Part shown: positions 1 to 64,000 of the stretch, piece by piece
Layout: the number at the start of each line of letters is the position of its first letter
How positions within the stretch are numbered: position 1 is the stretch's first letter
DNA from: Squalus acanthias
Lineage: Eukaryota
Direction of reading: 5' to 3'
DNA: 64,000 bases
Assembly: GCA_030390025.1 (NCBI GenBank)
Contig: CM059429.1
Location: forward strand, 56,482,001-56,546,000
Position numbers and translations under genes: made by a program
The notes under the pieces: model-generated
What the model was told of the DNA's origin: nothing
The model's input: only the letters and a program-made list of their open reading frames with translations
The model's database searches: none

Positions 1-307
1 GCAGAGAAGGTTAAGGGGAGATTTAATAGAAGTGTTCAAAATCATGAAGGGTTTTAATAGAGTAAATAAGTAGAAACTCTTTCCAGTGGCAGAAGGGTTG
101 GTAGCCAAATTTAAGGTAATTGACAAAAGAACCAGAGGCGAGAAGAGGAGACTTTTTTTTACGCAGCGAGATGTTATGATCTGGAATGCACTGCCGGAAA
201 GGATGGTGGAAGCAGATTCAATAATAACTTTCCAAAGGGAATTGGATAAATATTTGAAGAGGAAAAATTTGCAGGGCTATGGGGAAAGGGCAGGGGAGTG
301 GAACTAA
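1..307 (+). mobile_element. CR1-type LINE 3' fragment (end of ORF2 and 3'UTR)
   Basis: ORF 86..307 'FFTQRDVMIWNALPERMVEADSIITFQRELDKYL' is the typical CR1 ORF2 C-terminus. Confidence 0.85.
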
Positions 308-427
308 ATGGCCCATTCTAAGATGGATATCTTAGCCTCCTCAAATTCCTTTCACGCTATGTCTTTTCCTAATTAACTTTTAATTATCTTCACAAGCAGT
401 TCTGCTAAACAAACTCCAAATTCTATC

Positions 428-725
428 TGTGGAGATTATAATATGGTTATTAGTAATAATGGAAGCAACAGAGGTTGGGCCTTCACTGGCCAAATTAAAG
501 ATACATTAACAAAGTCAAAACCCTAACTTACAAACAACAGATAACTAGCCTGGCAGGACCATCCTATGGGCCCCCGTGTGGAGTGTTTATGTTTCACCTA
601 ATCTAACTGATTAAAAAGACTGTCTCAAATTCTAATGCAAGCTTTCCAGGAAAACGAAACTTAGCATTTAAAAACAGTATTATTCATGTAGCCATATACA
701 TTTTTAGGCACCCTAGTTTCTAACA
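428..725 (-). repeat. 3' LTR segment (U3-like half)
   Basis: On the - strand it starts TGTTAGAAAC directly after the purine tract AAGGTGGGGAC and ends with a TATAA box (436-440). No alignable similarity to the 5' LTR segment. Confidence 0.65.
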
Positions 726-737
726 GTCCCCACCTTG
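726..737 (-). other. Polypurine tract (PPT)
   Basis: The - strand reads CAAGGTGGGGAC immediately before TG. Confidence 0.7.
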
Positions 738-991
738 AGAGGGAGAAAACTCTGTTTCGACCTCTCATTTTCGACCCTCTACTAACCATGCCAACTCTAA
801 ATTATTGGTTTGACAGTTCAATTCACTGTTCCGGTGTTCCAATTCTGTCCCGCCTGGAGTATCCTCTGTTTCTTCTCTCTTTCCTGATCTTACTCCGCCT
901 GGGGTCTCCTCTACGTTGCCTCTGATTTTCATCCATCATTAATTCATTAGTACAGTTAGTCATGATTATAGATACACATTTGGCTTATGCA

Positions 992-1322
992 TCAAAGTCT
1001 TATTACACGGGTTACATATATCAAATACACTGTCATTACAAGTTGGAGAACTACCAGAGCGTGTGAAATAATATGAACCTAAGGTTGTGCTGATATATAA
1101 ACCCCAATATCCCACCAGTGTGAATCATCCCCTATGCTGTCAATTTCAATATCTATTCTCGAGTTGTCTTGCTCCAAAACATAAAATTGCTTTAGGGGGG
1201 AGTTCAGTTGCATCACAAGCTCACTGAAGTCCTCAGACAACAGGAGAATGTCGTACCTGAATTGTACCACATAACTGTGCAGCTCATACTGGATCGTACT
1301 GGCTTTTCCCACGCTCTGTTAC
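992..1322 (-). pseudogene. env: env C-terminal remnant (heptad-like region, WWD motif, TM helix)
   Basis: ORF 1079..1312 '...LEQDNSRIDIEIDSIGDDSHWWDIGVYISAQP*' continues past the TAG as hydrophobic VHIISHALVVLQLVMTVYLIYVTRVIRL*. Preceded by splice acceptor TGTGTTTTGTAG at 1323. Confidence 0.6.
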
Positions 1323-1475
1323 CTACAAAACACAATTATTACAGTCACAGTTATAATTCAGTCTTACAATCATTAGCATGTCGACTAAGTACATACATTT
1401 CAAGCAACAGTGATGCAAAACAAAGAATACAGAAATTGTGAAGAAAGGTACAGTTTAACATCTAACCAGAAATAT

Positions 1476-4400
1476 TCATTCTTTCACAGTGTTCAACTGA
1501 TTGATATGGTACCATTTAGCCACCTTGGCCCTCCCCTTTTTCCCAGGGAATTGCACCAGATAGACTGAAGGACTGGCCCTGTCAATAATCGGGAAGGGGC
1601 TATTCCACTTTGGTTCGAAGCAATGTTGCTTCTTCCCATAGTTTAGTACCATTACAACATCTCCCACTTGATACTCAGATGGTCGGACCTTCTTGTCGAA
1701 GTATTTCTTTGCCTGGTTTTTTGATTTGCCTGTTTGTGTAGCTACAAACATGTTACAGTAGTTTGTTCTATGTTTTCTACCACCATTTCAAGCCATTTTT
1801 GGTTGGCAATTCCCTGAACTAAGGGTGTGGCTGAAGGGGTTAACAGATGGGCTGGCATTCGCATTAGCCGCCCGGTCATAGCCTGGTAGGGTGAGATACC
1901 CGTTGTGCTATGCGGGGTGGATCTAATAGCCATTAGACACATTGGCAACATACTGGACCATTTGGTGGGGTGATCTGCACAAAAATTGTTTAACATAGTT
2001 TTCAGAGTTCAGTTTCCTCTTTCCACCACTCCAGATGATTGTGGGTGATGGGAGATGTGAAGTTTATGCGAGATACCCATTATCCGTTGCAATCCAGTAA
2101 AAATTTGGGCGGTAATGTGTGATCCCTGATCACTATCAACTTGAATTGGCACTCCCCACCTGCAGATCACTTCACCCAATAAAAGGCGAGCTGCTGTCAA
2201 TGCGGTGTTTGTTTTACATGGAAAAGCCTCCATCCATTTAGTAAATTTATCAACTATAACCGGACAATACCGCAAGCCAGAAGGTCCTGTCGGTAAGGGC
2301 CCTATAAAATCAATTTGAAGGTGGGTCCACGGCCCATCGGGAGGAGGGGGACTGCGCAACAGTGCCCGATTAGTGTGGGCACTTGGATTGTGCTGTAAAC
2401 AGGGCAGACAACGATTCACCCGATGAGTGACATCTGTGATGCAATCGGGATACCATGCAAATTTGCGTAGTTTCTGAACAGCTGCATCAGCTGAATAGTG
2501 CCCTCCTACCAGATGTGAGTGCAGGAGATCAAAAATTTCAGGTGCCATGGATGGGGGATCACAGACAACTGGGAGATCAGATGATAGCCACCGCATACGG
2601 GGGTTGAACATTTACAGGGGAGCAGCTTCCCCAGACTGATCCGGAGCCAATTGTGTGTCCGCAGCCCATGGAGTGGGCTGAGGTAACGGACATCCATTCT
2701 GATGCCATGTAATAACAACTGCATAGGGGGAATAACTGGACTGGAGGGAAGAGATTTCGATGTCCCCACCTTGGATACTCGAGACTGATCTTAAGGGAGG
2801 AGTGGGGGCTTGTCAGAGGTCACTGTTAATGGTGGCGTCCTTGGCAGCACAATCTGCCTGTGAGTTACCCTGGGTGTGTATATCTGAAGAACGTGAATGG
2901 GACTTTACCTTACCAGCATAGACAGGGGCTGATCGTGAATTTAAGGAGTCCCAAAGGGAAGCAAAGAGGTCTGCATGGAGCAGGGTCTTGCCATCGACAG
3001 TACAAAAATTATTCCTAGCATACAGCGGTAAAGATAACAAAGTGTTAATCGCATAGGCACTATCTGACCAGACATTAACAGGTATGTCATGAGTAACTTG
3101 GATTGCTGTCACCAGGGCTGCAACTTCAGCATATTGGGCAGAGTGGGGAATGCATTTATACTTAAGTTCTCGGTCAGGCATGATTACTGCAAATCCAGTA
3201 AGGGGCTTTCCGTCCCTGTGATAGGATGATCCATCAATGTAGACGTTCTGGTCGAACTCCAGTGGTGGAAGGGGGCACTCATGGCTTCCCCCCTCATACA
3301 GTAGGAGCTGAGGTAGTAGAGTTGTCTGCCTTGGCGTTATTTCCAAATCTCTCTGAGTTAACAGAAGTGTCCAGTGACTGAGTCGGGCAGAGGAGACCAA
3401 AGTGTCCCCTGGATTAAGTAGAAGATTCAAAGTGGTGTGGGGACTATGTATGATCTTTTTTTTCAGCCCAGTAATAAACGTGAAGTGTTTGACTGCCCAA
3501 AAAGTGGCTAGCAGATGTTGCTCACACACAGTGAAAATCTTTTCCACGCCATTCAAAATACGGGAGGCGAATGCGATTGGCATAAGTTTACCCTGTACCT
3601 CTTGGCACAGAACAGCAGCAAGACTCTGATCGGTGGATCCCACCTCCAGGTGGAAAGGCTTATCTCGGTCAGGGCTTGTCAGGCATGTGGCTGCATAACA
3701 GCAGTTTTAAGGAGGGACACAGCCGTTGTATGTTCGGTGGTCCAGTCACGGACCACAGCGTCCTCTTCACCCTTTAACAGTTCATATAATGGTTTGGCTA
3801 GCTCCGCAAATCTGGGAATAAATGAGTGCTGGTATCCCACTAGGCCCAGGAAGGAACGAAGTGCGGTTTTGGATGCGGGCAATGGTAAACGCTGAATCAC
3901 CTCAATCTTATGCTGGCCAGGGCTGAGTCCCTTTTGTCCCACAGAAACCCCTAAAAATGTCACTTCTGGCTGTAACAGTTGTACCTTTCTGGGGTTAATT
4001 TTCAGCCCAGCTTTTAGAAGAAGGCCTAATAGCTCTTCCATTAATTTAATGAGAGTCTTTTTGTCAGGCGTTGCAAGCAAAAGGTCATCAACATACTGCA
4101 GCAGGCAGTCGGGTCTCGAAAAAGGTTTCAGTGCCTGAGCTGTCCGTTTGTGGAATATAGTTGGGGCGTTGTGAAAGCCTTGAGGTAAACATGTCCAAGT
4201 ATAACTTTGATCTTCAAAAGTGAAGGCAAACTTGTACTGATCATCTGACTTAACAGGGATACTCCAGAAGCCGTTTGAAATGTCAAAGGTGGAGAAGTAG
4301 CAGCTACCTGGTGGAATCTGGGACAGGAGAGTGGGGTCTCCTGAAAAACAGGGGCGCAAGCTGGGGTTACCAAATTAAGCTTGTGATGATCAATTGTTAA

Positions 4401-5129
4401 ACGCCAGCTATCGTCTGGTTTCTTAACTGGCCAGGTTGGAGAATTAGTGGTAAAAGTGCCAGTGCAGATAACACCCTGCTTTAACAATGAATCGATAGTA
4501 GACCGAACATAAGGTTTACTCTCAGCCGGAATGGAATACTGCTTAACAGGAGGGTGGGAGGGTCCATTAATCTCCTCATCTCCCGACATCCTACCACAAT
4601 CATGTTTGGACTTAGCAAAAACCTCTGAAAATTTATGAATTAATGTATTAACCATGGGGTCTTCAGTCCCGGAAAGTGTGAAATCCTCAGGTTTTTTAAT
4701 TGCATACACCGAATGGGCATCTGAAATAGGTGTCGGTGGTCCATCATTGAAGTGCCACCAAAGACAATCATTAGCGTAGTCGGGAACAGCACAGTGTTTA
4801 TGCAGCGTGTCACTTCCGAGGATACCTTTCTGGTCATGGGTGGCCATATATACAGGAGAGGGGACATCGACGGAATTCCCATCAATGGACAAGACTGTGG
4901 AGCTCAATCCCTGATTAACTAACTGAGTAGAAGCATTAAAGCCAGCGAGCTTTAGGGCAGTGCCAGAATGGGAAAAGGGAGTGGGGTCATGTAAAATAGT
5001 CACGGCAGAACCAGAATCCACAAGCATAACATGGTGGCGGCCTCCATGATCAGTGGCCCAGACAAGGGGTCGTCTGTCCTCCCCGTACCATACAGGAAAA
5101 GACGTGGTCACCGTGGAGGCCTCTGACCG
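1476..5129 (-). pseudogene. pol: pol (protease, RT, tether/RNase H, second RNase H, integrase), frameshifted
   Basis: PR LVDSGS; RT LPQGF..LLQYVDDLL; RH-like 'PIAFASRIL..EQHLLATFWAVKHF'; second RNase H 'VYIDGSS..SAQYAEVAA..VWSDSAY..KVKSH..GNSQAD'; IN HHCC, LQIDFIGP, SDQG, SSGVVER and a C-terminal GPY/F-like region. Confidence 0.92.
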
Positions 5130-6851
5130 TCACTGGGCCGTGAGTCTGGGAGCACATCTCCACTACGAGAAACAGCCGAAACGTTTAGCCCCCCCCGGTC
5201 TGACTGTGCTTCATGGCCTCAACTACCGCTGAAAGGCGTTCTAGCTGCTGCTGCACAGAGTTTAAATCAGACCCGTTACCTTCACGGATTGGGGGTTGGT
5301 AGCGTGGGCCATTATTTGGACGTCGACTGTCGCGGCAGTCGCGAGCATAGTGTCCGGGCTTATCACAGTCATAACAGATTATGTGCCATTTGTCTCCCGA
5401 CTGGGGAGGAGTTTGTGGTGTCAGAGGACCCTCCACCGCCGACACTTTGGACTCAGTAGGGGTGAGGGACGATTTAACTCGGTCCCAAGCTCGAATGCAA
5501 GCGTCCTTCAGATCAGCCCACGGGGTTCCCTGATGAACAGTAATACCAAGAGCGTCCCTTACGGGGGGTAAGAGAGCGTCAATGAATGTCAGCTTAAATC
5601 CCTCCATGTCCCAAAACTCTTGACCATTACGGTTTTTCTGGAATTGGTTGTACAAATCATACAATCGATTTGCAAAGGCAACGGGATGCTCATTAGCCTT
5701 TTGCCGGGCGTCCCAGCCGCACGGGTGAAATTAACTGAGTTCATGCCCAAACGGGAACAAACTGAATCCATAACATCCCACCACCCCTTACTTTTATCAT
5801 AGATTTCCTGTGAAAATGATAACTTGAGTTCCCATGAAATGCATGACAACAGAACTTGTTTTATGTCTGTCAACTCTAACTCAGGGTGACAGTGACGGAA
5901 AGTACCCCAATCACTTGTTAGGGCGACTGGGTTCGTCCCCCAGTTTATTGGCCCCAATTCTTCAGCTAGTGCTTTGCACTCAGCCAGGGTGAAACTTCTA
6001 CTGGTGGTAGTAGTTACTTCCACATTTGGGGGCAGGTTGTAGGCTACAGAAGAGGTATCATTATCGAATTCATCATCCGAGGGTGTAGGGTCACCAAATT
6101 GGGTAACCGTAGTGACTATATTAACCTGCTTGGTTTCTACCGGGGCAGTTTGTCCTGGATAGGGAGGCGGAGGCGCAGAGGGTGAGGGACTATTTTGGCA
6201 GATGGAATTATTATTGCACTGGGCTTTTCTTGTTAGATCGTCCCAGTTAATACCGGGATCCCCGGGTTTAAGGCGACTAACAGCCGCAACAGCAGCTGTT
6301 TGTCTCCCCAGCTTTCCCTTCAATTCCATAATTTTTAATTCGCAGTGAGTATGGTCAGTGCTCACCAGAGGGGGTTTTTCAAGTAATTCTCTCAAGGCTC
6401 CCCTGGCGTCCTCAAGTTGTGAGATCAGGGATTCATTTTTTATTTTTAAAGCCTTGTTATCCTCAAACACCTGATGGTGGCGTCTTGAGGCAAGTCGTGC
6501 CTCATCTGCCAAGGCTTGTCCTTGATGGAGAAGGGCACAGACTGTGGCGTGTCGGCCTTGCCAGTCCTGTAAGTCTCTTTCAAGTTGTGCATTTCTCTCT
6601 TTCAGGAGTACAACTTCACCTCCCAAGCGAACAGCTCACAAGTGGGCCGCGTAAGCCAGCCTATTTTTGGCTTCCTTAACTTTGCATTTCTTTGCACCCA
6701 CCTGGGACGCTATCTCGCCCCAAATCTCAGAGTAACTTTTCTCACTCTTCTCATCACCCTGCACTATTCCGATTACAGCTTGGGCCCCCGGAGTCCCTAA
6801 CTTATCCGAAAAACTGTTTGCAACCTTTTCTCTAAAATACGCATCTGCCAT
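5130..6851 (-). pseudogene. gag: gag (N-terminal coiled coil, capsid-like region, CCHC zinc knuckle), disrupted
   Basis: ORFs 6636..6851, 5589..6626 and 5185..5664. CYDCDKPGHYARDC knuckle, PPPPY late-domain-like motif, heptad-rich N-terminus. Confidence 0.85.
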
Positions 6852-6943
6852 TTCGTTTTTACTTTACAACCCGATAAGAACGCCTCGTACCATTATAGAC
6901 CGAACCCGTCCTCAACTCGTTTCGACCACAACAACCCTGTTGC

Positions 6944-6962
6944 ACTCCTGGCTGGCTCGCCA
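6944..6962 (-). promoter_or_regulatory. Primer-binding site complementary to the tRNA-Arg(ACG) 3' end
   Basis: The + strand ACTCCTGGCTGGCTCGCCA matches the vertebrate tRNA-Arg(ACG) 3' end including CCA (recalled). It lies 3 nt from the LTR-terminal CA at 6966. Confidence 0.85.
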
Positions 6963-6965
6963 ATT

Positions 6966-7203
6966 TGTAGAGATTCACGTATCTCTGGTAAACAGGATCG
7001 AGTGCAAACCAATATGGTGGGTATATTGTGTTTAATCAGAGTTTAGGACAGAATATAACACACTAGTTATACAGCAAAAACATACGACCGTGACAAGCAG
7101 CTGGTATCGGACCCGATCAGACAGACGGCTGGCATGCATGAACAGTTCTCTGGGCCAGATGTGGCATCACTATGACTTACCTGGTCTTATCTCCTTAAGC
7201 TCA
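6966..7203 (-). repeat. 5' LTR segment (R-U5-like half)
   Basis: On the - strand: strong splice donor CAG|GTAAGT (7181/7180), ATTAAA poly(A) signal (7031-7036), and ends ...AATCTCTACA before the PBS. Confidence 0.7.
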
Positions 7204-7995
7204 CTATCTAAATTCACTCAGGTAAGTGTAGCTGTGCTGGTTCTTGCAACAGGTGGGGAGAATGGCTGAAGGTGTTGTTAAGTGCTGGCTTGTACTGGGC
7301 CACAGATACTAGCTGGTTGTTACCCTTCCTGGCCAATAAAAACAGAAGAGGAACATGTGCTACAATGCTGGCTGCAAGAGACTCCTTCAGACAGTGCTCG
7401 CATGCTATATACTGTGTGGGATGGTGAGTGACTGAGGAAAGAAGATATAACAAAAGGAAGGTGGTATTAGCCCTCAGCTAGGACGAAGCCTGTGGCTTCA
7501 CCCTCCCCTGCTCACTTTCTGTTCTCAATGCCAAATGATGCCCAGTGTGACCTCTTCAAGGGCTTGATGTTGCAGGGCCCTCCTCCCTTGTTGGACTGCT
7601 CCTTCCTGTTATCAATCATCTTGTCCTGAAGCAGAGAAGTAGTCTTGAGATGTCGCAAGTTTCACGAGGGCATACAGCAACACCCAAGTGACCATACCGC
7701 AGCCCATCCTACGTGTAAATAAATGAAAATGCATCATACAGCTAGCTTGTTTTAAAAAGATTTCCTTTGTGATACTCCTTTAAGGTGTCAGCGTGACAAG
7801 AGCTTCAGTTGTAAGTTACAGCTTAAATTTGGGTCCAGCTGCTGCATAGTTATGCATTGTAAACATTCAAGTAGCTGTAACACTGTCTGCGTATTTTACA
7901 CGGGGCAGCAATAAAAGAATAACATGTTAGGAGGGAACACTTTGTGACATGCATACTTTGGATAGCTATTTGGTATAGGAGGCAGCTTAACCTTA

Positions 7996-8056
7996 AGCGC
8001 CTTGAGACGTTTTACTATGTTAAAGGCGCTATATAAATACAAGTTGTTGTTGTTGT
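7996..8056 (+). repeat. L2/Deu-SINE-type 3' tail
   Basis: AAGCGCCTTGAGACGTTTTACTATGTTAAAGGCGCTATATAAATACAAG(TTG)n, the same type of tail as the L2 end at ~59860-59923. Confidence 0.7.
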
Positions 8057-9229
8057 AACCTTGACAGCTTTCCTCAGGTCTGCCATTTTAATTCGAATTT
8101 GCAGCCGGGTCCTCTTGGTGTTGCAGACAGCACACACCCTATCCGCATTCTGCTACCTGACATTTTATATGACATTTTTATAGAGTGGATGCTTTGGAAT
8201 GTCAAACAAGGAAGCCTTCCTTTACCTCATTTCATGATGAGCCACCTCAAAACTTCTTCAGTAAATCTGGCACCTTGCATTTCACTCCAGCCTTTACCTT
8301 CAGTCAATTAAGCTTCCTGTTCAGCCCCGAATGCAGCCTTTTAAATATCAGCTCAGATAAACAGCCTGCTGTGTGGACAGAAGCTCACAATGAATAAGGA
8401 AAATATGCAGTGCTGAATTTTAGATGGAAACAGCACTGCAAGAAAAGTCAATGGGATCTTCTGCATTGCACCATTCCCACTGAATCAGATCCCTTTAGTC
8501 TATTTTAATGTTGCCAACCCTAGCTTTGTTCATCTTACAACTTCTCCCTGAAACCTCAACTTTAGCTCTTGTGAAGGGACCTGTTAAATACAATTTGAAA
8601 GCCATGCTATAAAATATTTGTTGCATTAATTCCTTGTAAAAAAAGCTACTGCATCTCATTATAAGAGAAGAGACCAACAGGGCCAGTCACAAGCCATTTA
8701 AAACCTCTCCATCACAGAACTCACTCAAGCAATGATGTTATAGAAAGTTGTATGTAAACATCTCCATGTCTCCAAAGCTAATCAAAGTAAATTAAAAAAA
8801 ACATCTATCTATCCTTACATCTCCATTATGGAACACTGCCCAGCTGCCCTCCACATACAACATTCATACCGCTGTGGCGGATCGCCACCTAAACGGGCAT
8901 TACCCACTTTTCCATCCGTGGACAATATCTCGATGCACCTTCCCTTTAAGGCACCTTACCTTTAAGGCAGGAGTGGGTGGGGCCTCAGGATTTTCCCAGA
9001 GAATTCTGGGAGCAGTCGGTTCAGCCATTTTTTTGTACCATGCTGTTGCATTAAAGTCTCTCATTTTCCACACATGGATTCAGCCTTAATTCGTGTTTCG
9101 CGGCAGCCTCAACACCGCCAACAAAAACCAACATATCTTAAGGAATATTTGATTTTCTTAGCCTAAATCCTATCCTCATAAACTCCATTCTAATTTCCAA
9201 CCAGATATTTCTTCAGCTCTTTTAAATTA

Positions 9230-10330
9230 GTTAACTGATAGAATCAACTGCTTTTGCTGGAAATATTTTTGACACATGTCTATACTTTGTGATGGGGAAA
9301 AAATTCTCCCAATTTCTGGTCATGTTTGAGGCTTGTTAATTGAAACCAATGTCTTCTAGTTCTGTACTCACTCTCTAAGTCTGCTTATATCTATATCATC
9401 TGCACCTCGCAGCATTTTGAACACTTAGATATGTCTCCCTTCATTTTCTTTCCTCTAATGGAAACCCGCACAATGTTGCAAGTTTTGCCTCAAAACTTGG
9501 AACCCTAAGTCCTGGAACCATTCTTTTCACTCCTCTCTAAACGGACTCCAGTGCAGAAATGTCCTTTTGATGGCGGGATGTCCAAGATTGCACTAACCAT
9601 TGTAAATATGACCTCACTGGTGATCTATGCAAAGTTAGAGTTATACAGCACAGAAAGAGGCCCTTCGGCCCATCGTGTCCGCGCGGCCATCAAGCCCTGT
9701 CTATTCTAATCCCATTTTCCAGCACTTGGTCCATAGCCGTAAAATAACTTATTTCAATTTATAGTGAACTATCCTCAAGGTCTAGTTTTTGATTAATTTT
9801 GTTAACAGGTTCTCATTGCCTGGAAGTTTTTAGTGAATGATCAATAATCCCATCCAAATCTGTTTCCTCCTTCACCTTTGCAAATAGGACCCATCACATA
9901 CAGGTGTTTGCTGTTTCCTATACCAATATGCATTATTATACAATTATATCTACACTGAAACCCATCAGCCATTTCTTAGTTCATCTATTTAATTGGTTCA
10001 GACATTTTTGAATGTTGTCCTTTTCCTTACATTTATAACCTGGCCATATAGCTTTTTATATCTGCAAATTTTATATCATATAGAGTCTTTTCAAGTCACT
10101 TACAAATAGTGTTAACAACAGGTTAACCAGAACAAACCACTGCAAAACCCCACTAGTCACCAGTCCTTAAACAGAGCCCTTTCCATTTATCATCACGTTC
10201 TGCTTCCTATTGTCAAGCTAGTCTTCAATCCTAATGTGTCATTAAATCTATGATCAATAACTTTCTTTTTTTAGATGCCTCACATGTGGGACTTTATCAA
10301 ATGTCTTCTGAAACACCATTAATATGAATT
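9230..10330 (-). mobile_element. Old, degraded CR1 LINE ORF2 fragment containing a short CR1/HE1-type 3' tail (~9640-9740)
   Basis: The reverse strand carries a remnant of the FQKAFDKVPH motif (~10285-10312) and a decayed C-terminal RT region. Confidence 0.55.
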
Positions 10331-10424
10331 CTGTGGGCAGGTGACTTATCAGTTCACTCAGTTGCAGAACAGAAAATAGTGTGGAGAACCTTATAGGAGA
10401 AAGGAAAATAATTGTCATATTTTT

Positions 10425-12381
10425 TTTAATTTATTTGTTTCTGGGATGTGGGCATTGCTGGCAAGGCCAGCATTTATTGCCAGTCCCTAATTGCCCTTGA
10501 AAAGGTGGTGGTGAGCCGCCTTCTTGAACTACTGCAGCCCTTGTGGTGAAGGTACTCCCACAGTGCTGTTAGGGAGGGAGTTCCAGGATTTTGACCCAGT
10601 GACGATGAAGGAACGGTGATATATTTCCAAGTCAGGATGGTGTGTAACTTGGAGGGGAGTTTGCAGGTGAGGGTATTCCCATGCGCCTGCTGTCCTTGTC
10701 CTTCTAGGTGGAAGAGGTCGCGGGTTTGAGAGGTGCTGCCGAAGGAGTCTTGGCGAGTTGTGTAGTGCATCTTGTGGATGGTACACACTGCAGCCATGGT
10801 GCGCTGGTGGTGCAGGGAGTGAATGTTTAAGCTGGAGGATGGGGTGTCAATCAAGCAGACTGCTTTGTCCTGGATGGTGTTGAGCTTCTTGAGTGTTGTT
10901 GGAGCTGCACTCATCCAGGCAAATGGAGAGTATTCCACCACACTCCTAACTTGTGCCTTTTAGATGGTGGAAAGGCTTTGGGGAGTCAGGAGGTGAGACA
11001 CTTGCCGCAGAATACCCAGCCTCCCACCTGCTCTTGTAGCCACAGAACTTATGTGGCTGGTCCAGTTAAGTTTCTGGTCAATGGTGACCCCCAGGATGTT
11101 GATGGTGGGGGATTCACGATGGTAATGCCGTTGAATGTCAAGGGGAAGTGGTTAGACTCTCGCTTGTTGGAGATGGTCATTGCCTGGCCCTTGTGTGGCG
11201 CGAATGTTACTTGCCACTTATCAGCCCAAGCCTCAATGGCGTTCAGGTCTTGCTGCATGCAGGCATGGACTGCTTCATTATCTGAGGAGTTGCGAATGGA
11301 ACTGAACACTGTGCAATCATCAGTGAACATCCCCACTTCTGACCTTATGATGGAGGGAAGGCCATTCATGAAGCAGCTGAAGATGGTTGGGCCTAGGACA
11401 TTGCCTTGAGGAACTCCTGCAGCGATGTCCTGGGCTGAGATGATTGACCTCCAACAACTACAACCATCTTCCTTTGTGCTAGGTATGACTCCAGCCAGTG
11501 GAGAGTATTCTTCCTGATTCCCATTAACTTCAATTTTACTAGCGCTCCTTGATGCCACACTCAGTCAATTGCGGCCTTGATGTCAAGGGCAGTCACTCTC
11601 ACCTTACCTCTGGAATTCAGCTCTTTTGTCCATGTTTGGATGAAGGCTGTAATGAGGTCTGGAGCCGAGTGGTCCTGGCGGAACCCAAACTGAGCATCAG
11701 TGAGCAGGTTATTGGTGAGTAAGTGCCGCTTGATAGCACTGTCGATGACACCTTCCATTACTTGCTGATGATTGAGAGTAGACTGATGGGGCGGTAATTG
11801 GTCGGATTCGATATGTCCTGCTTTTTGTGGACAGGACATACCTGGGCAGTTTTCCACATTGTCGGGTAGATGCCAATGTTGTAGCTGTACTGGAACAGCT
11901 TGGCTAGAGGCGCAGCTAGTTCTGGAGCACAAGTCTTCAGCACGACAGCCAGGATGTTGTCGGGGCCCATAGCCTTTGCTGTATCCAGTGCACTCAGCCG
12001 TTTCTTGATATCACGTGCAGTGAATCGAATTGGCTGAAGACTAGCTTCTGTGATGGTAGGGAGCTCAGGAGGAGGCTGATATGGATCATCCACTCGGCAC
12101 TTCTGGCTGAAGAAGGTTGCAAACGCTTCAGCTTTGTCCTTTGCACTCGCGTGCTGGGCTCTGCTATCATTGAGGATGGGGATATTCATGGAGCCCACTC
12201 CTCCCGTTTGTTGTTTAATTATCCACTGCCATTCATGACTGGATATGACAGGACTGCAGAGCTTTGATCTGATCTGTTGTTTCTATAGCATGCTGCTTCC
12301 GCTGTTTAGCATGCTAGTAGTCCTGTGTTGTAGCTTCCCCAGGTTGGCACCTTATTTTTAGGTATGCCTGGTGCTGCTCCT
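10425..12381 (-). mobile_element. 5'-truncated CR1-clade LINE
   Basis: RT fragments NYRPISLLS, ALDIKAA, GVPQG.LGP, FTDD. Shares its 3' end with the copy at 31311-33817. Confidence 0.9.
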
Positions 12382-12729
12382 GGGGTGGTTATTGGCCGGA
12401 TTATTCTTCAATTTGCATATGATGGGCACTCAATTTGCACCTACTTACCATTCACAGCACTTTCTAATTAATTATGTGGCCTGGGATTCAATTTGCTGCT
12501 TGAGTCCTCCCATCTTGCCTACTTTTGGGTTAATGTGGTCACTGGTTCTACTGTCAACCTGCCTGTTCTCCTGAGAAATGGAAAACCTAATAGGTTTACT
12601 TTGAGATTGCCAGTGAACCTAAGATCACTTATCATGTGAAATTGTAAAATATTCATAAGTTTCAGCTTGGTTCTGTTCCTAGCAAACTGTCCTCTGCCAG
12701 AAAGCTGAGGGTTCAAGACCTACTCAAGG

Positions 12730-13075
12730 AATGACATTTCACTTCAGTACTAAGGGAGTGTTGTATTGTTGGAGGTGTTGTCTTTTGGATGATTTACTTC
12801 TGTCTACTTGTTCTGAAGGTTCAGGTGGCGGTTAACGATCCCATGGTGTAAGTTGAAGAAGAGCAGGGAGTATTTCTGGTGTTCTGGCTAACATTCCTTT
12901 CTCAACCAACAGTACCAATAGCAGCTTAACTCTTCAATCACTCCATTGCTATTTGGGACCTTGCTGTATGATAAATGGTTTACGAGCATAATAACAGTAA
13001 CTGCACAATTTAATTCTTTGTGTGCGAAGTGTTTTCAGACATTTCTGAGAGACGTGATAAGACGCTGTATAATTT
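12730..13075 (+). mobile_element. Deu-domain SINE (SacSINE1/AmnSINE-like), degraded
   Basis: CAGTACTAAGGGAGTG...GATCCCATGG...GAAGAAGAGCAGGGAG...CTCAACCAAC...GGGACCTTGCTG, matching the minus-strand copy at 53725-54023. A further fragment lies at ~13640-13760. Confidence 0.65.
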
Positions 13076-13190
13076 CTTAATAAGTATTTTTTACACACGT
13101 GGTAAATAAGTTATTGAACTCCGTAAGATATTACTGACCAAAGGAATATATGTAATTAGTGATGCTAACAGTTATTCTTCTGCAGACAAT

Positions 13191-13376
13191 GGGGGTGAAA
13201 TTCAACGTTGGCAGGGGCGCAAACCAGGTGGTAGTGGATCGGCCACACATTATACACCATGTCTGATATTCCTTTTCATTGAAGTCGATGGAAAGGAAAA
13301 TTGGGCAGGGTCTATAACGTGTGGCTGATCCACTACTGCCCACTTTGTGCTTCTGCTGAAGTTGAATTTCACCCCC
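13191..13376. mobile_element. Tourist/Harbinger-type MITE (186 bp)
   Basis: Perfect 16 bp TIR GGGGGTGAAATTCAAC / GTTGAATTTCACCCCC; 3 bp TSD AAT. Confidence 0.85.
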
Positions 13377-14604
13377 AATGTTTTTGAAAACCAATTATAA
13401 AAGCAACCTGACAGCTTTCACGCCAACTAGCAGTAAATAAACTCCCACTTCCCTCTGTGGAAGCTGGAGAGTTGTTTTTAAATCACTGTTGATATTAACA
13501 GTGGGTAGTTTTGAATTCAAATGTTATCAGTGCTGCAAATTGTCAGAAAATTACTTATTTTTCTGAGAGGTAGGGACTAAAGAAGGCTAACTGTGAAATA
13601 AAAGTATGCCTAACATCATCTATATGCAAGGCATTCCAGTATAGCAGGGAATTTTTCCAAGCCAACATTCATCCCTGAATCAACACTACCAAAAGAAAGA
13701 CTAACTGATCATTTGTCTCATTGCTGTTCATGGGATCTTACTGTGCACAAAATGACTGACCCAGGGACCATGCACAGGTAGATTGGAAAAGGTGATTGCA
13801 GGGTAAAGCAGTATGGAGCCATGGAGGGCATTCAGGGAAGAGAACGTTCAGCTACAAACTAGGCATTTTCCTTTGAAGGAAAAAGGTCAAGCATCCAAAC
13901 CTAATAGGCCCTGGATGCAAAGGAAATAAAAGTTAAAATAAAAAAATGAGGCTTATGACAAATGGCAGGAGCAAGATTCAGTTATTAACCAGGAAGATTA
14001 TGGAAAATACAGGAGGGAATTGAAAAAGTTAATATGAGAGGTTAAAGTGAACCCTAAAACATTTTATGAACATATAGGGCTCGATTTTCATAGGGCAGTT
14101 GAGGCGGGATTGGAGGCGTGTGGGGGGTTAAAATTGGAAAAAATGGCGGGCGGGCCCGATCCCGCACCCATCCCGCCTCCGCCGAATTTTCCCAGGTGCG
14201 CGTTTTCAGATCCAGTTCCCGACCCGCCTCCAAGAGGTGGGATAGGCCCTTAAGGCCATTGACAAGCTCCTAATTGGCTCCATAATGCCATTTTCACAGG
14301 CCTTTCGGATTTTTACCGGTTTTCCACGTGATGCACACCTCCTCTGAAACATGATGGTGAAACCTGGCGGTTACACATTTGGCTTGCTGCCTTTCAGCTG
14401 CAGCTCCACCATTAAAGAGTAGTTTGGAGCAATCATCATTTGCAGGTGGCAGAACTTAGTTGTTTCAGGTCTGGGGAAACTTTAGCAGGCCTACTCATTG
14501 TTGTGGAAGTTTGGAGCCTGACACCCATCTCCAGTGTGAGCTCCTGGAAAACCCCTCACCCACCCTGACTCAGCACTTCCTCAACTGAGGCATCTACCAG
14601 AAGA

Positions 14605-14769
14605 ATGGGAACCATTCGGTTCCTTTCCTCCTGGACATCAGATGAGGACGAGGAGGAGGAGAGAGAAAACGAACATCTGGCAGAGGCGCATCAACCAACG
14701 GCGGCAATACGCGACACCATTGCTGGCTGGGAGGCAAGGAACGCACTCATCTTGGCCAGATTTGCCTAG
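14605..14769 (+). pseudogene. Harbinger transposase N/C-terminal fusion remnant (54 aa, catalytic domain deleted)
   Basis: MGTIRFLSSWTSDEDEEEE...WEARNALILARFA* matches the N-terminus (MGT..LSSGSSDSEDE) and C-terminus (RDGLIHARFA*) of the transposase in 26074-34330. Confidence 0.75.
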
Positions 14770-15026
14770 CCTAGCCAAGCTACCACTTGTGCCTCACAGC
14801 TTCTTGCCACAGCATCGTTAATGGCCAGGACCCATCGTCTTCCTAGCACGCTGACCATCATTCTGACAACTGCTACTCCTCCTAAGCCCGCAATGTGGAA
14901 GTCCCAATAGCGAGATGACACAGGCCACAACTGCAGCAGTAGCCATCAGATTTTTTATTTACAGGAAGCTACTGATGGCTTATCACAAATAAACATAACA
15001 TTTCACCCAAGTGACAAACCTTGTGA

Positions 15027-16934
15027 CTATTTGTGCAGTTTCTTTCTCTTACACGTGCTTCTACGTGGTGGTTCCCCCTTGGCATCAGCAGATGTGGAGG
15101 CCCCTTGCTCACTCTGTTGCTGCTCCTGTCTCGACACCTTGGGCGGGTGTCCTCTGGGGTGCCGAGCCTGTGAGGGCTCGCCAACAGTCTGCTGCTCCTG
15201 CGGCTGTGCAGGGGTTGGGACGCCGATCTCAGTTGGGTGTGGACTCTGGTGGGGCTCTGACCGAGGACTTGTCAGTGGCATGGAAGTGTGAGCGCTTGGA
15301 GAGGAGCCCCCACTTCCTTGTTCTCTGCCACCATCATCCCTCTCATGGGTCAGGCCCACCTCAGCGCTTGCAAGTGGCTTGAGAGCACCTTGCTGCACAT
15401 CAGGGGGGCCATGGGGACCCGTATCTGCACTGGCAGACCTACTCAGAAGAACTTCCATGAAGGTCTGGTTTCTCTGTTCAATAGATGTCCATCGCTCCTC
15501 CAGAGATGTCATTCTATTCAGAACACTCACCATGTTTTCTGCACTCTGGCGACTTATCACCTCCATGGAGGTTGCCATCCTTTCCATGGTGATGCATTCA
15601 TGCGCCAATGACGCCACAAAGGCTCTGCTCATGTTAGCGAGGGACTCCTCCATTCGCTCCACACTCGCAGCTACCCTAGAGACAAAACCTGCCAGAGACT
15701 CCTGCACCTGTTCCTGGAGTTCCAGCACCGCTGTTCTTCTGGATGGACCCGGAGGCACAGGGTCGACATGCAGCTGAGCCGAGCTGGCAGAGTCCTGCGC
15801 CCTCCGACGAGGACTCTCCACTGCTTTCCCTGTCTCCACCATCTGCTGAGGCTCACTTGTGAGCTGTGATACGCCAGGTGACGACACTACTCTATCTCGC
15901 GAGGGTCCCACCGAGGTGTGAGTGTCTGCGCTGGTGCTGGGTGCTCTGAATTCTACTGATGCTGCGCCCTCAGAGGTTGGAGCTTCCTCTGAGGAGTGTG
16001 GAAGCTCAGGCTCTTCCTCCTGGACAGTGGGGATGGGGGCTTTGGATGGTCCTGTGGGGGAGTAAAGGAGAGTTAGAGATGTGAGGTCATGGTTACATGA
16101 ACATTGAATAGTGAATAGTGCAGATGATCATAAGTCAATCAGTTAGAGCATCAGCTTCATTATCAGTGACTCATGCAATGTCAATGAGAGAGATGCCAAA
16201 CTATTCTGCCACCAGCTTGCTGTGATGCGCCCGTCTGTCCGTCCCCCACTTGTGCATCCTCCTCCACTCCCACAATCTCCAGGGCCGCCTCCTCCGCAGG
16301 GGTGAGCTGGGCTACTGAGGGTGGCCCTCCTCCTGTCCTCGCCCTCTCCCTCTTATTGTGGGCTCTCTTTTCCTGCAATGAGGGACACAAGTGGAAAATG
16401 AAGGAGTGAGTGTAGAGATTCCGTAGCATAGATGCTTAGAAGGAGACAAAGATGGAGTGAAGTGCCAGGACCAAGGGCCCTCCCTGTGTGTTGTAAATTA
16501 TTGTCATAGCATCACAGCAATATGGAGTGTGAGGGCTGCATAGTCGAATAGCTAAGTGAATGTGAACATACAGAGGGAATGGGTAAGGGTGCAGGGATGT
16601 CAGTGTCAAGTGGGATGTGGAGGAAGAGGTTGGCAAAGCAGAATGCTGGTGAGGAGAGGCGATGGTGATCAGATTGAGGGTTAAGGGAAAAGTCATACTC
16701 ACTTTTCCAGTGCGCAGAAGGTCATAAAACCTCTTCCTGCCAGGTTCTGTGGCACATAGACAGAGAATTGACCTCCTGGACCACTTGCATCCACACAGCT
16801 TTAGTCTGCTGAGGAGGCTTTTTCCTCCCCGAGGAAGGGAAGAGCACCTCCTTATTGGATCTGGCTCCCTCCACCAGAGCTTGCAGGGCGGCTTCATCAA
16901 AGCATGGAGCAGACTTTGGCCTGCTGCTGGACAC
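15027..16934 (-). pseudogene. Harbinger Myb/SANT-like DNA-binding protein gene (3 exons), frameshifted
   Basis: Exon 1 'FDEAALQALVEGARSNKEVLF..W..V.QEVN' has an 8 bp deletion before RKRF. Exon 2 EKRAHNKRERARTGGG. Exon 3 is open from 16051 to 15027. Confidence 0.85.
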
Positions 16935-17814
16935 CGTTGCTGAAATAAGGGCTTACAGCAATGGGCATGAAGTTTGTAGTCTGCAGAAGAAGCAAGGCTG
17001 CTTGCAGGCCTTAAATCCAGCAGCATTGATGACATCATCGGAGGCGACTTTCAGGATGGAAAGACTAATTGGGCCAGGGGTTCCCACACGCTGGAAATCA
17101 AGTGTCCAATTAGGGGAAAATCGCAATTTTTCCCCACATCTCATTGGAGTCAGGTGGCTAACACGAAAACCAGCTGACACGCCCCCAGCCCGCCCCAATG
17201 GCAAAATCGAGCCCAAAGTATTTGTTTAATTTCTCTGCCATTTCCTTATTCCCCATTATAATTTCTCCTGTCTCAGCCTGTAAGGGACCCATATTTACTT
17301 TCGCTAATCTTTTCCTTCTTACCAGGGGCCAGTGGTGAGTAAATGAACTATTCCTGAAGTTGACCTCAGTTGAAAAAATCTTTAACGTTTTATAATAGGT
17401 GGGGATAGGAAGAAACTGTTCTATTAGTTGACTGGATTGCTCTACAGAGAACCTTCACGGACTCGATGGGCCGAATGGCCTCCTTCTGTGCCGTTATGAC
17501 TCTATTTAGCGAGCTTATGATGGTAAAAAAAATGGTGTCCGCTCTTGGGTATTACAGCTCAGTCAGTCCAAGTTTAAGTAATCGGAGTATAGGGATACCC
17601 ATTGTGTCAAAATCGACCGGTATCCATTCTGCTATGATCAATATATCCCTTTATATTTTCAATGACAGAACGTCACCTGAGATATACGATTCATAATATA
17701 GCCAATATTTTTATATTAAAGTTTTGCTGTATAATATTATTATTGGCAATTAAGGTGCAATTAAGGCCAGAATATGAAATGAAATTATTTAGATCATTGT
17801 TCACTTCTTCACTC

Positions 17815-19124
<1,310 letters not shown>

Positions 19125-20809
19125 CAAAACTCGATTGGGGGATGAAATGCAGATTGTTTTATCACAACATGACCAATTGGGGAACAAAAACACTGACCTT
19201 TTCGTGTATGTGCTTTCATCCAATACTGCTGCATGTCGAGACGAAAGGAAACGACCCAGTGCCCGAATTCCTTCACTCAACACCTTGCCCTTTACGTCAA
19301 ACCTAAAGTATTTAGAATGACTGATGTTTAGCTTGTGGGTGAAATAACCAGTTACGATATGTAGATGTGTATCCAATGGCTGTCTATGCTTGTACTAATA
19401 ACGGATATTGCGTGCATTGTATTGTGTTGAAATGTACATGTTCGAATTGTACCATAAGTGAAATCTGCATCATTAGATTTTGATGATGAAAGAATATAAT
19501 ATATGTACAGTTAAAAAAAATACTGATAGACGCGGTTGCTTAAAGTCACTAAATTGTGGGCCCTGGTTTCCTGAATTATGAGTCACAAGGACATTAGGGA
19601 GTCTTGGCGAGATAAAAGGTTTCGTTATGGGATTAGGTTGCTAACAATACAGCCGACCACTGATATCCCTTGTAGACAATGGCTCCTTTTCTAGACGGAC
19701 TGCAGACTAATCAAGACTAATGGATGTCACGAAGGCCCTTTTAAATCTGAACAATATTTTATAAATAGATGTACTGTAGTTCAATCGCATCGAGTCAAAT
19801 AGTGGCTGTTGAAAAATCTGATAATTGGTTACACAAAACACCAAAGGCCATATATGCCATTGATTCAGACAAGAGCATTCACATATCAGAATACATCCAT
19901 TTATGTGTATTAGTCACCAGGAAGTATTATTTGGAATTATGGTAATGTTAATACATAAATATAACATATATACATCGTTGGGTAACCACAGTTCTCACGA
20001 GACGGGCAATAGATGTGTAAGAAATTAGCCCACAGGAGCCTTAAAAGTGTAAGACAGCAAATTGTAAATTGATAAAATTGTGGAAATATTGAAGATAAAA
20101 TGGAAGCTGGAGCATATGTTCGCATTGGCCTTAAAGCATCCACGTGGATTTAAATGAAAGGATAAGATTTCAAAACAAGCACGGCAAAATGTGAACCATA
20201 CATTAATTTTGAGTTCCTGACAAATCTACTGAAACAATCTCTCCTAAGTTGAAGTTGCAGTATTATATTCATTTCTCTGACTCGTTAGAGGCCGAAAGGA
20301 TGGCCTGTGACCAAGTAAAGGGTTTCTGTCTTAATTTCTGGAATAACTACATCTCAATAATTACATTTTCATTTTAAAGTTGAGATCATTTTTCTAATTG
20401 GCCATTGGCTCGGTTGGACGAACATTGTTCCTTTCTGAATTTGTAGATTGAACTAAAATGGAAAAGGAACGTTGAAGCTGGAATGCAAGTGTGAGATGAT
20501 GCAAATGAAGAAATGTTCTTTAAACTGATGCATCCCTCTTCGAAATTTGTACAAATTAAAACTGACTCTGGAAGCAAACACGCGCCTAAATGTACACATG
20601 TCTGTGATTGGCCGATCTACTGAGGACTGACGATAGGAAGCCAATCAGACTGGTGGGAGCCGAGCCGCCCAAATGTTTTCACAGTCTCTGAACTGTGGCC
20701 TTTCAAGTGATTATTTTATAAGCACTGTATAATTCAGGACGTTTGTGATAATCTATAAGAAACGACCCATTATGAGAATTATGGTCAAACCAGTGGGATA
20801 AAGATTGGT

Positions 20810-21190
20810 TTCCCTAATGGCTCAGGGAGTTTATCCAGATTACATACAGCAGTTGAAGTATACAGACTAGGAGTATTCTCGGTTGGATTCCCGGTCAGCT
20901 TCGAGTTAGCTGATTTTAACTAGGACAGTAGTAAGGTCTATACTGGTCTTAGCATCCCTGGGTTAGGGAGGGAAAAGTGAGCCAATGGTCCTGCTTTTGA
21001 TTGCTATCGACTAGCCCTCCTGCTGACTAAGTGTGTGTGTGTATGAGACAGAGAGAAAGAAAGGGCAGGATTAGGCTTGGTTATGATGTCCCCGTGGTTG
21101 AATGGTCTACCAAAAAATTAAGAATGGCCATTTGGACCAGGTACTGAAGGGAGCCTAGTACCCATGGAACCATGCCATAACAACGAATCA
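20810..21190 (+). mobile_element. Degraded tRNA-derived SINE
   Basis: A-box-like TGGCTCAG and B-box-like GGTTGGATTCCC, followed by a body recalled from a common elasmobranch SINE (GAGTTAGCTGAT...CCCTGGGTTAGGGAGGGAAAA...AAGAATGGCCA). Confidence 0.55.
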
Positions 21191-21351
21191 ATGCCTTCGG
21201 GGAGGAGGAAAGAGAAATTAGTGAGAAGTTTCTAGCTATATTTCCTACCAGTTCCTGATATTTTCTGAATCACAGTAATCTTGAAATTATGCCCTGCTGT
21301 GGGATACTAGCGTATGAATGCTGAACGCTGAATGCTGAAACTTGGATCTAG

Positions 21352-21556
21352 AATGCACTGCCTGACAGGGTGGTAGAGGAAGACTCAATCGTGGCTTTCA
21401 AAAGGGAATTGGATAAGTACCTGAAGGAAAAATAATTGCAGGGCTACAGACCGGGGAAAGGGCGGGGAGTGGGACTAGCTGAAGTGCTCTGACAGAGAGC
21501 CGGCAAGGATCGGTGGGCCGAATGGCCTCCTTTGTGTTGTCACCATTCTATGATTC
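21352..21556 (+). mobile_element. CR1/HER1 LINE 3' end
   Basis: AATGCACTGCCTGACAGGGTGG...GGGCCGAATGGCCTCCTT...TTCTATGATTCT. Similar short tails at ~17440-17505 and 24185-24316. Confidence 0.8.
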
Positions 21557-24000
21557 TCTGAATGCATCGGTTTTAAATTCCTCTCTGCTATTTTAGCGGA
21601 CAAATAACACAGTTTAAAATAAATAGATTGTCTCTCCCCTAAAGTAGTGGAAAGAGCAATTTCCCAGGTGTGCGTTAAGCGTTTGTAGGCTAGTATCCTA
21701 CTATTTGATTTCAAGGCGAGGGTCTTTTGAAGTCTAAGAAAATATGCCTTATGCAGAACTGAGATAGCAAAATTCAAAAGTTAGCTGATGAAAACGAAAT
21801 TTTGTTTCCAAGATGTTATAACTTGGCCTTTGTATGGTATTTCCATTACCGTCAAATAAATGTTAGTGACATCAACGGAATCGCCTTTATTTAACTGCTG
21901 TAAGTGCACTAAATGTAAGCGATATTTATGCAAAACGTTATTCTCAGTTTCTTATATTTCTGCCGCTCTTGTGTTGCCAGCCTTCGAAATAACAGCATCA
22001 TATCTTCGTTCTGAATGTACATTATACCAATAAAGTTAAAGTGATGGATGTGATTGTTAGGTATTAGCCAAACCCATATTCCGGATATATGGTGAATAAA
22101 GGGCTTGAGAAGTTTATGATGCAGCTCTATACTATTACAGGCACGGTTTTTCGCAGCACGTTGGTGGAGTTCAACACTTTAAAGGGTTTAGAATTAGTTC
22201 TTTAAAGATACAGGCGGTGAGAGGTGGAGCAAACCCGTTGGGCTTTGTAAGAAAAAGTGAATTATTTCGTTCAGAATACTGCGGAGATCCACTCGTGCAT
22301 TTGTATTTTGACACTAGCACAATGAGCTCTTTCTAATTTGTAAATGGGTCAAGAGTTTTTGCACAGGGTTGTGTTGGTATAGTAAACACTGCTTTCAGTA
22401 TGACAACTGTTTTTCAATCTAAGTATAGAAATGGGTGTTACTAAAAGACAACACTTGGTATTAAATGAGTATAAATTGCACATACTAGATATTTCAATTT
22501 CTAAATACAAATGTCAAACTTGTGTAAGGTATTAGCTAGAAACAACATAAAATTCAACTTTACGGATTGAATCTAGGCTGGCCTAGATGGCTTTTTTAAA
22601 AAGTGTTTCTCCCTCTTTCGATCGCTAATTGTGTAAGGTATTCTTTGCTTTTACTATCCTCTCAGTTAGCCAAAATAACTGGAAGTTGCAGGGAGAAGTA
22701 AGGTTAACAGAAAATATGTATTGCTTGGGTATTTTCAACTGCACTCATACTGTTACTGGAACATTAAAATTTAAAAGTTAGAATTAAGAATGACAAGTGG
22801 TGGTGTCAATTGTTTATCGGGAGGGGGTTACAGATTATTGTGTAAAGCGGATACGAGATTACTATATTCAGATTATCCCGTTACATCCTATTAGCATCTT
22901 TAAAGCGGATACAGTTGGGATGTCCGTTATTGCTCAAATGCCCAGCGTGGAATCAATTTTGATCCAGAAAATGCAGGGAAGTAAGCAATTGCATTAAACC
23001 TATTTATTTATTTTAACTTTTTTATCCATGGTTGCCAATTTTTTTTAAATGGCGTGTGACCTTTAAAACAATAAATAACACAATTCAAACGTCTGACAAA
23101 TAATGATGCAAAAGATCCCTTTAAAAATATAACATTCCTACCAAATGTTCTTTTACATAATTGTATCCTATGATATCGTTCATAATAAAAGTCCTATGAT
23201 CTATACTTTTTAACTAAGGGAAGATTTCTACTACATAGGACAATTAAACTAAAAGTCGGAGAATGGTCATATACTTTAATGAGGAAGTTTACAGATTCGT
23301 GTAGGACTCAGAGAAAGGTATGGGAGCCCAAATAGGAGTGGTGGAGTTAAGAATATTTAGCGTTTCAAGTAGACAATAAATTCAGCAGAATTAGTATACA
23401 CATCTAAGACACCTCTGTTACTCACAAAAATAGTAAATAGTTGTTACTGTCTCTTAAGTAATACAGTAGTATGCTTTTATAGTGAAACTGTTTTAGAGAG
23501 AGCAACATAGAATTTTTATCTGTCAGGGCTGGTTGATTAATACTGAATAGATTGAATGAAACTTCGAAAGCAATCGGTTGAAATTAAGTTACAGCAAACA
23601 GTCTGCCAAATAGAAATTTTTACTGCTGTATTCGCAGTATTTACCAAGGAGTGATTTAAAAATTCTTTCTAAAGAATAATTTACATTCTGTTTCTGAAAA
23701 TTGTCAGCCTCAATTTCCATTTCTGAAACTGACAGCCTACTTAGCCTAAAATATTACAAACCCAAGATTGTTTCCTGTAGCTAAACTGGAATGAAGACTT
23801 TTAGAAAGTGTAATTCATAGTCAATTGGTGTACACACATAAGTTTATAACTTATATAGTACAACAAAGGGGATCTCTATGCTAATTTTCCTGAATCTAAT
23901 GTTTAATTGGAGAACTAAATACTCTGAAATCTACTAATACTTCTACTTGGTGTAAATTCAGCTGAGATTTTGGTACGGGAACAAAGCAAACACTGATGCT

Positions 24001-24182
24001 CATTTAATTCAGATCCCAGGTGATCTGACTTCCTGAGTTTACACTATTAAATCCAGCTCCTATGTCCCATAGAACCATGGATCTATGAATGAGTAGGTCC
24101 ATGATTCTACCACTGTGATAAGAGAGCTGGATTTAGTAATGTAAACCTAGAGACGAGTTCATAGAATTAAGCTAAATTAATG
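24001..24182. repeat. Imperfect ~180 bp palindrome (old MITE-like hairpin)
   Basis: GTTTACACTATTAAATCCAGCTC pairs with GAGCTGGATTTAGTAATGTAAAC; TAGAACCATGGATCTA pairs with TAGGTCCATGATTCTA. Confidence 0.7.
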
Positions 24183-26331
24183 TCGCTACAAAAGTGGCTT
24201 TAGGCTAATTTGCAGGGTTGTGGGTGAAAAGCTGGGGTGTGGGACTAAATTGGACAGCTCTTTCAAAGAGCTGGCACAGACACGACAGGCCGAATGGTCC
24301 CCTTCTGTGCTGTAAGATTTGGAGCCTTAGTCAATTAACAGGGTCCATTTCCAAATCTCTATGGGGTTGAAACAAGGCTCTTTGATATTAGTATTCTTTG
24401 TGCTAACTTCCCTATATGCTATTTTAATGGAAAAAAGTTCTCTCATTGAAAATAATTGGGTTAATATCTGCATTAAAATAGCAATGGCAGAGAAAGACAT
24501 TTCATATGAGTACATTGATGCATTTGTTAGTAATATCAGTGTGCAATTTCCCTAAAATTTAACTTCCAGTGTCTTCTGGTAGTCAGTTGATTTTGCTACG
24601 TGGACCAGCTGAAGAAACTTGGCATTGAAAAAAAGCTTCATGTGAAACTCTATAGATGTGTGTATGTGCATACACTGTCTTTTTCAAAAACACTTTTTCA
24701 GTGCAGATTTCTTCAGCTGGTCCCTTGCTGTAGAGGAGTATACAATGACTATGCAAGGGCAGGAGCAGCTGGGTCACAGTGGTTAAGCTAGGTAGGGGGA
24801 AAACAGCTGCAGATAGGGAGAGATGGTATGAGAGGTCAGGGGCAACAGCAGACATTTTTTTCCTCTTCTACAAACAAGGTGGTTTCACAAGCCAGCAGGA
24901 TCATGGACGCCAGGCTTGTATGTAAATTCTGCTGCATCCAATACTAAAGGCAGCTTAAGTGCTTCATGTCTGGAGACACTAGTTTCCATTGATCTGTGAG
25001 ACACATTTCACTGCACCTTGTGAAGTAATCAATGAGAAATTTGCACTTAGATTTTCACTGCACATAAGTAATAATATTATATTAGGACAGTTATTCTGTT
25101 TAATTACACAACAAGTTAATTGGAACACAATTGGTTTTCATTGTAAATAGAATTTGGTACATCTTATTTCATATAAAGCAAGTCACACTAGACACCAGTA
25201 CAGAGAAGAATTGCTCTGGCCACTAGGTGTAGTGACATTGCAAACACATTTTTGAATGCATTTGCAACATTGCTAAACATGACAACGAGAGCAATGTCCT
25301 CTTTGGCTTCAGTTAATTGGCATACAACACTTGTTAAGCTTTTCCTTATTCACATGCACAATTTCAAGCTCCCCATCAAGATATATATTCGACTCCTGGA
25401 AGCCTAGTCTTTTAATTAATAGCAAAGTCATTTTTATTGAAAATGTATAGTCCTACAATCTACAGACACTGTGGATTAGTAAAACATTATAAGGACAGTT
25501 GGAAGTAATGCAGTTAGAAGGTTATTTGTTGTTTAGTAAGATAGATTTTTCAAAACTTGCCCAATTTAAGTTGGTACTTGCCAAAAATGTAGTTCACTGA
25601 ATTTTAAACACTGGATATTAAATCTTAGTAGGAATAAAATATACCTTTGGTGCCTATAAGGGGCTAACGACTGTTTAGGGGGAAAAAAATACAGTTGCAA
25701 AGAATCAGTTGCAGGAGAATAGAGATAAAATATAATGAAGGATTGGAGATGGAGGCATATAAACATTTGCAAGTTGGTGAGTCAATTTGGTCCAAACATG
25801 GCCAAAGCTGGAAACTAGCCAAGGCTAAAAAATAAACAGCAAATCAGAACAGTCTATACCCAAAACATTAACTTATCTTTTCTCTTTTCACATTCTGATG
25901 AATCTGCTGTGTATTTCCAGCACTTTCTGTTTCTATTTCAGACTTGCAGCATTTCACGTTTTTCTTTTTATCTCAACTAGCTAAGGCTAAATGATGGGTG
26001 AAATTTCAAGCTCTGGCTAGGCATTTGCCTCCATTTTCACAACATCTTCTGAAAACTCTTCCCACACTATTATGGGCTGGATTTTCCGGCCGGATGTGGG
26101 ATGGTGGCGGCTTCGGTCTTCAGCGGATTCTGGTCCCGCTCCCTGTTGCAGCCGCCCTCCATTAACGATTTTCCATAGATTGGCCTCATTAGGGCCGACG
26201 TGTGCGCTAGCTGGCCCAATCGGTGGGTGCGGGTTGGCTCCCTGCGCTTGATGATGCGCTAGGAGCCTGGAGCATGTCCCCTTTGCTTTTCACTTTCTTT
26301 CTTCTGTATTTGAATGCTGGTTGCTGCAGGA

Positions 26332-29300
26332 ATGGCCGCACAACGCTCCAAGGCTGCTCCACGTTTCGATGATGACTCCCTCAATGCTCTTGTGGAGGGA
26401 GTAAGAGGACGAAAGGAGGTCCTCTTCCCCGCTGATGGATGGAGGAAGCCTCCTCAGCACACAAAGGTAGCCTGGCTGCAAATTGCTGAGGAGATAAGTG
26501 CTCGGTCTGTGTGTACATGCACCTCGGTGCAGTGCAGAAAAAGGTTCAATGACCTGATGCGATCAGCAAAAGTGAGTATAACATCACACTTACCTTCAGT
26601 CTGCTTCCCCTCTCTTCTCATCCCCATCACTCTGCATTGGCAACCTACTCCTGCACATCCCAGCTGACCCTAACATCCCTTACACCCTCACCCATCTCTC
26701 TCTTTCTATGCACAGAATCACTTCACCATTCTACTATATACCCCTCACACTCGATCTCACTCTTATGCAATGACAACAACTAACAACACACAGGGAAGGA
26801 CCTTGGTAATGGCACCTCACTCCATCTTTGTCTCCTCTAAACATTTATGTTATCCATTCTTAACACTGACTCCATCAATCTCGCTGAAACTCCACTTGTG
26901 TCCCTCATTGCAGGAAAAGAGAGCCCACAATAAGAGGGAGAGAGGCAGGACAGGAGGAGGCGCACCATCCCTGGCGCATATAACTATTGCTGAGGAGGCA
27001 GCTCTGGAGATCGTGGGAGGTGCAGAGGAGCTGGAAGTGGGGGACGGAGTTGATTTGCAAACCTATCATTTTGTTTTCATGAGTGACTGATAGGGCATCT
27101 GATGCTCATAGAAATATAGTTATGATCATCTGCACAATGGGATGTGTCTGTTACCTAAATATCACATGTATAACTCATGCCTTTACTCCCCCACAGGACC
27201 ATTGAGAGCCCCCCTCCCCACTGTCCATGAGGAAGAGCCGGAGGACTCCTCAGAGGAACCTGCAGCCTCTGAGGGAGCAACATCAGCAGAAATGAACGCA
27301 CCCAGCACCAGAGCAGAGACGCACACCTCGGTGGGTCCTTTGCGAGATAGAGTAGTGTTGTCACCTGGTGTATCACAGCTCACAAGTGAGCATGAGCAAA
27401 TGGTGAAGACAGGGACAGCAGTGGAGAGTCCTCGTCAGAGGCCGCAGGGCGCTCCTAGCTCTGCTCAACTGCATGCAGATGCTGTGCGTCTGGGGCCATC
27501 CAGAATGAGAGTGGTGCTGGAGCTTCAGGAACAAGTGCAGGAGGCTCTGACTGGGTTTGCATCCACGGTAACTGCGAGTGTGCAGAGAATGGAGGAGTCC
27601 ATCTGTAGAATTCGCAAAATTATCACGATTTCATAATAATAAGAAGGAGACATAAAGTTTCGTATAAACAGCTTTATTTCAGCAAAATGCTGTCATGTTT
27701 CAAAAAGGACACAAGCAGCCTGTAAAATGGCCGCCACGCCTCGTGGCAGAAAGTTCTAGACTTTCAGTAGGCAGACAAGATGGCGTTTCAATAAACATTG
27801 CAGCGAGATCGGACAGGACTCAGCACATTTGAGATAGTGACAAGACGCGATGGGTTTGCATTTTATACATAAATACTGGAATCGGTCTTCCAGGTACAAA
27901 CGAGGGCTATTGTACTGGGCGATCAAGGACCCATCCAAAGACATTGATGTGCAAAATCCCCACGGCTCTACGATGAGAGAGCCGTTCGCGGGTACTCACA
28001 GCAAGCATTTGGAAGCCCCAAAACCCCTCCAGGGAGACTACTAGCCAGTTCCACAATGGGAGAAATATTAACGGGTACTCAAACAGTTACAAGTGTCACC
28101 GAAACCCATTAACGACAAGTACCACCCCATACAAGAAGTTTGAGCGCCAAAACATGACAAAAGATAGACATTAAGATTGGGCGGGAAAATAGGAATTACA
28201 GCACTATAACTGTAAAGTACAACCGTCCATCTTTCTCTTGCTGCTTTGACTCGCTGGAAGGCTGCTGAACTCTTATTCTCTTGCCTGACGACTCTGGACT
28301 CTGATCCGCCAGGATCAACCTCGTGGCTTGCCGCGAAGATCTGTGGAGAACTGGGCTGTGAAGGCCTGGAAGCGGGCGCACCATCCCGAGAAGTCGGTAA
28401 ACGGTGTTGGAACCGAAGGCCCGAGAGGAGATGAGATGAGATGAGATGAGAAGAGAAGAAGACGACAATACGTATCGCCACGGTCAGTAAACCCCGACCG
28501 CGCCTCTAAATATAAGGACCATTTCTTCGAATTCTATCGGCTACTGCACAACTGGTGTCGGTCCAAAAAGGCTCTTCTTTGAGTTTTGTCAGAGTTCCGA
28601 GGACAACACAGATCTTCATGACAGCAGACGGTCCAGCCTGCTAGCCGGAGCAGAAGCGAGTAAACAAGTGGGGTACAGAGACCCCTGATCAACACGTGGA
28701 TAGTCAGGTGCTGCGGTAAAACCATCCGAGCAGAGTTTCGGAATTCTCCGAGTTATCACGAGTGGTGAGCATGAGTCTCGATCCTACAAATCTAGATTAG
28801 GACAGGTATTGATAGGGGAGGGTTTATGTTTTAAGGATAATTATAATGTGTGTCCCCTTTTACGATGTGTCGTGCGCTCCTCGTTTCCCTAAACCTAGTT
28901 GCATAAATGTATGTAAGTTTGTACTGTCATTAATCTGTGCTTATGACATGTATTTCGTAATCTTGAATAATATGCAATAAAGATTTTCCATTTCGCACTA
29001 TTCAACCGGGTATACCTGAGTTTTCTCTGCATTATTGCTCTCGCACCTAAGTCCAGTGTCAGAACCGTAAGGGCGAGTGGGTCGAAGCACTCACAGGTGT
29101 CTAGTGTTACCAGGCTGGCTGGAGACCAGAACAGGCAACAAGGCCTAACCCCGCACTAGCACCCAGGCTAAGCACAGAGCCACACGTCACCCCTTACACA
29201 TCTCAAACATGAGCAATGCTGTGGTGCACGCAATGGCGAATGTAGGTATCACCATGGAAAGGATGGCAACCTCCATGGAGGACCTAAATCACCAGACTCA

Positions 29301-29811
29301 GGAGAACATGGTAACACTTCTAAATAGATGGTCATCTATGGAGGATAGATGGACATCTATTGAGGAGTAAAACCAGAGGTTCATGGACGTCCTTGTTATG
29401 AGGAATGTCAGCACAGAAATGGGTCCTCATGGCCCCGCTAATGTGCAGCAAGTTGCTCTCCAGCTACTTGCTTGCAGTGAAGTGCGGGCGACCCATGAGA
29501 GGGATGGTGGTGGTCGACAACAAGGAAGTGGGGGCCCCTCTCCAAGTGCTCACACTCCCATGCCATTATGGAGCCCTCGGTCAGAGCCTCAGATGCCTCA
29601 CCCAACTGATATGGTTGTCTCTCTCCCTGCACATATGCAGGAGGAGCAGACTGTTGTGGAGCTCTCCAAGGCTTCCAAACCCAGAGGACACCCGCCAAAG
29701 GCGTCAAAGTAGGTGCAGCAGGGAAGTGAGCATGCTGCCTCTACATCTGCTGAAGCCGCAGGGGAAGCACCACGTAGAAGCACACATAAGAGAAAGCTAA
29801 AGCACAAATAG
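26332..29811 (+). pseudogene. Harbinger Myb/SANT gene (exons 26332-26571, from 26914, from 27197), with stops and an LTR insertion
   Basis: MAAQRSKAAPRFDDDSLNALVEGV..W..IAEEIS..CRKRFNDL|GTGAG; CAG|EKRAHNKRE. Exon 3 reads ESI|SNMS across the LTR. Confidence 0.85.
27604..29198 (+). mobile_element. Solo LTR (1595 bp)
   Basis: TGTA...TACA termini with 4 bp TSD CATC (27600-27603, 29199-29202). Removing it restores the Myb exon. TATA-like at ~28510, AATAAA at 28976, (GAGAT)n at ~28427-28450. Confidence 0.85.
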
Positions 29812-30097
29812 TCACAAGGGTATTCACTTGGGTGATTTAATAGTATACCATTTTACGTTTGTCATGTTTATTTCTAGTGTATTAAAGTTATGCGATGTGA
29901 ATGATTCAATGCGTTGACCTATGTGTGCTCAAAATTGGAAGTGTCACATTGAGGGTTGAGGGCACCTTTCATCTGCAGTGATGTTGGGGAGAGTGATAGG
30001 AATGCATAGTTCATTGTTCAGATGCTGTATTGTATGGAATGGAGGTCCTGCCACCCCTTATGTGCATGTGCCAGCCACATGTATGTACAGCGTAAAG

Positions 30098-33000
30098 TTA
30101 GGCAAATCTGGCATGGATTAGTCCATCCCTTGTCTGACGGCCAGCAGTGAGATCGCGTGCTGGTAGCACTGGGACAGCCGCGTCCGCCAGGTGTTCCTCA
30201 TCTGCAGCATCATTCGCCTCTTCCTCCTCCTCCTCCTCCTCTGAGGAGGCTGTGCGCTGTGCCACTTGTTCCTCAGGCAGCGGTAAGCCATGCTGCAGTG
30301 CAATGTTGTGCAGGGAATAGCAGACCATGATGCTTCTTGACACCCTGGCTGGTGAGTACTGTAGGGCTCCACCAGATCTGTCCAGGCATCGGAAGCGCAT
30401 TTTGAGCAATCCTATGGTGGAAATGTGGCTCTCATTGTAACACTCCTCAGCCTCGTTTGATGGCCTCCTCATCAGTGCCATTAGCTACGTCTTTAGGGGA
30501 TAGCCCTTGTCTCCAAGTAGCCATCAAGTTGGGTTGGCGGATTGAAGAGCTGAGGCACAGTGGACTGCCGCAGGATGTACGAGTCATGGCAGCTGCCAGG
30601 GAACTTGGCGCAAACATGCATAATGTTCTTCCTGTGGTTACACACCAGCTGGACGTTAAAGGAGTGGTAGCCCTTGTGGTTGACAAATACAGCTGGGTTG
30701 TGATGGGGTGCCCTGGTGGCCACATGTGTGCAGTTGATGACGCCCTGCACCCTAGGGAAGCCTGCCATATTGGCAAACCCAACCGCCCACGCCGTTACAC
30801 TTGCTTCATCCGTGGAGAAGTGGATGTAATTGGCCGACTTGCCAAACAGGGCATCGGTAACCTGCGTTATGCATCTGTGTGCGGCCGACTGGGAGATGCC
30901 GCTGGTGTCTGCTGCTGACCCCTGGAAGGACCCTGACGCAAAGAAGTTGAGGGCAGTGGTGACTTTGACAGCCACTTGTAAGCAGTGTCCACCCACTCCA
31001 CTGGGCTCCAGGTATTGGTGCAGCATTGTGCAGATGTCTGCGACCACCTCTCGTGAAAGTCTCAGCCTCCTTTGGCACTGCTGCTCAGTCATGATGAGGA
31101 AGCTCATCCTCTGCCTGTAAACCCTGTGTTGCAGGTAACTCCTGCGGCGCGGCGCGGTGCAGCCCTGTGCTGATGGCCTCTGCCTTGTGCAGCATCAGGT
31201 GGCTGAGGAGAAGGTTGGTGCTCCTGTTGTGGGTGCTGCTGGTGTGCCTGGTTCTGCTGCTGCCGCGGCTGCTCGTCCTCCGAATCTGAGGACCCTGATG
31301 AGAGAATATAAATTTTTTCATTTTTTATTCGTTTATGGGATGTGGGCGTCGCTGGCAAGGCCAGCATTTATTGCCCATCCCTAGTTGCCCTTGAGAAGGT
31401 GGTGGTGAGCCGCCTTCTTGAACTGCTGCAGTCCGTGTGGTGAAGGTACTTCCACAGTGCTGTTAGTTAGGGAGTTCCGGGATTTTGACCCAGCGACGAT
31501 GAAGGATCGGTGATATACTTTTAAGTCAGGATGGTGTGTGACTTGGAGGGGAACTTGGAGGTGATGGTGTTCCCATGTGCCTGCTGCCCTTGCCCTTCTA
31601 GGTGGAAGAGGTCGTGGGTTTGGGAGGTGCTGCCAAAGAAGTCTTGGCGAATTGCTGCAGTGCATCTTGTAGATGGTACACACTGCAGCCATGGTACGCC
31701 GGTGGTGGAGGGAGTGAATGTTTAAGGTGGTTTATGGGGTGTCAATCAAGTGGGCTGCTTTGTCCTGGATGGTGTCGAGCTTCTTGAGTGTTGTTGGAGC
31801 TGCATTCAGCCAGGCAAGTGGCGAGTATTCCATCACACTCCTTACTTGTGCCTTGTAGATGGTGGAAAGGCTTTGGGGAGTCAGGAGGTGAGACACTCGC
31901 CGCAGAATACCTAGCCTCTGACCTGCTCTTATTGACACAGTGTTTAAGTGGCTGGTCCAGTTAAGTTTCTGGTCAATGGTGAACCCCAGGATGTTGATGG
32001 TGGGGGATTCGGCGATGGTAATGCCGTTGAATGTCAAGGGGTGGTGGTTAGACTCTCGCTTGTTGGAGATAGTCATTGCAAGGCACTTCTGTGGCGTGAA
32101 TGTTATCTGCCACTTATCAGCCCAAGCCTGAACGTCGTCCAGGTGTTGTTGCATGCGGGCATGGACTGCTTCATTATCTGAGAAGTTGTGAATAGCGCTG
32201 AACACTGTGCAGTCATTTCAGACCTTATGTTGGAGGGAAGGTCATTGATGAAGCAGTTGAAGATGGTTGGGAATAGGACACTGCCCTGAGGAACTCCTGC
32301 AGCGATGTCCTGGGGCTGCGATGACTGACCTTCAATCACCACAACCATCTTCCTTTGTGCTAGGTATGGCTCCAACCAGTGGAGAGTTTTCCCCCCGATT
32401 CCCATTGACTTCAGTTTCACTAGGGCTCCTTGATGCCACACTTGGTCAAATGCTGCCTTGATGTCTAGGGCAGTCACTTTAACCTCACCTCTGGAATTCA
32501 GCTCCTTTGTCCATGTTTGGACCAAGGCTGTAATGAGGTCGGGAGCCGAGTGGTCTTTGCCAAACTCAAATTGGGCATCAGTGAACAGATTATTGGTGAG
32601 TAAGTGCTGCTTGATAGCACTGTCGATGACACCTTCCATCACTTTGTTGATGATTGAGAGTAGACTGACGGGGCGGTAATTGGCTGGATTGGATTTGTCC
32701 TGCTTTTTGTGGACAGGACATACCTGGGCAGTTTTCCACATTGTCGGATAGATGCCAGTGTTGTAGCTGGACTGGAACAGCTTGGCTAGAGGCGCGGCTA
32801 GTTCTGGAGTACAAGTCTTCAGCATGACAGCCGGGATGTTGTCGGGGTCCATAGCCTTTGCTGAATCCAGTGTGCTCAGCTGTTTCTTGATATCACGTGC
32901 AGTGAATCGAATTGGCTGAAGACTGGCTTCTGTGATGGTACGGACCTCAGGAATAGGCCGATGTGGATCATCCACTCGGCACTTCTGGCTGAAGATGGTT

Positions 33001-33828
33001 GCAAACGCTTCAGCCTTGTCTTTTGCACTCGCGTGCTGGGCTCCACCATCATTGAGGATGGGAATATTCATGGAGCCTCCTCCTCCCATTAGTTGTTTAA
33101 TGGTCCACCACCATTCATGACTGGATGTGGCAGGACTGCAGAGCATTGATCTGATCCGTTGATTGTGGGATCGCTTAGCCCTGTCTATAGCATGCTGCTT
33201 CCGCTTTTTAGCTTGCATGTAGTCCTGTGTTGCAGCTTCCCCAGGTTGGCACCTCTTTTTTAGGTACGCCTGGTGCTGCTCCTGGCATGCTCTTCTACAC
33301 TCCTTATTGAACCAGGGTTGGTCCCCTGGCTTGATGGTAATGGTAGAGTGAGGGATATGCCGGGACATGAGGTTACAGATTGTGGTTGAATACAATTCTG
33401 CTGCTGCTGATGGCCCACAGCGCCTCATGGATGCCCAGTTTTGAGCTGCTAGATCTGTTCTGAATCTATCCCATTTAGCATGGTGGTAGTGCCTCACAAC
33501 ACGATGGAGGGTGTCCTCAGTGTGAAGACATGACTTCGTCTCCACAATGACTGTGCGGTGGTCACTGCTACCAATATTGTCTGAGACTGATGCATCTGTG
33601 ACAGGTAGATTGGTGAAGACGAGGTCAAGTAGGTTTTTCCCTCGTGTTGGTTCTCTCACCACCTGTCCTTCAGAACTCGGCCAGCTTGGTCAGTAGTGGT
33701 GCTACTGAGCCACTCTTGGTGATGGACATTGAAGTCCCCCACCCAGAGTACATTCTGTGCCCTTGCTACTCTCAGTGCTTCTTCCAAGTGGTGTTCAACA
33801 TGGGGGAATACTGATTCATAGTTCCCAT
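30098..33828 (-). pseudogene. Harbinger DDE transposase, frameshifted, split near its start by a LINE
   Basis: [52 protein letters not shown], ..LIHARFA*. The ATG GGA ACT start lies at 33828, beyond the LINE. Confidence 0.88.
31311..33817 (-). mobile_element. 5'-truncated CR1-clade LINE (end of EN + RT)
   Basis: 519 aa ORF 32103..33662 PTRGKNLLDLVFTN..SDH..NYRPVSLLS..ALDIKAAFD..GVPQGSVL. T-rich tail at the left end. Confidence 0.92.
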
Positions 33829-36800
33829 TATGCTGGTGAAAATGTCACTTGAGGATGGAATGTTATAAGCGTTCAGTAAAGTGTAGAGAGGTTATTCCAG
33901 GGAGGTCACAGTGTATATAGATCTCACAACACCTGAACAATGTCTTCAACATCCTGCAATCAGAAAGTTCAGGCTTTTGAAATTCAACTAAAGTGGCAGG
34001 TTAGCTTTAATGCTACTCTTGCAGCTGTGAATTATTCAGCTTGTTGGAACACCCGACTCAATCAGCTGGCGTGTTCCTGGAACGCTGCGGAACACGCTGA
34101 AAATGTTGCAAAATTGAAAACCCCTATCAAAATATCATTAAACAGCTAGTTAACAGTTAACTACCTTAACTGCCTCTCCCGCCGCTTGGTGTCGGGTCTG
34201 ATCAGGAGTCGCAGACTCGACTCCTTGGAAAGTCGCATGGAGGCGGGTTTGTGGCGGATTAGCAACCCGCCATCAATCATCTTGGGTTTAACTCCGGAAC
34301 TGCCCTCTGAGCGCTGGCAAAATCGCGGCCATTGCAAGACTTCACATTCATAACCATGTTATGTAGAAGGTAGTAGAGGTTTTAAAAAACTATTAACTCT
34401 TTTAACATCTCAAATGTTACTGTAAAATAGAGGAAACCTTCCATGTATTTTTTTGAGAGGAAATCAACCCATGCAGAGGAAGGGAAAATTTTATATGGTG
34501 GATTAAAATGTTCAACCTATTGGTTTTCACTGTAGCTTTTCTTCCAGTCTATTTTTTCAGCTGACAAGATGCTGCAGAATATGCAATGCACAGCTGATTG
34601 AGAGGACAGGAGCCCTGAATTAAGATGCTTCTATTTTATGTGAGTGCTGTTGACTGCCAACATGTGGCTCTCCTTAAGGAAAATCACCTGATCTCTGTAC
34701 ACCTCACAGTAGATTTTTGTGGGTCTTGTGTTTTGTCTTTGGATCAATTGTCTGCTGCTGTGGCCTGCCAAACATGCTGTCTCAGCTCAGTACATCGACG
34801 TGCTTACATCCTGATTTAAAATAGTGTTGTGATATGAGCTTGGTGACACATGGGACCAGTTCAGCTTCAAATCAGTGATCTGAACCATCTTTACATATCA
34901 CTGATACAAGATGTGCAGTTTAACTGCATTAGTATAATTAACTGTGGCAACCAAAAAATTTTTTTTTTTCATTTTCATGAATTGCATGATAAAAACACGA
35001 TCGCAATTTTCCAATGGCCCTGGTCATGTGTATCTCCACTGAGAAGGTGGATGATCTAACCTGGGCCTCTTGGGCCAGCTGACTGGAGATGCGCAGTGCC
35101 AGATTGGGATTGATTCTATCTGATTCATCACTGGCCAGCTTCTCTCACTACATCTAGGCATCTTCCTACAGCAACAAAACTGAGTTGGTGATTCAGCAAT
35201 TTACTGTAGGCATGACTGCATGTTCACTACTTCATGATACTATGTCTTGGTGGTCAACAGGCTATATTTCATACCCATTCTTATAAAGTGTTTAGAAATT
35301 AATCATTTATTAATTAGTATAATTTGCTGTGATGAATTAACTAGGGAGCAAGTAGTATATAAAGACCAACTAAATCTAAAAAAGAGTATGGACAGTGTAA
35401 CACACAGTAAATATTATCAATCTTATAATTAAAACGTTCTTAAATGTAGTGGAATATAATATTCTGACATATCATAAATTCACTCCTCCAGGAAGTCCAT
35501 TAACTGTAATGATATGACAGATATCTGACCTTAATCCTTCTTGACTGACATTCATATTTTGGCTTCTCCTACAGCATGATTTTTGTTAATATTGACTGGG
35601 TCATTTGGTGAAGGAAATATTTGTTAAATTAGGTCTCTCCCATAATGCTTAATTACACATTGATAACTCCTATTAAGATTTCTATGGTTTGGTTGTATTA
35701 CACTGCTCACCCAGAAGGAGTTTGGCTCACTAATTTGCTGGAGGTACTGCATGTATGTGTGGTGACCTGACTGGGTTTCGTACTATAGTAGTCAATTTTC
35801 AGTTGCTGTTCTATTCAATGTAACGAGTTAACCTAACTCTGTGTGCATGTGTGTGAAAGAGAGAGAGAGACTCAAGCCAATTGCACGGATCTTTTCAACA
35901 TATTTTGTGCTGAATGTTTATGCTCTTCAAAATAAGAGATGTCAATAAAATAGAAGCGTATTCCACTTTCGGCAACCTATTTCAGCATAAGGCAATCCCA
36001 GGTCAAGTATAGCAATGAGTAAATCCAGAGTAAAGTTCCCTCAACTGTGCCCCAAATATGTGCTTTAACTCTAATCACAGAAAAGCATGCCCTACTGCAT
36101 CAGAAATGATATAATTTAGATTACAATATACATAAATAATAATTAAAATTATTTAATTATATTAATGAGTTTCCTGAATCATTTCAGCATGCATACTGGA
36201 CGCTTATGGGGGATCCAATATGGTGGCTGATGCACTTCTGGTGGGAATGAGCGGCACCTGCCACTCGCCATTGTACTACTAAGTGCTCACTTTACGCCTG
36301 TAAAACGGGAGGAGTGCCAAGATTAGTGGAAGGCCAGAGGATTGGGAAATTTTTAAAAACCAGCAAAGGACGACTAAAAAAGAATAAAGAGAAGATCGAT
36401 CATGAGAGTAAACTAGCAAGAAATATAAAAACAGATAGTAAGAGCTTCTACAGGTATATAAATAGGAAAAGAGTAGCTAAAGTAAACATTGCTCCCTTAG
36501 AGGATGAGACTGGAGAATTAATAATGGGGAACAGGGAAATGGCAGAGACTTTGAACAAATATTTTGTATCAGTCTTCACGGTAGAAGACACTAAAACCAT
36601 CCCAATAATACATAATCAGGAGCTATAGGGAGGGGGGAACTTAAAACAATCACTATCACTAAAGAAAAAGTACTTGGTAAAATAATGGGACTAAAGGTGG
36701 ACAAGTCCCCTGGACCTGATGGCCTGCATCCTAGGGTCTTAAAAGAATTGGCTGCAGAGATAGTGGATGCATTGGTTGTAATCTACCAAAATTCCCTGGA

Positions 36801-38558
36801 TTCTGGAAAGGTCCCAGCGGATTGGAAAACCACATATGTAACGCCCCTATTTAAGAAAGGAGGGAGACAGAAAACAGGAAACTATAGACCAGTTAACCTA
36901 ACATCTGTCATTGGGAAAATGCTGGAGTCCATTATTAAGGAAGCAGTAGCAGGACATTTAGAAAACCATAATACAGTCAAGCAGGGTCAGCATGGTTTTA
37001 TGAAAGGGAAATCATGTTTGACAAATTTGCTGGAGTTCTTTGAGGATGTAACGAGCAGCGTGGATAAAGGGGAACCAGTGGATGTGGTGTATTTGGATTT
37101 CCAGAAGGCATTCGATAAGGTGCCACATAATAGGTTACTGAACAAGATAAGAGCTCACGGGGTTGGGGGTAATATATTAGCATGGATAGAGGATTGGCTA
37201 ACTAACAGAAAACAGAGAGTCGGGATAAATGGGTAATTTTCCGGTTGGCAAACGGTAACTAGTGGGGTGCCACAGGGATCAGTGTTGGGGCCTCAACTAT
37301 TTACAATCTATATTAATGACTTGGATGAAGGGACCGAGTATAATGTAGCCAAATTTGCTGATGATACAAAGATAGGTGGGAAAGCTAGGTGTGAAGAGGA
37401 CACAAAGAATCTGCAAAGGGATATAGACAGGCTAAGTGAGTGGGCAAACATTTGGCAGATGGAGTATAATGTGGGAAAGTGTGAGGTTATCCACTTTGGT
37501 AAGAAAAATAAATAAGCAAATTATTATTTAAATGGAGAGAGATTAGAAAATGCTGCAGTACAGAGGGATCTGGGGGTCCTTGTGCATGAAACACAAAAAG
37601 TTAGCATGCAGGTACAGCAATTAATCAGGAAGGCAAATGGAATGTTGGCCTTTATTGCAAGGGGTATGGAGTATAAAAGCAGGGAAGTCATGCTACAACT
37701 GTACAGGGTATTGGTGAGACCATACCTGGAGTACTGCGTACAGTTTTGGTCTCCTTATTTAAGGAGCGATATACTTGCATTGGAGGCAATTCAGAGAAGG
37801 TTCACGAGGTTGATTCCTGAGATGAAGGGGTTGACTTATGAAGAAAGGTTGAACAGGTTGGGCCTATACTCATTGGAGTTTAGAAGAATGAGAGGTGATC
37901 TTATTGAAACATATAAGATACTGAGGGGGCTCGACAAGGTAGATGCAGAGAAGATGTTTCCCCTCATGGGGGAATCTAAAACTAGGGGGCATAGTTTCAG
38001 AATAAGGGATCGCCCATTTAAAACTGAGCTGAGGAGGAATTTCTTCTCTCAGAGGGTCATAAATCTATGGAATTCTCTGCCCCAGAGAGCTGTGGAGGCT
38101 GGGTCATTGAATATATTTAAGGTGATGATGCGGAGATGCCGGTGTTGGACTGGGGTGGACAAAAGTGAGAAGTCGCACAGCACCAGGTTATAGTCCAAGG
38201 GGGAAAAATTAGGTCGCGCCCCGTTTGGGGCGCAAATATCGTCTGGACGCAAATATTAGCGCCTGGCGCTAATTATCGCCACTGACTGGAAACTTCACTT
38301 TTACCGCCCCGGGAGGTGAGTGGAGCGCTAAATCAGGCGCTGCACACCTGTCTTAAGGCGCAAAGGCCGAGCAGTGAGGCGCTAACTCAGCGCGCGAGCG
38401 CAGCGCAGGTGCTGCCAGTTAGCGAGGGAACACAGACACACTGGCGCCGGCCAGTTCTTAAAGCGGCGGGGGGCCAACTTGCTCCCCAGCCACACCCTGC
38501 TCATTGCAGCCTTGAATCTCGGCCTGGAGAGACCTGTGAATCCATTTTGCTGCCAAGG

Positions 38559-40369
38559 ATGGAGAGGGTGAGAGAACGAGCTCATCGCTTCACCGAGCGG
38601 GCCTTGGATGCTCTAGTTGGCGCGGTGGAGCGCAGAAGATGTATACTCTTCCCTGAGAGTGGCAGGAGGCCTTTGCCACGCGAGTACAGAAGAGTGTGGA
38701 GGGAGGTGGCTCAGAGCGTCTCCTCCAGGAGCATGGTGCCCAGGACCCATGTTCAATGCCGCAAAAAGTTCAACGACCTCACTCGGGTCGTCAGGGTGAG
38801 TGGCTTTTTCTCAATACCTCTCCATCCCTCCATCTCAACCTCACTCTATGGCCAGAGGGTCTTAAAACCCCAATGCACAACACTCATCCAACACCTATGG
38901 CCCTTTCATGAAACACACACACACATTCCACACTTTGCATACAGTAAGGGCTATTCACCTATGGGAGGCACATCAGGCAAGACCATGGCTGCATACAGTA
39001 AGGGCTATTCACCTATGGGAGGCACATCAGGCAAGACCATGGCTGTATATTTACTCAGATGCTGTCCTTTTTCTTACAGGCCAAGCTGGCGCATAATCGG
39101 AGACAGCAGCAACGGACAGGTGGAGGGCGGCCTCAGCTGCAACCCCTCAGCGATCTTGAGGAGCGCGTCCACAGGATTGTGGCAAGCCGGGTGATCGGTC
39201 CCGTCGCCACTGGAGACGCCGACCCCGTTCTGGACAGCAATGGTAAGGTCATCACCTTTTTGTCCTCTGTCCTTCCACTTGTCCCTCACAACACCAGCCT
39301 TTGACACTTTCAATCCAACTTGCTAACTCGCTGCACTTATTCCTCCCTTACTGCCACCCTGTCCTCACGCTAAAGCCACTCTTGTACCTCCCTGCTTTCA
39401 GATGGTGATTCACCAGCTGAGGAGACGGGCCCTGAAGCTGCCACTGGGAGTGAAGCTGCAGCCGAGGAGGAAGAGGAAGCCGGAGCATCAGTGCCACCCT
39501 CTCCCGAGGAAGCCCATGCCCACACTGGGAACACGCCTTCCCTGGAGGGGAGCAGGGGGGAAGGGTCTGATGAGGGTGAAGCTCCAGGACCCAGCGGGCT
39601 GCAGCAACGCCATGGGGGTAGGGAAGAACGGGGGCCTTCTCCCCAGAGGGAGAGTATGCCAGAGACTCCTACTGCAATGGACGCAGAGGAGGAGCGGCTG
39701 ATCGCAGAAATGAACACCCAGGCGGTGGGCATGCACACTGAGCTCATGGGTGCAGTGGGAAGGGTGCCCGAATGCATTGAGTCACTGGCAAGGAGTGTGG
39801 AGCACTTCACTGTAGCACAGGCGGATGCCACACTAACGCTTAGTGCTGCAATTCAGTCACTGACTGCCGTGATCCCATCTCTGACTGCTCTCATGCAGAC
39901 TCAGATTGAGGCCACGCGAGCACTGACTGCTGCCAACCTCGATGGTTCGTTCACATGTCCCCGGGGCTCTCACCGCGCCGCAGCAGGCCAGCAATCTGTG
40001 CTCCAGCAGATTGCTCCGGATGCTGAAGTGCTGGCCCGTGGGAGTGCCAGTGTGTCGGGCGAGCAGGGAGTTGCTGTCCTCTCTCACGATGACAGCATTC
40101 CTGCTGCCAACACTGTCACTTCTCCACTGCACTTGCCACCGCCTGTAGGACAGACTGCTGCCGCCCATGCAGAGTTGGTGCAGTCTGCAGCCGGGCCCTC
40201 CAGGCCCAGAACTGGTCGAGGCCGTCCTTCAGGGGCATCTGCAGTGTCAGGGTCTGACGATCAGCAGCCTTCCACCAGCCTTGCTGCAGCCACTGAGGTC
40301 CCATTACGGAGGAGCAGAAGGGGGGAAGTGCGCAAGGGAAGGAGATCACCCTCGAAGGGCAAAAAGTAG
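38559..40369 (+). CDS. Harbinger Myb/SANT-like protein, 3 exons (38559-38795, 39080-39242, 39402-40369), 455 aa
   Basis: GT-AG introns with compatible phases (0, 1). MERVRERAHRFTERALDALV..W.EVA..CRKKFNDL, RTGGG motif, acidic region, coiled coil and basic C-terminus. No stops. Confidence 0.85.
38937..39044 (+). repeat. Perfect 54 bp tandem duplication in Myb intron 1
   Basis: GCATACAGTAAGGGCTATTCACCTATGGGAGGCACATCAGGCAAGACCATGGCT x2. Confidence 0.95.
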
Positions 40370-40681
40370 GAGGTGTGACAAAATGCTGGTCATTTTTTTA
40401 TTAAAGGCCGAGGTTCGTGGTCCAACTTTTATTTAGTGTTTTGGACATTATCTCCAGGTTGTGAGAACCAGTTATGTTATTGATTGTTTTTTTGTGTTTA
40501 TTTCTATGAGTTTGTCATGAGGAAATGACACACACAGAGTTTGTAAAATAAATAAGTTTTTGTATTCAAAATATACATGTTTGGTGTTTGGAATTATTGG
40601 TGCCTTGGCCGGCTTAGGGGTTGCGTGCTGGGTTCATTGATGTTGTTAGCAATGGCAGAAGCCATTTCCACAGCAGGGGCC

Positions 40682-41842
40682 CTAGAAGCGGCTTGCTATT
40701 AGCCGTTGACGGACGGCCCTTGCAGTTTCACCATTGTGGGCCGCCCTCCCGCCTTGGTGCTGCTGATGATCATCCTCCTCGTCCTCTTCCTCCTCTTCCT
40801 CCTCCTCCTCTGGTGGTGCTCCAAGGCCTGGTGGCATTGGCTGGGTCCTGACGATTGCCATGTTATGCAACATGCAGCACACAACTACGAAGTTGGATAC
40901 TCGCTCAGGCGAGTACTGCAGGGCTCCCCCAGAATGGTCGAGACAGCGGAACCGTTGCTTCAGCACGCCGATTGTGCGCTCAATGATGTTCCTGGTAGCT
41001 TGATGGCTCTCATTGTACCGCAGCTCAGCAGGGGTGTTGGGCGTACGGAGCGGTGTCATCAGCCAGGTGCTCAATGGATACCCCTTGTCCCCGAGAAGCC
41101 AACCAACTGGCTGATGCGGTGCCTCGAAAAGTTCTGCCACAGTTGTCTGGCGCAGGATAAAAGCATCGTGGCAGCTGCCAGGATAGTGGGCATTGATAGC
41201 GAGTATCAGCTGTCTGTGGTCACAGACCAACTGAACATTCAAGGAATGGAACCCCTTTCTGTTCCGGAATTCCTCGGCATTCTCATGTGGAGCACGCAAA
41301 GCCACATGCGTGCAGTCAATGGCGCCCTGCACCATGGGGAAGCCCGCTATCCTCGCAAAGCCCAGAGCGCGGTCACGCTGCTTGTCTGGGGTCATGGGGA
41401 AAGAGATGAACTCTCGTCTCCTTTTAAAGAGGGCATTTGTGACCTGCCGGATGCAGCAATGCACCGCGAACTGGGAGATATTGGCGAGGTCCCCAGCAGC
41501 AGCTTGAAATGAGCCAGTAGCATTGAAGTTGAGAGCCACTGTGACCTTCACTGCCACCGACAGAGACGTCCTGGACCTCAGTTGAGGCTGCAGATCTGGC
41601 TGCAGCAGGTGGCAGAGCTCAGTGACCACCTCCTTGCTGAATCGCAGCCTTCGCAAACACAGCTCCTCAGACATATGAATGTAGGAGAGCTGTTCACGAT
41701 ATACCCTGGGAGGGTAAGCTCTCCTGTACATACACCTGTTGGCCCTCCTCCGTCTGGCCATCATTGCCACTCTCTCTCTGCGTCTCTGTGTCCTCCGATT
41801 CAGCTGGAGCAGGACGATGCCCCCAATCAGTGCAGCCCCCAT
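40682..41842 (-). CDS. Harbinger (HARBI1-like) DDE transposase, 386 aa
   Basis: GAIDCTHV (D), NRKG, YPGSCHDAFIL, LGDKGY (D), IIERTIGVLKQRFRCL (E). Open from the ATG at 41842. Confidence 0.93.
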   Translation of the reverse strand: MGAALIGGIVLLQLNRRTQRRRERVAMMARRRRANRCMYRRAYPPRVYREQLSYIHMSEELCLRRLRFSKEVVTELCHLLQPDLQPQLRSRTSLSVAVKVTVALNFNATGSFQAAAGDLANISQFAVHCCIRQVTNALFKRRREFISFPMTPDKQRDRALGFARIAGFPMVQGAIDCTHVALRAPHENAEEFRNRKGFHSLNVQLVCDHRQLILAINAHYPGSCHDAFILRQTTVAELFEAPHQPVGWLLGDKGYPLSTWLMTPLRTPNTPAELRYNESHQATRNIIERTIGVLKQRFRCLDHSGGALQYSPERVSNFVVVCCMLHNMAIVRTQPMPPGLGAPPEEEEEEEEEDEEDDHQQHQGGRAAHNGETARAVRQRLIASRF

Positions 41843-42371
41843 AGTCTCTTTGCAAGCAAAGTAATGAAGGACAGCAACCAAAGTAGCAGCGAAGTTAGGA
41901 TCAGTAGGCAAAACTACCTCACAAAGCGTTGACTCAATGCAGAAGTCTCTCTTTCTCTCTCTCCGAATCTCTCTCTCTCTCTCAGAACGAGTGGTGCAAA
42001 AATGTCGACCACAGAAAAAGACAGGAAGAGGCCCCCTTTAAATAGCGCCCCCCCCAGCCCCACAGCGATTGATAGCGTTCCAGTCTTCCGGTCGTTGGAT
42101 GCGCCAGGCGGTAAGGCAGGGGGCGCCACTCAATTTCCGCTCCGGGTCGCCACAAGGGCGTTGCACCATGGAATGACATCACAATCTGCGCACGCAGGTG
42201 GTCGCGGCGGTAAAGTTTAGCGCCGCCGCACAATGTCTAGTTAAGTTCCCGAGCGGCGCAAACATCGCTGCGCCCGGGCGTTAGCGGCTTTGCGCCCCAT
42301 TAGCGCCCTCTTAAGGCGCTAACGGGAGGCGCAACCAACTGAATTTTTACCCCCAACAGTTTTATTTGAAA

Positions 42372-42409
42372 TCACAAGCTTTCGGAGCTGCTGCCCCTTT
42401 GTCAGGTGA
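42372..42409 (-). ncRNA. Minimal hammerhead-ribozyme motif of the Penelope pLTR (left arm; G8A variant)
   Basis: Reverse complement of the motif at 43393-43430. Confidence 0.6.
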
Positions 42410-43392
42410 AGTGAAGGAATACGAATCAGCAAAGCATATATAGACAGAGAACAATGCATGTGTAGCGTACAATGTCAGACGACTACATTTAATCCTCCTG
42501 ACTGCCTTTCGTCACACCTCGGCAGAGAAACAATCAGGTCAGCCAGGAAGGCACCACATCAAAGACATAGCAAGATACAACTGAGACAATGAGGTGGGGG
42601 TCACAGGGGGTCTAATGTGTCAAATGCTGCAGTCTGTATGGAAAACCATAAACTTTAAAATTTTTACTTTTTTACTGGAAATCACATCTGTGAACAAGCC
42701 AACGACGACTCGAGTCTGGATGACTCTACGTCATGTAGCGTGACATGAACCCCAGATCCCGGTTGAGGCCGTCCTCATGAGTGCGGAACTTGGCTATCAT
42801 TTTCTGCTCGATGATTTTGCAGACCATGCAGACACTGAGACAACGTATGAACGGACACCGCGCAACAATCGCCAGGCAGGATTGTTACCTCCCAGTCGGG
42901 GAACACTTCAGCAGTCAAGGACATTCAGCCTCGGATCTGCGGGTAAGCGTTCTCCAAGGCGGCCTTCGAGACCCACGACAACGCAAAATCATCGAGCAGA
43001 AACTGATAGCCAAGTTCCGCACTCATGAGGACGGCCTCAACCGGGATCTGGGGTTCATGTCACGCTACATGACGTAGAGTCATCCAGACTCGAGTCGTCG
43101 TTGGCTTGTTCACAGATGTGATTTCCAGTAAAAAAGTAAAAATTTTAAAGTTTATGGTTTTCCATACAGACTGCAGCATTTGACACATTAGACCCCCTGT
43201 GACCCCACCTCATTGTCTCAGTTGTATCTTGCTATGTCTTTGATGTGGTGCCTTCCTGGCTGACCTGATTGTTTCTCTGCCGAGGTGTGACGAAAGGCAG
43301 TCAGGAGGATTAAATGTAGTCGTCTGACATTGTACGCTACACATGCATTGTTCTCTGTCTATATATGCTTTGCTGATTCGTATTCCTTCACT

Positions 43393-43430
43393 TCACCTGA
43401 CAAAGGGGCAGCAGCTCCGAAAGCTTGTGA
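43393..43430 (+). ncRNA. Minimal type I hammerhead-ribozyme motif of the Penelope pLTR (G8A variant)
   Basis: TCAC-CTGACAA-A-GGGGCAGCAGCTCC-GAAA-GCTT-GTGA: stem I TCAC/GTGA, stem II, GAAA box and a palindromic AGCT mini stem III. Confidence 0.6.
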
Positions 43431-46332
43431 TTTCAAATAAAACTGTTGGACTATAACCTGGTGTTGTGCGACTTCTCATATTTAAGGTAGAGATAGACAG
43501 ATTTTTGAACAATAAGGGAGTGATGGGTTTTGGGGAGCGGGCAGGGAAATGGAGCTGAGCCCGAGATCAGATCAGCCATGATCTCATTAAATGGCGGAGC
43601 AGGCTCAAGTGGCCAAATGGCCTACTCCTGCTCCTTTTTCTTATGTTCTTATGAATGTTTAGGCCATGAATAACTCGCAATTTACCAAAGCAGTTGCTGC
43701 GGGCATGCAAAGACTTTAAGAGATTGTGCAAAAGGGTACCAACAAGCAAATCACAAATTACTTGTAGATGCATGTTCCAAACATTCTGGTTTAGCACGTG
43801 ATGAATAACTCTGCATTTGGCCTGTATACAAAGTTTTAGGTAATGAGACCAGCTGGGAGAGGTTTCCACAGGCAGGAGAAGCAATGAGTGAAGTGTACTT
43901 CTCATATTCCACATAAACCTTTTGATTGATACAGAATGTTAAAATGGAGCTGCACAGCTCATGTTCCTGGTATAAATGTGAAGGTCTGCCTTAAGGACAT
44001 GCAGTCTAGTCTGTATCCAGCTGCCCTAGAGAGGGACTACTGTGAATGTATAGTATATACCAGACATTATTTGTGTAGAAGAACTTGAGCAGCATGAGTA
44101 TCGGTCTCTAATCTGACAGGCTTTTAGATGTAGCATAACCTCAGATGTTCTAAGTGTTGTTTAATACTTTGTGTCTGCAGGAGAGGCCAAATGGATTGCC
44201 TTCTCTGTAATGACCTCTTCACTGTAAAATGATTTTTGCTGTTGAACTCATGCTGAAGATCATTAAACATTACAAAAATGACCTAATGACACGAGTGTCA
44301 TAAAGTAAAAGGAATGTTAAATTGGCAATGAGATACTGTAGAAAGAGACATCCCATAGCCATTTCTTGAATAACACTAGAAAAAAATGGATGCACAGTTT
44401 GAAATTTTGCAGCTGACTCTCAAGCTCTCTGTTGGGTAAGACAAACAAAGTACTTGCTATACAATCCTAACCTTATTTCACGCAGGGTCCACTCCCCTAT
44501 ACCATCGCTGGGAGCTGTAAAAATACAATGCCCACAAATAACTTAGAGTGGTCACAATTAATTAATGGAAAAGATTTTATGATCAATGTACAATTATTGT
44601 TATCTCATGGATACTGTAAAAGATCTATCCACTATGAGGTCAGTACAGTCATGTAATAACATTTTATTTCATTTCAGCACCTGGTTTAATGCTGACGTTG
44701 GTGGGGTGAGGACTCAGGGACCAGAACTTGCATATCTTCTTGTGTCATTTTCAAGCAATGCATTGTGCTCCAAAAAAGAAGACAATCTAATGACTGTAAT
44801 CATCTCAATGCCTGGGATAAACTTTTATATTTTTTTAAGACTAAAATATGGATTGCATGAATTTTTAAACTTTATATTTTGCCTAAGGAGCTGTCAGGTA
44901 TTTGGGTACGGTTTTATTTTGTGATCCTTCCCTGGAGCATTCCCTTAATACAATTAATTGAATAAGGAGAACTTTGGAATGCCTGGGGTATTCTATTAAG
45001 TGGTTTCTACTGTATTTGCATCTGGTTTCTTTTAAAGAGCAACTAACCTGAAATTATAACTACGTAGACTAGAAAATCACTAACTATTAACTTTTTCCTG
45101 GTATCCAAAACAGGAAAAAATGTTTAACTAATTTCAATTTAATACAATGGCAATTCCTGAAAGTCTGAAGAAGTTGGAAGGAAACAATTTAGTTTTTTTT
45201 CCAAGTGAATCAGTGCAGGAAGCTACATACAACTCCCCTATGTATTTTTATACTGGGTTCTACTGTTGTACACTGTTGTTGAGAAGTGATGTTATCACTG
45301 AAGGCAGGAAGTTTAAGGTACAGAGAAGACATTTCGTTGCAAATCATTTTTTCCTAACTTTTTATTCAATAAAAATAACTCAAGGGTCAAACATTCTGTT
45401 GTCGTGGTTGGCCATTGCAGTACAAGATGCACTTGCAACAGAATAAGAACATAAGAACATAAGAAACAGTTGCAGGAGCAGGCCAATCAGCCCCTCGAGC
45501 CTGCTCTGCCATTCAATAAGATCATGGCTGATCCAATCTTGGCCTCAACACCACTTTCCCGCTCTCTCTCCATACCCCTTGACTCCCTTGTAGTTCAAAT
45601 GTCTGTCAATCTCCGCCTTGAATATATTAAATGACTCCGCCTCCACAGCTCTCTGGGGTAGAGAATTTCAAAGATTCACGATCCTCTGAGAGAAGAAATT
45701 CCTCCTCATCTCCGCCTTAAATGGGTGACCCCTTATTCTGAAACTATGCCCCCTAGTTCTAGATACCCTCACTAGGGGAAACATCCTCTCAGCATCAACC
45801 CTGTCAATCCCCCCTCAGAATCTTATATGTTTCAATAAGATCACCTCTCATTCTTCTAAATTCCAATGAGTATAGGCCCAACCTGCTCAACCTTTCGTCA
45901 TACGTCAATCCCTTCATCCCAGGAATCAACCTAGTGAACCTTCTCTGCACTGCCTCCAACGCAAGTATATCCTTCCTTAAATATGGAGACCAAAACTGTA
46001 CGCAGTACTCCAGGTGCGGTCTCACCAGCGCCCTGTAAAGTTGCATCAAAACTTCCCTACTTTTATACTCCATACCCCTTGCAATAAAGGCCAACATTCC
46101 ATTAGGCTTCCTAATTACTTGCTGTACCTGCATGCTAACTTGTGTTTCATGTACTAGGACCCCCAGATCCCTTTGTACCGCAGCATTTTGTAGCCTCACT
46201 CCATTTAAATAATAATTTGCTTTTTCATTCTTTCTTCCAAAGTGGATAACCTCACATTTTCCCACATTATACTCCATCTGCCAAATTTTAGCCCACTCAC
46301 TTAACCTATCTATATCCCTTTGCAGACTCTTT

Positions 46333-49300
46333 GGGCTCGATTTTGCCAGGCCCGAGGAGGCGGGATTGGAGGCGTGTGAGTTGTTAAAATCGCCAAAAAT
46401 GGCAGGTGGGCCCGATCCCGCCTCCGAGCAATTTTCCCAAAAGCGTGTTTTCTGACCCCCTTTCCATCCCGCCTCCAAGAGGCGGGATAGGCCCTTAAGG
46501 CCCTTAACAACCACTTAATGGCCTCTATAATCCCATTTTGAGAGGCCTTTCCGATTTTTAGTCATTCCCCCCATCCCTCACGCCTCCTCTGGAACACGCC
46601 AGGTAATGCTGGCGGCCTCACAAGTGGATTGCTTACGAACAGCTGCAGCTCCACCATTAAAAAGGAGTTTTCACCAATGATCATTTGCAGGTGACAGAAC
46701 TTTGTTGTTTCAGGTCTGGGGAAACTTTTAGCAGGCATACTCAGTGTTGTGGAAGTTTGGAGCCTGACACCCATCTCCAGTGTGACCTCCTGGGAAACCC
46801 CTCTCCTCACCTTGACTAAGCGCTTCCTCAACTGAGGCATATACCAGAAGCATGGCGACCATTTAATTCCTTTCCTCCTGGACATCAGATTCAGATGAAG
46901 ACCAGCCGCGGCAGCAGCAGAACCATGAGCAACAGCACCACCAACAGCAGGAACATCAACAGGAGCGCCAAGCTGCTAGTCACCCACCTGAAGATGCATA
47001 GGCCAGAAGTCGCCAGAGCGCGACCATATTGCTGCCCGGGATGCAAGGGACGAACTCATGTTGGTCACATTTGCTTAGCCTGTACACTCAAACACTTTTG
47101 CCTCGCACCTTCTTACCAGAGCATCGACATTGGCCAGGAACCTGCGGATTCCTATCACTCTGACCACCATACTGACAATTGCAAGTCGCTCTAAGCCCTC
47201 AATGTGGAAGTCCCATTTGCGAAATGATACAGGCCACAACTTCAACAGTTTGCCATCAGAATTTTTTATCACAACAAGCAACTGGTGGCATTTCAAAAAT
47301 AAACACAACATAACACCCAAGTGACTACCCTTGTGACTACTTGTGCATTATCTTCCTCTTATGCGTGCTCCTACGTGGTGCTTCCCCTGTGGCTTCAGCA
47401 GATGTGGAGGCCCCTCGCTCACTTTCTTGCTGCTCCTGTCTCGACACCTTTGGCGGCCGTCCTCTGGAGTTGCGAACCTCTGAGGGCTCGGCAACAGAGT
47501 GCTGCTCCTGCGGCTGTGCAGGGGATAAGACGCCCATCTCAGTTGGGTGAGGACTCTGGTGGGGCTCTGACCGAGGGCTTTGCAGTGGCATGGTCGTTTG
47601 AGCGCTTGGAGAGGAGCCCCCACTTCCTTGTTGTCTGCCACCAACATCCCTCTCATGGGTCAGCCCCACTTCAGAGCTAGCAAGTGGCTTGACAGCACCT
47701 TGCTGCACTTCAGGGGGGCCATGAGGACCCGTTTTTGCACTGGAAGTCCTACTCCAGAGGACTTCCATGAAGGTCTGGTTTCTATGCTCAGTAGCTGACC
47801 ATCGCTCCTCAAGAAATGCCAGTCTATTCTGAACAATGACCATGTTTTCTACACTCTGGCGACTTAGCTCCTCCATGGCCGTAGCCATCCTCTCCTCTAC
47901 TGTAGCCATCATTTCCACGGAGGTTGCCATCCTTTCTGTGGTGATGCGTTCATGCGCCAACGCCTCCACAAGGGCTCTGCTCATGTTCGCGATGGACTCC
48001 TCCATTCGCTCGACACTCGCAGCGACCCTGGAGATAAAACCTGCCAGAGACTCCTGCACCTGTTCCTGGAGTTCCAGCACCGCTCTCATTCTGGATGGAC
48101 CCGGAGGCACAGGGTCGACATGCAGCTGAGCCGAGCTGGCAGAGTCCTACGCCCTCCGACGAGGACTCTCCACTGCTGTCCCTGTCTCCGCCATCTGCTG
48201 ATGCTAACTTGTGATCTGTGATACACCAGGTGACAACACTACTCTATCTCGCGAAGGTCCCACCGAGGTGTGAGTGTCTGCGCTGGTGCTGGGTGCACTG
48301 AATTCTGCTGAGGCTGTGCCCTCAGAGGTTGCAGCTTCCTCTGAGGAGTCTGGAAGCTCAGGCTCTTCCTCCTGGACAGTAGGGACGGGGGCTTTCGATG
48401 GTCCTGTGGGGGAGTAAAGGAAAGAGTTAGAGATGTAAGGTCAAGGTTACATGAACATTGAATAGTGCAGATGATCATAAGTCAATCTGTTAGAGCATCA
48501 GATTCATTATCAGTGACTTATGCAATGTCAATGAGAGAGATGCCAAACTATTCTGTCACCAGCTTGCTGCGATGCGCCCATCTGTCCGTCCCCCACTTGG
48601 GAATCCTCCTCGATCCCAGTGATTTGCAGGGCCGTCTCCTCCCAGGTGGTGAGCTGGGCTACTGAGGGTGGCCCTCCTCCTGTCATGTCTCTTTCCCTCT
48701 TATTGTGGGCTCTCTTTTCCTGCAATGAGGGACACAAGTGGAGTTTGAGTGAGAATGAAGGAGTGAGTGTAGATAATCCATAGCATAGATACTTAGAAGG
48801 ATACAAAGGACCATCCCTGTGTGTTGAAAGTTGTTGTTGTCATGGCATCACAGTGATAGGGAGTGTGAGGGCTGCATGGTCAAATAGTTAAGTGAATGTG
48901 ACCTTCGAGAGAGAGGGAATGGGTAAGGGTGCAGGCATGTAAGTGTCAAGTGGCATGTGGAGGAAGAGGTTGGCAAAGCAGAGTGCTGGTGAGGAGAGGC
49001 AATGGGGATCAGATTGAGGGTGATGGGAAAGTCATACTCACTTTTCCTGTGCGGAGAAGGTCAGGAAACCTCTTCCTGCATTGCAGCCAGGTTCTGCAGC
49101 TCAGCAAAATGGAGTTGACCTCCTGGGCCACTTGCAGCCACATAGCTTTTGTCTGCTGGGGTGGCTTTTTTCTCCCTGAGGAAGGGAACAGCACCTCTTT
49201 ATTACTTCTGGCTCCATGCACCAGAGCTTGGAGGGAGGGCTCATTAAACCAAAGTGCACACTTTTGCTTGATCGTGGACATTGTCGGGAAATCAACACCT

Positions 49301-49561
49301 TCATACAATTTGCAGAGCCTTTGCAGTCTCCAGAGGAAGCAAGGCTGCTTGCAGGTCTTAAATCCAGCAGCATTGATGACGTCATCGGAGGCGACTTTCT
49401 GTATGAAAAGACTCATTGGGCCAGGTGTTCCCACACGCAGGAAATCAATTGCCCAATTAGGGGAAAATCCCACTTTTTCAACACTTCACTTAGGAGTCAG
49501 GGTCCTGACACGATTTCCACCTGACACGCCCCAGCCCGCCCACACTGACAAAATCCAGCCC
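46333..49561. mobile_element. Non-autonomous Harbinger (family A, copy 3)
   Basis: TIR GGGCTCGATTTTG / CAAAATCCAGCCC, TSD TTT. Removing it restores CR1 RT. Transposase stub at 46852-47078. Confidence 0.93.
47337..49281 (-). pseudogene. Harbinger Myb/SANT gene (exons 49281-49042, 48719-48560, 48403-47337) with one premature TAG (~48204-48206)
   Basis: MSTIKQKCALWFNEPSLQALV..RTWLQCRKRF; EKRAHNKRE..TGGG. AGT TAG here, where copies 1 and 2 have AGT GAG. Confidence 0.85.
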
Positions 49562-52500
49562 TTTGTGTCCTCCTCACAACTTGCTAACCCACCTATCTTT
49601 GTTTCATCAGCAAATTTGGCTACAGTACACTCGGTCCCTTCATCCAAGTCATTAATATAGATTGTAAATAGTTGACGCCCCAGCACTGATCCCTGTGGCA
49701 CCCCACTAGTTACTGATTGCCAACTGGAAAATGACCCATTTATCCCGACTCTCTGTTTTCTGTTAGTTAGCCAATTCTCTATCCATGCCAATATATTACC
49801 CCCAACCCCATGCGCTCTTATCTTGTGCAGTAACCTTTTATGTGGCACCTTATCAAATGCCTCTTGGAAATCCAAATACACTACATCTACTGGTTCCCCT
49901 TTATCCACCCTGTTTGTTACATCCTCAAAGAACTCTAGCAAATTTGTCAAAAACGATTTCCCTTTCATAAAATTATGTTGACTCTGCTTGATTGTCTTAT
50001 GATTTTCTAAATGTCCTGCTATTACCTCCTTAATAATGGAGTCCAGCATTTTCCCAATGACAGATGTTAGGCTAACTGGCCTATAGTTTCCTGCTTTCTG
50101 TCTCCCTCCTTTCTTGAATAGTGGTGTTACATTTGCGGTTTTCCAATCCGATGGGACCTCTCCAGAATCCAGGGAATTTTGGTAGATTACAACCAATGCA
50201 TCCACTATCTCTGCAGCCACTTCTTTTAAGACCCTAGGATGCAGGCCATCAGGTCCAGGGGACTTGTCGGCCTTTAGCCCCATTAGTTTGCCTAGTACTT
50301 TTTCTCTCGTGATAGAGATTGTTTTAAGTTCCTCGCTCCCTATAGCCCCTTGATTATCTATTATTATTGGGATGTTTTTAGTGTCTTCTACCATGAAGAC
50401 TGATCCAAAATAATTGTTTAGAGTCTCTGCCATTTCTCTATTTCCCATTATTAATTCCCCAGTCTCATCCTCTAAGGGACCAACGTTTACTTTAGCTACT
50501 CTCTTCCTTTTTATATATCTGTAGAAGCTCTTATTGTCTGTTTTTATATTATTTGCTAGTTTACGCTCATACTCTATCTTCTGCCTCTTTATAATTTCTT
50601 TAGTCATCCTTTGCTGGTTTCTAAAAATTTCCCAATCCTCTGGCCTACCACTAATCTTCGCAACATTGTATGCCTTTTCTTTCAATTTGATACCATCCTT
50701 AACTTCCTTAGTTAGCCATGGATGGTGTATCCTTCTCGTAGAGCCTTTCTTTTTCACTGGAATATACCTTTGCTGAGATTTATGAAATATCTCCTTAAAT
50801 GTCTGCCACTGCTGATCTACCGTCTTACCCTTTAATCTATTTTCCCAGTCCACTTTAGCCAACTCTGTCCTCATACCCTTGTAATTGCCTTTATTTAAGT
50901 TTAGGACACTAGTTTCAGACCCAAGTTTCTCACCCTCAAACTGAATTTGAAATTCTACCATGCTATGATCACTCTTCTGAGGGGATCCTTTACTATGAGA
51001 TCATTAATTAATCCTGTCTCATTACACATTACCAGATCTAAAATAGCTTGCTCCCTGGTTGGTTCCTCAACGTATTGCTCTAAGAAACCACCCCGAATAC
51101 ACTCTATGAACTCGTCCTCAAGGCTACCCTTGCCAATTTGATTTGTCCAATCTATATGATGATTAAAATCGCCCAGGATTATTGCAGTACCTTTCTTACA
51201 AGCCCCCATTATTTCTTGACTTATACTCTGTCTTACAGTATAGCTGCTGTCAGGGGGCCTATTGACTACTCCACCAGTGACTTCTTACCCTTACTATTTC
51301 TTATCACCACCCAAACTGATTCTACATCTTGAGCTTCTGAGCCAATATCATTCCTCACCACTGCAGTGATCTCATCCTTTATTAACAGAGCTACCCCACC
51401 TCCTTTTCCTTTCTGCCTATCCTTCCAAAATGTCAAATACCCCTGAATATTCAGTTCACCTTGCAACCATGTCTCTGTGCCGTCAACTCATCTATCTTGT
51501 TACGAATGCTGTGTGCATTCAGATAAAGAGCCTTTAATTTTACCTTATCATTTTTACTTACTCTGACTCTATTTTCTGATGCACTCTTATGCTTGTACGC
51601 ACTGCCCCTTCCTGATACATTCTGGTTATCGTTACCCCTGTCGTTGCCCTGCACAATTGCCTTCTCCTTTCTCCTTGCCTTCCTAAATACACCTTTACCT
51701 GAACCCCTATCATCTATTTCCAGCTTAGCTTTTCTCCCTTCTGATTCTACCCTCAGGTTCCCATCCCCCTGCCAAGCTAGTTTAAACCCTCCACAACAGC
51801 ACTAGCAAACTCCCCCGAGAGGATATTGATCCCGTTCCCGTTGAGGTGCAACCCGTCTGGCTTGTAGAGGTCCCACCTCTCCCAGAAACAGTTCCAATTC
51901 CTCAGGAATCTAAAGCCCTCCCTCCTACACCATCTCTCCAGCCATACATTCATCTGCTCTATCTTCCTATTTCTGTACTCATTAGCATGTGGCACTGGTA
52001 GTAATCTGGACCTTTGAGGTCCTGCTTTTTAACCTCTTTCCTAGCTCCCTAAAATCTGCCTGCAGGACCTCCTCCCTCTTTCTAACTATGTCGTTGGTAC
52101 CGATATGGACCACGACCTCTAGCTGTTCATCCTCCCCCCTCAGAATGCCCTGCAGCCATTTGGTGACATCCTTGACCCTGGAACCAGGGAGGCAACATAC
52201 CATCCTGCAGAAACGCCTGTCTGCTCCCCTCACTATTGAATCCCCTATCACTATTGCTCTCCCTCTCCTCTTCCCCCCCCCCTGTGCAGCTGAGCCTTCC
52301 ATGGTGCTATGGACTTGGCTCTGGCTGCACTCCCCAGAGGAGCCATCACCCTCACCAGTACTCAGCTGGTTGGTGAGCAAGATGGGCTCAGGGGACTCCT
52401 GCACTACCTGCCTGGTCCTCCTCTTCTGTCTGGTGGTCACCCATTCCCTCTCTGCCGGCACATTCTTAAGCTGCAGGGTGACCACCTCCCAAAACGTGCT

Positions 52501-53321
52501 ATCCACGTAGCTCTCAGCCTCGCAGATGCACAGCAGTGACTGCAGCCGCCGCTCAAGCTGTAGCTGGTGACACTTCCCGCACATGTGGTCGTCCAGACCA
52601 CGGGAAGTGTCCAGGACTTCCCACATGGCACAGGATGTGCATTCCACGGGTGTGAGCTGCCCTGCCATACCTCGAATTAACAGACTATTTACTAACCTAG
52701 CTGGAATCAACTTAAAACTTTAAGAAAGCCAAGTATAAACACTTACCAGCTACTCACCAATCAGCTCCCTCCCCTTGTGCCGACGTCACTTTTTGGCTTC
52801 TGACGTCACTCTTTCAAAATTCAATGTATCATCCATCATTAGTTATTGCATTATCTTTCTGTAAAAAGATAAAAGGTGAAATCCCTCATTTAAAAATAAG
52901 TAGGATAATTCCTGGCTTTCTCCATAATTAATACCCACTAACAAATTCGGATTCTCAGAAGCTGCATACTCAAAGCCGTGCATTGGTGCAATTTTGATAG
53001 TGGGTCATTAGTTACAGAAATAACAGGCAATTTTCCCATATTTCATTGAGAGAAATTTTGCCCCATAGTGGTGATAACATAAGTACCATTTTTGCCACCA
53101 TCTTTATAACAGGTATGTAAAGTGATATTGAGGCCAATTTAGTATAAAGTCAATAATAATGTAAACTATCCTAACACAAAGATCCTGATATGAAACTGAT
53201 ATGAAAATGTCTCCTTGATCCTGGCTTTAATACTGAGATTTGTTGACACCATGCTTATTGATGTCTCATCAGCCTTTAAATTACCTTTGTAAAAAAGGGC
53301 ACGAGGTCATATTGAAAATAC

Positions 53322-53508
53322 GGGGGAATTTTAACCTAACTCGCCCAACGGGAAACTGACAGGATCGGACGTAACACCAGTTTTACACCCTGCCCAATAT
53401 TGTTCTCCATTGACTTCAATGGAGGGTGAAATCAGGCCACGTGCAAAACCAGCGTTGCACCTGATTCGGTCAGTTTCTCGATGGGCGGGATAGGTTAAAA
53501 TTGTCCCC
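53322..53508. mobile_element. Hairpin MITE related to 13191-13376
   Basis: GGGGGAATTTTAACCTA ... TAGGTTAAAATTGTCCCC, with central palindrome CTCCATTGACTTCAATGGAG. Confidence 0.75.
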
Positions 53509-53724
53509 TCATGGTGTAGGTGCTTCCATTCTTGCAAACAGACAATACAAGTGGGAGCTGACTCATTCTAATACGCAATATAAACAGGAGCAGCTAAAGG
53601 AACTAATACCTGAGGAAACGGTATCACATTACCAAATAGTAATAAAGGGCCCTATATTAAGAAGCTTGAATTTATTGCAGTGCTTTTCGTAAGGACTAAA
53701 GAAACAAATGAAAAAGAAAGAAAA

Positions 53725-54023
53725 AAAGACTTGCATTTATATCACGCCTTTCATGACCTCAGGATGTCCCAAAGATCTTCACAGCCAACGCAGTACTTTT
53801 GAAGTGTAGTCACTATTGTAATGTAAGGAAAGGTGGCAGCCAATTTGCTCACAGCAAGGTCCCACAAACAGCAATGTAATAATGACCAGATAAACTGTTT
53901 TAGTGATGTTGGTTGAGGGATAAATGTTAACCAGGACACTGTGGAGAACTCCCCAGCTCTTCTTTGAAACAGTGCCATTGGATCTTTTACGTCCACCTGA
54001 GAGGGCAGACGGTGCCTCGGTTT
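53725..54023 (-). mobile_element. Deu-domain SINE (SacSINE1-like)
   Basis: TTGCATTTATAT..CCTTTCATGACCTCAGGATGTCCCAAAG...CAGCAAGGTCCCACAAACAGCAATG...GGATCTTTTACGTCCACCTGAGAGGGCAGAC. Confidence 0.75.
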
Positions 54024-54824
54024 AGCAAAGTAAAGAAAGCAGAAATTAAAAAGACCATTAGGTCTATCTAGCTTGTTTCATTATTCAGGTTCATGATAAG
54101 TTCTGTATAGATAAGTTTCATCTTACATCCAACTTTTATATTTTGCTAAATTATTGGACCCTAAAGTTGAAATGTAAGGGCAATTTTAGTACATCTTATT
54201 GAAAAGTAGAAGTTATCACAACAAAAATGAAAGGCAGATACCATTTTACCTGGATCTGAAAGACAGAGGACTGCCATATAAATACTTCATTATTATATTA
54301 CCTTAACAACCTTGTTGTTGACATGTATGAGATATCTATTTCTAAAAAAATGCTGTTAAAAATCCATTTTGAAGTGGAATTAAGTTTACAGCAACACTAT
54401 AAGCAGTCTTGCTTGAAAGTTGTTGAATCTCTCACTGTATATTCAGGAATCTCTTGATGAGCCTGCATGCGGTGTTATTTTAAACCTAATTCCACTTCAG
54501 AATGATTCTTTAAACAGTAATTCTTCAGTAATAGATATGCTGGGAATGTTGCCAAATTCTCTCAAATATAACATTACTGGCCGAGATTCAGAAACCTTAC
54601 CTTTTGTTTTTCTCCATAGTGCTACTAATAAGCATATAGTTGCACTGATAATGGAACACTTATATAGCAGCTTTGTTTCTGCTATGTTAAATCAGCAGCG
54701 ATTGGAAACTATAAATTACTTTTGGCAAAATTAGCAAACAAACATTTAACATTTCTGCATAACATTCCTCAGTCAGCCATTTTAGCAGAGGTGTTAACTC
54801 ATTCAAAATAAACATACAAATAAT

Positions 54825-55566
54825 GGCCCAGAAATTAAAGACTGAGTGTTGACGCGGGGGTAAGGCTTCCCCGCGATCTCTCACTCCGCGTTGGCTTTTT
54901 CAGATCCAGCTCGCACGAACTTGATGTTCTAGACATCAGCTGGGCAGTGCTTGCGTATCCCACCGGCGTAGTGAATTCGTGCGAGCTGTGGGATCACGTG
55001 ACTCAGTTAGAGCCAATGGCAGCACACCATCTTCCATTCATAAGTTTCACATACGTGCTGTGAAAGCTATGAATCTTACACCCCCCAAAATAACAGCTAA
55101 ACCTCAATTAAATTAAAAAAAAAAACCATCACATTAATAAAATAAGTATAGTTAAATAAATTAACCATTTTAAATAAAAAATTAAATTTTTGAAAAAATT
55201 TAAAATCTTTTAAAAAGTTATAAAAATAAACTTACCTGTCTTTAAAGTCTCTAAAAAAGATATACCTGTTAAAAAAATTCAAAATAATACTTAATTCACT
55301 ACTTACCTTGTTAAAAGTGGGTCTTACTCCTCCTTTTTTCATTTCTAAAATCTTCCGTCCTTACCTGCGCGTCCAAAGCACTAAGTGCACAGCGTGCGCG
55401 CAGCCTGTAGCGCGCACGCGGTGCACCGAGGAACCGCCCCCTTTTCCAAAAACCAAGTGCCGGTTTTCAGCGCATGCGCAGTGCATGCAGAAAACCGGCA
55501 ATTGGTGACAGAATACGCGAGAGTACACAGTGCGTACTCTCGCGTCGCGGGACTAATTTTTGGGCC
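54825..55566. mobile_element. Harbinger/Tourist-type MITE (742 bp) with an A-rich core
   Basis: TIR GGCCCAGAAATT / AATTTTTGGGCC, TSD AAT. Internal GC-rich palindromes. Confidence 0.85.
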
Positions 55567-56699
55567 AATATCCAAAACAGTAATTCCTGGATTTGAGTCT
55601 GCTATTTACCTTCAATTTAGTTTGGGAACTTGTGAACAGGTGAAATGAATGTCCATTAGTCACAAAAAACATAAGTTCCCTACATAATCATTAGGATTTA
55701 GCAATTGAAGATATGATGAAATATAAATCTGATGAAAACAAAAAGTACTGTTACTTGATAACTTATATAAAGATGTTAGCATGTTGGCTGCTTAACAATA
55801 GGCTACAGCACGATTCCCCCTCTAAGTCAAACCTCACCAGTTAACTTTGCAGATAAGCCATTGGCAATCTGCAGATGTTACAGTTCTAGAAACCATGACA
55901 CAGTCATTTTGCAAATGGCTTACCTCTACTCCTAAATCTACTCTTTAATCATATTCTTTAAACAGAGCAGTGAGCACTTAAGCAGAGATTTACTCAAACC
56001 AAACACAGCACACAATCTTTGAAAGCAGGTGTCAATAAAATGTGCATGTTTGAAGCTGGCAGTGCGGGTGGGTGTTCTTAGTGTGTGTACATGAGGTAGT
56101 GGAGTCTAAACATGACAACCTCACTAACTGAAGTCATCTGAACAATTTAAGAATATTTTGAGTGGTTGAGGAAATGAGGGAAATCACCCGCAGCAATTTG
56201 TTGAGTGCACACCGAAAGGTCTTTTCAACCTACAAGCAGATGTTGAGGTCATTTAGTGTTTGCGTTAGGAAAGGAGAAAAAGTGACCCAATCTTGAATTA
56301 CCTTAATTAGGCATGCTTCCAGGTTCATTGACTAAGCTACCCCGGATCCTTGAGAATTTTTCTTTTATACCTTAATTTACAATCTGTTTGACTTACTTTT
56401 CAATGCCAAGTACAGATACGGAATCTATGTGACAGCTTATAGATACAGTAACTATACTCTTATACTGTGCACTACATTTTACAGAATAGTATTGGTGTTA
56501 GTGACAAACATGGGAGTAGAATAGGGAATAAATTATGGGGTTGTCAACAGGAGACTAGCTGATCAGTAGCCAAAGCCACTTCAGGTTGATCATGGTACTT
56601 TGTCTATGGGGCAACATTGATCTCAGTGCTTGTCTTTTCAATTCTAAGGGTATTTATTAAAACCCTCAATGCAGTAGAACACTGACAGCACAAATGTCA

Positions 56700-56915
56700 A
56701 AATCAATTTGCGCATGGTCCCTTTAAGGAAACCGGCTGATGATGCATCATCAAATGATGTCATCAGACCCACTTCCTTCAATTGGCCGGCAAATGTGCTA
56801 GGCGGGCTTAACAAGCCCAATCAGGGGGAAATCATTTTGGACAGCGGGCTTGAGCCAGCAGCGAGGCCACCGACGTCGCCCTCCACGGACCCACCGAGGT
56901 TTGTAAAATCCAGCC
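56700..56915. repeat. Harbinger family-A-like terminal fragment
   Basis: Ends in GTAAAATCCAGCC, matching the TIR of 46333-49561. GC-rich subterminal sequence. Confidence 0.45.
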
Positions 56916-56934
56916 GTAAAAGTCTTTTTCAACT

Positions 56935-57376
56935 TCAACCATAGCTATTTCAACACTATTCATGGAGTAGGCGTGCCACCGATATTTTTCTTCCTCTGTG
57001 CAGTACCTTACCTTGTCTACATTAAATTTCATCTGCCATTTTTCTGCCCACTTACATATTTTGTTCAACTCATTTTGTAATTTTTAAGATGCTTCCTCTG
57101 ATTCCACTGCCACTCCTGGTTTGGCATCATCTGCAAATTTAACCAATTTACATTGAGCTTTTCAATCCAAGGCATTGATATAAATTAGAAACAGCAGTGG
57201 TCCCAATACCAATTCCTGAGGTATTTAATTTAGTACCTTCCTCATCACAACATAACTCATCTAATAAGTACCTGTTGTATTCTTCCCTTTAGTCAATTCC
57301 TTATTCATTCCTCCAAATTTTCCTTGAATCTCCACAACTTTGAGCTTGACTAGTAGCCTTTCATGTGGAACTTTGA
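56935..57376 (-). mobile_element. Old CR1 RT fragment
   Basis: 'KWAEKWQMKFNVDK' and an FADD remnant on the - strand. Confidence 0.7.
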
Positions 57377-57554
57377 AGAAACATGGCCATCTGGAACATT
57401 GTAGCAAATGATCTGATGGACATATAAAAAGTACTTGTCCAAAAGGAAGGGGATTTTATATTTTGCTCCATTCCTAGTAAAACCTTATCATAATTGATTC
57501 ATGACCTATTTAATTTTGAAGCATGAATTGTATAATTCCCTTATCCTTGCCATC

Positions 57555-59923
57555 TCATGTGGCCTTGCTACTCCCATCATGACAATCACAGATAACGTTA
57601 TCTCTAATCACTTCCTTGTATAGCCGTCCACCCACATCCCCCTTCCCCCTCCCAACCACACTTCCTTCTGTGTCCTGGAAAAAGCTCTCCACCAAGCCAC
57701 TTACAGCTGCACTTTCAAATTCCCAACCATCTAGCCTTTGGCTCACCATCCACCACGACATTTCTGCAGCTACTGATCGGCTCAATCACACCCTCACCTC
57801 CACCTTTGATGCCCTAGTCCTCATTAAAACCATTACTCTCTCTCACCCTGGTCATTCCCCTTGGTACAGCCATCATCTCCGTTCTCTTAAGTCCAAAGGA
57901 TGCAGATTTGAACGTTTATGGCGGACAACTGGTTTAACCTTTCATCGCCTCATCTGGCTGGACCACATAAAGCACTATCGGGTCCTGCTCTCCTCGTCAA
58001 AACTGTTCACTATTCCAGGATCATCCTGGAATGCAAAGATAACCCCCGGCTTCTCTTCTCCACTACAAACCATCTTCTTAAACCTCTCTCCCTTGCCTCC
58101 TCCACCCTCACCTCCAACAAGTGCAAGAAGCTTATGAACTTCTTTGTCACTAAGATTGAAACCATCTGTTCCGCTGCCTCTGCTGCTTCCTCCCTTCCCC
58201 AAGCCCACCAGGTCAAATTCCCTCTAAGGTTAACCCTGCCCGAGCCCTGAACACGCATCTTTCTCTAGTTTCTCTCTTATCTCCCCTCATGCCCTCTCCA
58301 AGCTCACCTTGTCCATGAGACCCACTTCCTGCTCCCTTGACCCTATTCCCACTAAACTGCTGACCACCAACTTAGCTGACATTGTTAATGGTTCTCCCTC
58401 CTCAGGTACTGTCCCCCTCCCCTTCAAATCTGCCGTCAAAACCCCTCTCCTCAAAAAATCCACCCTTGACCCCTCTGTCCTTGCAAACTACTGCCCCATC
58501 TCCAATCTCGTTTCCTCTCCAGAGTCCTTGAATATGCTGTCGCCTCCCAAATCCATGTCCATCTTTCTTGCAAATCCATCTTTGAATCCCTTCAATCAGG
58601 TTTCCGCCCCCACCACAGTACTGATACGGCCCATATCAATGTCACAGATGACATCTTATGTGACTGTGACTGTGGTAAACTATCCCTCCTCGTCCTTCTA
58701 GACCTATCTGCAGCTTTTGACATGGTTGACCACACCATCCTCCTCTAACGCCTCTCCTCCGTCGTCCAGCTGGGTGGGACTGCTCTCACCTGGTTCCATT
58801 CTTAACTATCCAGTCATAGCCAGAGCATCACCTGCATTAGCTTCTCTTCCTGCTCCTGCACCATTACCTCTGGAGTCCCCCCAGGGATCTAGCCTTGGCC
58901 CCCTCCTATTTCTTATCTACATGCTGCCCCTCAGCGACATCATCCGAAAACACAGCGTCAGTTTCCACATGTACACTGACGATACCCAACTTTACCTCAC
59001 CACCACCTCTCTCGACCCCTCCACTGCCTCTAAATTGTCAGACTTCTTGTCCGACATTCATACTTGATGGGCAGAAATTCCCTTCAACTAACTATTGAGA
59101 AGTCCAAAACCATTGTCTTCGGTACCCGCCACAAACTCAGTTCCCTAGCCGCTGATTCCATCTCTCTCACTAGCAACTGTCTGAGGCTGAGCCAGACCAT
59201 GCAACCTTGGTGTCCTATTTCACCCCAAGTGGAGCTTCCGACCACATATCCCCGCCATCATGAAGACCACCTACTTCCACCTCCATAGCATCACCTGACT
59301 CCACCCCTGCCTCAGCTCATCTGCTGCTGAAACTTTCATCCATGCTTTTGTTACCTTTAGACTTGACTATTCTAATGCTCTCCTGGCTGGCCTCCCAACT
59401 TCCACTCTCCATGAACTTGAGATCATCCAAAACTCTGCTGTCAATTACTAACTTGTACCAAGTCCCATTCACACATCACACGTGTTCACTGACCTACATT
59501 GGCTCCCAGTCCGGCAACGCCTCAATTTTAAAATTCTCATCTTGTTTTCAAATTGCTTCATGGCCTCACCTCTCCCTATCTCTATAACCTCCTCTAATCC
59601 TACAACCCTCCAAGATCTCTGCGCTCCTCCAATTCTGGCTTCTTGCGCATCCTCGATTTTAATCACCATTGGCGGCCGTGCCTTCAGCTGCCAAGGCCCT
59701 AGGCTTTGGAATTCCCTCTCTAAACCTCTCCACCGCTCTACCTCTCTTTCCTCCTTTATGACACTCCTTAAAACCTACCTCTTTGACCAAGCTTTTGGTC
59801 ATCTGCTCTAATATGTCCTTATGTAGCTTGGTGCCAAATTTTGTATAATAACGCTCCTGTGAAGTGCCTTGGGATGTTTTACTACATTAAAGGTGCTAAA
59901 TAAATACAAGCTGTTGTTGTTGT
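57555..59923 (+). mobile_element. 5'-truncated L2-clade LINE, decayed
   Basis: [48 protein letters not shown]; (TTG)n 3' tail. Confidence 0.9.
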
Positions 59924-61527
59924 TATAAATGCAAATCCTTTCTTTCTTATATTTCCCCATAACTGACAAGCTTACAGTGCTTGAAAAGAGAAATAAATCC
60001 CTTTTGTTATATTCAAGAAAAGAATCAGAACTAATCGTCAATGCTAGCATCCAACAATTGTACACCCACCATGAGGGAAGATGTCCTCTGGTCACTATGT
60101 GTTGATAACATTATAAACCTAATGGGAAGATTTTCTGTGCTTGTTATTTCTCGGAAAGTCATCAAAACCATTCTAAAGGAACGGATTTATAATTTTGATT
60201 GAACTAACTATTGAAGAAAATGTAAAGTTTAAAATTTTGCTAAAATATAGCGAGTGAAGTGTTCCATCCAATTGCAGTATTATTTTTACATAGGAAAATG
60301 ATTGTCCTGGAGAGGCTTCAAATAGTAGGCTATTTAATGTTGCCATTGGAGCAAAATAACAAAAGCAGTCTAGTAAGATAAATATGTTTAACGCAAGCAT
60401 TTCCTTTAAATTTTGTAAATTACACTTCTGAAATATTTTACAGATATTAATTTACAAATATAAGTGGTTAACAGCAGCATTACATACTCAGAATTCTATA
60501 GACTGGTAAATGGCTTTGGAAACTACACATGAATCACCACAGAAGGAAAAATATGCTGACTTACACCACTTAAACATTTTTGGTTCCCCATCTGCCAGCC
60601 ACTCACTAGGAAAATTACCTCATGGCCTTAAGGAATAGACCAAGCATTGACAATTTGAGCCAATGTGCATAGAAAAGTAAAAATATTGAGAGTTGTTTTA
60701 AATTCATGACTCTAATTGATGACTTACTGTTCCATTAACCACCCAAGACCTTGATTTTAACCCTTGGAGTTATGTAGTCAACAACCACATTTCTTTCCTT
60801 TCTTTCAAAACCATTGAAAATTGACATGATGATTTAAATCTTCCCATTAGATTCTTTATGGGAATCCATTATTTGTGATGTCTCTGAAATGACCAAAACT
60901 ATGTTAAACGTATTATTCACTTACAAGCATCAACACACCAGTGAATCTCAAAAGTCCGTAAGCACTATGCCCTCTTTTACAAATATAAGTCACTCTAAAC
61001 TTTGATAATATATAATTCAAAAAGGTCATTTAACTATGTCAACAGGTTCAAAACAAACCTCTTCAGGTTTGGTCGCTTTTCCTAGAGCATTTTGTAACTC
61101 TTAGGCCATCCTGAAATAAATCCTAGATACTGTCATAAGATTGTGGGAGATGAATGAGTAAAAACATCAAGTGTTTGGTCACGAGTATAGTTACATTTGA
61201 GTTTCTTACTGAAATGTATCAAATATATACTGTATACTAATCAGTTCAATATATGAGGTTAAATTAACAGAAAAAAAGTATAGTGTCATGTTATTGCTTA
61301 CTCTGTGTGAGATTTACCATTCAATATAACGTACTTCTGCTACAGCATACAATATCACATCATATACTGAATATATTATAATGATCACAATTTTCAGAAA
61401 AAGATTTTGTTGCTCCACTGTTGGAGTACAATAGAGATAATGTACACGCACTAGCAGCAATGTTCTTTAGTAATAGAACACCACTATGCCATTAAAGCGT
61501 GACCATATGTTGAGCTCTGGACACGTT

Positions 61528-62309
61528 GGCCCTGAATTTGCGGTCGGAGGCATACCAGAAGAATAGGTCTCTGAACTGAAAATAAAATCCGAACTTTCCT
61601 GGTGTCTCCGGAGCTACGAACTGTTCGGGTCCTGGGCTTCCAGGTGTACACCTGCGTAAAGGACCACGGATCCCGGGGCGCATGCGGTCTGCAAGCGTCC
61701 CTGGGATCATGTGGGCCAGGCCAACCAATCATAAAGGGGGATTCCTATGATGCTTATGGGGATTCCATTTACGTACGGAATCCCCATAAGCATATTAGAA
61801 ATCCCCAAATAAATAAGAATTTACACCATTTAAATGAAAATAAATGATCATATGTTCAAAATTAATTAAATGATCGTTTAATTAAGCATTTAAAATAAAA
61901 AAATAATTTTTTGAAAAATAAATGTAAACATTTTAAAGCGGGCCATAATTTTATCTAAACTAATTTTAAATGTATGTGAATGTTTAAATCATTTAAAAAA
62001 TGTTATTTTAACATTTATTTTAACCCTTATGCTGGTAAAAGAAGGCTTTACGCCTGCTTTTACCAGGCATATGGGTTTTGTGGGCAGCTGCTGGGCAGTA
62101 GTTGGGCAAATAGCCCAACTCTGCGCCAGCGAAAGTGATTTTGTAGCGGGTGCGAAGGATCTGTCCAAGTGAAACTTGACAGATTGCAAGTTACGGGTTT
62201 TCGCGCATGCACAGCGCATGCAGAAACACGAAATTTGCGGGGCCATTCACAGCACTTACGATGGTGTATGCTGTGTGCACGCTGTCATCGGCCCCATAAA
62301 ATCTGGGCC
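61528..62309. mobile_element. MITE related to 54825-55566
   Basis: Ends GGCCCTGAATTT / AAAATCTGGGCC. Same A-rich core and TTTTC-GCGCATGC..GCATGCAGAAA palindrome. TSD not matched. Confidence 0.7.
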
Positions 62310-62527
62310 AATATGTAGGAAAGCCCTCGATTATTGCATTAATTTGCCACTGTCTCTAGTGCCCATACTGAATATAGTTCTTGCCCATTTGTTTTGCAAG
62401 CACCTTAATAGTTTGCATGATGCATCAATCTTTACAATATATGCATGTGCAGTGTTTCCAGAAGAGATTTGCCTATGGATAATGTGATGGTCCTCAATGT
62501 TGCCTAAATTTCTGGCAAGAAATTATG

Positions 62528-63281
62528 GGGGAGAAATTCAGTACCTTAGCGCCTCCCGTTAGTGCCTCCGGGGAGCGCTAATGGGGCACTAACGACTTAC
62601 CGTCCGGGCACGGTGATGTTACTGCAGCCTGCGAAATTCACCTGGCGGTTTGCGGAGGCAGTAACCCCTAGCGCCATGCTCTCCTGCGCTCAGAGATCGA
62701 GATGTCAACTGGCTGCACAGCGCCTCGGACCCGAAATTCGGTTCCACCCATTGCAGCATCACCGGGTGATAACACCGACAGCTGCAGGAGGCGTTGTTCG
62801 GGAGGACGGGTGCTTCGGGAGCGCTAATTAAAGGTAAGGCCACTGGTCTTCAGTGGAAATGTGTTTCCTTCCTTTAGGGTGCATTTTGAAAATTTTTAAA
62901 TGGCGCGATTGATCAGCCCTGCACTCTGTTAGAGTGCTTGGGGCTGATTGTCAAGAATCCTGGCTGCTGTCGCCGATGATGAGATCGTTCAAATGCAGAG
63001 CCTGCTGTAATGGCCATTCCCTTTAAGGGAGGGAAGGAGCCTCGGATCCCGGCAGTGCTGCAGTGGTCATTGGGCAGCGCTGCACCTCTACCGCTCCCCC
63101 CCACCCCCGCTTGGTTTAGCGCTCCAGAAGGGAAGTGTTTGCACTTGATTTAGCGCTCCACTTCCTTCCTGGAGCGCTAACACTGAATTTACTGAAAGCT
63201 GCGAATGATTAGCGCCTGCCGCTAATTTTTCCAGCTTTCAAAATTTGGCGCCCCAAACGGGGCGATACGGAATTTCTCCCC
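62528..63281. mobile_element. Non-autonomous MITE of Harbinger family B (reverse orientation to 38199-42353)
   Basis: TIR GGGGAGAAATT / AATTTCTCCCC, TSD ATG/GTG. Subterminal GCGCCTCCCGTTAG and CGCCCCAAACGGGGCG are shared with the intact element. Confidence 0.85.
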
Positions 63282-64000
63282 GTGTCTTCTTCCTAATCTG
63301 GAGGAATTTATCATGATGTAAATTCAAGGAATCAGCCCCTTGCTATTTAACACCATCTTTTGTTCTTCTGGTGCTCTCCACATACGTGGTCACTGGTGTA
63401 TCAATGATTCACCATTCTCGAAGGTAAATATCAGTTTCAAAACCATTTTAATGAGTCTCCACTGTGCTACCAATTTACTAGCACAATGTAAGGACTCCAA
63501 CCTTGCTCCAAAATTGACAGTATTTTAAAAAAAATCAGAATATCTCTCTACCTATCTGAAGATTAGTTGGTAAATAGTTAAATATATATGACTTCATTCT
63601 TTCCTTTCCCTTATGTTACGTGTAATTACTTTGGCGTGTATCTTGGATGTAACTGCTGTAGGAAAATAGTACTACCAAACCTGATATCCCTATTTAAACT
63701 CCATTGCATTCCTGCAATTTTTGGATTATTTTCTTGATTGGTGAGCGTGTTTGATTTTTCTGAAAGGATACATCTTTCGAGTTTTCTTTTTACATATTGT
63801 TAGTAACAGTGAGCCTGATTAATTTCATTAATATACACCATCCACTCTGGATGTTTTTCTTTTAAGTTATTTTTCTCAACAATTTTCTTCCTTCCTCTGC
63901 TCAAGGCTTCTTGCGGGGTTATGGCTCCACAGACTCTGCCCACCTTCCTGTACCTTACCAAATGCCATTGTTCATATGTGTGTCTTGACCGTGACTGTTG

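Follow-up and report, generated by a model that had tools for sequence, protein, structure and literature searches.

The question raised by this locus is whether the Harbinger transposon in the window, the whole analysed stretch of 64,000 nucleotides from Squalus acanthias, is intact and probably recently active, as the initial annotation had proposed. The window copy is 4,155 bp long and its ends were fixed exactly at 38199-42353 (plus strand unless stated otherwise), with the termini GGGGGAAAAATT and GGGGTAAAAATT. Its 12-bp terminal inverted repeats (TIRs) at 38199..38210 and, on the minus strand, at 42342..42353 match in 11 of 12 bases, and a CAA target-site duplication lies on either side (38196..38198 and 42354..42356); short TIRs with an initial G, and target duplications of 3 bp, are found in the Harbinger family as a whole. 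The complete two-gene element with TIRs, CAA duplication and open reading frames of 386 and 455 aa was borne out by sequence analysis, and the window copy is a full-length two-component PIF/Harbinger (PHIS) element. Both ends (38199..38479 and 41894..42353) are CpG-rich, are retained in a non-autonomous derivative of ~740 bp and carry subterminal motifs, in the left end repeated TTAGCGC/TAGCGCC; TTAGCGC was counted four times in the left end, three times in the right end and not at all in the interior, and the TTAGCGC/TAGCGCC repeats are candidate Myb-binding sites. The two ends had observed/expected CpG ratios of 0.86 and 0.98, compared with 0.45–0.55 for the genes and 0.45 for the whole window, so the 'abundant CpG' described initially holds for the ends and not for the genes.

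The Myb/SANT gene begins with the ATG at 38559 and consists of three exons with GT-AG at both introns, and its spliced frame is open over 455 aa. Exon 1 (38559..38795) encodes the SANT domain of this separate second gene (Myb_DNA-bind_5, PF13873, E 6.3e-10), and is followed by intron 1 (38796..39079), in which a 54-bp tandem repeat at 38936-39043 varies in copy number across the family, exon 2 (39080..39242), intron 2 (39243..39401) and exon 3 (39402..40369). Exon 3 is acidic and of low complexity with a basic C-terminus, and a Pfam search gave no real match for it or for a short Penelope open reading frame. The proposed junction 39242/39402 was seen, with 159 bases skipped between GT and AG, in contigs from three of four public runs (X1, X2 and X5, not X16), which come from other samples and whose RNA status was guessed. 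The junction 38795/39080 was not seen in the four runs; the contigs are short at that place, and its absence is therefore no evidence against intron 1. Indirect support for intron 1 comes from comparison with a sister subfamily, from which exon 1 differs with a dN/dS of ~0.25 (4 and 5 changes) and exon 2 by two non-synonymous and five synonymous fixed differences in the predicted frame. Exon 3 showed 15 non-synonymous and two synonymous differences between the subfamilies, without a purifying signal. In the window copy, an in-frame 9-bp deletion behind 40315 in exon 3 is private; the nine bases are present in all four public runs.

The DDE transposase is encoded on the minus strand by a single exon at 41842-40682 (386 aa; DDE_Tnp_4, PF13359, E 6.6e-40) and is of the Harbinger/IS5 type. 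D176, D252 and E288 are all present and are probably the catalytic residues: D176 was conserved in 97/117 homologues and D252 in 91/114, and in the predicted model D176 lies within a strand, D252 follows a strand and E288 lies within a helix. A PDB sequence search with the transposase gave no match at E 0.01, and Foldseek returned nothing at E 0.001, its best weak rows being DDE transposases and integrases. Relative to the family majority, the window copy carries V9I, R37C, Y107N and V216I. Codon 107 (41522..41524, minus strand) encodes Asn in place of the family Tyr in one of 67 sequences, and the family base was found in all four public runs. Position 107 is Y or F in 95 of 109 homologues (Asn in one) and is placed inside the helix 96-109 of the predicted model; the model built with Y107N was confident (pLDDT 90.5), which neither shows nor excludes damage. 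Judged by residue conservation, the private change Y107N likely damages the window transposase. Inactivating substitutions had been named at the outset as the finding that would speak against an intact element, and this was found in part, in that Y107N is private and falls on a conserved column; neither the catalytic residues nor the SANT domain is altered.

The copy is nested in other repeats. An older, stop-broken LINE with an RVT_1 domain, which we take to be of CR1 type, extends over 36251..43653 (36251-38123, resuming at 43478) and was the target of a Penelope-like insertion (38124..43477, no strand assigned) flanked by an 11-bp duplication (38113-38123 and 43478-43488). Arm 1 of the Penelope insertion (38124-38198 and 42357-42820) is split by the Harbinger, a spacer follows at 42821-42982, and the inverted arm 2 (42983-43477) retains the empty site; the Harbinger inserted after the Penelope, as had been proposed. 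Beyond the nested repeats, 43660-45420 of the window is single-copy sequence. After in silico excision, the arms differed by two substitutions and one 1-bp indel over 497 columns, in agreement with the earlier estimate of about two in ~500, and each arm is 0.2% from the common origin. The Penelope-like assignment rests on the inverted terminal arrangement and on two longer copies matching the window arms, one with an RVT_1 domain (L213, E 1.1e-8) and one with a weak GIY-YIG match (L215, E 4.2e-4, 21 bits, below the cut-off of 22.6).

To place the window copy within its family, exact 28-base words were counted in the genome, giving 1,270 left ends of the family and 2,976 transposase words, the latter count including sister families. 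When 80 left ends were sampled in their order along the genome, 66 proved to belong to long copies, eight to ~740-bp, five to 893-bp and one to 1,097-bp derivatives. Both open reading frames and the splice sites were retained in 25 of the 66 unselected long copies, so an open copy is common in this genome; in 19 of a set of 107 copies both frames were open and every conserved transposase column was unchanged, and in copy L007 the transposase and SANT domain were identical to the family majority. Four apparent copies ending at base 2,565 proved to be full length, the truncation being a search artefact. Target duplications were identical at 25/28 loci and, in an unselected sample, at 62 of the 74 loci that had both ends. 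The family truly transposed, and the ~740-bp deletion derivative was moved in trans. Changes private to single copies (28 copies) had a dN/dS of 1.02 in the Myb gene and 0.97 in the transposase, and fixed differences from the 95% sister subfamily 0.17 in the transposase and 0.19 in Myb exons 1 and 2; single copies decay neutrally, and purifying selection acts between subfamilies.

The window copy differed from the majority of its 28 closest copies by 19 substitutions and the 9-bp deletion, and eight substitutions (Y107N included) and the deletion were strictly private among 107 copies. The tree of these copies is star-like, with terminal branches totalling 0.71 and internal branches 0.04; tip lengths had a minimum of 0.14% and a median of 0.60%, with 0.44% for the window copy. 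The closest pair differed at 19 sites, and none of the 107 had a near-identical counterpart at an independent insertion site. This points to a past burst without sign of current jumping, although, with 107 of ~1,000 long copies compared, a young clade of few members may have gone unnoticed. One pair left out of this comparison (L137/L138, three differences) was considered as a recent jump and rejected: its members also share flanks of 9.3 kb and 5.6 kb at 99.6–99.9%, and the pair is a segmental or assembly duplication. With the private Y107N, the other private changes and the lack of a near-identical pair, the reading of this copy as pristine or very recent was not supported. Youth had also been deduced from nesting in near-identical Penelope arms, an argument that fails if the host clock matches the slow rate measured for the epaulette shark (PMC10587355). 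At the rate of that other species the window copy would be ~1.5–15 million generations old, with which the Penelope nesting is consistent; it was likely inserted long ago.

The family shows an extended target preference (of the 9–15 bp class): two samples both carried information from position -9 to +9, about 19 bp, describing a semi-palindrome of approximately T-W-A-R-A-S-W-C, a WWA-type triplet and G-W-S-T-Y-T-W-A. The central triplet is loose and A/T-rich, with 18 different triplets across 43 non-repeat sites. TAA or TTA were the commonest yet a minority (14/43), which sets the family apart from strict PIF/Harbinger elements with a TWA duplication (Han et al.), and the CWG of NuwaI was seen at 1/43 sites and at 0/25 in the other sample. 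Regarding a C|TNA|G target, C at -2 or G at +2 occurred in 57 of 86 symmetrised half-sites and TNA in 16/43. The Penelope site scored 9.9 bits against a leave-one-out median of 8.9 for the 43 non-repeat sites. Fixed spots of another repeat were also hit: of 62 unselected insertions, 12 lay in the CR1 tail and seven in the opening codons of the CR1 endonuclease.

Taken together, the window copy is best explained, with a probability of roughly three in four, as one of ~1,000 PIF/Harbinger copies left by a past burst, with open reading frames and a likely damaged transposase, and likely immobile since it landed on a preferred Penelope target. By analogy with Harbinger3_DR and Ping/mPing, the Myb/SANT protein would bind the subterminal motifs (here likely the TAGCGC repeats) and the transposase, carrying the latter to the nucleus and the element ends, where the DDE core would excise the element and join it to a staggered 3-bp target. 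As these proteins act in trans, the intact ends of the window copy might still be moved by those of a better copy. Counted against this explanation are the three catalytic residues, the unaltered SANT domain, the splicing of intron 2 and the missing purifying signal in exon 3. The catalytic residues and the splicing, with the intact frames, splice sites and TIRs, the 19 open copies without a conserved-column change and the majority protein of L007, would fit a functional window copy in a family moving today. We consider this unlikely given Y107N, the absence of any pair closer than 19 differences (L137/L138 being duplicated with its flanks) and the 13 short copies, which differ pairwise by at least four of ~740 bases. 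A burst much younger in years, brought by horizontal transfer, is less probable still. Near-identical sequence occurs in runs of six organisms (word shares 0.58–0.68; runs X9–X12, at 0.05–0.08, were left out), with long pieces at 98–100% in the two compared, the closest database protein is just 67% identical, and Harbinger transfer between fishes is reported in the available part of PMC9179366. Against this, the six may represent one species or closely related ones. The best 76 protein matches all come from sharks and rays, and the 95% sister subfamily and older relatives reside in the same genome, which fits long vertical residence.

The nesting itself could suggest that the Harbinger is cargo of the Penelope, or that some factor guides it to the Penelope site as a special target, since 675 Penelope arms bear a Harbinger-type end at exactly the same base as in the window and two hairpins bear one in both arms. 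Both versions are largely refuted and very improbable. Against them, the second arm is empty in the window, introns are retained, and 29 other junction loci comprise three passenger kinds (13 long, two 740-bp and 14 893-bp) with differing outer flanks; the double-arm hairpins were dismissed as co-mobilised cargo, their inserts differing like unrelated copies (L125) or facing differently (L130). In addition, 102,102 exact Penelope sites are empty, none of the 62 unselected insertions lies at this base, and the 9 of ~1,270 family left ends found there amount to ~500-fold enrichment (hand arithmetic), less than the ~1,070-fold predicted from the motif alone; the ~19-bp preference accounts for the nesting, which is thus not special. 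A domesticated gene pair of the HARBI1/NAIF1 type, suggested by relatives labelled 'putative nuclease HARBI1' in the database, is refuted by the TIRs, the target duplications, the dispersal of ~1,000 copies and the neutral rate at which individual copies decay; a single-copy locus under purifying selection and lacking TIRs is not what was found.

The window copy alone adds little beyond these family-level findings, and the better-preserved sister copies would be the candidates to test as a tool. Possibly, with the odds against it, the best-preserved copies (e.g. L007) are a working natural vertebrate Harbinger steered by the ~19-bp target into fixed spots of CR1 and Penelope; if true, it would be the first vertebrate Harbinger tool obtained without reconstruction, biased toward landing in repeats. 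Other papers cite a survey that reportedly covered 130 DNA transposons in human cells and may bear on this claim. Hundreds of open copies and ~1,000 target sites offer natural material for transposition assays and target-choice mapping, in a superfamily for which the structural searches above gave no close solved structure. In a genome with a slow clock, a copy that is intact and 99% identical is not necessarily recent.

For comparison, the zebrafish Harbinger3_DR is said to have been reconstructed by Sinzelle et al. 2008, and coelacanth Harbingers were reportedly treated by Smith et al. 2012. No elasmobranch Harbinger family described, and no native vertebrate Harbinger assayed as active, was found in the literature outside subscription papers and Repbase/Dfam. 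Like this family, Harbinger3_DR has DDE and Myb-like genes, short TIRs, a 3-bp duplication, a non-autonomous derivative and an extended palindromic target (excerpts of PMC3016246, PMC2836001 and PMC9710019); both proteins are required, the Myb protein binding the ends and the transposase (excerpts of PMC2836001 and PMC9710019). Its consensus target, given in part of PMC3016246 as AAACACCWGGTCTTT, shares the flank pattern A -7/-5, C -2, G +2 and T +5/+7, whereas its central triplet is CWG, found here at 1/43 sites among 18 different triplets. Unlike the reconstructed element, many natural copies here retain both frames, which makes rebuilding them unnecessary; activity of the family is putative. 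According to the accessible portion of PMC4482050, NuwaI/NuwaII (PHIS) elements likewise have ~12-bp TIRs starting with GG(G), lengths of ~4.2–4.7 kb, two open reading frames and the same strand-strand-helix order around D, D and E, NuwaII (C|TNA|G) has the flanking C (-2) and G (+2) that are also favoured here, and two intact frames occur in 11 NuwaI and 22 NuwaII families with bony fish among the hosts. The hosts listed in that portion include no shark or ray, and the present family, compared by features rather than by a tree, differs in TNA (16/43) and CWG (1/43). Coelacanth Harbingers are also well preserved and transcribed in a slowly evolving vertebrate genome, of a different host lineage, and are described as still accumulating (excerpts of PMC5381603 and PMC9179366). 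Sharks or rays can harbour a large, well-preserved Harbinger family; the one representative in the 2022 survey, the elephant shark, had none in the part of PMC9179366 available, where other cartilaginous fish are suggested for study. Rice Ping/Pong and mPing, unlike this family, have been shown to be active in nature, and resemble it in two required proteins, a deletion derivative moved in trans and an extended target preference (excerpts of PMC2836001).

The Harbinger element spanned 4,155 bp (38199-42353), with a CAA triplet on each side and termini reading GGGGGAAAAATT at the left and, in reverse, GGGGTAAAAATT at the right. The terminal inverted repeats, CAA duplication, 386 aa transposase and splicable 455 aa Myb/SANT partner described in the initial annotation were all recovered. 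The transposase was encoded by a single exon on the minus strand (41842-40682; DDE_Tnp_4, E 6.6e-40), and the Myb/SANT gene by three plus-strand exons with GT-AG borders and an open spliced frame (38559-38795, 39080-39242 and 39402-40369), the first matching Myb_DNA-bind_5 (E 6.3e-10). Intron 1 held a tandem 54 bp unit (38936-39043), present in 0-7 copies across 66 long elements (mode 2). CpG, reported earlier as abundant, was elevated in the element ends and not in the rest. TTAGCGC/TAGCGCC repeats occurred in both ends retained by a short derivative and were absent from the element interior; a 9-bp subterminal motif is known from Harbinger3_DR (PMC9710019), and by analogy these repeats are candidate sites for Myb binding.

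Relative to the majority sequence of the 28 copies nearest to it, the window copy carried 19 substitutions and an in-frame 9-bp deletion, which shortens the Myb protein within its basic tail. Among 107 long copies (14 short copies, two from the 95% sister subfamily, two with rearrangements and one member of a duplicated pair were set aside), the deletion and eight substitutions, counted over 3,854 unmasked columns, were strictly private; another seven substitutions were common to 1-5 other copies, and four of these were CpG transitions that may be recurrent. Transposase changes were V9I, R37C, Y107N and V216I. A confident structure model puts residue 107 at the end of helix 96-109, and its column in 109 homologues contained Tyr 77 times, Phe 18 times and Asn once, so that Y107N is likely to be damaging. 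The element had been called intact, which holds for its two open frames and fails for the private Y107N in a conserved column, the one likely damaging change, and for the private deletion.

In the species' own genome (3.7 Gb), a 28-base pattern from the left end had 1,270 exact matches and a 28-base transposase word 2,976, the latter also catching sister families. An unselected sample of 80 of the first 81 listed left ends (the remaining one was already in the set) comprised 66 long and 14 short copies. Of the 66 unselected long copies, 25 retained the two ORFs together with the four splice dinucleotides, as did 18 of the 28 copies nearest the window copy. Both ORFs were open in 51 of the 107 long copies, 19 of them without a transposase change at conserved columns; as this set is enriched for copies near the window copy, 25/66 is the fairer rate. 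The transposase and SANT domain of one copy, L007, equalled the family majority, and judged by sequence better-preserved copies than the window copy exist. A ~740-bp derivative fusing family bases 1-281 to 3705-4164 was found at 13 of 29 other loci examined with right end, nine of them with a matching 3-bp duplication, showing that it was mobilised in trans. At L021, L056 and L157, members or relatives of the family were inserted into or directly beside one another's ends.

The family tree was star-like (tip branches totalling 0.71, internal branches 0.04; shortest tip 0.14%, window copy 0.44%), and no pair in the 107-copy set differed at fewer than 19 sites. The only closer pair, L137/L138, has 15 kb of flank in common and reflects duplication. 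Copy divergence therefore indicated amplification in a burst, with no near-identical independent insertions among the 107 of about 1,000 long copies, and the very recent insertion proposed initially was not upheld. Near-identical tandem duplications, each with a transposon copy, were seen at L137/L138, L039/L040 and L132; one of them, which adjoins a stretch of N, may reflect an assembly error. Private changes were neutral (dN/dS 1.02 for Myb and 0.97 for the transposase), as expected for copies decaying after insertion. Fixed differences from the sister subfamily (two copies) gave 0.17 for the transposase and 0.19 for Myb exons 1 and 2 in the spliced frame (6 and 10 changes), showing purifying selection on both between subfamilies, the value for exons 1 and 2 lending indirect support to intron 1; Myb exon 3 gave no purifying signal in this comparison with two copies. 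Across 38796-40369, introns differed from the sister copies L182 and L193 at 6/443 bases and exon 3 dS was 0.008, both far below the transposase dS of 0.12, which suggests recombination between the subfamilies or constraint on that stretch.

The element interrupts arm 1 of an inverted repeat that is Penelope-like, since its longer copies code for a reverse transcriptase and contain a weak match to GIY-YIG; the repeat lies within a broken LINE and is flanked by an 11-bp duplication. The arms, previously estimated to differ at ~2 positions in ~500 bp, indeed showed two substitutions and a single indel when aligned over 497 columns. Divergence per arm (0.20%, interval 0.02-0.73%) agreed with that of the window copy by strictly private changes (0.21%, 0.09-0.41%), so gene conversion is not needed, and this agreement is no proof of youth. 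At the rate measured in the epaulette shark (7e-10 per base and generation, with an interval of 1.4-14.1e-10; PMC10587355), 0.21% corresponds to about 3 million generations (1.5-15 million), of which only the order of magnitude counts, since the rate comes from a different species and mutation may be faster in repeats. Runs from six coded organisms contained near-identical family sequence (long pieces compared for two), which fits a burst predating their split, or transfer between them. LINE copies at 36251-38123 and 45450-51000, of one family, 85-93% alike and mutually inverted, flank the element. Older Harbinger remains (30275-31146, 49051-49281, 16743-16901 and 47337-48146 on the minus strand, 26362-26580 on the plus) comprise a frameshifted transposase (53-57% identity), three SANT exons (40-45%) and an ORF resembling a third Myb exon, and a non-autonomous element of ~755 bp (62527-63281, minus strand) has ends 68-75% like the family's.

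At 43 unselected insertions that lay outside recurrent repeats, and likewise in the 28-copy set, the target formed a loose palindrome: its left half had A at -7 and -5 and C at -2, its right half G at +2 and T at +5 and +7, and the triplet between them was A/T-rich. Abundant repeats spelling this motif collect insertions: 12/62 unselected insertions lay in the octamer tail of a repeat that we take to be CR1, and 7/62, or six if a duplicated pair is taken as one, where the endonuclease gene of a LINE starts. The LINE hot spot (L006, L012, L032, L137, L138, L143, L149, L184, L194 and L202) is a single triplet right where that gene starts, entered in both orientations; the LINE has an esterase-type ORF1, and insertion breaks its ORF2. 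The Penelope site received 0/62 unselected insertions. Genome-wide, this site was nonetheless a frequent target, with 675 exact sites occupied versus 102,102 empty; the occupants, in unrelated flanks, were of three or more kinds of element, and nine were exact left ends of the family in the same orientation. The enrichment, ~500-fold over random, does not exceed the ~1,070-fold that the motif by itself predicts, so nesting in Penelope is an ordinary result of sequence preference. In two Penelope hairpins, L125 and L130, both arms hold a Harbinger-type insert at an identical base; divergence or orientation marks these as independent insertions.

Contigs of public runs X1 (organism A) and X2 and X5 (organism B) passed directly from 39242 to 39402, leaving out 39243-39401, whose ends are GT..AG; the shorter flank of the joint measured 41 letters in X1, against just 19 in X2 and X5. 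The predicted 39242/39402 junction thus appeared in three of four runs, X16 contigs yielding none, and the 38795/39080 junction was not found in contigs of any of the four. All four runs had the family base at the Y107N position and the nine bases deleted in the window copy. As the introns are also covered and the contigs carry family bases in place of those of the window copy, the joint would show that the family is spliced in these samples and not that the window copy is transcribed; that the four runs are RNA is a guess.

The element belongs to the PIF/Harbinger (PHIS) superfamily; the best 76 of 120 listed transposase relatives were all elasmobranch (top match 67% identity). The data establish its structure and the family's past cut-and-paste mobility, trans-mobilisation, target preference and decay. 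By analogy with zebrafish and rice elements (PMC2836001, PMC9710019), the Myb protein would bind the element ends and the transposase, both proteins would be required for transposition, and excision would usually be precise. The literature search found no description of an elasmobranch Harbinger family, which PMC9179366 asks to be sought, and the value lies in the family and its better-preserved copies rather than in the window copy. Many families with two intact ORFs are already on record (PMC4482050), and well-preserved Harbingers are reported from coelacanth (PMC5381603). Family targets followed neither the strict TWA triplet nor the CWG of NuwaI, as given in PMC4482050. Set against the C|TNA|G target of NuwaII, 57 of 86 symmetrised half-sites had the C at -2 or G at +2, and 16 of 43 sites had TNA. 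Their flanks resemble those of the Harbinger3_DR consensus, whose CWG centre is not shared (PMC3016246).
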